From positions 445,797 to 509,796 of the forward strand of contig NC_090597.1 in NCBI RefSeq assembly GCF_000497125.1: 64,000 bases of DNA, in the 5' to 3' direction. This DNA is from Spironucleus salmonicida (lineage: Eukaryota). Made by a program: the position numbers and the translations under genes. The notes under the pieces were generated by a model that was not told the origin of the DNA, did not search any database, and saw nothing but the letters and a program-made list of their open reading frames with translations. Below, piece after piece: positions 1 through 64,000 of the stretch (positions are counted from its first letter, which is position 1; the number at the start of each line of letters is the position of its first letter).

Positions 1-1327
1 ACATTATGCTATTATAACATATTTTACAAACCATATCTAGTTAGTGGTATAACTACGAGTACCGGCAACTACTAATTAATTTATTCTTTGAATGAGTACA
101 TTAAAACCTTTATTTTGAGGTGATTATATATATATATATATATATAATATTGAGTACGCTCCGTATTGATCGGATATGCTTAGTAAATATTCCCATAATT
201 ATAATTCTGTATATAAAACTACTGTATAAGAATAAATAGACCTTCAGAAGCTCATGTAAATAAAAGTTCCGGTATCATTGGTCCTGTTATCTGTGGTATC
301 ATCAATATCCGAACGCCATGCTTCTAAATAAATACATTCTTCTATATATTATATTCTTTAGCTGGATAATGCAAAATATATATCGCTTAATAATTCGTTA
401 ATTTTAAAATAAAATGATTGGACCATTTACCGCTATTTTCAACCTACATAAGATTGTAAAATCTCAATGCATCTCTTTTAAAAATATGTATTCTTTGTAT
501 TTCGTTGCATTTTAACACTACTTTTAAACATTATAAGGCCTCAATTAATACCAATTTTTATTTCATATAGCTTAAGGTTGAAAAAGAGTTCTCACACAAC
601 AAATATCACATTGGACATTATACTATTATGACATGCTATCAATACCGGCTTAATACGCGGTATATTTATTTTGAATGCCTCGCCAAGAAGGAGTCACCGA
701 TATTTAACTATTTTACATTTATTTATTATTTCTGTATATACCATATAATAATGAAATAATCAAAAAAATTTAATAAAATTAATAACAAAAAATATAATCA
801 TAACTAACTTTATTACATCAGAAAAACGTTTAAATTAACCTTGAATATATATTTATTGAAGCATAGCAATAATAATATTCAAATTAACTTCTGCCAACAG
901 GCAAATTGACAATAACAAAACAAGGATATAATTTAGACAAATAATCTTAGCAATTTTATTTGATTCAACACTTACCAGAATAAGTTCCTATGAAATTAAA
1001 TATATTTCCATCTGATATTATCTTATTATTATTAAATATAGTAAATTTTACCATAAATAAATGTTATATCCTAAAATTCTACTACTAGTTAGATAAGAAT
1101 ATATTTAAGCCTAAAATAATTTATTCGTATATAATAACTATCTAAAGTAATTGAAATAATAATATGAATGATTATCATTATTTTCTCTAATATTAAATTA
1201 AAGCTACGCTCATTATGAGTTTTCAAATTAATCATTTTTTATACAATCAAACTCATATTCTACTTTTATAGTTGTTGTAAAATTTTAGTACGATTAATAT
1301 ATCAAATATACAATAGTATCATTCGCC

Positions 1328-4300
1328 TCAAATGTCAGTATTATACTCGTTCGCGCTCATGCTCTCGTTGAGCTCCTGCGCCTCCTGCTCCAGGGCCATG
1401 AACCTTCTCTCGCTCTTCTTCCTCAAATACCTGATCACGAACACGACGATCGTGATGACGAGCGCAAGTGCGATGACTACGCCGATAACGACGAAAATGG
1501 CCACCGAGCCCTGAAGGTCGCTCACGCAAGACTCACCGTCGAACGTGAACCCGTTCTCGCAGCGCTTGCAGCGGCTTCTGATGGTGAGCCCGCCCAGGCA
1601 CTGCCTGCAGTCCTGCTGGATGTCGAATCCGGGGTGGCAGGAATCGCAGAAACCGGTTTGGGCGTTCGGCCTGTAGCCGTATTTGCAGGCACTGCAGGCG
1701 GACTCCTCAGAAAAGCCGGTCTTGCAGTTGAGACAGTTCGACTTGATGTCAAACTGGTTCAGGCAGTCCGAGCAGCCTTTCGCGGGATCGTAGTTCGTGG
1801 GGCACCGGCATATGAACTTTTTCACACCACGGTCGAACAGGCAGCTGGACTCGGGACAGCTCGCGGTACAAGTGCTAGGAGCGCAAATGAAGGTCTCGTC
1901 CGGATACGTATAAAGGATAAAGTTAGCCTTGCAGTTTAAACAAAACTTATCCATATTTTCAGCTTTGCACGAACATTTTGGGGAGAGGACGCCGGCCAAG
2001 GCTAAAATGGGGTCGTTAATACAGGAACCGCGCCCACTGCATTCAGTTGTCGCTATAGCAACGTCACAGAGATTCTTGGACTTCGGCTTTTCTTTAGTCG
2101 TGTCGCAATCCCTGCAGTTTTTGGGAATGCAGCGAATAGGATTGGGTTTTCCTTCTGGTCCTAAAGACGGAATGGTTTTACCACAGTCTTTGCATTTTAA
2201 TGTGGGCTCAAGCCAGCCTTTGCATTAGCAAGTCCAGGAAAACAGCGGTTTTGCACAGTTACCTTGCGCATTGCATACAGTACCTGAGTCGATACAATTT
2301 GCAGAGAAACACTCAGCTCCGACCTTGCTAAACTTATTTGCACAGTCTACGCATTGTGAGCCGGAATATCCAGTGGAGCAGACGCATTTGTTATTGGTGC
2401 AATCTCCATGGTTGTTGCAAATCATAGAGCCGTTCAGGCAAGCGGTTGAGACGCATACGCCGTTTACCAGAGTGAACCCAGTGGCGCAAGTTCCCGTTTT
2501 GCACTTTTATGCTGGATCTTGGTTGCCGGAGCAAGCGCAGGTGCTATCTTTGCAGGTCCCGTTCCCGCCGCAAATTAATTTATCGTCGCCAACGCAGGCA
2601 TTTGCTATACATTTTTAATCTACCAAAGTGAAGTTCGTGAGACAAGTCGTGCAGTCATTGTTGAAGTTTTCTTTGCACTTACAGGCTTTCGTAGTTAAAT
2701 CGCAGGTCCCGTTGTTGGCACAAATAACACCGTCCTTGAGGCAGTCGCTGGCCGTACAAACGTTCTTATCGCCAATTTTGATCATCTGTAGATCGCCTTC
2801 ACAGGCATCACATTTAGGCTAAAAGCCAGGACTGCACTCGCAGGCGTCATTCTTGCAGATCCCGTTTCCGTTGCAAATCACGCCAGAGTCAATGCAAGCA
2901 GTGGCAACGCAGTCTTCATTTATTAACTATTTATTTGCAGCACACGCGGAACATTGTTAGGCGGGGTCCAAATTATTTGTGCAGACGCATATATTTTTCG
3001 TGCAGGTCCCGGTCCCACCGCAAATTAATTTATCTTCACCAATGCAGGCATTTGCTATACATTTTCCACCTGACAAAGTGAAGTTCTCAAGACAAGCCGC
3101 ACAGTCCGTGCCAAAGTTTTCGTTGCACTAGCAGACATCATTCTTGCAGGTCCCGTTTCCGCTGCAAATCTTGCCAGAGATAATACAGGTAGTGGCAACG
3201 CAGTCTTCATTTATCAACTCTTTCCCTGCAACACACGCGGAACATTGTTAGGCGGGGTCCAAATTATTTGTGCAGACGCATATATTTTTCGTGCAGGTAC
3301 CCTTGTTGCTGCAAGCTGTTTTACCTGAAACGCAAGGAGTGGGAACACAAGTTCCATCCAATAACGTGTTTTCGGCCATACATTTAGAGCACTGATTCTC
3401 AGGATCAAAATTGTTCTCGCACTTGCATTTATCTTAAGAGCAGGTACCATTACCGCTACAAATATTTTTCCCCGTTATACAAGAATTAGATACACAAACT
3501 CCGTCAAAAACGTTGGAACCGTCTTAACATGACGTACAATTAGTTGCTGAATCAAAGTTTTTTTAACACGAGCATTTATCTCTAGAGCAGGAGCCATTAT
3601 TGTTGCATATTGTGTTATTTACGACACAACCAGCCATCTAGCAGGTCTTGACGCCGTCTTAGTCTATTTCAGCATAGCCTTCCACACATTCAGAGCACTA
3701 TTTTGCCGGGTCGTACTTTTCTCTGCAGACACATTTTTTGTTCGCCTCGCAGTGCCCGTCGTTGTTGCATACCTTTTCGCCATTTACGCAGTTGTTGTTG
3801 ATACAATAGTTAGCTAATTTCGTATACTCGGTATCGCAATTTTAGCATTAGCTGGCACTGTCATAGCCCTCAAAACACTGGCAAGTTCCATCAACACAGG
3901 ATCCTATATTGGCGCAAATCCCACCATCGGCGCTAAGACAGGTCTCCTTTGTGCATATTTATTTTCCTTAAATTTCGGCAATTATATCACCTTCAACGCA
4001 TTGTGAGCATTTTGACTCAGGGTCAAAATTGTTGGCGCAGGAGCAAACATTATTAGTACAGCTTCCGTTGCCAGAGCATATTTTCCCATCAATAAGGCAT
4101 TCCGTGTGCGAGCATACACCATCCACTGGTTATAGGCCATCAGCACAAGCAGAACATTATGAAGCTGGATCTAAATTCTTGTCACAGTGGCAAGACGTGA
4201 CACCGGTCTTATTTGTAAGACAAAGTCCTTATTTTGAGCATACATTATTAGTAGAATCTATGCATATCTTAGGATAGCATTAATCGAATCCTTCTTTGTC

Positions 4301-4339
4301 TACAGCTTATACGTAATCTGTTGGACACACTGTAGTCAT
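1328..4339 (-). CDS. Cysteine-rich membrane protein (EGF-like/CxC-CxxC modules, C-terminal TM), 1003 aa with TAR=Gln
   Basis: ATG at 4339 (MTTVCPTDYVQAVDKEG) is in frame with the track fragments through to TGA at 1328 (3012 nt). It has repeated C-x-C/CxxC modules, a C-terminal TM (VAIFVVIGVVIALALVITIVVFVI) and a basic tail YLRKK. Paralog of 32992-36297. Confidence 0.9.
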
Positions 4340-6869
4340 TTTACTAAGAAGTATAATAAAGATTTGATATAATATATATAATATTACTAAATACAGAAAA
4401 TTAGTGTTAGATATGTACTTATATTATATAAAAATAATAGTATTAGTAATATCAAAAACAGGGTTTTTCATCCATTATTTATATTTCTACATAATATTCT
4501 AATAATTCCTTGCATACAATTTTAATGTTAAATCTAAAATATATGATTGACCTTCTATTATATTAATAAATTAGAAATTCATATTTACTATGCTCTAGGA
4601 TATCATATCTAAAAATTCGTATACTTCTTTGTCAACAATCCACATTACATATTTTGTAAAATGTTCAATATTAATCAGACTACTGCCATAAATTCATGCA
4701 ATTTTCTAAAAATAGAGCAACTTTACATGATCTAAGATAACATTAATATTATTTCGTACATCAATATCTATTTAATGTGATATTTTGTATTAAAAATAAC
4801 CCTATTCAATTTCTAATATATAAAAATCAGCATATTTAATTATACAATAATTCAGCCTTTTGAAGTTTAAGTATAGTAATAGTAGAATATGTTTTCAATA
4901 AGATATAAATATAAGCTTTAATAATACGATTAAATCAATTGATACTTTTATTGATGCAAATAACGATTTTTTAACATCACAGTGTAGTATTAGTAATTCC
5001 TACTATGAGAAACCATAGAATATATAATAATTTATAGTTCAATAATTTCCATTACCTGAAAATATATGAAATTTGTATTTATACAAAAGTTTATGATTTA
5101 CATGAAAAAGCCAATTATTAGTTAAAATAATTCATTTAAATTTTGATCATATACTTTTATCTTGCTGAATTAATATCAAATCCTAAATAATACACTTAGC
5201 ATTAGTTATTATTATTCAATGTAACTAAAATTGAACTGTATAATAATCAGTATTATAATTTTTAATTCAATATCGTGACATAAAAGTTAAATAAATAATT
5301 AAATTACTAATTTGCTTAGTTTTATATTTAAGATACGTTCGTTCAAGTTGGCTAAACATAATATTAAAAGTATATATTTTACGAAGAACAAATTATATTC
5401 GTAGCTTCTCTTGTCTCAATATTTTAATGAAGATATCATAACTTAATTTAGTATATACTCTATGATGTGATCTAAAAAATAAGCTTTATACTAATATTTC
5501 AGACTTTATAATAGCTACTATTCTTTCTCCTTTATATTATGCAATTTTTGCAATATAAAAGTTTGCCACTCAAATACTGATTTAATAGATATAGTATAAT
5601 TAAAATTAGTTTGTTCTTGAAAATATAAAATTTCTGCTACATTGTATCAAGTAAATTTATATTATTTTAATAATATTTGCTAGGTTATTATTGAGTAATA
5701 TTTGATATATTAATAATTTACCTCTTATCAGACAATTATTATTTGTATTATTATTTTAATTATTATTTCATTCTTACAGGGAAATTTTGTTATAAAGTAT
5801 AAAGCGAAAATTATAATCATTGTATATAATATATATGTGTTTATAATTAAGAAAATATAGATAATAATTATAAAGATATTTATCTACTGAAACGGATAAC
5901 CATATGTATGAACTTTCTAACCTTTACTTTGTATAATATTATACTTTTATTAAAATATGATGAAGCAAGTAATATTACTACATCTTATGAACCATGTTTT
6001 AATATGTAAAAAAGTATTTATTGAAGCGTTCAGAGATTTATATTATAATATTGGTACGTTAGTGCACAGCTAAGCAATTGATTTATATAAATTTAGTGTA
6101 CACCAATGTTTACTCAATTAACAATAATAATATAATCAACTTACTAATTATGTAGCTATTTATGCATAACTAAGTAAATAATATATATAAAACACTTTGA
6201 TGTCCATTTGCGTTTTCGTTAAATTTTAAAGGTAATTCATTCGTTCAGTGTACAGTAATATTGTAATACAGATAATCATTAATGATTTTTAACACGTATA
6301 CTATTTACTAACGTATAATTCTAGCTATAACAGATAATTTTTTACTATTAAATTTTATTCCATCTTAATAAAACTTTAGATAAAATATTGAAATATTAGA
6401 CTTGACTACTAATATTTAGTAAATTATTCAAATAATCATAAATATATAGTTAATAAAGATTAAATGGTTTTATAATAGTTATGAATTATAAACTTAGTAA
6501 AACAAAGATATGTACTATTTTATTACTAAATTAAATATATTTATTATAAATATATTACCAAAAATTTATAGAATAAGTAAAATATCTATTTTTACAAATT
6601 ATAACTGCCTAAATTTCTAGATATACATTATATTATAATAATTCTACTAAACTTTTATAACATGTATAATATTAATAATATTCAATTTATCACTTTTAAT
6701 AAATATTACCATACGAAACATATTAATAAATTATTAAATTAATATCTATGAAATGTCATATATTATAAACTTATTTATACTTTATAAATAACACTGGAAA
6801 TAATTCGATATAAAATTAAAAATATTAGGTTATAATTCCATAAAAATTTATAGTGAATGATGTTTATAG

Positions 6870-7285
6870 TAAAAACTGGATATTTATATAAACTATTTTT
6901 TGAAAAGTGTGGAAATAGAAACTAGTTTTTATAACATAATAACACATATTATATCATAATAACATATTTTAATAACATAAAAACTAGTTTATAGCCATAA
7001 TTTCATATTTTTAAACCGTAAAAATTACTTTTCCCCCATAATAACACATTTTAACATCACATTTTGGCAATTTTAACACCACAAAAAATCATTTTTTCAC
7101 CACAATAATATATTTTCACCATACTATCACATTTTATCACCGTAAAAACTAGTTTTTCGCCAAAATAACATTTTTTAATTATCAATTTTATCACCATAAT
7201 ATCACATTTAAACACCACAATATCACATTTTCTCACCCAAAAACTAATTTTCAGCACATTATATCACCATATTTCAATAACACCA
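6870..7285. repeat. Degenerate ~21-bp minisatellite upstream of a CRMP gene
   Basis: Recurring variants of CCATAATATCACATTTTATCA and AAAAACTAGTTTT at about 21-bp spacing, ending just before a C-rich tract and the ATG at 7304. Confidence 0.55.
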
Positions 7286-7303
7286 ACTACCCCCCTTCAC
7301 ATT

Positions 7304-10300
7304 ATGCCCAAACCCGCTAATTACTACGGAAATTGTGCCAGAAACCTCAATCTACTCCTGCACTCCCTAGATTGCGCCAATAACTCGTACTGCCCCCTCC
7401 CGAACTTTAAAGACGACGTGATGTGCAGGCCTTGCCACGCCAACATGCTGCCCGGAAAAAGCTGCAATTGCCTCGACAATTTGAGGGAAAACTGCGCTAA
7501 TTGCGCCGGAATTTACTGCGAAAAGTGCATTTCAGGCCACGTTTTAAGGAACGGCAAATGCGTTCTTTCCCAAGAAAGCTGCAGCAGCGATTCTGCAAAT
7601 TGCGCGCATTCGAAATTTTGCCCGGCGCAATCTGGCTCAAAATGCCAAGATTGCTCAGGAATAACGATTTCGCAGGAATGCAACTGCGCTGGGTCGATTT
7701 TGCGGGGATGCGAAATCTGCGACGTCGAATTCTGCGCGAAATGCGCCGGAAACTTGATTTTGCTGAACGGAAAATGCGTCGAAAACGTCCAAAATGCCGT
7801 TTGCAGCGCTAGTTTGGACTGCGCTTTAGGGCACGTTTGCCGCGAAGGAAAATGCCACAGTTGCAGCACGGCGACCGAGTCCGGTTTTGAGTGCCATTGC
7901 GAGGGAAATGAGGCCATTTACGGCTGCACGGTTTGCGACGTCGGCGGCAGCGGCTGCAGGGCCTGCGTGGGAAAATTAGTCTATGGGAGCATTTTCAAAA
8001 GTGACACAAAGGAGTGCCAGAATGCTAGAACATGCTTCGACTTTTATGGAAACGGGCCCACTAGCAGCAACTGCACAAAAAATTTTTACTGCGATGAAAA
8101 ATAAGAAATTTGCAGGACTTGCGATACGATGTATCTCAGCGAAGGCTGCTTCTGCAACCCACATCGAAAGCTATATAATTGCATTAGGTGCTTTTATGAG
8201 GAATGCGGGGTTTGCGGGTACGGATTTTACCTGTCTGAAATCAGCACTGGGACCAACTGCATAGCTAACTATTGCACGAACGAGACGAGCTTGTGCTTGA
8301 ATAATTATGCCTGCCCGGCGTGGACGCAGGGAATGGCGGCTTGTGAGGCCTGCGAGGTTGGTTAAACGGTACCGTGCTAGTGCTTTTACCTGTAAAACTG
8401 CGAGACGTGCGATCTTAATGCCAAGACGTGCAAAACCTGTCTTCCCGGCTTCGATTTCAACAAAGAAAGGCGCTGCGTGGCGAAGTCGAACGTTTGCAGC
8501 CCCTTAAAGGAGTCCTTTACATGTACTGTAGGGTTTATGTGCAATGGAGATCCTGGAGATGATTGTTAGGAATGCGCGAGTATTGCAGAGGGCCAGTTTT
8601 GCAATTGCGACTTGACGCTCCAAGAAAACTGCAAGAAATGCAACGGGACCTAATGCGAAGTTTGCATTGATAAATATCTGGCTATCGAGGGGGTTTGCGT
8701 ACCCAATATGTGCGGAGAGCCCAAAAACACGCAAAACTGCATTGACGGGTACTACTGTCCGAACAGCGCGGCATCGGGAACCGAGGTTTGTAAGAAATGT
8801 CATGATTAGCAGCAGGAATGCAAGTGCGGGCTTCTCCCCAGCTGTTAAACGTGTGGTTCTATAGCTAATACTTGCGGGTCCTGCTTCTCTGGCTATGATT
8901 TGTAATCTAGTAACAAACAATGCGTTTTGAAGGGCGATATCTGCGACTTCGCCCACGGCTCCACGCTTTGCACGACGGGAAAGTTCTGCAAAGATTAATT
9001 CGGAGACGCGTGCGTATCTTGTGATTCAATGGGCAAAGGTAAGGCCTGTAAATGCGGAAGCGCGCTGTTCCAAAATTGTAAGTAATGTAATTCGGAGAAT
9101 AGTGGCTGCGAGGCCTGCATTGACGGCTACTTTCCGTACAACAACATCTGCGTCACAAACACCTGCAATTCTGGTGGGCCCTCAAGCACCTGTGCATTGG
9201 GAAATTACTGCCCTGATGGGAGCAGCGGCACGGTTAACTGCTAGCTATGCACATAATCATCATCTAACGCCTGCTAATGCGGGGCCAACTTCTGCCAAAC
9301 CTGCGGTATCACCAGTAACTCCTGTGGTTCATGCATTGCCGGATACGAATTAGATGCGAAGAATTAATGTACTCTGAAGGGAAATATATGCGATTCGAAT
9401 GGTAAATCAACATTGTGTAATGACGACTTTTACTGTAATGATAGTTTTGGAGCAATTTGCGTCAGCTGTGGATAGATCAAGATACACGAATCCTGCCACT
9501 GCAGCGGGGACGACATCAAGAACTGTAACAAATGCAGCAGTGGAAGCTGCACGAGCTGCCTTACCGGGTTTGAGCTGCTACATGGGGCCTGCGCCGAAAA
9601 TAACTGCGGGGATGATCTTTCGGCGACCAAATGCCTTCCCCAACACCACTGTCCGCCTGACTCGGCAGCAAACGCAAAGTGCGAGCCATGCTCAATTGCG
9701 GTAGACGCAGCGTGCAACTGCGGAACGGCAGATAACTGTAAAACCTGCGGAATTCTATCCAACACTTGCCAGACGTGCACGAGCGGCCATGTATTCAATC
9801 CTTCCACTTTGTAATGCGCTAAAATCACCAATGAAACTAAAAATATATGCGACCAAGATAACAAGTCTTCGAGGTGCAACAACTCGTTCTTCTGCAATGG
9901 CTAGTTCGGCGAGGTCTGCCTTCCCTGCAACCAGCTGACGAGTGGGAAGTCGTGCAACTGCGACGGAACCATGCGCGAAAACTGCATTTTCTGCGAAGAT
10001 AAGCTGTGCAAGCTCTGCATTGCTGGGCTGGACCTCCTCAAGGGCGAGTGCAAGCCTAACAAATGCGGGCCAGCAAACTCCTGCTTCAACGGCTTCTTCT
10101 GTCCTTCTAATGATGCAGAAGCCAGCTGCGAGCTCTGCACCACCTCATCGGCTAAGGAATGCAAATGCTCGGAGGCCAAAAACTGCCAGACCTGCTCGGC
10201 GTACCAAGACAGCTGCCAGACCTGCCTGGAGGGCTTTCTGCTCGTGAACGGCTTCTGCCAACCCAAAGTCAGCTGCCTTGACACCTCTGACTGCCCAGTA

Positions 10301-11263
10301 AACTAGTACTGCGACGAGACTGCCAGCGAGTGCAACGTCTGCGGAAAATAGGACAAAGCCTGCAACTGCGGCGACTCGATAAACTGTGTCGCGTGCAGTG
10401 CTGCCGGAACCTGCTCCAGCTGCCTGCCGGGGTACGGGCCCGACTCTCAGAACTCCTGCTCGGTGCCGATTTGCAGCATCAATGTTCCGGCGGGGCACTA
10501 CTGCAGCGGCCCCAATGATACGAAAGAATGCCCTGCGGTCCAAAACCAGTGCAACTGCGGCAGCGCGTAGAACTGCGCCACCTGCACCGCGGACAACAAG
10601 GGCTGCGCCACCTGCATGGCGGGGTCGGTGATGATCAACAAGCAGTGCATGGTGAGCCCTCCAGGCTTCACAGGGGTCTGCGAGAACACCCAGGACTCGT
10701 CCTTCTGCCTCACCGGGCATGCTTGTATTTTGCCACCTTCCTGCTCTCTGTGCGAGCATGTATCCACAGGCTATTTCTGCAACTGCGAGGGGAACCAGTT
10801 CGACACCTGCACGAGCTGCGACGGGAACAAGTGCGCAGGCTGCTTTACCGGATACGTACTGGTCGATCAGGTCTGCAAGGTGATGTGCAAGACGGACGAT
10901 AACTGCTTGGTAGGTGAAATGTGCGGTGCCTCCCAGTCCTGCGAGCCTTGCAACGGCGGGAAGTCGTGCAACTGCGCCGGCATGTTAAACTGCGCAAACT
11001 GCAACGGCACGAAATGCTTCGCCTGCACCCCGGAGTGGAAGTTGAGCACGGCAAATTAATGCGACTCCTGCGCCGAGGGGTTTGAAATGGTCGAACACAC
11101 CTGCGTCCCGATAGAAGAATAGCGCAATGAGTCGCTGTTCATAGCGAACATAGCCGGTATGGTGGTAGCTGCGGTGGCCGCGGTAGGCATAATAGCCGGT
11201 GTGTCCATATTTTACGCCAAGCGCCCTAAGAAATACAGCTTCCAGCACAGTATGGGAAAGTGA
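7304..11263 (+). CDS. Cysteine-rich membrane protein, 1319 aa
   Basis: Track fragments at 7304, 8129, 9971 and 10616 share one frame and join via TAA/TAG=Gln. It is CxC/CxxC rich, has a C-terminal TM (IANIAGMVVAAVAAVGIIAGVSIFYA) and tail KRPKK, and stops at AAG-TGA 11261-11263. Confidence 0.9.
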
Positions 11264-12216
11264 GAGGTTTAATATTTATTTTGTGAAATGCTATATTTAT
11301 TCACTATTTTGCTCACTATCAATGGTTTATTTTATCTTAAATGCTAATAGGCAAGTATGTTTATCAGAACAGAGTAAAGTGAAACTTTAGATAATAGGAA
11401 CCACGTAATCTACTTTTACATCAGTAAGCATTCTGTAATTGTTATGACGTATAAGTTTACATCAAATGTTATAGTTTTAAGCAAATTTTGATATAAATTT
11501 TTACTGTGGAAGCTTTAATTTAATACACTATTTATTGAAAGACAGTTAACAATAATAATATTATTTTAATACCTAGCTTTATTATTTTACGCCTATTAAT
11601 CGCTTATTTCCTATAACTTAAGCATTCTAGATAGCTTAAGTAAAAATATTCAAAATATTTTAAGTAAGAGTGCCTAAAGTTAAGTTAAATAATAAGTTAA
11701 TTTAATTCGAACTTATTAACAGTAGACGCTATACCAATAATTTCATAGTTAAATTATTGTTATTTCTTATAAATTTATGCAAACAGTAAGTAGTAGTTTG
11801 TTATCAAGACTAGTTTAGTGATTTACGGTAACTAGTAGTATTTATACAAATACATTCACCACTTAGGCGAAATACGGTCCAGTAGCGTCTTAGTGGTAAT
11901 TTGTTGTTAATATAACCCAATATTAAATCAAACTACCCTCGATGAAATAAATCATCTACAGGTTTCCATGTTCGTATTTTAGAAAAGTATCAATACATAT
12001 TATAATTGTATTTAGCAAAGTAAACACTTTTAGGGAAATGCCTAGATCCAGCGTAATCAGCTTTTGTGTATGGCGATCTCCTTATGCAAGGAATAGGTGT
12101 CTATGGCTAGTTTAAGTAATTTATGAAGCATGATACTTTCTGCATAATTTTCATATAGAGCTAAGTACGTTCTAGGGTAATAAGGAAATATTATATAGTT
12201 GCGGAAATACCACATC

Positions 12217-12322
12217 AGTACGATGGTGCAGTGGGAGCATTCTTGCAATTTAACATTTCAATGTGATCATTCATATGACAGATAGTTATTAAGAGACCTG
12301 GGTTCGATTCCTAGTCGTGCTA
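12217..12322 (+). tRNA. tRNA gene with ~34-35 nt intron/insertion in the anticodon loop; anticodon uncertain (possibly TTA, i.e. a Gln UAA decoder)
   Basis: Acceptor AGTACGA/TCGTGCT, T8-G9, D-arm GTGC-AGTGGGA-GCAT, anticodon stem CTTG(C)A/TTAAG, variable loop AGAC, T-arm CTGGG-TTCGATT-CCTAG, discriminator A, and a T-run shortly downstream. Confidence 0.7.
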
Positions 12323-12831
12323 ACTTATTTATTAATTACGTCAAGGTACGCAATTTCCATATTATGATTATAGCTTGTATGCAGCATTTACTATATGCGT
12401 CCTGTATATTATAATAAAGCGCATCTAGCCCAATCCTCGTATAAGCCATATCCTAAAATTAAGATATTTATCACATTATATGTATCTGACTGTTTATGGA
12501 AACTTACTGCACAATGGTCATACTCACATCCGTTTATGAGAATGGGCCAAAAATTGAAGTTAAAAGTATTAATTTAGCAGCAGCATTTACAATTATACAA
12601 CCCAGTAGTCACCTACTAACATCCTCTGAAACTAATCATTTTTCAGTACAATGGCTAATGACAATCACAAGATAATGCTTATAACTCTCGCGACTAGAAT
12701 ACATGAAGGTTGTGAAAGTTTTACTTAAACTCTCAGTAAAGCATTTTCCTTAACCTCTCCTATATAATACCATCCGATATCTACCTCAAAAGCTTTAACG
12801 CCAATAGCATTTAAAATAGGTAAAATGTCAC

Positions 12832-13470
12832 TCAAAATAACTAGCCGCTCGAGTCCTTGCTCTGGCCTAAAATGTTTGCACCATAATCGCGATTAACATG
12901 GAATCTCCGTTTCCTAGCGACGATTACAAATACCTCATCCCCGAATATTAAAGCTATCCCACCTAAGATTCCCATGACGATGCAAATAATCGTATTTGAC
13001 GAAATTTTTTCCACGCAGAGCCGGGGATTGCCAGCACAACTACTATATTCTCCTTTTTCAGCACATGACCATTATGCCATGCTCAGCATAAATTTTCTTA
13101 GCCGCAGTTGCTCAGCTAATTTATTTGGCCCCGCAATCACACTTTTCGCCCTCTACCAGTCCTGCACAGCTGACGCAAGCACCCCACACACGCTATTTCC
13201 AACTGCGCACTAAACGCATTTCTCTTTTTCGCACATCCTACAAGACTTCATCGCCATTCCACCGCACTTGCACTCCTAATTTTAAATTTTACCGCCAGAA
13301 CGCACTCTTAAATTACCCAAACACTCACAACGACCTATACCTCTCAATATCGCAGTCCCGGCAACCCTCAATCTAGCCCACAAACTGCCCCGCACTACTC
13401 TATTCCACTGCTTATTCCCCACAAATCACATTACCGCACGAATTTTCACCCCAAAGCCCCCAAAATCCGT
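12832..13470 (-). pseudogene. Degenerate CRMP pseudogene (C-terminal fragment)
   Basis: Cys-rich fragments lie in different minus frames (QECKCGGMAMKSCRMCEKEKCVQCAVG; GACVSCAGLVEGEKCDCGAK*; IEGCRDCD). A decayed TM plus basic tail (TIICIVMGILGGIALIFGDEVFVIVARKRR) ends at TGA 12832. Confidence 0.65.
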
Positions 13471-13535
13471 TCCTTCGCACACGGGCCCGAAATTCGCGCA
13501 AAATCAGCCGCCCAGACCCCCAAAAGCGAAATTCC

Positions 13536-14828
13536 TCACTGGTACAAATCAGGCTTGTCCTCCTGCTTCCTGTAGAGCACCTTGTCCTTCGCGTACAGGA
13601 AGTCCTCGAAACTGACGCTGTAGCTCCCCCTGCTGTTGAAGGCGTGCAGCCCCGCCTCGAGGCAGATCGCCTTGATATCCGCGCCGCTCATATCGCTTTT
13701 TGCGTTCAGAATCTCGTCGCTGCGCACGCCCTCCAGGCACATGTTACGCGTGTGAATCTCGAAGATCTTCTTGCGCTGCACGAAATTCGGGAGCGGGACG
13801 TAGATCTTCCTGTCCACCCTACCGGGCCGTATAAGCGCCGAATCGAGGCTCTGAATACGGTTCGTGGCCATAATGCACTTGATTTGGTCGTTCTGGTCGA
13901 ACCCGTCCAGCTGGTTCAGGAGCTCCAGGAGCGTGCGCTGGATCTCGCGCCCGCCGCCGCTGGAACTCTCGTAGCGCTTCGCTCCGACGGCGTCGATTTC
14001 GTCGATAAAAACGATGCTCGGCTGCAGGTCCCTGGCGGCCTTAAAGAGCTCCCGGACGAGCCGCGGGCCCTCGCCAGCGTAGCTTTATATCATTTCGCTT
14101 CCGGTGATGCGCAGGAACGCGCAGTCGGTCTCGTGCGCTGCCGCGCGCGCGAGGAGCGATTTTCCGGTTCCCGGCGGGCCGTAAAGAATGCAGGCCTTCG
14201 GGGGCACGACGCCGATTTCCTCGAAAATTTGAGGGTTTTTCAGGGGGATTTCGACGATTTCGCGCAGCTCCTGAATCTGCTCTTCCAGGCCGCCGCAGTC
14301 CGCGTAGGAGTCAGTGGGCTTCTTCTCGACTTTCATCGACTGGATCGCAGGGTCTGCGTCGTCCAGCTGGACGCCGACGACGACGTCCTTGTGCGCGTCC
14401 TGATTGAGGAAAATCTGGGCCCCTGGGATCAAAAGGGAGGAATCGACGATCGAGAGCGCTTTCGTGTAGATGGTTGGGCCGTAAGCTTTTTGGACTATCA
14501 TGTGGTCGTCGTCCACAAACTCCTAAAGTGTCGCTACGCCTTGTTGGCGGCCTTTGAGTTTTTCGATGGTTTCGGCGTTCAATTTAAGGGATTGTCTGTA
14601 GAAAGTTGTAGATGACACTCTGGTGACAAATTCGCGCTCTATTTGGAGCAAATCACGTGTTCTGAGGGCTCGCAGGAGGCGAAGTCGGCAAGGAAGCATT
14701 GGTGTAAGAACTGGTGGCTGGAACGACGATTAGGGAGTGGGAATAGCAATTCTGTGCGTGTTTCTATAAGTTTTGGGGTTGCGTGCGCGGCGTGGTTGCT
14801 TTTTAGGGGAGGAGGTATCAGTTCCCAT
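13536..14828 (-). CDS. RPT2: 26S proteasome regulatory AAA-ATPase subunit 4 (Rpt2), 430 aa
   Basis: MG start, PCRLRLL coiled-coil region, [26 protein letters not shown], Walker [33 protein letters not shown] single 1293-nt frame. Confidence 0.92.
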
Positions 14829-15174
14829 TAAGGGAATGTTAGAGGTTTCAAAGTTTAATAAATATAACAATAATATATGGTTTAATAGTGATATTATTTT
14901 ACTATAATTAATAATTTATAAATATATATTAATGCTTAAAATATTTTTTGGTAAGTACTATTTTAATATTAATGTTAAAAATATAAATTAATGTTATTAT
15001 CATTTCTTTGATAATGTTTCTGAATACAATATAAAGTACAATGTAATATAAAACAATTACTTAATTTTCCAATCAATGACCGATATTAAATTATATCTAG
15101 TATTTATTACTGTAAATAATTTATTAATTTATTATTGCTATTTTATCAGTTAGTATATATTTTAATATTAAAAA

Positions 15175-16377
15175 ATGACAAGTGCAACTTAATATCTAGA
15201 TGGAGCCGAAGGATTTATCTTGATATGTTTTATTGGCGAAGTTCTTCATTAATTTATATAAAAAGATATCATTCCACAATAAAACATACCCCTTAATATT
15301 ACATTATGGTCGAAATATGTCGAATCGTTCTACGTTATAGCAGGAATAAGAGCTTATTTATGGTCATAGATAAATATGGTAGGTCACATGAAACTCTTTT
15401 GTAAAAAATTTATTCACTACCAGATCACACATACATTGTTTTGTGTCTGCTTATACTATATTTCTTACAGTAATTATAGAGTTAACTGGTAGAATCTTTT
15501 AATTTTATAAAACTATTTTTAATCTAGAAATGATATTTTTGATTTGGGGGCCGTATTTGCGTAAATATTCTAAGGTTATAACATTATAATTTGTCTTTCT
15601 AAGAGTTATTTCGGGAAGTATGGAGTGGTATATTAGTATTTAACGATCTTCTCAATATTTTTACTGAGAATAATTTACATTACTAGAGCTATATACGTTA
15701 ACAATTATTATCACAATCCTTAAACTTTTACTGGTTAAGGATTGTAAGAATTGATGGCATTTATAATTGTATTTAGACTTAAGCACCATATTTAGACTAA
15801 CTAATTAGATTAAAAATATTTAACTAATACCAATACAATTTTCATAGATATTACGATTTTCGTATCAGTTGTAGTTTTATTCATTGTCTCTCGAGCAATA
15901 AATAACATTTACTAAGAAGGATAAATTTATTAACAAAAAATTATGGTGTGGTTGGCATATATACTTTTTAGGCCTGTCATTATAACTATACTTGGGATTT
16001 TAGCAATTTTAATCGAATACAGTAGCATTATTAAAAGCTTTTTGGAATAATATGCCTTTTCTAACCTAGTTTATCGTACTAGAATGTTCATTATGGTTTC
16101 TACTGGAATATTTTATTAACTTATGCTCTATTAAGCTAAGTACATTAAAATTGGTCCATATGATCAGTGTCTTAGTTTTATCGTTGTTATTGGAGCTATG
16201 ACAGTAATTCAGTTTACATCTATACTATTATTTGGACTGATGATGCCAATAATTTTACTTTTATTTAAAGTGTTTGATGATTTTTGTGAATAAATTAGCA
16301 ACCATATAATCCTTGTTAAGGCGAACTTACGTACAAAATCTATCTAAAAAGAACTAAATGCTGCAGGTAAGTAGTGA
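15175..16377 (+). CDS. Multi-pass membrane protein, acyltransferase-3 (OafA/NRF-6-like) family resemblance, 400 aa
   Basis: TGA-free 1203-nt frame ending TAG-TGA, with many hydrophobic segments. Motifs YLDGAEG (cf. LDGLRG), FYVIAG (cf. FFVISG) and NLLILQNYF occur in the expected order. Confidence 0.6.
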
Positions 16378-16945
16378 GTATTGATTAAAATCGTTATTAT
16401 AGTCCTATTTTATTTTATACAAGCGCCTACTATAGGTTCAAAGACTTATTAGCTTTAGGTAGTTTAACAATTTAACCATCGTCGCGCCCTTACGAAAATT
16501 AGGCACCTTTATCTATTTCATGCCATAAATAACGCTCACCGCCATCCCTATTGTGCAATAACTAAATTTCATATCTGATTTCATTTCATTCCACTAGGCT
16601 TCACTTTGCACTAAAGCTCAGCGAGAACCGATATTTCTAGGTGCTCAACGCGTCTAAAAGTTGTTTGTAGGCTGATCAGCCACCATTCACCGTTAAATCC
16701 CGTAATACCACCTTACTCCGATCACAACCACACACGTTAAATGCATTTCACCTTGAACTCCCCAGCACCGCTAAATCAGCCTCCTGAAAGTACAATTTGC
16801 GCTCTGGCCACTAAATCTTCTAAATCCTACACATACACTCATAATTACCCGTTTAACCACGCTCCTAAACCCATATTCCCTCCAAACGCCCCCATCCCCC
16901 CATGCACCATTTCGCGCACTTTCTCTCATTCCAACCTAAATATCT

Positions 16946-17102
16946 ATTATTATACACAACCCATCAATTATCTCTCCCTTCCGAAACTCCTAAAAAACTC
17001 CCACCCCCCATTATTATACACAACCCATCAATTATCTCCCCCTTCCTCCCCCTTCCGAAACTCGTAAAAACCCCATCCCCCCATTATTATACACAACCCA
17101 CC
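16946..17102. repeat. Imperfect direct repeat (~65-75 bp, about 2.5 copies)
   Basis: ATTATTATACACAACCCA occurs three times, separated by C-rich CCTTCCGAAACTC segments. Confidence 0.7.
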
Positions 17103-17124
17103 AACAATAAAAAAATGTAAACCC

Positions 17125-18897
17125 TCACATTCCAAGCGCGCTCTTCACCTCAAAAAGCTCCGCCATCGCCCTAACGTCCGAACGCGCCAGAACCCTCGAA
17201 ATGTCGCCGTTGGCTCTCGCAGCGCCAATTTTTTTCAGAAACGCAACGCAAAGCGCGTCCAAACTCGTCCTTGCGACCTGCTGCGAAACGCGCAATTTTG
17301 ACGCCTCCGGGCCGTCCCGCAAAACGCCTGAAACGAGCTGCGTAAGAACATCTGAGTCAAGAAATTCTACAGCAAAAGGAACGGAAAATTTTACGTAATC
17401 GACCAAAATACTCAAAACGCTCAAAATCGAAACGTGAATTATCGAGTTTTCGGGGTTCGAAACGGCCTGAAAAACCATTTTCTTAATGATTCCGGAGGCG
17501 ATAATTTTCGAAATTATTAGCTCTACGCTGCCAGCGCAAATCTCGCCGTTTGGGCCGAAAAGATGCGCCGAATTGATCTTCTTTACCGGCCCCTTATCGC
17601 TTATCTGGGAGACGAAATTCTGGTCGAATTTGAAGCCCGTAGAATCCGTCAGGTGCTAATAAATATCCTGAAAAATGAAACTGAAGCCGATAACAAAAGG
17701 AAGGGGAAAAATACTCGTTATATCAGTTGAATTTTTTTTACTCGTTATATCAGTTGTAGAATAATATTCAGTCATATATAATATAGCTTATTCAGGTTTA
17801 AATTATCTGTTCAAAAGCAGCGTTTCCTTGTCCTTTATGGCCTCAAAAACGCTCTCCTGGATGCGAAAAAGCTCAGAAATCACGCTGCAGCTGTGAATGA
17901 TGAAAAGGTTCTCTTATTTGCTCTCTGAGGGGGTCATTTAGGCGTCCAGAAAACGGTCAATTACGAGAATTGCGCAGCTCACAATTCGGTCCACAAACTG
18001 CGCGAAAACGGCGCTTTCGTCCGGAATTTCGGCCAAAATTCCGCCCCGAACGGCGTACTTGACCGTTATCGCGACGATTGCGAAGAGGTTTTTCACGTTT
18101 TAACTGTTGAATTTCGAGTCGATTTTCTGCAAAATTTCGATGCAATTTTCCATTATTTCCCTGCGGACCTCAAAATTGATTTCCGACTGCAGAAAACTTT
18201 GGCAGATGAAAGAGACGTGAACGAGCTCCTCGAAAGCGGCGTTTTCCTGAAGAAAAAGTTAGAAAAGCTGCTAAATGAAGTTTGAGGATATAAGAATATT
18301 TTGTTATATCAGTTGCTGCTCAGCTGAGTCGATTTTGAAGATGTAATGGAGCGTTTCCGTGATCGGAGCGGACTGAATCGCCTGCGTGAAGTAGCTCATA
18401 ATCTGAAGGTTTGCGAGCAGGAAATTCAGGATTCTGAGCTTGCGCTGCGGCTTCGAAATTAGCGTGTAGACGGCGCGGCAGAAGTTTTCGGCGGAGGCGA
18501 GGCTGACGCGTCGCGCCGCCGGCGGCAGTGATGGAAGCTGCTGCAGAGCGTAAAATTGCATGTTGTCGCTGTCGTAGGGCAGCAGGATGTCGAAGAGCGC
18601 GTTTAAGAGCGATTCTGAGGTCGAAATTTAGTCCATGAGCTGCGGGATGTCTGCGACGATTACGTCGTTCGCTGCGGCAGAAAGTGCTTGTTCTGGCGCA
18701 TTTAGGAGCTGGATGAGCGCCTGGAGCGTTGCTGGGGCTGCGAGGTACGAAATGACCTGTGGCGTTGGCTGCGCAAGTTCGGCGCGCAGGCGGTCGGAGC
18801 GCAGCAGCGCGGGAAGGTCGTCGTTTGCGATATGCTGCAGAAGCTCCCGGTTGTCCGGCTGCTGCGTGTAAATCATGTTCCAGAACATCGCTGACAT
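17125..18897 (-). CDS. SIT4 phosphatase-associated (SAPS/PP6 regulatory) family protein, 590 aa
   Basis: N-terminus MSAMFW...DDLPALLRSDRLRAELAQPTPQVISYL...LQALIQLL matches the SAPS N-terminal pattern. Frame checked free of TGA over 1773 nt. Confidence 0.7.
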
Positions 18898-18998
18898 TTG
18901 ATTGGGAGTGGTGGAGTGGGGAGGTAATTTATAATGTATAATAATTTTAATTAATAGGAAAAATTTATGTATAGGATTATGTATAATAATAGTATAAT

Positions 18999-19433
18999 TC
19001 ACAAAGTCAGGTGGTAGATTTTCCTTGATTGGTAATTTATTTCGGTTTGAATGTAGGTGGTGAGCTGGAGTCCATCCTCAAAGTTCCAGATTATGTGCTT
19101 CACGCCTTTCGTGAAGTCATCGTGGCCGAGGTTTCTGACGTATCTGATCATAAAGTCGATGTTCTCGATCGTGGGGGCAATTTGGACAAATGACAGGTTA
19201 TGAAATCTAAAACACAGCATATCCTACTGTATTTTGAATATCTGCTTTATGTCCGTCGGGCGGCACTGGAACTGAAAATCATGCGCACACTCGAACAGGG
19301 ATACGTTCTGCACAAAATCGTAAAACGTGTGATCCAGCCAACGCATTACCTGCGATTTTTGGTGTGTAGAGATATTAATATAAAGCTGCCTCTTGAAAAT
19401 ATCCACATTAATGCCTTTTTCTACCAATTTCAT
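18999..19433 (-). CDS. Hypothetical protein, 144 aa
   Basis: Two track ORFs joined by one TAG=Gln; ATG at 19433, TGA at 18999. Confidence 0.65.
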
Positions 19434-20848
19434 ACAAAAAAGTAGGATGAAAAAATTATTAATTATAATATATTATATAATATATACTGGCTTTATACGG
19501 AATTTGTAGGAAAATATTATTATTATTATTATATATATATATATTATAACTTAAATTGCTATTTACTGTAAATATGAGATACGTTTTATTATGGCGATAC
19601 ACACTTAGCACATTCGATAATTTACCATTGTTATAACAATATTTCACCCCACGCATAATATCAATTCCCACATTCCCTGAAAAGTTTCTCTTCGGCACAT
19701 ATATGGATGGCATCGAGCATAGCTAATCAAAAGCCTGAATAGACGGTCAGATATAGTATGCACATATATAGGCTTCTGTATCACAGATAAAAACGGCGTT
19801 TTAAGGTGCTCCTGTGAGTAAAATTTAAGCCAACTCAAAAATACTAAGCATGCAGAGACACAATAGAACCAGAAAACAGTGAATGCCGTTATATAGATTG
19901 AATCAAAAACAAAATAATTCGTGCGAATTACAGACGATGTATAAAATATATGTGAATGCACGAATGGCTTTTACCTGAGATAAAGCTTTGAAGACTGCTT
20001 GGGCGAATGCATAATCTATAGCGGCTACAGCTAATATGTTTGAAACTTGATATACAAGAGTAAGTAACCCGTACCAAAAGTAGGGCTCGGCCGGCTTCGG
20101 TTTAAACAACGGAAAGTCATGGCTCTGGTCGCAACGCGGTCATAAAAATGACTGTGGCGGTTTTGAAACTGGAGAGTACTGGTTCCTGTTTTTACTGATT
20201 ACTCAAAATCATACTTTCTATATACCTAAAACAAAATTGTCGGAATAGTAAAATTATTATGCCAAATTTAATTACATGTATTATAAATCATACCAATTAG
20301 TCTGTCATTTTATTAGATGTGCGAGATAATTTATTAAATGTTACAATGAAGCATAATAATACATCTACTGTTATAAGTATTGATTTAAACTATATATATA
20401 TAAACTAAAATTATTAAAATATATATAGCACCAATAAATAAAAATATATGCATTTAGTTTCTTTTTACATAATTAGTTATTCTTACTAATTATAATTTTA
20501 AAAATTTAGTTTTTAATATTTACTATTATATATTTATTCACTAGTTAGAATTATTAATTAAACTTATTATCAATTTATATTATCTGCAATATATTTTACT
20601 ACGAAGATTTACCGTAAAATTTATTCAATATACTATTAAACCCCTAGCATATTCAAATGATTGCAAATTTTATTCGATCTGCGCTTATATTCCCTAATAT
20701 CAACAAAAACACCTTTCCACTTGTTGCAGTTTTTATTTACTAATAACTAATTGCCAATTGCGTTCTATAGTGTAGTTGAATATATCCTAAAAATAACTCT
20801 GCTAATTTAGTACTTTCGCGCGTTATTAGTTTCCGAAGTCATTTTAAA

Positions 20849-22648
20849 ATGTCCGTCTTCACATGCCCAGATAACATCTGCCCATTCGGCACTGTTTGCC
20901 CAACTGCTACGCCAGACGGGTCCCAGACTACCTGTAAAGCGTGCGACCGCTTCAAATGCGGAATCTGCGATCCCGAGAACACGGCAGTTTGCATCGGCTG
21001 CCCCCCTGGCAAGTTTCTGGTGGACAATAGCTGCGAATACTGCTCTTTCGGCTGCGAGAGTTGCTCAGACAGCAAACACTGCATGAAGTGCGAACCGGGC
21101 AGGTTCCTCGAAGACAATTACTGCTCAACGTGCGGTCCAGATTGCGATTCGTGCGCCTCTAGCACGGTATGTAATACCTGCAAACAGGGCTACTTTTTGA
21201 CACCTGACCACACTTGCTAGAAATGCGTCGCCGGGTGCGCGGAGTGCTAGATGCCATAGCAGTGCACCAGGTGCGCGTCCGGGTTCCACTCCGTGGGCCA
21301 GACGTGCTAGCCCTGCCAGGAGAGGTGTGAAGAGTGCTCTAGCAGCACGAATTGCACGAGATGCGCGCCCTCAGCCAGCCTCAAAAACAGCCTATGCGTA
21401 TCCTGCGTACCGCACTGCGCCAAATGCTCAGAGGCTGGCAGTTGTGTTACCTGCGGAGACGGCTACGTCCTATAAAACTCCACCTGCGTGTCATGCGGGC
21501 CGCACTGCCGCGCCTGCAGCGCCGTTGGCGAGTGCCTGCTCTGCGAGAAGGACTACACGCTAGCAGTTCGTGGCGATGAGACGATATGCCGCTACACCGA
21601 ATGCGACAAGTTGAACCCATGCAAGACCGGGAAGTACTGCCTCGCGGAGCGCGGCGGCAACTACTGCTTCACGCTGGAGCCGAACTGCATCGCGCTGAGC
21701 GGTTTCCGCGTCTGCAGCCAGTGCGCCCCCCACTACGCAAGCTACATGAACGGATGCGAGAAGTGCGCGCCCAACTGCGAGTACTGCTTGAATGACCGCG
21801 TGTGCCAGAACTGCTTCGAGCGCTACTTTGTGAACGAAAAAAGCATCTGCGAGCGGTGTGCGCCAGGGTGCAAATTCTGCGTCAACGGCGCGACATGCTA
21901 CGAGTGCCTCCCCGGGTACGCGCTCGCGGACGGCATCTGCGAAAAGCTGGAGAAAAGCGAGTGCCGCAGCAGCACGGATTGCCCTACCCAGAGCTTCTGC
22001 CTCTAAATTCCTCAGTTTTCGAGCTGCGAGACGTGCATTGCCAACTGCGAGAGGTGCTCCAGCTTCAACACCTGCGAGGTTTGCGCGCCGGGATTCGTCT
22101 TCCAGAATAATGCCTGCGTGCGCTGCCCGTCAGGCTGCGCCAGTTGCTACGACGCAGACACGTGTGTTCAGTGCGATCGCGGGTATACTTTTGACGCTAA
22201 TTTTGTGTGCGAGAAGTGTACGAGCGCAGCATCATGTGAGGCGTGCGAGAGCGGCTACTAGCTGCAGAACGGCTCTGAGTGCGTCTATCGCGGGTGCGCA
22301 GGCGAGAAGCAGTGCGGAGTTGGCGAGTTCTGCGAGGCGACTAATAACGTAGAGCAGTGTTAGGATTGTGAGACTGGCTGCGGGGGCTGTTTGGCCCGTG
22401 AAACTTGCAATTGGTGCGAGATTGGCTATCAGCTTGTCGATGGAAGATGCGAACAGTCCGTTCAAAAGGCAAGTGCTGGAGTGGCTTGGCTATTAACTGC
22501 TGTGATAAGTGTCATTGTTGCATGCATTGTGGGAGGGGTTGCTTACTTAGTTGTGAAGATGGGTAAAAATAAGGCGTTAAAGATGGGAATATAGAAAGAC
22601 TTATATGAAGAAAACAGTGGTATTAGGACGCAATAACCATAAGAGTGA
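20849..22648 (+). CDS. Cysteine-rich membrane protein (CxxC/furin-like repeats), 599 aa, array copy 1
   Basis: MSVFTCPDNICP... joined via TAR=Gln; TM VAWLLTAVISVIVACIVGGVAYLVV; stop GAG-TGA at 22646-22648. Confidence 0.9.
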
Positions 22649-23870
22649 CCGGGATAAGTACCTTAGGCTATATCAAAGTAACTCAGAAAATGCTGTTGTT
22701 TTTGGGAGCAGGCTATCCGTGCCAAGCCTAGTTATTTATGCACCAAATGTGTTATTCGAATCATTCAACTAAATACATGAAAAGGATACGGGTGACTAGT
22801 TTAAGCGTAGAAGCTGACTAATTTTATAATAAAATCACAATATTACTACTTAGATTTCAAATGCTTTGAGGTTATGTTTAATAACAATATTAAATGTTAT
22901 GCTTAAAAATTGGGCGTATTAAAGTGATAAAGCTTTTGATTTAGACACGAAAATCCGTAAAGAAATACTTTAAATTAATTTTATAGAGCGTATAGAAAAT
23001 CATTATAAAACTCTTGCCTTGTGAGGATTATAGTCACCTTAATCTTTTATAATTTCATCAGAACTTTTGAACTATACAGTATTACGTAACCCGTACCAAA
23101 AGTAGGGCTCGGCCGGCTTCGGTTTAAACAACGGAAAGTCATGGCTCTGGTCGCAACGCGGTCATAAAAATGACTGTGGCGGTTTTGAAACTGGAGAGTA
23201 CTGGTTCCTGTTTTTACTGATTACTCAAAATCATACTTTCTATATACCTAAAACAAAATTGTCGGAATAGTAAAATTATTATGCCAAATTTAATTACATG
23301 TATTATAAATCATACCAATTAGTCTGTCATTTTATTAGATGTGCGAGATAATTTATTAAATGTTACAATGAAGCATAATAATACATCTACTGTTATAAGT
23401 ATTGATTTAAACTATATATATATAAACTAAAATTATTAAAATATATATAGCACCAATAAATAAAAATATATGCATTTAGTTTCTTTTTACATAATTAGTT
23501 ATTCTTACTAATTATAATTTTAAAAATTTAGTTTTTAATATTTACTATTATATATTTATTCACTAGTTAGAATTATTAATTAAACTTATTATCAATTTAT
23601 ATTATCTGCAATATATTTTACTACGAAGATTTACCGTAAAATTTATTCAATATACTATTAAACCCCTAGCATATTCAAATGATTGCAAATTTTATTCGAT
23701 CTGCGCTTATATTCCCTAATATCAACAAAAACACCTTTCCACTTGTTGCAGTTTTTATTTACTAATAACTAATTGCCAATTGCGTTCTATAGTGTAGTTG
23801 AATATATCCTAAAAATAACTCTGCTAATTTAGTACTTTCGCGCGTTATTAGTTTCCGAAGTCATTTTAAA

Positions 23871-25670
23871 ATGTCCGTCTTCACATGCCCAGATAACATC
23901 TGCCCATTCGGCACTGTTTGCCCAACTGCTACGCCAGACGGGTCCCAGACTACCTGTAAAGCGTGCGACCGCTTCAAATGCGGAATCTGCGATCCCGAGA
24001 ACACGGCAGTTTGCATCGGCTGCCCCCCTGGCAAGTTTCTGGTGGACAATAGCTGCGAATACTGCTCTTTCGGCTGCGAGAGTTGCTCAGACAGCAAACA
24101 CTGCATGAAGTGCGAACCGGGCAGGTTCCTCGAAGACAATTACTGCTCAACGTGCGGTCCAGATTGCGATTCGTGCGCCTCTAGCACGGTATGTAATACC
24201 TGCAAACAGGGCTACTTTTTGACACCTGACCACACTTGCTAGAAATGCGTCGCCGGGTGCGCGGAGTGCTAGATGCCATAGCAGTGCACCAGGTGCGCGT
24301 CCGGGTTCCACTCCGTGGGCCAGACGTGCTAGCCCTGCCAGGAGAGGTGTGAAGAGTGCTCTAGCAGCACGAATTGCACGAGATGCGCGCCCTCAGCCAG
24401 CCTCAAAAACAGCCTATGCGTATCCTGCGTACCGCACTGCGCCAAATGCTCAGAGGCTGGCAGTTGTGTTACCTGCGGAGACGGCTACGTCCTATAAAAC
24501 TCCACCTGCGTGTCATGCGGGCCGCACTGCCGCGCCTGCAGCGCCGTTGGCGAGTGCCTGCTCTGCGAGAAAGACTACACGCTAGCAGTTCGTGGCGATG
24601 AGACGATATGCCGCTACACCGAATGCGACAAGTTGAACCCATGCAAGACCGGGAAGTACTGCCTCGCGGAGCGCGGCGGCAACTACTGCTTCACGCTGGA
24701 GCCGAACTGCATCGCGCTGAGCGGTTTCCGCGTCTGCAGCCAGTGCGCCCCCCACTACGCAAGCTACATGAACGGATGCGAGAAGTGCGCGCCCAACTGC
24801 GAGTACTGCTTGAATGACCGCGTGTGCCAGAACTGCTTCGAGCGCTACTTTGTGAACGAAAAAAGCATCTGCGAGCGGTGTGCGCCAGGGTGCAAATTCT
24901 GCGTCAACGGCGCGACATGCTACGAGTGCCTCCCCGGGTACGCGCTCGCGGACGGCATCTGCGAAAAGCTGGAGAAAAGCGAGTGCCGCAGCAGCACGGA
25001 TTGCCCTACCCAGAGCTTCTGCCTCTAAATTCCTCAGTTTTCGAGCTGCGAGACGTGCATTGCCAACTGCGAGAGGTGCTCCAGCTTCAACACCTGCGAG
25101 GTTTGCGCGCCGGGATTCGTCTTCCAGAATAATGCCTGCGTGCGCTGCCCGTCAGGCTGCGCCAGTTGCTACGACGCAGACACGTGTGTTCAGTGCGATC
25201 GCGGGTATACTTTTGACGCTAATTTTGTGTGCGAGAAGTGTACGAGCGCAGCATCATGTGAGGCGTGCGAGAGCGGCTACTAGCTGCAGAACGGCTCTGA
25301 GTGCGTCTATCGCGGGTGCGCAGGCGAGAAGCAGTGCGGAGTTGGCGAGTTCTGCGAGGCGACTAATAACGTAGAGCAGTGTTAGGATTGTGAGACTGGC
25401 TGCGGGGGCTGTTTGGCCCGTGAAACTTGCAATTGGTGCGAGATTGGCTATCAGCTTGTCGATGGAAGATGCGAACAGTCCGTTCAAAAGGCAAGTGCTG
25501 GAGTGGCTTGGCTATTAACTGCTGTGATAAGTGTCATTGTTGCATGCATTGTGGGAGGGGTTGCTTACTTAGTTGTGAAGATGGGTAAAAATAAGGCGTT
25601 AAGGATGGGAATATAGAAAGACTTATATGAAGAAAACAGTGGTATTAGGACGCAATAACCATAAGAGTGA
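23871..25670 (+). CDS. Cysteine-rich membrane protein, array copy 2
   Basis: Near-identical to 20849-22648. Confidence 0.9.
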
Positions 25671-26891
25671 CCGGGATAAGTACCTTAGGCTATATCAAAG
25701 TAACTCAGAAAATGCTGTTGTTTTTGGGAGCAGGCTATCCGTGCCAAGCCTAGTTATTTATGCACCAAATGTGTTATTTGAATCATTCAACTAAATACAT
25801 GAAAAGGATACGGGTGACTAGTTTAAGCGTAGAAGCTGACTAATTTTATAATAAAATCACAATATTACTACTTAGATTTCAAATGCTTTGAGGTTATGTT
25901 TAATAACAATATTAAATGTTATGCTTAAAAATTGGGCGTATTAAAGTGATAAAGCTTTTGATTTAGACACGAAAATCCGTAAAGAAATACTTTAAATTAA
26001 TTTTATAGAGCGTATAGAAAATCATTATAAAACTCTTGCCTTGTGAGGATTATAGTCACCTTAATCTTTTATAATTTCATCAGAACTTTTGAACTATACA
26101 GTATTACGTAACCCTACCAAAAGTAGGGCTCGGCCGGCTTCGGTTTAAACAACGGAAAGTCATGGCTCTGGTCGCAACGCGGTCATAAAAATGACTGTGG
26201 CGGTTTTGAAACTGGAGAGTACTGGTTCCTGTTTTTACTGATTACTCAAAATCATACTTTCTATATACCTAAAACAAAATTGTCGGAATAGTAAAATTAT
26301 TATGCCAAATTTAATTACATGTATTATAAATCATACCAATTAGTCTGTCATTTTATTAGATGTGCGAGATAATTTATTAAATGTTACAATGAAGCATAAT
26401 AATACATCTACTGTTATAAGTATTGATTTAAACTATATATATATAAACTAAAATTATTAAAATATATATAGCACCAATAAATAAAAATATATGCATTTAG
26501 TTTCTTTTTACATAATTAGTTATTCTTACTAATTATAATTTTAAAAATTTAGTTTTTAATATTTACTATTATATATTTATTCACTAGTTAGAATTATTAA
26601 TTAAACTTATTATCAATTTATATTATCTGCAATATATTTTACTACGAAGATTTACCGTAAAATTTATTCAATATACTATTAAACCCCTAGCATATTCAAA
26701 TGATTGCAAATTTTATTCGATCTGCGCTTATATTCCCTAATATCAACAAAAACACCTTTCCACTTGTTGCAGTTTTTATTTACTAATAACTAATTGCCAA
26801 TTGCGTTCTATAGTGTAGTTGAATATATCCTAAAAATAACTCTGCTAATTTAGTACTTTCGCGCGTTATTAGTTTCCGAAGTCATTTTAAA

Positions 26892-28691
26892 ATGTCCGTC
26901 TTCACATGCCCAGATAACATCTGCCCATTCGGCACTGTTTGCCCAACTGCTACGCCAGACGGGTCCCAGACTACCTGTAAAGCGTGCGACCGCTTCAAAT
27001 GCGGAATCTGCGATCCCGAGAACACGGCAGTTTGCATCGGCTGCCCCCCTGGCAAGTTTCTGGTGGACAATAGCTGCGAATACTGCTCTTTCGGCTGCGA
27101 GAGTTGCTCAGACAGCAAACACTGCATGAAGTGCGAACCGGGCAGGTTCCTCGAAGACAATTACTGCTCAACGTGCGGTCCAGATTGCGATTCGTGCGCC
27201 TCTAGCACGGTATGTAATACCTGCAAACAGGGCTACTTTTTGACACCTGACCACACTTGCTAGAAATGCGTCGCCGGGTGCGCGGAGTGCTAGATGCCAT
27301 AGCAGTGCACCAGGTGCGCGTCCGGGTTCCACTCCGTGGGCCAGACGTGCTAGCCCTGCCAGGAGAGGTGTGAAGAGTGCTCTAGCAGCACGAATTGCAC
27401 GAGATGCGCGCCCTCAGCCAGCCTCAAAAACAGCCTATGCGTATCCTGCGTACCGCACTGCGCCAAATGCTCAGAGTCTGGCAGTTGTGTAACCTGCGGA
27501 GACGGCTACGTCCTATAAAACTCCACCTGCGTGTCATGCGGGCCGCACTGCCGCGCCTGCAGCGCCGTTGGCGAGTGCCTGCTCTGCGAGAAGGACTACA
27601 CGCTAGCAGTTCGTGGCGATGAGACGATATGCCGCTACACCGAATGCGACAAGTTGAACCCATGCAAGACCGGGAAGTACTGCCTCGCGGAGCGCGGCGG
27701 CAACTACTGCTTCACGCTGGAGCCGAACTGCATCGCGCTGAGCGGTTTCCGCGTCTGCAGCCAGTGCGCCCCCCACTACGCAAGCTACATGAACGGATGC
27801 GAGAAGTGCGCGCCCAACTGCGAGTACTGCTTGAATGACCGCGTGTGCCAGAACTGCTTCGAGCGCTACTTTGTGAACGAAAAAAGCATCTGCGAGCGGT
27901 GTGCGCCAGGGTGCAAATTCTGCGTCAACGGCGCGACATGCTACGAGTGCCTCCCCGGGTACGCGCTCGCGGACGGCATCTGCGAAAAGCTGGAGAAAAG
28001 CGAGTGCCGCAGCAGCACGGATTGCCCTACCCAGAGCTTCTGCCTCTAAATTCCTCAGTTTTCGAGCTGCGAGACGTGCATTGCCAACTGCGAGAGGTGC
28101 TCCAGCTTCAACACCTGCGAGGTTTGCGCGCCGGGATTCGTCTTCCAGAATAATGCCTGCGTGCGCTGCCCGTCAGGCTGCGCCAGTTGCTACGACGCAG
28201 ACACGTGTGTTCAGTGCGATCGCGGGTATACTTTTGACGCTAATTTTGTGTGCGAGAAGTGTACGAGCGCAGCATCATGTGAGGCGTGCGAGAGCGGCTA
28301 CTAGCTGCAGAACGGCTCTGAGTGCGTCTATCGCGGGTGCGCAGGCGAGAAGCAGTGCGGAGTTGGCGAGTTCTGCGAGGCGACTAATAACGTAGAGCAG
28401 TGTTAGGATTGTGAGACTGGCTGCGGGGGCTGTTTGGCCCGTGAAACTTGCAATTGGTGCGAGATTGGCTATCAGCTTGTCGATGGAAGATGCGAACAGT
28501 CCGTTCAAAAGGCAAGTGCTGGAGTGGCTTGGCTATTAACTGCTGTGATAAGTGTCATTGTTGCATGCATTGTGGGAGGGGTTGCTTACTTAGTTGTGAA
28601 GATGGGTAAAAATAAGGCGTTAAGGATGGGAATATAGAAAGACTTATATGAAGAAAACAGTGGTATTAGGACGCAATAACCATAAGAGTGA
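26892..28691 (+). CDS. Cysteine-rich membrane protein, array copy 3
   Basis: Near-identical to 20849-22648. Confidence 0.9.
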
Positions 28692-29912
28692 CCGGGATAA
28701 GTACCTTAGGCTATATCAAAGTAACTCAGAAAATGCTGTTGTTTTTGGGAGCAGGCTATCCGTGCCAAGCCTAGTTATTTATGCACCAAATGTGTTATTT
28801 GAATCATTCAACTAAATACATGAAAAGGATACGGGTGACTAGTTTAAGCGTAGAAGCTGACTAATTTTATAATAAAATCACAATATTACTACTTAGATTT
28901 CAAATGCTTTGAGGTTATGTTTAATAACAATATTAAATGTTATGCTTAAAAATTGGGCGTATTAAAGTGATAAAGCTTTTGATTTAGACACGAAAATCCG
29001 TAAAGAAATACTTTAAATTAATTTTATAGAGCGTATAGAAAATCATTATAAAACTCTTGCCTTGTGAGGATTATAGTCACCTTAATCTTTTATAATTTCA
29101 TCAGAACTTTTGAACTATACAGTATTACGTAACCCTACCAAAAGTAGGGCTCGGCCGGCTTCGGTTTAAACAACGGAAAGTCATGGCTCTGGTCGCAACG
29201 CGGTCATAAAAATGACTGTGGCGGTTTTGAAACTGGAGAGTACTGGTTCCTGTTTTTACTGATTACTCAAAATCATACTTTCTATATACCTAAAACAAAA
29301 TTGTCGGAATAGTAAAATTATTATGCCAAATTTAATTACATGTATTATAAATCATACCAATTAGTCTGTCATTTTATTAGATGTGCGAGATAATTTATTA
29401 AATGTTACAATGAAGCATAATAATACATCTACTGTTATAAGTATTGATTTAAACTATATATATATAAACTAAAATTATTAAAATATATATAGCACCAATA
29501 AATAAAAATATATGCATTTAGTTTCTTTTTACATAATTAGTTATTCTTACTAATTATAATTTTAAAAATTTAGTTTTTAATATTTACTATTATATATTTA
29601 TTCACTAGTTAGAATTATTAATTAAACTTATTATCAATTTATATTATCTGCAATATATTTTACTACGAAGATTTACCGTAAAATTTATTCAATATACTAT
29701 TAAACCCCTAGCATATTCAAATGATTGCAAATTTTATTCGATCTGCGCTTATATTCCCTAATATCAACAAAAACACCTTTCCACTTGTTGCAGTTTTTAT
29801 TTACTAATAACTAATTGCCAATTGCGTTCTATAGTGTAGTTGAATATATCCTAAAAATAACTCTGCTAATTTAGTACTTTCGCGCGTTATTAGTTTCCGA
29901 AGTCATTTTAAA

Positions 29913-31712
29913 ATGTCCGTCTTCACATGCCCAGATAACATCTGCCCATTCGGCACTGTTTGCCCAACTGCTACGCCAGACGGGTCCCAGACTACCTGTA
30001 AAGCGTGCGACCGCTTCAAATGCGGAATCTGCGATCCCGAGAACACGGCAGTTTGCATCGGCTGCCCCCCTGGCAAGTTTCTGGTGGACAATAGCTGCGA
30101 ATACTGCTCTTTCGGCTGCGAGAGTTGCTCAGACAGCAAACACTGCATGAAGTGCGAACCGGGCAGGTTCCTCGAAGACAATTACTGCTCAACGTGCGGT
30201 CCAGATTGCGATTCGTGCGCCTCTAGCACGGTATGTAATACCTGCAAACAGGGCTACTTTTTGACACCTGACCACACTTGCTAGAAATGCGTCGCCGGGT
30301 GCGCGGAGTGCTAGATGCCATAGCAGTGCACCAGGTGCGCGTCCGGGTTCCACTCCGTGGGCCAGACGTGCTAGCCCTGCCAGGAGAGGTGTGAAGAGTG
30401 CTCTAGCAGCACGAATTGCACGAGATGCGCGCCCTCAGCCAGCCTCAAAAACAGCCTATGCGTATCCTGCGTACCGCACTGCGCCAAATGCTCAGAGTCT
30501 GGCAGTTGTGTAACCTGCGGAGACGGCTACGTCCTATAAAACTCCACCTGCGTGTCATGCGGGCCGCACTGCCGCGCCTGCAGCGCCGTTGGCGAGTGCC
30601 TGCTCTGCGAGAAGGACTACACGCTAGCAGTTCGTGGCGATGAGACGATATGCCGCTACACCGAATGCGACAAGTTGAACCCATGCAAGACCGGGAAGTA
30701 CTGCCTCGCGGAGCGCGGCGGCAACTACTGCTTCACGCTGGAGCCGAACTGCATCGCGCTGAGCGGTTTCCGCGTCTGCAGCCAGTGCGCCCCCCACTAC
30801 GCAAGCTACATGAACGGATGCGAGAAGTGCGCGCCCAACTGCGAGTACTGCTTGAATGACCGCGTGTGCCAGAACTGCTTCGAGCGCTACTTTGTGAACG
30901 AAAAAAGCATCTGCGAGCGGTGTGCGCCAGGGTGCAAATTCTGCGTCAACGGCGCGACATGCTACGAGTGCCTCCCCGGGTACGCGCTCGCGGACGGCAT
31001 CTGCGAAAAGCTGGAGAAAAGCGAGTGCCGCAGCAGCACGGATTGCCCTACCCAGAGCTTCTGCCTCTAAATTCCTCAGTTTTCGAGCTGCGAGACGTGC
31101 ATTGCCAACTGCGAGAGGTGCTCCAGCTTCAACACCTGCGAGGTTTGCGCGCCGGGATTCGTCTTCCAGAATAATGCCTGCGTGCGCTGCCCGTCAGGCT
31201 GCGCCAGTTGCTACGACGCAGACACGTGTGTTCAGTGCGATCGCGGGTATACTTTTGACGCTAATTTTGTGTGCGAGAAGTGTACGAGCGCAGCATCATG
31301 TGAGGCGTGCGAGAGCGGCTACTAGCTGCAGAACGGCTCTGAGTGCGTCTATCGCGGGTGCGCAGGCGAGAAGCAGTGCGGAGTTGGCGAGTTCTGCGAG
31401 GCGACTAATAACGTAGAGCAGTGTTAGGATTGTGAGACTGGCTGCGGGGGCTGTTTGGCCCGTGAAACTTGCAATTGGTGCGAGATTGGCTATCAGCTTG
31501 TCGATGGAAGATGCGAACAGTCCGTTCAAAAGGCAAGTGCTGGAGTGGCTTGGCTATTAACTGCTGTGATAAGTGTCATTGTTGCATGCATTGTGGGAGG
31601 GGTTGCTTACTTAGTTGTGAAGATGGGTAAAAATAAGGCGTTAAGGATGGGAATATAGAAAGACTTATATGAAGAAAACAGTGGTATTAGGACGCAATAA
31701 CCATAAGAGTGA
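29913..31712 (+). CDS. Cysteine-rich membrane protein, array copy 4
   Basis: Near-identical to 20849-22648. Confidence 0.9.
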
Positions 31713-32991
31713 CCGGGATAAGTACCTTAGGCTATATCAAAGTAACTCAGAAAATGCTGTTGTTTTTGGGAGCAGGCTATCCGTGCCAAGCCTAGTTATT
31801 TATGCACCAAATGTGTTATTTGAATCATTCAACTAAATACATGAAAAGGATACGGGTGACTAGTTTAAGCGTAGAAGCTGACTAATTTTATAATAAAATC
31901 ACAATATTACTACTTAGATTTCAAATGCTTTGAGGTTATGTTTAATAACAATATTAAATGTTATGCTTAAAAATTGGGCGTATTAAAGTGATAAAGCTTT
32001 TGATTTAGACACGAAAATCCGTAAAGAAATACTTTAAATTAATTTTATAGAGCGTATAGAAAATCATTATAAAACTCTTGCCTTGTGAGGATTATAGTCA
32101 CCTTAATCTTTTATAATTTCATCAGAACTTTTGAACTATACAGTATTACGTAACCCGTACCAAAAGTAGGGCTCGGCCGGCTTCGGTTTAAACAACGGAA
32201 AGTCATGGCTCTGGTCGCAACGCGGTCATAAAAATGACTGTGGCGGTTTTGAAACTGGAGAGTACTGACTCATGTTTTTGGGATGAGTTAGTTACTACTT
32301 CATTATATATTCTATGGTTTCTCATAGTAGGAATTACTAATACTACACTGTGATGTTAAAAAATCGTTATTTGCATCAATAAAAGTATCAATTGATTTAA
32401 TCGTATTATTAAAGCTTATATTTATATCTTATTGAAAACATATTCTACTATTACTATACTTAAACTTCAAAAGGCTGAATTATTGCATAATTAAATATGC
32501 TGATTTTTATATATTAGAAATTGAATAGGGTTATTTTTAATACAAAATATAACATTAAATAGATATTGATGTACGAAATAATATTAATGTTATCTTAGAT
32601 CATGTAAAGTTGCTCTATTTTTAGAAAATTGCATGAATTTATGGCAGTAGTCTGATTAATCTTGAACATTTTAAAAAAATATGTAATGTGGATTGTTGAC
32701 AAAGAACTATACGAATTATTAGATATGACATCCTAGAGGATAGTAAATATGAATTTCTAATTCATTAATATAATAGAAGGTCAATAATATAATTTAGATT
32801 TAACATTAAAATTGTATGCAAGAAAATTGATCACATATTATATAGAAATATACATAATTGATGAAATACCCTGTTTTTGATATAAATAATACTTTTATTT
32901 CTATATAATATAACTACATATCTAACAATAAGTTTCTCTATTTACTAATATTATACAACTTTACCAAATCTGTATTACACAACTTAGTAAA

Positions 32992-35900
32992 ATGACTGCA
33001 GTGTGTCCAAAAGATTATGTATAAGCTGTAGACAGAGAAGGATACAAAGAATGCTATCCTGACGTATGTATAGATTCTAATAAGAAGGTATGCTCAGACT
33101 AGGGACTTTGCCTTACAAACAAGGCCGGTAAAACGTCTTGCTACTGTGACAAGAATTTAGATCCAACTTAAAAGTGTTCGGTTTGTGCGAATGGCCTAGA
33201 ACCAGTGGATGGTGTATGCTCGTACGCGGGATGCCTTATTGATGGAAAAATCTGCTCTGACAACGGAAGCTGTACTAATAGTATTTGCTCCTGCGCCAAC
33301 AATTTTGACCCTGCATCAAAATGCTCAAAATGCGCTGAAAATGATATAATTGTCGAAATTTAAGGAAAATAACTATGCACAAAGGCGAGCTGTCTTAGCG
33401 CCGATGGCAGGATTTGCGCCAATATAGGATCCTGCGAGAATGGAACTTGCCAGTGTTTTGAGGGCTATGACAGTGCCAGCTAATGCTAAAATTGCAATGC
33501 CGAGTATACGAAATTAGCTAACTATTGTATCCACAACAACTGCGTAAATGGCGAAAAGGTCTGCAACAACGACGGGCACTGCGATAAGAACAAAGAATGT
33601 ATCTGCAGAGAAAAGTACGACCCGGCAAAATAGTGCTCTGAATGTATGGACGGCTATGCGGAAATAGACTAAGGCGGCGTCAAGACGTGCTAGATGGCTG
33701 GTTGTGTCGTAAATAAAACAATATGCAACAACATAGGGGCCTGCTCTAGAGATAAATGCTCGTGTTAAAAAAAGTTTGATCCAGCAACTAAGTGTACGTC
33801 ATGTTAAGACGGTTTAAGCGTGTTTGATGGAGCTTGTATATCTAATTCTTGTATAACGGGGAAGAATATTTGTAACGGTAATGGTAGCTGCTCTTCAAAC
33901 AAATGCAGGTGCACAAACAATTTTGATCCTTAGAACCAGTGCTCGAGCTGCCTGGCAAATAACACGTTATTGGATGGAATTTGTGTTCCTACCCCTTGCA
34001 TTTCAGGTAAAACAACTTGCAGCAACAAGGGGACCTGCTCTTCAAATAAATGCAGGTGCAGAAATAATTTGGACCCCACCCAAAAATGTTCTGCGTGTGT
34101 TGCAGGGAAAGAGTTGATAAATGAAGACTGCGTTGCCACTGCCTGTATTATCTCTGGCAAGATTTGCAGCGGAAACGGGACCTGCACGAATGACGCCTGC
34201 TAGTGCAACGAAAACTTTGGCACGAACTGCGCGGCTTGTCTTGAGAACTTCACTTTGTCAGGTGGGAAATGTATAGCAAATGCCTGTATTGGCGACGATA
34301 AATTAGTTTGCGGCGGGACCGGGACTTGCTCTTAAAATAAATGCAAGTGCACAAATAATTTTGATCCTGATAAACAGTGTTCTAAATGTATGGACGAAAC
34401 CACGTTATTGGGTGGAATTTGTATTCCCACTCCTTGTGTTTTAGGTGATACAATTTGCAGCAACAAAGGGAGCTGCACGAAAAATGTATGCATCTGCAAG
34501 AATAATTTTGATCCTGATAACCAGTGCTCTAGCTGCCTGGCAAATAATACACTATTGGGCGGCATTTGTATTCCGACTCCTTGTGTTTTAGGTGATACAA
34601 TTTGCAACAACAAGGGGACCTGTAGGAATAATGCGTGCGTCTGCACAAACAATTTGGACCCCACCAAAAAATGTTCCGCGTGTACTGCAGATAAATAGTT
34701 AGTAAATGATGACTGCGTTGCCACTGCCTGTATTATCTCTGGCGTGATTTGCAGCGGAAACGGGACCTGCACGAATAACTCCTGTTAGTGCGGTCCTGGT
34801 TTTAAGCCTTAATGCGAAGGCTGCAAAGACGGTCTACAGATGGTCAATATTGACGATAAGAACGTTTGCACGGCCAGCGAGTGCCTCAAAGAAGGTGTTA
34901 TTTGTGCCAACAACGGGACCTGCGATTTAGATAAGAAAACCTGTAACTGCAAAGAAAACTTCGGCACGGACTGCGCGACTTGTCTCACGGGCTTCACTTT
35001 GGTAGATTAAAAATGTATAGCAAGTGCCTGCGTTGACGACGATAACTTAATTTGCGGCGGGAACGGGACCTGCAAAGATAACACCTGCGCTTGCTCCGGC
35101 AACCAAGATCTAGCATAAAAGTGCAAAACGGGAATTTGTGCTACTGACTTCACTCTGGTAAGTGACGCATGCGTCTCAAATACTTGCCTAAAAGATAATA
35201 TCATTTGCAACAATCACGGAAATTGCACCAAGAACAAATGCGTCTGCTCCACTGGATATTCCGGCACACAATGTGTAGACTGTGCAAAGAATTACAGCAA
35301 GGCCGGAGCTGAGTGTTTCTCTACAAATTGTGTCGACTCAGGTACTGTATGCAACTCTTAAGGTAGATGTGCAAACTCATTTTTTTCCACGAGTTGCTAA
35401 TGCAAAGGCTGGCTTGAACCCAAGTCAAAATGCAAAGACTGTGGTAAGAGCCTTGCTTCTTTAGGAGCAGACGGAAAACCCAATCCGATTCGTTGCATTC
35501 CCAAAATCTGCAGGGACTGCGACACGACTGCGGAGAACTCAACTTCAACGAAAATCTGTGACGTTGCTATAGCGACAACAGAATGCGGTGGGCTTGGTGC
35601 CTGTGTTAACGACCCCGTTGCAGCGGTTGCCGGCTTCCTTGTCCCAAAATGCTCGTGCAAAAGTGAAAATATGGAGAATTTTTGTTTAGGCTGCAAGGCA
35701 ACCTTTATCCTCCACACGTATCCTGACAAGAGATTCATTTGCGCCCCTAACACCTGCTCCACGGACTGTCCCGATTCCAACTGCCTGTTCGACCGTGTCC
35801 TGAAAAAGTTCGTCTGCAGGTGCCCCACGAACTACGATCCCGCGAAAGGCTGCTCGGACTGTCTGAACCACTTTGACATCAAGTCGAACTGCCTCAACTG

Positions 35901-36297
35901 CAAGGCCGGCTTTTCCGAGAAGTCCGCCTGCCGCACCTGTAACTACGGCTACAGGCCGAACGCCCAGACCGGCTTCTGCGATTCCTGCCACCCCGGATTC
36001 GACATCTAGCAGGACTGCAAGCAGTGCCTGGGCGGGCTCACCATCAGGAGCCGCTGCAAGCGCTGCGAGAACGGGTTCGCGTTCGACGGTGAGTCTTGCG
36101 TGAGCAACCTTCAGGGCTCGGTAGCCATTTTCGTCGTTGTCGGCGTCGTCATCGCGCTTACGCTCGTCATCACGATCGGAGTGTTCGTGGTCAAGTATTT
36201 GAGGAAGAAAAACGAGATAAGGTTCATGGCCCTGGAGCAGGAAGCGCAGGAGCTCAACGAGAGCATGCGCATGAACGAGTACAATACCGACATTTGA
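32992..36297 (+). CDS. Cysteine-rich membrane protein (EGF-like modules), 1101 aa; inverted paralog of 1328-4339
   Basis: ATG at 32992 (MTAVCPKDYVQAVDREG), 3306-nt frame, and nearly the same TM and tail (YLRKK...MNEYNTDI*). Confidence 0.9.
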
Positions 36298-36508
36298 GGC
36301 GAATGATACTATTGGAGCCTCACTATTTCTTAATTTAGGTATAAATAAGATATATATCCTAAACTTTAAAAATACTTGATAATTTTATTGTTCTCAATAG
36401 TTAAAGGTGATTTTCAACTTTGGCATTAAAAAATAAAATATTACATTAGCGATATTATATTACTATAGCCTAATAAATATTAACATTTACTTCCATTCCA
36501 AAATTTAC

Positions 36509-38614
<2,106 letters not shown>

Positions 38615-38711
38615 TATTTTCAGTTTTTCTAAGCTTTTTTATAGTATATGTAAGTGAGAGTGCAATGCTCTCCATGTTCCAAATACTGATCGGAGATAGA
38701 AGTTTTATATA

Positions 38712-38998
38712 TTCGTTCGTGATCCCTTTAGAGTTCGGTCGCCCAAGGGCTGTTTCGTCCGTCCGCTTCCGCTAACAATACGCCTTTAAATTGATCATAA
38801 ATAATAACCTCTTGTGAATTATGTTTTGAAAAAAATTAAGGGGTCGTGTTACCAAAAGCTGACCTAGCGGCGGGATAGTATCTACCGGGCTCCTTTTTTA
38901 TTTGATTTGATTTCTTGTGGGTACTTTTGGTCAAAAATCCGGCGCTTGGGCGGCCCGCCCCTCCCCCAATCTCTAAAGAGATCAAGGGTTTGAACGGA
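38712..38998 (+). other. Non-coding fold-back segment (candidate structured RNA or MITE-like remnant)
   Basis: Nested complementary pairs: 38712-19/38991-98, 38720-33/38971-84, 38737-47/38946-56 and 38851-58/38924-31. Confidence 0.4.
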
Positions 38999-39420
38999 CC
39001 ACTTCATTTGTAATTTATATCAAATATCGAGAAATCAATTAATACTTACGGATTAAAATCGTAGTTTTTTTTGATTTTTTAATTAAAAATTCCGAAAGAT
39101 CAATAAAACAGCATTGGTGGGTTTTAAAGGGTGTCCTAACTACTCCATGTTTGATAAATAGCGACCACGACGAGTGATTAAAGAGGTTTTTTTTAATTGT
39201 GTATGTGATTTTGAGTGTATAAAAATGGGATATAATTTAAGCGATTTAATTTTGCTTAATGCGATCCGGCCGGAAACAAATCTCTAAGGTGATCGCTTTC
39301 CGGGTTTCTTGTAATGTTATTTTGATAAGTTATTCTGTTTTTATTTTATAATTTAATCTTTATGTTTGTTGATCATTTAATTAATCAAATGTACCTTTGA
39401 TTGTACTCGATGAATCTAGT

Positions 39421-39582
39421 AGTAAGTAATACTTAGGTAAAGTATGATGTTGTTGTTTTAAATTTGAAAACAGAAAGCCATGGTTTATGGTCGCAACGCG
39501 GGCATAAACAATGACCTGACGAGTTTGAAATTGGAGATTACAAGATCATGGTTTTAGTATGTAGTACTTACTACTTGATATT
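39421..39582. repeat. Diverged dispersed copy of the array-boundary element
   Basis: GAAAGCCATGG...GGTCGCAACGCGG-CATAAA...TTTGAAATTGGAGA...TCATG...TTACTACTT aligns by eye with 20059-20181 and 32150-32305. Confidence 0.75.
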
Positions 39583-39768
39583 TTCTTATGAGCTCTAGCG
39601 CTGGATCGCAGATTTGGGACGCTTTCAGCTTGAAATTTCGTCTAGATAAGCTGAATTGAATGCTTTCGATGAATTACATCACCTCATCGTGGTTTGCTGG
39701 GCTTCAAATTAGAGAAATTTGATTAGTTGATGCAAATGATGTATAATGACATAACGAAATAATAGATA

Positions 39769-40149
39769 TCACTCCTCTTATTTCTGCTCGACTTCTTCGG
39801 CAGCACCTTCGGTCTTGGGAGGAGCCATATTCTTGAAAATTTCCATTAACTACTACATGGACTGCTGCTGTCTCTGCTCGAAACGAGTGTCCTTAGAGGC
39901 ACGTTCCTTGTGCTCGCCACGAACGGACCAGATATTAGTTTGGGGGTTTCCCTGGAGGTTGGGCTTAGCGTATTCCACGCAGCGGTCACCCATATAAATG
40001 GTAACGTTTTCCATATCGAGATTCTTCATGTTGAAACCAGACAATGCGTCGGTTTACTAGATAAGCTTCGCCTAGGATGCGGGAACCTTGTTCGAGCGAG
40101 CCTGCTTAGCGGAGGATTACTTGATTTTAGAAATGAGCTTATTGTTCAT
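39769..40149 (-). CDS. BTF3: Nascent polypeptide-associated complex subunit (beta/BTF3-like), 126 aa
   Basis: MNNKLISKIKQ start; NAC-domain pattern MENVTIYMGDRCVEYAKPNLQGNPQTNIWSVRG; stop GAG-TGA. Confidence 0.7.
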
Positions 40150-40237
40150 TCTTCGTGGAGAGGAAAAAATATTAGGAAAGGAAATAAAAAATTTTTAATA
40201 TTAGAAATTATATAATAATGATATATTTATTTTCCAC

Positions 40238-41824
40238 TCACTTTCCACATATTGACTAAATAATGCTTTGAACCGCTAAACAGCACCTGCCCTTATCGCC
40301 TTCGCTAACCTAGCTCATTATATCAGCAAAATCACTATATTCAACTCCTTTTTCCACCTTTCCACATACTTAAATAGAAACTGATATAACGCTCGCGAAA
40401 CTTTTCCGTTCCGGTTTTTTAGCTTTTTTCTGTGAAACGGAAAACGTTTTCGGCGCGTTCCCTTCCTTTGGAGCGCCAACCACCTCGAGGTCCAGAACGC
40501 TCAATTTCGGTTTTTGGGCATGCCCGTTTCCACAATATTTCGCCGCAGAATCCTGGTACGGCTGAGAAACTGCTGAAACTTGTTAGTCGTTCAGCTCGGA
40601 ATCGAACCCACCATCGTCTAATTTTTGCTTGCCCACTGCAACTAAGCCAATTTTGTTGGAAGTAATTATTTTTATCGAACTTTGTAGCGAGCAAAACCTT
40701 TCTGATGAATCTGAATTTTGACTTCCCAGGAGCTGGATTTCGCGATTAGACCGCCCAGACAACTTGCGCGAATGATCTAATTCCGCTCGCGCCACTCCAA
40801 AATTTTCGCTCCTGCCTGGCGATCTCCGGCGTTTTACCGCAGAAACTATCTTCCCTTCCACATAATTTTACTCAATTTTCGTTCCCGCGGTGCGCGAAAC
40901 CAGCAGAGAATCTGCATTTTCCGCTCCTTTTTTAACGACTTTAGCAGAAACTATCAGCGCATCGCTGGCATTTTCCGCACCGTTAGGCCTCCGCGCAGGC
41001 GCTGGTTTCGCAAAAGACTTCTAGAGGGCTTCAGGGATTTCTGCGCTTTCTAAGGAGCGGAAACTCGCTTATATCACTTGGTGAGTTTGTGGTTCATTGA
41101 GTTTTTGTATACCTTGTTTTTTGACGAATTTAGCAGAAACTATCAGCGCATCTACTTACTTTTCCTCTCCTTTTTACTGATATAACGATTTTAAGTGATA
41201 TAACTCTGAAAAATTTTCCCAAAACGCCTCCTTTTCGCCCTCGCTGGCCTCTGCAAAACTGCGCTCTTCTGGCGAAACTTACGGCTTTGATGCCAGCCCA
41301 ATTTCTACTGTTTCCGGCAAATCCGATTTCGCGAGTTTCTCAGAAACTATCAGCGCAAATCGCTCCAGTTCTTACCCTTCCTATTCTTATTTTTAGTAGC
41401 CCCCACTGACACTAAAAGAAGACGAATTTTCGGTCTGAAAATGCGAAATTTCGGCAGTCAAATCCGGCCGCATTTTGGCCTCTGGGGTGCAGCCGATCCA
41501 GAAGTAGTCCTCCAGCGACTGGCTCGAAAAGGCCTCGAAACGGCGGCTGGCGAGCTCCTCGTAGTCCGAGCAGCTCGGTGCGGAAGGGGCGTGCAAATCG
41601 CATGATGGGGGCGGGACTCGTCTATTTGCGGGGTTATTGGGGCTCTGGTGCGATTCTAGGGGTGGCTGGGTTGATTTTGGGGAGTTATCGCTTAATTTCG
41701 CGGTATTGAGCTAATGTGGGTAGGAAATGGAGGTTTATAGGCTATATGGGGCGTGGGTGGCTGCGGGGATGCAGTAGGGCCGAATTACGCCCGTATAGCG
41801 CGATTCTGGTAGCGCGGTGTGCAT
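40238..41824 (-). CDS. Hypothetical low-complexity protein with repeated ALIVS motif, 528 aa
   Basis: Frame checked free of TGA over 1587 nt; stop AAG-TGA. Confidence 0.7.
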
Positions 41825-41990
41825 TTTCTACGTAAAATTATATTATATTATGTATAATAATAATAATCAAAATAAATTGTAAAAGTATAATAATTAATAT
41901 ATATTGTATAATAATTAATATAATTTATAATAAAATATATGTGGATTAGTTGTATAATAATACTAAAAATTAAAGACCACTATTAAATAT

Positions 41991-42314
41991 TCACTGTCTT
42001 CTGGGTTTTGGTAAAAATTTTTAAAGTGGTGAAACTAGGGCCTCCAACTGCCCAAATTCCTCATCTAGCCCGTCCGTGACATTGGCACCTAACGGCCTCA
42101 GCTTTGCAGTCGTGTGCGGCGTGGATGGTGCAGAAATCTATTCGTCAAAATCGCGCATAGAGAGAACTTTCGGCAGTCCGCACCTAAGCTTTTTACCTGT
42201 GGACATGTTAGGCAGAATTTGAGGAATAGTAGTGAATGATTTTCGCTGCAGAAGGCGAACTGCAGCTCGCTGTTACTTTGGTGTTTTTGGATCGTCAAAA
42301 TAATTTTAGTTCAT
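41991..42314 (-). CDS. Hypothetical protein, 107 aa
   Basis: MNQNYFDDPKTPK...; GC-elevated open frame ending CAG-TGA. Confidence 0.6.
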
Positions 42315-42368
42315 TTCTGGTTTTTGTAGCTTTTAAATATTTCTTATTATAAAATAATTAATATTAAA

Positions 42369-43118
42369 ATGTAAAAAATGTAAAAGAAAGGTAAGAGAAA
42401 ACAAAAGTACGTACTTCTGAAGCTTTCACAAAATCTTTAGCGGTACGGTATCGATATTCATCAAAATAATTGCTTGGATTTGAACTAAGCTATAAACTAA
42501 TATAATTCTAAAATTCTAATGCAGCCTGTCTTGGAAAACAGTTCGTCAGCATCTGCTGGAGATTAGCCTTATATCAATAGACTTAAGACAACACATATTA
42601 ATTTTCTCTCTATGGCGAAGGGGCTCATTTTCTACAAGGTTAAACCCCTTATGGAATCCAAATTGTTGCAATATAAGCCTTTGGAGGCCTTTGAATATGC
42701 TATTTTATTTGGAAAAATAAAAACTATCGGTAACGTTAAATTTATTATAATGCTAGCGCAGGATTTTAAGTTCCTTAAGGACTAAAGTTAGTTCCCCAAG
42801 GTTCTTGAATCAGAGATAAACAAAATTGAGCTTAAAATACCAAAATCAAAGACATTAACTACAGTTACGGACGAAAAATAGATTATACTTGTGAAGACCA
42901 CCAAATATATCAAGCGAGAGCTGGAATCTATGCGGTTACTTATCGATGATGGAGTCTAGTTTTACACTTACTTATTATTTCTTAAATGGTAAATTTTTCC
43001 AGATAACTATCTCATTTATTTGAAGAACTAGCCAATTTCAGAATGGATATTAGAGAAACTTACCCCTCTTATCAGTAAAGTAAAGATAGTAGGTCTGAGA
43101 AATGTTTAACATGAGTGA
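42369..43118 (+). CDS. Hypothetical protein, 249 aa
   Basis: MQKMQKKGKRKQK...; 750-nt TGA-free frame ending GAG-TGA, divergent from the previous gene. Confidence 0.7.
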
Positions 43119-44075
43119 CTATAGAATATTTTAATACTCTAGACTTTTCACTTTACATGTTAAATATAAATGCATAACTTTTTTATGTACAGAACTTGCT
43201 AGTATCTAGTACATATTAAAACAATTTCATAAAAGTATGATGCATTTTAATTAAGGCAATATACTTAATTCTAATTATATTTTATAATTGTTCATGTAAT
43301 AAAATTATAATTTTAAGCTTATCTATACATAGATATTATATTGATAAACAAATACATTTAACAGATTTTCTCAATTTTATATTAAGAATAATAAAAAATT
43401 TATAAACAGTATTAATAATTATTATATAATTATTAATACATTTTTGAAAAATATATTACTATCTTTATAATTTCTACGTTCTTTGTGAATTAAATAATAC
43501 AGTGTGTATGATAATAATCTATATTAATAAAATTATTAATAATAATAGTTTTATAAATTATTAATAAATTAGAAAAGTTTAAATGTATGTTTCTTAAATA
43601 AATTTGTCTATATATTTGTAATTTACTTATATTTATAAATTGAATTCTCTTCCTAATAAAATTATATGTTACACTGTTTTGAGTGTAATCTCATTAAAAA
43701 GTTCTGATACTAAAAGATATTATTATATATATACTAATATAAATCACATATACATAAACTAGTAAATCCTGAGGGTTGTGTAAACGTACTACTGTAACAA
43801 TTTATTGCTTATTTCAATTAAAAAAAACTAAGTACAAAATGATAATTACCATAATTATTTTATTTTATAAAATGATTATTATTTCTAAATATATAATATT
43901 AAATTTATCTATGTATTGGTAATATTTTAAAAAACGAAAACACTTAAACAAAATTGATTTTACAAATTTTAAACAATATAATGAGTTGTACTCAATTTCT
44001 TAGAAGGAAGTTGTGATATACTTATGCGACTTTTAAAAATTTATTATTTTTAAAAATATAATTTCTTTCCTTTAA

Positions 44076-44348
44076 ATGAGTAGACATCATTGGACACTAG
44101 ACTAACGCGAGAAATTGTTCGCATTTGTAGATGAATACGGACCAGCTTGGGCCTTATGCCGTGAAAAAATATTTCCTAGTCTAACAATTCCTTAAATTAA
44201 ATTTAAGTATTATACAGACTAACGCAAAAATAGAGATGAAACTATTAAGAAAAATATATCGTACTTAACAGAGAGGAATATGAAGTCAGATTGTTTAGAT
44301 TCCGAAATAGTGGATCTTATGATTAAAATTTAATAATTAAATAAATGA
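44076..44348 (+). CDS. Small Myb/SANT-like DNA-binding protein, 90 aa
   Basis: MSRHHWTLDQREKLFAFVDEYGPAWALCREKIFPSLTIPQIKFKYY shows the W...G..W...FP..T..Q Myb pattern. Confidence 0.8.
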
Positions 44349-44500
44349 TATGAAAATTCTGATTCATTGATATTAATATTTTTAAAAATAAGGTTTAAAA
44401 GTGAAAACAGTTATTATTTTCATAATATCAAATAAAATATTTATTGGGTATATGTATTATACTTTTACTGTACTTTTTATATCTTATGCATAATCTATCT

Positions 44501-44501
44501 A

Positions 44502-44556
<55 letters not shown>
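44501..44556. repeat. (ATAA)14 microsatellite
   Basis: Perfect tetranucleotide run. Confidence 0.95.
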
Positions 44557-44876
44557 AACATGAAAAATTATGGTAATTAGTATGTATAATACAACTATAA
44601 TGAAGTTTAAAAATAATTTATTTTTTATCTAACTTTATTTAATGCTAATTTGAGAAGCACTGAGTCACTTTATGATTATATAATACAAAAATTCTTAGTT
44701 ATATTTTAATTATTTAGCTAATTTTATAAATTTATTATTAAATAACTTATTTCCAGTTAATAAATTATACTAGTTATATATTGCATAAATATTTTCTACG
44801 ATCCTGATTTTCTAACAGTAATTATCAACTAATGTTTGAAATATAAGAATTTTCATTTAATACGCCCACGTCTAGG

Positions 44877-45887
44877 ATGACGATAATTCTGATCTGCGTG
44901 GCCTTCGCGGGCTGCGCGAACGGCCTCTTCTTCCCCACCGCCATCGGGGTTGCGGCCTCCCTGGACGTGAGCTTCATCGCCGCCTTCAATGCTGGGTCGG
45001 GAATCGCCGGTATAGTTGCCCAGGTGCTCAAGGTGATCACGAAGCCCATCATCCCCTTCAACAGCAAGGCCCCCACCTTCGACTCCGTGCTGTACTACAC
45101 CACCGTGGCCTACTACATCATCGCCGCTATCTTCGTGCTCGTGACCTACTTCGCCTACTTCTGGCTCGTCAAGAACTACGGCGCTGACAAGATCGAGTTC
45201 GACGCCGCCGACCGCCAGAAGTACTTCACGCGCGACAAGAGCGCCGCCAAGGAGGTCGCCGCCCCCGGCACCACCTTCTTCGACGCGGTCAAGAACTTGT
45301 GGATGCCCGGCGTCTCGCTCTTCCTCATCTTCTTCGTCACCCTCACCCTGTTCCCCGCCATCACCATCCAGATCCTGTGCTACTCCATGTTCAAGACCAA
45401 CGAGTCCGGCAAGTACGGCGACTGGTGGTCCATCATCATGTTCTCCTGGTTCATGGTCGGCGACTGGGTCGGCCGGCAGTTCCCCTCCTGGAAGTGGGGG
45501 CTCAGCATCTGGAACGTCAAGACGCTCTTCATCGCCGCCATCGTCAGGCTCGCCTTCATCGCGCTCTTCATCATCCAGATCGTGCCCTACTACCACTGGC
45601 CTGCCGGTACCGCTTCGCCTGCTGCAGCTGGCACCGCCCCCGACGGCCTTCCCCTCGTCCACAACGACCTGGTGGCCTGGATCGTGATGATCCTCTTCGC
45701 GGTGTCCAACGGCTGGTTCATGTGCGCCATCTTCTGCAAGTACGGCAGCATCATGAAGCCCGAGACCAACGGCACGCACGCCGCCAACTTCATGACCCTC
45801 TGCCTCAACATGGGCCTCCTCTTCGGCAGCTCGCTCGGCACCGTCGTGTCCATCATAATTGATAGCGCGAAGGCCAGTCTGGGCTGA
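44877..45887 (+). pseudogene. 5'-truncated copy of the equilibrative nucleoside transporter (336 aa from an internal Met)
   Basis: Matches the C-terminal 336 aa of 53825-55177 but lacks the first 114 codons; the duplication breakpoint lies 3 nt before the ATG. Confidence 0.75.
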
Positions 45888-46066
45888 GAGTGAACGTAAT
45901 TATCCTTTAGCAAGTGCGGGCCATCCCATCCCACCCGCCGCAGCGCTGCCCGCTCAGTCGCATATACTATATATCCCGCCGTGCATATTTCGCCAGCCTG
46001 AAAAACGGGAGCGAAGTAGTCCCCTCCATATAATAACGGCATATTCCGGTCATTCCTAATTTCCGC

Positions 46067-47176
46067 ATGCCGAACCAGCCGTCCAAGTCGAAGTACAAGT
46101 TTCTTGCGAAAAAGGGCGCCGGCGCGTTCGCGGACGTGATCGAGGCCCTGAACACCACGAACCAGGAGAGGGTCGCCATCAAGCGCATGAAGCAGCCGTA
46201 CGAGTCCGTGGAGCAGATAACCAAGCTGAAGGAGCTGAAAGTCCTCAAAAACCTGCGGAGCAAGCCCAACATAGTCCAGCTGCAGGAAATCCTCTTCGAC
46301 CGCGCCTCGGGAAAGCTGGCCCTCGTGTTCGAGCTCCTGGACATGAACCTTTACGAGATCATCAAGGACCTTCCGCAGCCGCTACCGGCCAACCTGGCGA
46401 AGTTCTACTGCTTCCAGGCAGCCTGCTCCCTGACGACGCTGCACGAGAACCACTTCTTCCACCGGGACATAAAGCCGGAGAACTTCCTGATGAAGAAGTA
46501 CGGGAATGCGTTCGTCCTCAAGCTGGCCGACTTCGGGTCCGCCACGGAGAAGACCAACGCCCCTCCGCTGACGGAGTACATTTCCACGCGCTGGTATCGT
46601 GCCCCGGAGATCCTGCTAACCGACGGGGACTACTCGTTTGAGATCGACATATTCGCGCTGGGATGCGTATTTTTCGAGGTATGCACCAACTTCCCGCTGT
46701 TCCCCGGGAAGGACGAGGTGGACCAGCTGCAGCGGATTCACAAAGTGTGCGGCGTGCCGGGCGTGGATGTGTTCACGCGCATCCGACGGAACGCAACTCG
46801 AAACCCCATCAAGACGAGCTTCATGCAGCAACAGGGCGTCGGGGTAGGAAAGTGGATTAAAAACAAGGACGCCAGCCACACGATCGAGGGCATGATCCAG
46901 TATGACCCGAAGCTGCGGATGACGATCTAGGATGTGCTGGCGTCCGAGTGGTTCGCAGATATGGGATAGATCCTAGAGGTGGTTAAGGGGGACCTTCCTG
47001 CGGAGCACTATGAGCTTCTGCGAGGGTTTGTATCAAAGAGAGCCGATCTTCCAGGAGTCCAAGCTAAAAAGACTAGCTACAAGGTGAAAAGAGAGCCGAC
47101 AAAAGGGCACGCTGCACAAGATAATGGGATCAAGCTGCCAACAATAGTAGTAAAAGGCTAGAAAGCCAAATAGTGA
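46067..47176 (+). CDS. MOK: CMGC/RCK kinase (MOK-like), 369 aa, copy 1
   Basis: GAGAFA, VAIK, HRDIKPEN, DFG and TEYISTRWYRAPEILLTDG; extends via TAG=Gln to TAG-TGA ending at 47176. Confidence 0.85.
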
Positions 47177-47244
47177 AAGATTTCGGGCTTTCTTTCGGAT
47201 GGCTTATAATATTCTGTATTGTCATATTATATTCAGTTCGTAAA

Positions 47245-47499
47245 ATGGGAGCCATAGCCTCGATTCTTCGATCCGGCAAACCACCGCCTTCTAATAGACA
47301 TAAAGTGCCTAATGAGAGGATGATAAAAGAGGTAGTGTCTGTACAAAGTCCAGCCCCCGCCATCCAGCCCATGGAAGTAAGCTAGGACTCTGCTAGCTAA
47401 TTCCTAGTCCTCCCGTCGACCATCCTCATGGCGGGTGGTCCAAAAGGATAGATAGCAGATAATAGGTGTGTGGCTTCAACAGACGAAAAGTTTATCTGA
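47245..47499 (+). CDS. Small hypothetical protein with MGxxxS N-terminus, 84 aa, copy 1
   Basis: MGAIASILRSGKPPP... runs to TGA and fills the gap between the kinase and the transporter. Confidence 0.5.
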
Positions 47500-47560
47500 G
47501 GTGTGGATATGTATCGTTTTCTGATATACGGTAATATATATATGTATCAGTATTCTAAAA

Positions 47561-49021
47561 ATGGATGGAGCACCGCATGAACAGATTCTTGTTGATGCAT
47601 CGTAGGTGGTCCTAAAAATACCTGCTCTAAAGCTGGTTTTTATCTCAGTTTGGCCTGTTTTGGTTTCTGGTGTCGTTTATTGTGCATAGTAATTTATCTC
47701 GATGTATTTTTTACAGGCCTTTGTGATTCCAGACCAGCCATACATCTTAGTTGTACTATTTGCCGGAATAACCTTGTTCTAAGCTTTTCCAGGAAGTATC
47801 TGGGAGCAATTCTCTTAGATCGCCAGCCAGACACTCTTTGTTAATGACCTGGAAACAGCCGATAACCTTAATCTAATATCAATCAATTTATCCATATGCT
47901 GGACAGTTATCTCATTGATTATTTTCTACCCCATCTGCTATTTTGTTGTTACCAAATATAACATGCCTGAAACAATCCGACCACTGCTATATACAACATT
48001 TGCACTTACGGGACCATTCTCAGCACTGACTGTTGGATAGGAGTTTCGGTACCAAGTTGAGGAAAGAGTTCTTTTGGGATCATCTATCACTATATTTTTA
48101 GCTATCATTTTCATCAGTATTGAAATGTTCCTTTATGTAACCTTCTTTCCTAGCTCAGCATGGCCAACCGCAGTCGCTTATGTATTGACAAATGTTCTAA
48201 TATCAACATGGACTGTTGTATGGAATCAGAAAGTCACAGTTTTGGGCATCAAGAACAAGACTATTATTACTACTACCTGGAAAGATATTGCCAACTTTAA
48301 GAAACTGAAAGGATTCTTGCACTAGATGGGTTAGTTTTTATTCAGCAGCATACTGATCCTTCCTTTAAAGTTAGCACTACCAGTGGGTATATTCCTTGGG
48401 GCGACCTTGACCTAAAACTCCCCTAACGCGAAGGCCCAAGGATACAAACTCTTAGTATTCTCGTTTTACGGATAAATATTTCGGGTGGTTCCGCAAGCTA
48501 TTTCTAAATTTTTCATGAAAGTAACTCTTATCTGCATCAAAGAGAATCACCACCGTCGCATCAACGAGCTCATTCTCCACTCGATTATTTTGTGTGCAAT
48601 CATTAATGGAGTAATCATGCTCCTAATGATATTTCTCCCTATTATTTAAGTTTTTCTCCCCGCAAATGAAGGACTTCCTGACATAAAAGATCCTATTTTA
48701 CATACTGGGATTTCTGGGTTTGGGTAGATTGCCACAGAAATAGCAGTATCCCTAGCAATGGCACATAGACACTATCCAATTATAGCCTCGTTAGGATGTT
48801 TGAAACTGGTATAAGAATTCTTAAATTGGTACCTTTTCACTAAATACGTAGGTGAAACAGATACTTTTTATAAGATACCCCTTTATGGAGAGCTAAACTC
48901 TAGTATTGCCGGCTTGTTTATTATCATATGCTACTGTGTGTGGTTTTAGAAAAAGGGTAAGACCGAAGTAAATACACCTAGCAAGAAACACTCATAGCAC
49001 AAGTCAAACTAAAAAAAGTGA
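47561..49021 (+). CDS. Multi-pass membrane protein, MATE-like topology, 486 aa, copy 1
   Basis: 1461-nt TGA-free frame with about 12 hydrophobic segments in two halves; stop AAG-TGA. Confidence 0.65.
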
Positions 49022-49036
49022 TATTTCGTATGTACT

Positions 49037-49261
49037 TCACTTCAAAGCTACTCCACTCTTAATCCCTGCCAAGTGCCCGATAACATCGTAGTTGAATTTT
49101 TCTAACATATCGCCATCAATTCCCTGTATGAAAGCTTCCTGGACCTGCTATATATTTTAAACGCTACTTATATCTCTCCAGAATGGGATCACGCCTCTAT
49201 TCCAGTCTCTGACTACAGATATGGCCACCTCATCCTGGTCTACAATGCCTCCATGTTTAAT
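49037..49261 (-). pseudogene. 3' fragment of the GNL3/Nug1 GTPase carried in the duplicated arm
   Basis: Reverse complement of 50451-50675; no start codon. Confidence 0.8.
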
Positions 49262-49373
49262 TTTTCAAACTAATAAATTATATAAGATTCTAAACTTTAT
49301 CTATTTTTAAATTATTATATTATATACTATATAATAACTATATAAAATCCCTTTCCTTCACCCGTTCCACCAA

Positions 49374-50675
49374 ATGCCTAAGAAATAACACAAGTCTAAG
49401 CGCAGAGCATCATTAAAAGAGGTTAGAGCAGAAAAACGTCATCAATCTGATGTCAGACGTAAAACTAACAAAGATGTTAAAAAAGGTAAGGCCCCTAGAA
49501 AAATTTTATTGAAAGATCCAGCACTTCCTAATATTGATCCATTGAAAGCAAAAATTATGCGCTAATTATTAAATAATGCAGAAAAAATTACACCAACAGA
49601 TATGCAGCGAGCTATGGCCTAAAAATTTGCGGTTGATGTTGTGAATGCGGAGTAAGAAATTAGAGATATCTAAGATGACATATTTAATTCTGGAGATGTA
49701 TTCCTTAAAGAAAAGAACTTAAGAAAACAATAATTTAAGACAGAATTAAACTAAGTTGTTCAATAATCTGATGTAATTCTTTAGGTTCTAGATGCTAGAG
49801 ATCCAGAAAATACTAGAAATGGGGAGTTGGAGTAACTTTGTCGTACTCTTAAGAAACCCTTTGTATTATTGCTTAATAAAATTGATTTGGTTCCATCCAA
49901 TGTCATATAATAATATGTTAATTATTATAAATCTCTACACATCCCTTCTATACTTTTTAAAGCTCCATAAATTGTTGGAAAGTCTTCTGTTCGTTATGCT
50001 TCTGCATAAACAGGTTTATCTGACAAAACTGCTTGCGTTGGAGCTTTTGAGCTTAAAAGACTACTTCACTCTTTATGTCCTGGTGAACGTGCTGTTGCAT
50101 GTTGCGTTGGTTATCCAAATACAGGAAAATCTTCAGTTATTAACGCATTAGCTAATAGGGCATGCTGTTTAGCAGCTCCAATACCTGGTTAAACCAGAAA
50201 TATTAAGGAAATCCATATTGATAAAAAACTTAGATTATTAGATTGTCCTGGTGTTGTTTTCGATACGAGATAGAATGTTATCCTTAGAGAAGAATTATTA
50301 GAGGATCCAATTGGTGAGGTAGGTAGATTATTAGGCATGGTAGGAAAGATTTCCGATGTTTATAATGTTTATACTCTGGAGTTTTAAGAGTTAGACCCAG
50401 AATCATAATTAAGAGACTTTTTGGTTAAATTGGGTAAGAAATTAGGTAAGATTAAACATGGAGGCATTGTAGACCAGGATGAGGTGGCCATATCTGTAGT
50501 CAGAGACTGGAATAGAGGCGTGATCCCATTCTGGAGAGATATAAGTAGCGTTTAAAATATATAGCAGGTCCAGGAAGCTTTCATACAGGGAATTGATGGC
50601 GATATGTTAGAAAAATTCAACTACGATGTTATCGGGCACTTGGCAGGGATTAAGAGTGGAGTAGCTTTGAAGTGA
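49374..50675 (+). CDS. GNL3L: Nucleolar circularly permuted GTPase (GNL3/GNL3L/Nug1 family), 433 aa
   Basis: Basic N-terminus MPKKQHKSKR...KDPALPN, then VLDARDP, NKIDL (G4), GYPNTGKSS (G1) and DCPG (G3). C-rich tract before the ATG; stop AAG-TGA. Confidence 0.88.
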
Positions 50676-50690
50676 AGTACATACGAAATA

Positions 50691-52151
50691 TCACTTTTTT
50701 TAGTTTGACTTGTGCTATGAGTGTTTCTTGCTAGGTGTATTTACTTCGGTCTTACCCTTTTTCTAAAACCACACACAGTAGCATATGATAATAAACAAGC
50801 CGGCAATACTAGAGTTTAGCTCTCCATAAAGGGGTATCTTATAAAAAGTATCTGTTTCACCTACGTATTTAGTGAAAAGGTACCAATTTAAGAATTCTTA
50901 TACCAGTTTCAAACATCCTAACGAGGCTATAATTGGATAGTGTCTATGTGCCATTGCTAGGGATACTGCTATTTCTGTGGCAATCTACCCAAACCCAGAA
51001 ATCCCAGTATGTAAAATAGGATCTTTTATGTCAGGAAGTCCTTCATTTGCGGGGAGAAAAACTTAAATAATAGGGAGAAATATCATTAGGAGCATGATTA
51101 CTCCATTAATGATTGCACACAAAATAATCGAGTGGAGAATGAGCTCGTTGATGCGACGGTGGTGATTCTCTTTGATGCAGATAAGAGTTACTTTCATGAA
51201 AAATTTAGAAATAGCTTGCGGAACCACCCGAAATATTTATCCGTAAAACGAGAATACTAAGAGTTTGTATCCTTGGGCCTTCGCGTTAGGGGAGTTTTAG
51301 GTCAAGGTCGCCCCAAGGAATATACCCACTGGTAGTGCTAACTTTAAAGGAAGGATCAGTATGCTGCTGAATAAAAACTAACCCATCTAGTGCAAGAATC
51401 CTTTCAGTTTCTTAAAGTTGGCAATATCTTTCCAGGTAGTAGTAATAATAGTCTTGTTCTTGATGCCCAAAACTGTGACTTTCTGATTCCATACAACAGT
51501 CCATGTTGATATTAGAACATTTGTCAATACATAAGCGACTGCGGTTGGCCATGCTGAGCTAGGAAAGAAGGTTACATAAAGGAACATTTCAATACTGATG
51601 AAAATGATAGCTAAAAATATAGTGATAGATGATCCCAAAAGAACTCTTTCCTCAACTTGGTACCGAAACTCCTATCCAACAGTCAGTGCTGAGAATGGTC
51701 CCGTAAGTGCAAATGTTGTATATAGCAGTGGTCGGATTGTTTCAGGCATGTTATATTTGGTAACAACAAAATAGCAGATGGGGTAGAAAATAATCAATGA
51801 GATAACTGTCCAGCATATGGATAAATTGATTGATATTAGATTAAGGTTATCGGCTGTTTCCAGGTCATTAACAAAGAGTGTCTGGCTGGCGATCTAAGAG
51901 AATTGCTCCCAGATACTTCCTGGAAAAGCTTAGAACAAGGTTATTCCGGCAAATAGTACAACTAAGATGTATGGCTGGTCTGGAATCACAAAGGCCTGTA
52001 AAAAATACATCGAGATAAATTACTATGCACAATAAACGACACCAGAAACCAAAACAGGCCAAACTGAGATAAAAACCAGCTTTAGAGCAGGTATTTTTAG
52101 GACCACCTACGATGCATCAACAAGAATCTGTTCATGCGGTGCTCCATCCAT
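50691..52151 (-). CDS. Multi-pass membrane protein, MATE-like, copy 2
   Basis: Mirror of 47561-49021. Confidence 0.65.
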
Positions 52152-52212
52152 TTTTAGAATACTGATACATATATATATTACCGTATATCAGAAAACGATA
52201 CATATCCACACC

Positions 52213-52467
52213 TCAGATAAACTTTTCGTCTGTTGAAGCCACACACCTATTATCTGCTATCTATCCTTTTGGACCACCCGCCATGAGGATGGTCGACGGG
52301 AGGACTAGGAATTAGCTAGCAGAGTCCTAGCTTACTTCCATGGGCTGGATGGCGGGGGCTGGACTTTGTACAGACACTACCTCTTTTATCATCCTCTCAT
52401 TAGGCACTTTATGTCTATTAGAAGGCGGTGGTTTGCCGGATCGAAGAATCGAGGCTATGGCTCCCAT
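52213..52467 (-). CDS. Small hypothetical protein, copy 2
   Basis: Mirror of 47245-47499. Confidence 0.5.
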
Positions 52468-52535
52468 TTTACGAACTGAATATAATATGACAATACAGAA
52501 TATTATAAGCCATCCGAAAGAAAGCCCGAAATCTT

Positions 52536-53645
52536 TCACTATTTGGCTTTCTAGCCTTTTACTACTATTGTTGGCAGCTTGATCCCATTATCTTGTGCAG
52601 CGTGCCCTTTTGTCGGCTCTCTTTTCACCTTGTAGCTAGTCTTTTTAGCTTGGACTCCTGGAAGATCGGCTCTCTTTGATACAAACCCTCGCAGAAGCTC
52701 ATAGTGCTCCGCAGGAAGGTCCCCCTTAACCACCTCTAGGATCTATCCCATATCTGCGAACCACTCGGACGCCAGCACATCCTAGATCGTCATCCGCAGC
52801 TTCGGGTCATACTGGATCATGCCCTCGATCGTGTGGCTGGCGTCCTTGTTTTTAATCCACTTTCCTACCCCGACGCCCTGTTGCTGCATGAAGCTCGTCT
52901 TGATGGGGTTTCGAGTTGCGTTCCGTCGGATGCGCGTGAACACATCCACGCCCGGCACGCCGCACACTTTGTGAATCCGCTGCAGCTGGTCCACCTCGTC
53001 CTTCCCGGGGAACAGCGGGAAGTTGGTGCATACCTCGAAAAATACGCATCCCAGCGCGAATATGTCGATCTCAAACGAGTAGTCCCCGTCGGTTAGCAGG
53101 ATCTCCGGGGCACGATACCAGCGCGTGGAAATGTACTCCGTCAGCGGAGGGGCGTTGGTCTTCTCCGTGGCGGACCCGAAGTCGGCCAGCTTGAGGACGA
53201 ACGCATTCCCGTACTTCTTCATCAGGAAGTTCTCCGGCTTTATGTCCCGGTGGAAGAAGTGGTTCTCGTGCAGCGTCGCCAGGGAGCAGGCTGCCTGGAA
53301 GCAGTAGAACTTCGCCAGGTTGGCCGGTAGCGGCTGCGGAAGGTCCTTGATGATCTCGTAAAGGTTCATGTCCAGGAGCTCGAACACGAGGGCCAGCTTT
53401 CCCGAGGCGCGGTCGAAGAGGATTTCCTGCAGCTGGACTATGTTGGGCTTGCTCCGCAGGTTTTTGAGGACTTTCAGCTCCTTCAGCTTGGTTATCTGCT
53501 CCACGGACTCGTACGGCTGCTTCATGCGCTTGATGGCGACCCTCTCCTGGTTCGTGGTGTTCAGGGCCTCGATCACGTCCGCGAACGCGCCGGCGCCCTT
53601 TTTCGCAAGAAACTTGTACTTCGACTTGGACGGCTGGTTCGGCAT
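52536..53645 (-). CDS. MOK: CMGC/RCK kinase (MOK-like), copy 2
   Basis: Mirror of 46067-47176 with one T/A substitution. Confidence 0.85.
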
Positions 53646-53824
53646 GCGGAAATTAGGAATGACCGGAATATGCCGTTATTATATGGAGGGGACTACTTCG
53701 CTCCCGTTTTTCAGGCTGGCGAAATATGCACGGCGGGATATATAGTATATGCGACTGAGCGGGCAGCGCTGCGGCGGGTGGGATGGGATGGCCCGCACTT
53801 GCTAAAGGATAATTACGTTCACTC

Positions 53825-55177
53825 TCAGCCCAGACTGGCCTTCGCGCTATCAATTATGATGGACACGACGGTGCCGAGCGAGCTGCCGAAGAGGAGGCCC
53901 ATGTTGAGGCAGAGGGTCATGAAGTTGGCGGCGTGCGTGCCGTTGGTCTCGGGCTTCATGATGCTGCCGTACTTGCAGAAGATGGCGCACATGAACCAGC
54001 CGTTGGACACCGCGAAGAGGATCATCACGATCCAGGCCACCAGGTCGTTGTGGACGAGGGGAAGGCCGTCGGGGGCGGTGCCAGCTGCAGCAGGCGAAGC
54101 GGTACCGGCAGGCCAGTGGTAGTAGGGCACGATCTGGATGATGAAGAGCGCGATGAAGGCGAGCCTGACGATGGCGGCGATGAAGAGCGTCTTGACGTTC
54201 CAGATGCTGAGCCCCCACTTCCAGGAGGGGAACTGCCGGCCGACCCAGTCGCCGACCATGAACCAGGAGAACATGATGATGGACCACCAGTCGCCGTACT
54301 TGCCGGACTCGTTGGTCTTGAACATGGAGTAGCACAGGATCTGGATGGTGATGGCGGGGAACAGGGTGAGGGTGACGAAGAAGATGAGGAAGAGCGAGAC
54401 GCCGGGCATCCACAAGTTCTTGACCGCGTCGAAGAAGGTGGTGCCGGGGGCGGCGACCTCCTTGGCGGCGCTCTTGTCGCGCGTGAAGTACTTCTGGCGG
54501 TCGGCGGCGTCGAACTCGATCTTGTCAGCGCCGTAGTTCTTGACGAGCCAGAAGTAGGCGAAGTAGGTCACGAGCACGAAGATAGCGGCGATGATGTAGT
54601 AGGCCACGGTGGTGTAGTACAGCACGGAGTCGAAGGTGGGGGCCTTGCTGTTGAAGGGGATGATGGGCTTCGTGATCACCTTGAGCACCTAGGCAACTAT
54701 ACCGGCGATGCCCGACCCAGCATTGAAGGCGGCGATGAAGCTCACGTCCAGGGAGGCCGCAACCCCGATGGCGGTGGGGAAGAAGAGGCCGTTCGCGCAG
54801 CCCGCGAAGGCCACGCAGATCAGAATTATCGTCATCCTGGTGGTCTGGTTGTGCGAGAACAACTGCGCAAACGGAACGATGAGCAAAACAACCAGCCAGA
54901 TAGTAAGCGAAACAAGTATTCTGAATCTAACAGTGAGGGTGTAGGAAAACTTCATCATGATGAAAGTTACGATACTGTTGAAGATGTTGTTGGTGACGGA
55001 AATAGCAGTGAGCAGGGTGGAGGGGAACTGGTTGAACCAGTAGTCGACTGGTACGATAAAGCAGTTGAAGGGGAGGAGAACAGTAATACCGAAGAGCAAA
55101 AATACCCACCACGCAAGCTTCTTGGCTCGGGGAGATATGTCCTGAGATTCAATAGAGATTTACTCTTTTTCAGACAT
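53825..55177 (-). CDS. Equilibrative nucleoside transporter (SLC29/ENT), 450 aa, full length
   Basis: FLLFGITVLLPFNCFI..DYW (TM1), GSGIAG, FFVTLTLFPAIT, GDWVGR, FAVSNGW and MGLLFGS are ENT-family motifs. Confidence 0.92.
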
Positions 55178-55912
55178 TTTTTGTGAAGAGAAAATGCATA
55201 AACATTATTAATATCTAATAAATATTATAAATAAAATATCTACTTTTAAATCTACTTTTTATAGCTTATTATTTATATTTTGATATTAACATATAAAAAA
55301 GCAAATCACAATTATTACTTTATGGGAATAATAAATACAATAATAACTAATACTTATAAGAATTAACTATTTAATTTAAGTATCAATTGTATCTGGAATT
55401 CTTAAAATATGATTATTATTATTTCGAGAAGTTAAATACAATTTTATTCAATTTTAAGTCTTATAGTATATATAAATAATAAATATAAAAATTAAGACAA
55501 GGAAACATATAAATATCATGTATTAATAACTATTAAATACACATCTAATTAGCAGATATAAACTAGATTAAATACAACAAATTATATACAATGGCTCAAA
55601 TAACTGTATGATAAGTTTACATGTATAAAGAGTGCTATTAATTGATTTACCTAATTTTATCATATAACATAAGTGTATATGTAAATAAATTAATCATACT
55701 AAAAATAGTTTTACATTACATATTTATTAAATGTGGATGAATAAAATAGCCATAAAAATAATATCAACTGGAATTAATTTTACAGCGATTATTTACTGAA
55801 TAATAATAAATAAAATTTAAACTATTAAGTATTCAAGTAAGTGTGCAATCACCTTAATTTTATGAACTATAAAATAATAATGAATATAATATACTTAGTT
55901 AATGCTATATAT

Positions 55913-56098
55913 TCACTATACTTAATCATCTAACTCATTGAGTATAAAATTGTCTAGTTCCTCACGTAACATCATAAAATTAAGTTAGCAAGATTCTGAT
56001 GCTTCATCACGTGTACAGTATGAATGAGATAGTGTAACCCGAGATGGAGGACACTTTTTAACTGTACTTGGTTTAAGTGACCTACAGATTTTCCTCAT
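55913..56098 (-). CDS. Small hypothetical protein, 61 aa
   Basis: MRKICRSLKPSTVKK... ending TAG-TGA; locally raised GC. Confidence 0.4.
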
Positions 56099-56902
56099 TT
56101 AATGTCAATAAAACTTTAACCTGCATCTCAAAATAGTACTAAATAATTATATTATATCGTAAAAAATAAATGAAGAAACTATACTAATATAAAACATGTA
56201 GGTTAGTATTAAATTGCCTGATTTTTCTGTAAAGATAAACTACGCTTTATTGTCAACTTTACATAATAAAAAAATATATTTAACTGTTTTTATTTATCAC
56301 AAATAACCTTATGGCAGTCTAACAATTTTTGCTATAGCAGGAATGCAATGATCAGTAAATCAGCTGATCTTCAGAAAGTGAGAAATCAATTTTTATACAA
56401 GCTAATAGTATTACCTTAAAAAGAATAAATAATTTAGTTATCTAAACTTATATAAATAATATATTATTAGGTGTATAAGATTCGTATCATATTAACAATA
56501 TTTGATAATAATAATTAGTATTGCTTAAGATAAAATCGTTAATTTACTTAAAAAAAACCATTAATATGATGATCATATTGAATATTAAATTCATGGTTAC
56601 TTTTGGATTTGACGTGATCCATCATTTTGAGGTAACGTAAAGTTTATTCAAATTATTTTTCAAAAAGTATAATTACTGGTGTACAAGTTAATAATGTATA
56701 TTAGAGGTCTTAATATAGTTTTAGTTAGTTTCCTAAATTATCAAAAAATATTATATATATGTAATGTTTTTCTGATAATAGAATAAACATTTGGATGATA
56801 AGATAAATATGGATAATAAAAACTATAATATTTTACTTAGGTGAATATAAATATAACTAATACCATATAATAAATAATTTTTACAAACAATTAAATCTAA
56901 AA

Positions 56903-57103
56903 ATGATGCTAACACCTCGTCTTCGCCCCTGTTAGCATTAATTGAGAAGTGAGGTTGATAGTTTTCCAAAACTAGCCTAACTACCTGATATTATCAATAC
57001 AAGATTCTCAACGGGGCTATCTATTCTAGAAAGCTTTAAATAAGCAAATAGTGAATAATATGGATATCGTCAACAAAGAAAGATACTAAAGTTAGTTTTC
57101 TGA
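56903..57103 (+). CDS. Small hypothetical protein, 66 aa
   Basis: MMLTPRLRPC...; AGTGA a few nt after the stop. Confidence 0.4.
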
Positions 57104-57532
57104 ATATAAGTGATTTTTCCAGCATCATTATGTCTTTCTTATTGCTTATTTAGATACATTAGGAAGTAAGATAGTGCTTAAACAAAACCATATAATTCTA
57201 CTTATTTAAATTGTTTTAATATGAAATAAAGAGAGTATACTAGTAAAAATGTAATTTAAACTTTATGAATGAAAATGTGAGCGTTCTTTATGATCGTTTA
57301 TTTATTAATATATAGATTTAAGCTAAAGATAAATAGAATATTTTATGTGTTAATATTAGTTAGTTATGTATCTATACTATTAAAAACAAAGTATTTTTCT
57401 GATTATTATATGAAATATATAGTTATCTTTAATCATTTATTTATTAGATTATTAATTGTAAAAATTCACAAAAATAAATATTAATATTAATCATATTTAA
57501 TTCGTTGTAATTTTAACCACTCCATCAAGTAA

Positions 57533-57760
57533 ATGGGTTTTGAGTGTCTTCCTATTCCTCAAAATGATAAAACCATGAACATCATCTGTGGTATCTTAGA
57601 AATATTCCCTGGTGTCGGTTTATTAGTAGCATGCGCCGTTAATAACTGCAACAAAGACTTACTTATTACTGGTCTTCTTCAGTTAGTTTGTACTTTAATC
57701 ATCTTCGGATGGATCTGGTCTGTTATCAATGGTATTATGATCATTATTAAGAGCTGCTGA
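57533..57760 (+). CDS. Spec3/Stum-like small membrane protein, 75 aa
   Basis: LP..., IICGILEIFPGVG, GLLQL and GWIWSVING match the Spec3/Stum pattern. Confidence 0.7.
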   Translation: MGFECLPIPQNDKTMNIICGILEIFPGVGLLVACAVNNCNKDLLITGLLQLVCTLIIFGWIWSVINGIMIIIKSC

Positions 57761-57886
57761 GTGACAAATTCTAATTTTACTTTTAACTATCTAAATAACT
57801 ATCAATTGTTATCTACATATTATCATACTAAAGAATATTATATACTTATATAAAGATTATTTTTTACTCGCGCCCTTTTAATACAA

Positions 57887-58141
57887 ATGAATTAAGTTGC
57901 TAAAGAAATAAACGTACGAATTAAGTTGCTAGACTAACAACTTATCAACATCAGACGTTTCAAGTAGAAGCCAATCTTGAAGCAAACATAGCCGCCTAAA
58001 GCTACAGTATCTTAATTTTCATCTAATTAACTAGCAAGATTACCTAAAACACAGTCACAAACGCGAATTCTGTCTCAGAGGTTTGCTACCACGGAACGCC
58101 CGTTCCTGGAAGAGCTGAAAAAATTAGAAAAATAGTGGTGA
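57887..58141 (+). CDS. Hypothetical protein, 84 aa
   Basis: MNQVAKEINVRIKLLDQQL... open to TGA 58139-58141. Confidence 0.5.
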
Positions 58142-58202
58142 TTAAATAATTTTTATTTCCACTATTATTATAATATTATATATTAATACCAATATATTCA
58201 AA

Positions 58203-58703
58203 ATGAGATTTGCTAAAAAATATATTGTGAAAACGTTCTATTCCGGTCTCTTGGCGATCCACGCTACCGCAATATGCCTCAGTACCTACGACATAGCATC
58301 CTCGATCTCCATATATCGGGTTTCAAGATTAACGCCAGAGGAAGGCCTGTCCATACGGATGGGCCTGGTGTCCCCCAAAAAAATCTACTCTGCTATTTTC
58401 CAGTTTCCGATACCAGGGTATTTTTGGATAGTCCTCTTCACTGACCGCGGCTGCCTTTACCACTCCCCAAATTTAGAAATTCCACAATTGGAATATTTTG
58501 TTTAGATATTATATAATAATGATATTTGCATGATAGAGTCTCCCAGCCAAGTACTCTTCGACAAGATTTTCCTTGGCATTCTGGCGATTTCCTCGATCCT
58601 TTTGGCGTTTTCGGCGGCGGGCCTTGCGCTAATTTGGTGCTTCTGCATCGGCTTTTGCACGTGCCGGGAGGTACGGCCAAAATACAAACGGATAGCTGGC
58701 TGA
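58203..58703 (+). CDS. Two-TM membrane protein, 166 aa
   Basis: Track ORF extended via TAG=Gln; N- and C-terminal hydrophobic segments and a Cys-rich juxtamembrane region. Confidence 0.65.
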
Positions 58704-59414
58704 TAGCGCCGTGGCGAAGAGTTCAGATTTTGAGGATAAAATCTACATCTGGAGTGCGAAATATACTATTTATTATATAATAATAATAAATCATAAAGAT
58801 GCAATTAAATATGGTAGAATTCAGATTGATATACGCTGGAGGGGTGCTTTCCGAGCGTGCTCCCATCGCGCAGGCTGCTATAGCTGGAATTAAGAGTCTC
58901 AAACTCTTAATTTCACCGTAGATTTTCTGTGATTTCTAAAAATATCTCTTTTAATGTATAATAATACTGTTTGGTAATGGAAAGGATTTTAGCGATTTTC
59001 CGGCAAATCGCTAAAAATTCAATTCCAATTGACCGAAGAGCGGTTTATGGATCCGTTTGTCCCATAAATACGGGTTTTAACAATGGCCCAAGCAGTCCCG
59101 TTCATGAGCTTCCCATTTTAGTTTATTTTCCAATTATGAATATTTTTATATAATAATAATATATAAAATATCCCTTCCATTTTAGTTTTTTCCTGATTTT
59201 CCCCTCTAGACGCTACGAATCGCATCGCAAAACTACGAAGATATTCGCATCAACTGCGTGCAGTTTATTGATGTTCTTATGCAATTTTCAGCTGGAGCGG
59301 AACGGAACTGCTGAAACGCGAAATGGCGAAATGGTGAAATTTAGCAGTAATTTGTACTTTAAAAACATTAAAAATAGTGTATATATATTTATATAATATA
59401 TAATATATAATAAT

Positions 59415-59967
59415 AATATAATATATAATATATAATATATAATATATAATATATAATATATAATATATAATATATAATATATAATATATAATATATAATA
59501 TATAATATATAATATATAATATATAATATATAATATATAATATATAATATATAATATATAATATATAATATATAATATATAATATATAATATATAATATA
59601 TAATATATAATATATAATATATAATATATAATATATAATATATAATATATAATATATAATATATAATATATAATATATAATATATAATATATAATATATA
59701 ATATATAATATATAATATATAATATATAATATATAATATATAATATATAATATATAATATATAATATATAATATATAATATATAATATATAATATATAAT
59801 ATATAATATATAATATATAATATATAATATATAATATATAATATATAATATATAATATATAATATATAATATATAATATATAATATATAATATATAATAT
59901 ATAATATATAATATATAATATATAATATATAATATATAATATATAATATATAATATATAATATATAA
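59415..59967. repeat. (ATATAAT)n satellite, ~550 bp
   Basis: Near-perfect heptamer array of about 78 units, pure A/T. Confidence 0.97.
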
Positions 59968-60138
59968 TAATAATATATAATATTCACTCACATCAATATT
60001 TACACATATACTTATATATCTTTATATACACATTTACTCACAAATATCTATTTTTATATATACCTACTTATATATCCCAATAACCATATAAACCACAAAT
60101 TCACATCCATCGCGAATTCGATTTGCAGGCCAATTTAG

Positions 60139-60429
60139 TCACTCGTCGGTCAGGGAAAGTATCAAATCGGACAGCGAATCCGCGTAGTTCGTGAACTGCG
60201 GGCTGCCGTTTGCGTCGAAGGTGCAAACGTTGGAGGAGCAGTGCCGGAGCGACGGCTGGGGCTCAATTTCCTCAATTTTCGTGGAGTTGTAAATCTTGCG
60301 AAGCTGCGTTATTTTGTGGTTCGGGAAATAGCTTTTCTGTATCTGGACCCAGTTCAGGCCCAGTTTCTGGATGGCCATGTTCAGCGTGTGCACCTCGTCG
60401 TCTTCGAATATGCTGCGTTCCAGTTCCAT
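60139..60429 (-). CDS. Small Myb/SANT-like protein, 96 aa
   Basis: MELERSIFEDDEVHTLNMAIQKLGLNWVQIQKSYFPNHKITQLRKIYN; stop GAG-TGA. Confidence 0.75.
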   Translation of the reverse strand: MELERSIFEDDEVHTLNMAIQKLGLNWVQIQKSYFPNHKITQLRKIYNSTKIEEIEPQPSLRHCSSNVCTFDANGSPQFTNYADSLSDLILSLTDE

Positions 60430-60700
60430 TTTTAACTGAGTAAAAAATGTGTTTAGTTGAAGAATATTTATGTATACTAATTCTAAAAAAACCAATATAT
60501 ATTATTATATAATTTTAGAATAATGATTATTTAAATAATAATTAATTATTATATGATATTATATGTATATAGAAAATTTTCCTTTCTTATGAAAAAATGG
60601 GATAGAATATATTTTCTATGGATTTTCGCACATCGGGTTTCGGTGTTAGTAAAAATTCTCGTTATTGTTAAAATAAGTGCTAATGTATTGAAATTACTCC

Positions 60701-61225
60701 TCACTGAACAAGCTGATTCTCTCTCATATAAATATTTTACTTTCTGGGCCTGTTTACCTTTTTCACAATGATGAATATGATTGCTGCCGTAGTAATCATA
60801 ACTGTTAGCATTGCAAGGCTCAGGAGGAGAAAGTCTAACCCCTTAAAATAAAATTTTGAGTCAAACTAGTCGATCGTAGCTGTGGTTGAGCATGAGAATT
60901 TAGACTTAAACCTAGGCAATTTAAACTTATCTAAATGATAGTAAACTTATGTCTCTCCAGCTTAAGTTTTATCATTAGTAAAGCACGTCTTTCCACTAGC
61001 TGTGCTAATAGCATAACCTGTGTATCTCAATGGGAAATTGAAAAAATAGGTCGCTATTTTTGCTTTTTCAGTAATAGTTCCTAAGATTTCTGTCCCTTCG
61101 TCTGTATAGCTTGATCTCATTAGTCTAAATATTGTCATTAAAGCATCTGCAATAAAAATTTATACTATTATCATTATAGCTAATGCTCCAATAATGCCAA
61201 GTAGCTTAATCATAAAAATACTCAT
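60701..61225 (-). CDS. Two-TM membrane protein, 174 aa
   Basis: MSIFMIKLLGIIGALAIMIIVQIFI...LLLSLAMLTVMITTAAIIFIIVKK; 525-nt frame ending CAG-TGA. Confidence 0.7.
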
Positions 61226-61618
61226 TATAACTAAGTATACGGGGATGGTAATTAAAATTTGCGCAAAATATTACAAATATCGTTTAGTATCAGCCTAGTG
61301 TACAATATTTCATAGTGTTTACAAAGGTATATGTTATTTGATTACTAATTTAGTTTACAAATATTATTCATATACCTCATTGCCTATGTTTGTTATTAAA
61401 CACTTTATAAATGTTGGATTTTTAAAATAATATTAGCTTACTATTTTTGGTAGTAGAATATTATTTTAACTAATTCTGAATTACACAAGTAACTTATATT
61501 CTAAACTCTAATAAAACAATTCTTTGCTAAAAATTAGAGCATTTTATTACTCTTCTAACTTAAAAAATGAAGATCATACTTAATGAAACACTTTAAATGA
61601 TTTAAATATCCCAGAAAC

Positions 61619-62050
61619 TCACTCCCCGCCTTTACCAATCAGACTCATTAACGCAGGTTCGTCTTCAAAGTACTGGCTAGGTGTATCCCAGCTTAAATCT
61701 TAACGACACTTAGGACTCATAAAATTTCTAATTGGAGTGAAAATCGGGCCTGTTAGTTACGGCGATTGCAAAATTGTTCTATCAACAAATTTTACTTCAT
61801 TCTGAATATAATTTAATTGAAGCTCTTCAAACACTATTGAATTTTCTTCAAAATTAAGAAGAGAGTCAGATATTTTGAGCAAACGATTATCTTGATCTAA
61901 AAGGCGAAAATTTCTCTTCTAAGTATTAAAAACTGGTTTAAACAATCGATTAATAGGGGCAAACTCATATGTCTTTTTACGTTGCTTAAGCTACTTTATC
62001 AAATTCTGCTGTTGAACCTGCATGAGTTCTGGCGGTAAATTAGTAGCCAT
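61619..62050 (-). CDS. Hypothetical protein, 143 aa
   Basis: MATNLPPELMQVQ...; C-rich tract before the ATG; stop GAG-TGA. Confidence 0.7.
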
Positions 62051-62805
62051 ATAGAAAGGGTGGAAGGGATAACAGATATGTAATTATTATATTAATATCA
62101 TGTTAACTTAATAATAAAAATATAAAATAAATGTTTTTATACATTAATATAATTGTATAATAATTATATTAGATTATGTATGTCAAATTTAGAAGTAGTG
62201 TAAAAATAGTTTAAAGTATAGAAATTATATTAAATCAAATAATTATTATATTATAAAATAATTATATTTAGTTAAACTAAGTTTATATATAGGAACTACG
62301 TAATTTATAGCTAAATTCATTGTCAGAAACATCTTAACTATAAAAATTTTTATTAAAGTACATTTTATTAATAAAATATATTATATTTAAAAATTTATTG
62401 ACGAAACTAATAATAATTTTTGAGATTTTATTTCGCTCCAAAAGCTAAAGTATATTAGGATTTTAATGGTAAAATAATTTATGAGTAACTTTTTTCTATA
62501 GTATATGATCTAATTATTTAGTATTGTCATCATAAATTCTTTTCCATCATAAAGAATATTATGCATTTTAAAAACATGATGAATTCATATAAGTATATTA
62601 TTATATGTCAAATCGTAATTTTATAATTGGTAAAAGTTAACATCCTTGATAATACATATATTTAGAATCTATAGAAACCAAAAAATAAACAATACGTTAT
62701 AATTTTTATAAAGGTATATAACTATTACAATACTATAACTAGATGTTATAATTTTTATTTATAATAGAAATATATATTTAATACTCTTTCACTTTCTACT
62801 TGCAA

Positions 62806-62985
62806 ATGAAGAAGATCATTAAAAAGTAATCATAACTTTAACTTAAATACACTGGCCCTATAACTTTACAATCCCTTGACGTATAAGTACTATAATTTCA
62901 TACCATATGTGAAACAATGCTAGAAAATAATTCATCTGGCGAATTTTTATGTGTTCCACTAAGTTTATATGTGAGTAGTATATGA
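62806..62985 (+). CDS. Possible small hypothetical protein, 59 aa
   Basis: Pyrimidine-rich leader, then MKKIIKKQSQLQLKYTGP... to TGA. Confidence 0.3.
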
Positions 62986-64000
62986 ATCTGTATTATACGT
63001 TAGTGACAATTAGTGTTTAACAAATTTAATCTTATATAATATAATTTGCAAAAATAAAACTAACAAACTAAAGTAACGATTGAAAATACTTAGCATATTA
63101 GTAGAACATTAAGTTAATCATCCTCTATATTTACTAAATAATATAATTGCGTAATATTAAATTCATGAATATTTTAATTAATAGTATGATAATCTTTCTA
63201 TTTTATCAATAAGCTAAAACTGTAAAACTTTTTTAATATTATTATTATAATTCAATGTATATTATATTTATAAGTAGAAATGTTGTGTTTCTTTGTAAAA
63301 TATTTTAATAAGTAAAATTTTAAACTATCAATTTTCATTTACATGGATCAATGAATTTAGTTTTATAAATTTATAATCAAAATACTTAGAAATAACTATT
63401 AAGGATTGGTTAACATTCATTAAACTTGATTTTATTTCTAATAGTTTAAACTAAAGAACATCCTAATGAATCTTATCTAATGAGATGATTAAATTGGTAT
63501 AATCTAGTAAACTTTTATCTATTTTAACATAATAATAATAATATTGTTTAATACAATATATTAATTTAAAATAAATGTAACGTATTAAAACAATCATTTT
63601 AAAATCACTTATTAGTGACAGTATTTCTAATAATAATACACTACTTGTAATACATTTATAAGAAAATGTTAATAATAAAGTTATAAAAATATCCTAAAAC
63701 AATAATGATGCAAAGACAATCTATCAATTATTTATATATAGTTTCTTATCAATTTTTAAACTATTTATTAGTAATTTATATTATTTATATCTAAATAGAT
63801 CACGCTATTGCATTATTACTATTTGTTTTTAATTATAAATCTATAGCAAAGTTTATTGGTATAAAATGTTGCTTTGTTTATATTGTTAGTGCAATTCTCT
63901 ATATTAATTTGAATCAGTTGATATATTTTACTGAGTAAAAATTAACCTGAACTTATCAAAATACTAAATAAGTTAAGTATATGATAGAACCTCACTGGAA

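Follow-up and report, generated by a model that had tools for sequence, protein, structure and literature searches.

Gene content and genetic code of the locus

The window (the whole 64,000-nucleotide stretch of DNA that was analysed) carries a tRNA gene on the plus strand at 12217-12322, in a non-coding gap between open reading frames (ORFs). ORFs of the window code for Giardia-VSP-like and EGF-like cysteine-rich membrane proteins, and further ORFs for a proteasome-type AAA ATPase, a CDK-like kinase and a nucleoside transporter. At 20849-31712 lie four tandem copies of a 599-aa cysteine-rich ORF, which contains a Giardia VSP domain (PF03302, E = 1.2e-15); the copies start at 20849, 23871, 26892 and 29913, about 3021-3022 nt apart. 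Two large and plainly related cysteine-rich EGF-like membrane proteins, of 1105 and 1101 aa, are encoded about 28 kb from each other, at 1328-4645 on the minus strand and at 32992-36297 on the plus strand. The segments 44874-49264 and 50448-54838 form a 4391-nt inverted repeat, 100% complementary and with a 1183-nt spacer, which mirrors the nucleoside-transporter gene, the CDK-like kinase gene and an ORF for a 486-aa membrane protein. At 59381-59983 there is an AT microsatellite with the 7-nt unit ATATATA (86.6 copies, 98% matches), which gives a spurious 454-aa ORF under code 6.

The coding regions are informative with respect to the genetic code. Translation of positions 1-30000 under code 6 gives 26 ORFs of 200 aa or more, versus 3 under the standard code. 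Four long ORFs together contain 52 TAA and 29 TAG codons in frame, next to 33 CAA and 72 CAG codons, and all four end in TGA; the same ORFs have 123 AAA codons. One ORF, for an MCM3-like helicase, contains 31 in-frame TAA/TAG codons, and in an alignment to yeast MCM3 two of these, TAA166 and TAG313, fall on conserved glutamines, the latter being the Q of the KSQ motif in the P-loop. Seven other TAA/TAG positions of this alignment (with TAA codon 239 left out) stand opposite residues other than Q (E, I, K, R, T and H), and these look like variable sites. The ORF lengths under code 6, the codon counts and the alignment of MCM3 glutamines thus show that UAR is glutamine in the host; this is a genome that uses TAA and TAG as Gln codons, and the host therefore needs a tRNA that decodes UAA and UAG. 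The code and the VSP-like proteins together fit a hexamitid diplomonad.

Any organism in which TAA and TAG specify glutamine needs tRNAs for them, and how such tRNAs are built bears on how genetic codes change. Genes for UAR-decoding tRNAs were identified earlier in the hexamitid group, according to a passage of PMC1805757 that cites Keeling and Doolittle (1997). A passage of PMC3916229 gives a total of 145 tRNAs, of which 143 serve the 20 amino acids, one is for selenocysteine and one is of unknown isotype; 10 have introns. In the literature we found no description of hexamitid tRNA introns or of UAR decoders with a bulged anticodon stem.

A tRNA gene with an intron-sized insert

When positions 12180-12360 were searched separately, the Rfam tRNA model RF00005 matched with 37.2 bits (gathering score 29; E = 9.2e-07), in an alignment that covers model positions 1-71 of 71 and skips the anticodon region as a local end. 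At the gathering threshold and with standard filters, Rfam gave no match in the window as a whole. ARAGORN with default settings likewise predicted no gene in the window, because it does not allow introns by default; with introns allowed it predicted a single gene, whose ends are exactly 12217 and 12322 on the plus strand, with scores of 102.8-104.3. The Rfam score and this prediction agree, and 12217-12322 is therefore a genuine tRNA gene and more than a chance resemblance.

The cloverleaf can be followed directly in the sequence. The acceptor stem (12217-12223 with 12315-12321) has seven pairs, one of them U-G, and is followed by U8 and G9 (12224-12225). The D stem (12226-29 with 12237-40) encloses a 7-nt D loop with G18 and G19, and a single base, 12241, serves as nucleotide 26 on its 3' side. 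The halves of the anticodon stem (12242-46 and 12289-93) are separated by 42 nt (12247-12288). A 4-nt variable loop (12294-97), a T stem (12298-12302 with 12310-14) around the T loop TTCGATT, and the discriminator A73 (A12322) complete the structure. The intact acceptor, D and T arms and the 42-nt separation had been described in the first-pass annotation of this DNA, and all are found in place. Positions that are universal in tRNAs are U8, A14, the pair G15-C48, G18 and G19, A21, the pair G53-C61, U54, U55 and C56, and A58. Every one of these nucleotides is present here, with most of them at 12224, 12230, 12231/12297, 12233-34, 12302/12310, 12303-05 and 12307.

As to the isotype, the short D loop and the 4-nt variable loop resemble the Gln/Glu/Asp/Gly class of tRNAs rather than tRNA-Lys or tRNA-Asn. 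The tRNA-Gln of yeast and human has U73, and the gene in the window has A73.

Competing readings of the anticodon arm

The anticodon depends on how the stem is closed. If it is paired strictly, C12246 stands opposite T12289 as a mismatch at position 31-39, A12248 becomes A33, and TTT is left as the anticodon; the intron is then 35 nt long (12253-12287). If C12246 is left unpaired, between stem positions 30 and 31, A12247 pairs with T12289, U33 falls at 12249, the anticodon is TTA at 12250..12252, and A37 follows at 12253. In this second fold the 5' exon extends over 12217..12253 (with 12242-45 and 12247 as the 5' strand of the anticodon stem and 12248-53 as loop positions 32-37), the intron is the 34 nt at 12254..12287, and the 3' exon is 12288..12322, with nucleotide 38 at 12288 and the T arm at 12298-12314; the extent of the 5' exon is based on the sequence, the Rfam alignment and the enumeration of splice choices described below. 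Both folds place the intron at the canonical site between nucleotides 37 and 38, and the free mode of ARAGORN puts it elsewhere. Both had been put forward at first reading: the strict one, with its A33, TTT and C:T mismatch, is seen in the sequence as it had been described, and the one with U33, TTA, A37 and a 34-nt intron emerged anew when all splice choices were enumerated.

This enumeration combined every 5' exon end in 12243-12262 with every 3' exon start in 12272-12291 and considered plain arms of 17 nt as well as arms of 18 nt with a single bulge, merging duplicates; arms were retained if four or more stem pairs formed, position 33 was U and position 37 was a purine. Five arms were retained, and all of them are 18 nt long, have the bulge in the 5' strand and present the anticodon UUA. 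All five stem pairs are formed in just two of these solutions, both with C12246 bulged. Among the enumerated splice choices there was no plain 17-nt arm with at least 4 pairs, U33 and R37. A canonical elongator arm, with a 5-bp stem, a 7-nt loop, U33 and R37, is thus available here when one base, C12246, is left unpaired and not otherwise. UUA would on this modelling be the only reading with a canonical loop, conditional on the assumed bulge and splice sites.

How often such an arm would arise by chance was estimated from 20,000 permutations of the 44 nt enclosed by the four stem pairs that are not in dispute. A bulged canonical arm appeared in 41% of these shuffles, a plain one in 21%, and one with UUA or CUA as its anticodon in 6.6%. 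The UUA reading on its own is therefore not beyond chance and does not by itself constitute evidence.

The prediction programs arrive at other anticodons. In its free intron mode (-i) ARAGORN calls tRNA-Asn(gtt) with a score of 104.3 and a 37-nt intron at 12247-12283, and with the intron fixed at 37/38 (-if) it calls tRNA-Asn(att) with a score of 102.8. The tool thus bears out the gene and its exact ends, and gives GTT or ATT instead of the TTA that had been proposed. In both modes the stem is moved by one base (12241-45 with 12290-94), nothing is left to serve as nucleotide 26, and position 33 is A. Three programs or modes thus give three different anticodons, GTT, ATT and TTT, each of them with a non-canonical A33.

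A tRNA-Asn with GUU or AUU and a 37-nt intron has in its favour the two ARAGORN calls and a shifted stem that forms five pairs without any bulge. The two modes nevertheless disagree with each other, GUU needs a non-canonical intron position, and a hand enumeration of the shifted register gives A33 for every choice and leaves the D stem and the anticodon stem without a nucleotide 26 to separate them. Moreover, the bases of the GUU loop (12284-89) are changed at 12285 and 12288 in a second copy of the locus (see below), such that the anticodon would not be kept. We regard this identity as highly improbable.

A tRNA-Lys(UUU), with the 35-nt intron, the stem CUUGC/UUAAG and the loop A-A-UUU-A-A, is the straightforward alignment and needs no bulge. 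It would serve the AAA codons, which are frequent in the four long ORFs, and the tRNA-Lys(UUU) of yeast also has an intron. It requires, however, A33 in place of the U33 of elongator tRNAs together with the C-U mismatch at 31-39, and both defects persist in the second copy of the locus; its A33 also kept this arm out of those retained in the enumeration. Lysine tRNAs, furthermore, are unlike the present gene in its 4-nt variable loop and short D loop. These points make a lysine tRNA quite improbable.

A second copy of the locus and a possible gene family

Two sequencing runs, the DNA run X1 and the run X7, contain a second, divergent copy of the entire locus (12128-12473). Among the substitutions listed for the X7 copy, none affects the 68 exon and anticodon-loop positions 12217-44, 12248-53 and 12289-12322, versus 34 changes at 212 positions of the flanks and intron (16% divergence), distributed as 14/59 in the upstream flank, 7/35 in 12254-88 and 13/118 downstream. 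In 12254-12288 one position is also deleted. The difference is significant by Fisher's test (p = 6e-05, or 6e-04 if the single unlisted change is exonic); 37 of the 38 substitutions of the X7 contig are among those listed, 16 of its 24 gap letters lie outside the listing, and from the table of differences as a whole 30 substitutions and 18 indel rows are left out, so that an indel may have been missed. The tRNA body is therefore under constraint in both copies, and on these sequences its conservation argues against the two genes being long-dead pseudogenes.

The sole part of the exons that differs between the two copies, among the differences listed, is the patch 12245-47 at the bottom of the anticodon stem, which reads G-C-A in the window and A-U-G in X7. 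According to base pairs read by hand from the table of differences, as all pairs of the second copy were, U40 and U39, which are unchanged, keep purine partners in the X7 patch, and a pyrimidine is retained as the extra base (T in place of C12246). If the X7 copy is paired strictly, a mismatch at 31-39 (U-U) and A33 remain. In the X1 version of the second copy a 3-nt deletion removes precisely this patch, which by hand reading would reduce the stem to 4 pairs and put AAC, an anticodon of valine, at the centre of the loop. As the window and X7 share the three bases, their loss is most simply explained as a derived change, and perhaps represents a null allele. Judged from these versions, the patch is unstable.

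These observations bear on the main rival to the tRNA-Gln(UUA) reading, namely that the gene is a decaying or inactive family member whose body is intact, which yields little or no working tRNA, and whose decoding task falls to working members at other loci, with whatever anticodon these have. The loss of the patch in X1 is in keeping with such decay, and the arm of the window copy cannot be given a plain form of 5 pairs and 7 nt with any splice choice. A spare copy could also decay because several loci share its 3' exon: contigs end at 12318 and 12317 and start at 12293, and the excess depth over 12289-12322 is about 126, which by arithmetic from depth and contig ends suggests about 4-5 genomic loci with an identical 3' exon from position 39 on (12289-12322). 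One other locus with the shared 3' exon continues as CCCTTTT after 12321. A dead gene should, however, have accumulated changes in the exons and loop as it did elsewhere; the X7 version shares the surplus base, which is thus older than the split of the two loci, and all the universal tertiary nucleotides are intact. Weighing these points with those on splicing and transcription given below, we consider decay unlikely, if the most serious of the alternatives.

A further possibility is that the sequence is a tRNA-shaped gene whose anticodon arm is under no decoding constraint, being either a member of a family with another anticodon, as the Val(AAC)-like form in X1 might be, or a tRNA-like RNA or DNA element that is retained for some function besides decoding. 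The exons are perfectly kept and yet the three bases of the stem patch have all been changed in one version and deleted in the other, which is what this explanation would expect; A73 is an identity element of tRNA-Val, and there is no terminator nearby. It does not account well for the loop positions 12248-53 and the first six intron bases 12254-59, which among the differences listed are unchanged in both versions of the second copy and argue for a constraint on the loop. By hand reading, the window copy cannot offer an AAC anticodon in any register, and the probably derived state of the X1 deletion is a further point against it. This explanation appears improbable to us.

Intron and splicing

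In eukaryotic pre-tRNAs nucleotide 32 pairs with intron nucleotide -3, and the 3' splice site lies in a small bulge. This pair is absent in the window copy, in which A12248 (position 32) is opposite G12285, and by hand reading just 2 of the 4 pairs of the central helix can form in the register that gives UUA. In the constrained minimum-energy fold an 8-bp helix of 12251-58 with 12280-88 encloses both splice sites. The fold of the whole precursor is no better than that of shuffled sequences (z = -0.57). On paper the window copy would thus be a poor substrate for splicing, and the unpaired A32, the incomplete central helix and the buried splice sites all speak for a decaying copy. A passage of PMC4090602 on tRNA splicing names an A-I pair and describes a ruler mechanism, which measures from the tRNA body, with splice sites in single-stranded stretches that adjoin helices.

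The second copy differs at this point. By hand reading its loop positions 32-35 (AUUU) can pair with intron positions -6 to -3 (AAAU), and the helix so formed leaves 3-nt bulges at 12252-54 and 12286-88, at both of the proposed splice sites. Intron changes at 12283, 12285 and 12288 enable this helix, and with 12285 as T there would be a partner for nucleotide 32. As modelled, the second-copy helix fits the register that gives UUA.

Eight public sequencing runs in two studies contain the tRNA stretch, none of them recorded as RNA. In four runs no contig spans the exon-exon junction, though contigs lose short RNAs and no run is recorded as RNA; the contigs from runs that we guessed to be RNA represent the unspliced gene with its flanks and are uninformative on expression or splicing. 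A contig of run X5 ends at 12321, which was considered as a possible site of RNA processing and rejected, as the same branch point is present in a DNA run. Within the intron, 12267 is T in the window and C in the X1 and X5 contigs, probably an allelic difference, and a contig of run X6 ends just before it, like a branch point.

RNA polymerase III signals

The internal promoter elements are intact when compared with their consensus, with the A-box region, read from the sequence, at 12224-34 and the B box GGTTCGATTCC at 12301-11. The 3' trailer (12323..12643) starts AACTTATTTATT, and right behind the gene nothing more than TTATTTATT is present. Runs of at least four T are absent from the 316 nt 3' of the gene, the first being TTTTT at 12639; this distance to a T-run terminator again favours a decaying copy. 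On the minus strand a 13-nt match to the T arm and B box at 40598-40610 was also considered, and is probably due to chance: it lies within the ORF 40238-41824, and neither ARAGORN nor Rfam gives a tRNA there.

Proposed identity and mechanism

The first-pass annotation had suggested an intron-containing tRNA that may carry a UUA anticodon and decode the reassigned stop codons. Of this suggestion, a tRNA gene with an intron-sized insert in a genome in which UAR is sense stands, as does UUA as the sole reading with a canonical loop; the step to a working UUA decoder is weakened by the 41% of shuffles that give a bulged canonical arm, by the poor structure at the splice sites, by the lack of a T-run terminator nearby and by the loss of the 3-nt patch in X1. 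Our preferred reading is that 12217-12322 is a tRNA-Gln(UUA)-type gene with an intron at the canonical position and one unpaired base in the anticodon stem. We hold it tentatively, at a probability of roughly 45%, with putative splice sites, a putatively extruded base, and presumed charging with glutamine and activity of this particular copy.

Under this tRNA-Gln(UUA) reading RNA polymerase III would transcribe the locus, a nuclear tRNA gene, from its internal A and B boxes, and the gene would be one isodecoder of a small family of loci with an identical 3' exon. Its 34-nt intron would lie one base downstream of the anticodon. Excision of 12254-12287 by the tRNA splicing endonuclease, followed by joining by a ligase, would give an anticodon arm of 18 nt, one more than the usual 17. 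In the stem, from which C12246 would be extruded, the pairs C-G, U-A, U-A, G-U and A-U would form, and the loop would be A-U-UUA-A-A. The mature tRNA would then read UAA, and perhaps UAG by wobble, both of which are Gln codons in the host.

Provided that the gene is active in decoding UAA, it would combine cognate reading of a stop codon with an irregular anticodon stem and an intron, and would be a concrete case in which routine tRNA annotation gives the wrong anticodon. Should it instead be a decaying copy, it would be ordinary, and the lesson would be that calls of intron-containing tRNAs in such genomes ought to be checked by hand. A broader proposal is that the extra unpaired pyrimidine, rather than damage, is the normal design of the host's UAA-decoding tRNA-Gln genes, kept across paralogues together with the intron. 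This we think doubtful; were it correct, tRNA finders would return wrong anticodons (Lys or Asn) for such genes and could hide stop-codon decoders of hexamitids, and the irregular stem might tune the decoding of former stop codons, like the shortened stem of the UGA-reading tRNA-Trp discussed below.

Comparison with known systems

The closest counterparts of the proposed tRNA are the tRNA-Gln(UUA) and tRNA-Gln(CUA) of hexamitids and many ciliates in which UAR is glutamine. The gene in the window shares with them a host in which UAR means Gln, and in the proposed form a cognate UUA anticodon, but here UUA is obtained only with one stem base unpaired. The 34-nt intron is counted as another difference, in a comparison for which the reference genes are known from a passage of the citing paper.

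With the intron-containing nuclear tRNAs of eukaryotes in general the gene has in common an intron at 37/38, of a length in the usual range, and intact A and B boxes. It differs from them in that the window copy is without the pair between nucleotide 32 and the intron and has its splice sites in a predicted helix, and in that the surplus stem base makes the 5' cut set by the ruler ambiguous.

Irregular anticodon stems have been described in other decoders of stop codons. According to a passage of PMC13092985, UGA is read in some trypanosomatids and ciliates by a tRNA-Trp(CCA) whose anticodon stem has 4 bp. The likeness to the present gene lies in a protist with a changed code and an unusual stem, and strict folding gives four pairs here as well. 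From what that passage describes, however, the tRNA-Trp(CCA) has a near-cognate anticodon and its short stem enables misreading, whereas a UUA anticodon in the window gene would be fully cognate to UAA and would therefore need no special stem; the window gene, moreover, is irregular in that its stem has one base too many next to the loop. The UAG-decoding tRNA-Pyl(CUA) of Methanomethylophilus alvus and relatives, as described in a passage of PMC7609411, has an unpaired nucleotide in its anticodon stem and still works, and removal of this base altered translation little. On that description it is a precedent for a tRNA that decodes a stop codon with an anticodon stem interrupted by an unpaired base, and it differs from the window gene in being archaeal, in having a stem of 6 bp in which the unpaired A belongs to the 3' strand, in the absence of an intron and in its amino acid.

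The archaeal bulge-helix-bulge motif is given in a passage of PMC4090602 as a helix of 4 bp with a 3-nt bulge on either side, at the splice sites. By hand reading the second copy resembles it, with 4 of 4 helix pairs that include the first two anticodon bases, and the window copy, with 2 of 4, does not; the motif is also not required in a eukaryotic host.

Searches for related tRNAs

To gain a view of the isotype beyond the locus, sequence collections were scanned with parts of the gene. A scan of genome contigs with the D-arm motif and the B box gave 16 loci that contain 18 prokaryotic tRNAs, namely four Thr(AGT), five His, two Gly, one each of Gln, Glu and Trp, and four unassigned. As the isotypes of these D-arm matches are mixed, the D arm does not name an isotype. 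A scan of viral contigs with 24 nt of the 3' exon gave no match. Three loci came from a metagenome scan that used 20 nt from the D arm and stem, and were rejected as chance matches: they are GC-rich and of bacterial type, and ARAGORN finds no tRNA in them.

One metagenome-assembled genome labelled 'bacterium' (loci L004-L006, L010 and L018) has at least seven near-identical tRNA genes with AGT-type loops on five contigs; three of these genes stand in tandem at L010 and are left unassigned by ARAGORN. The many copies and the Thr anticodon with A34 are eukaryote-like, and this bin may contain eukaryotic DNA.
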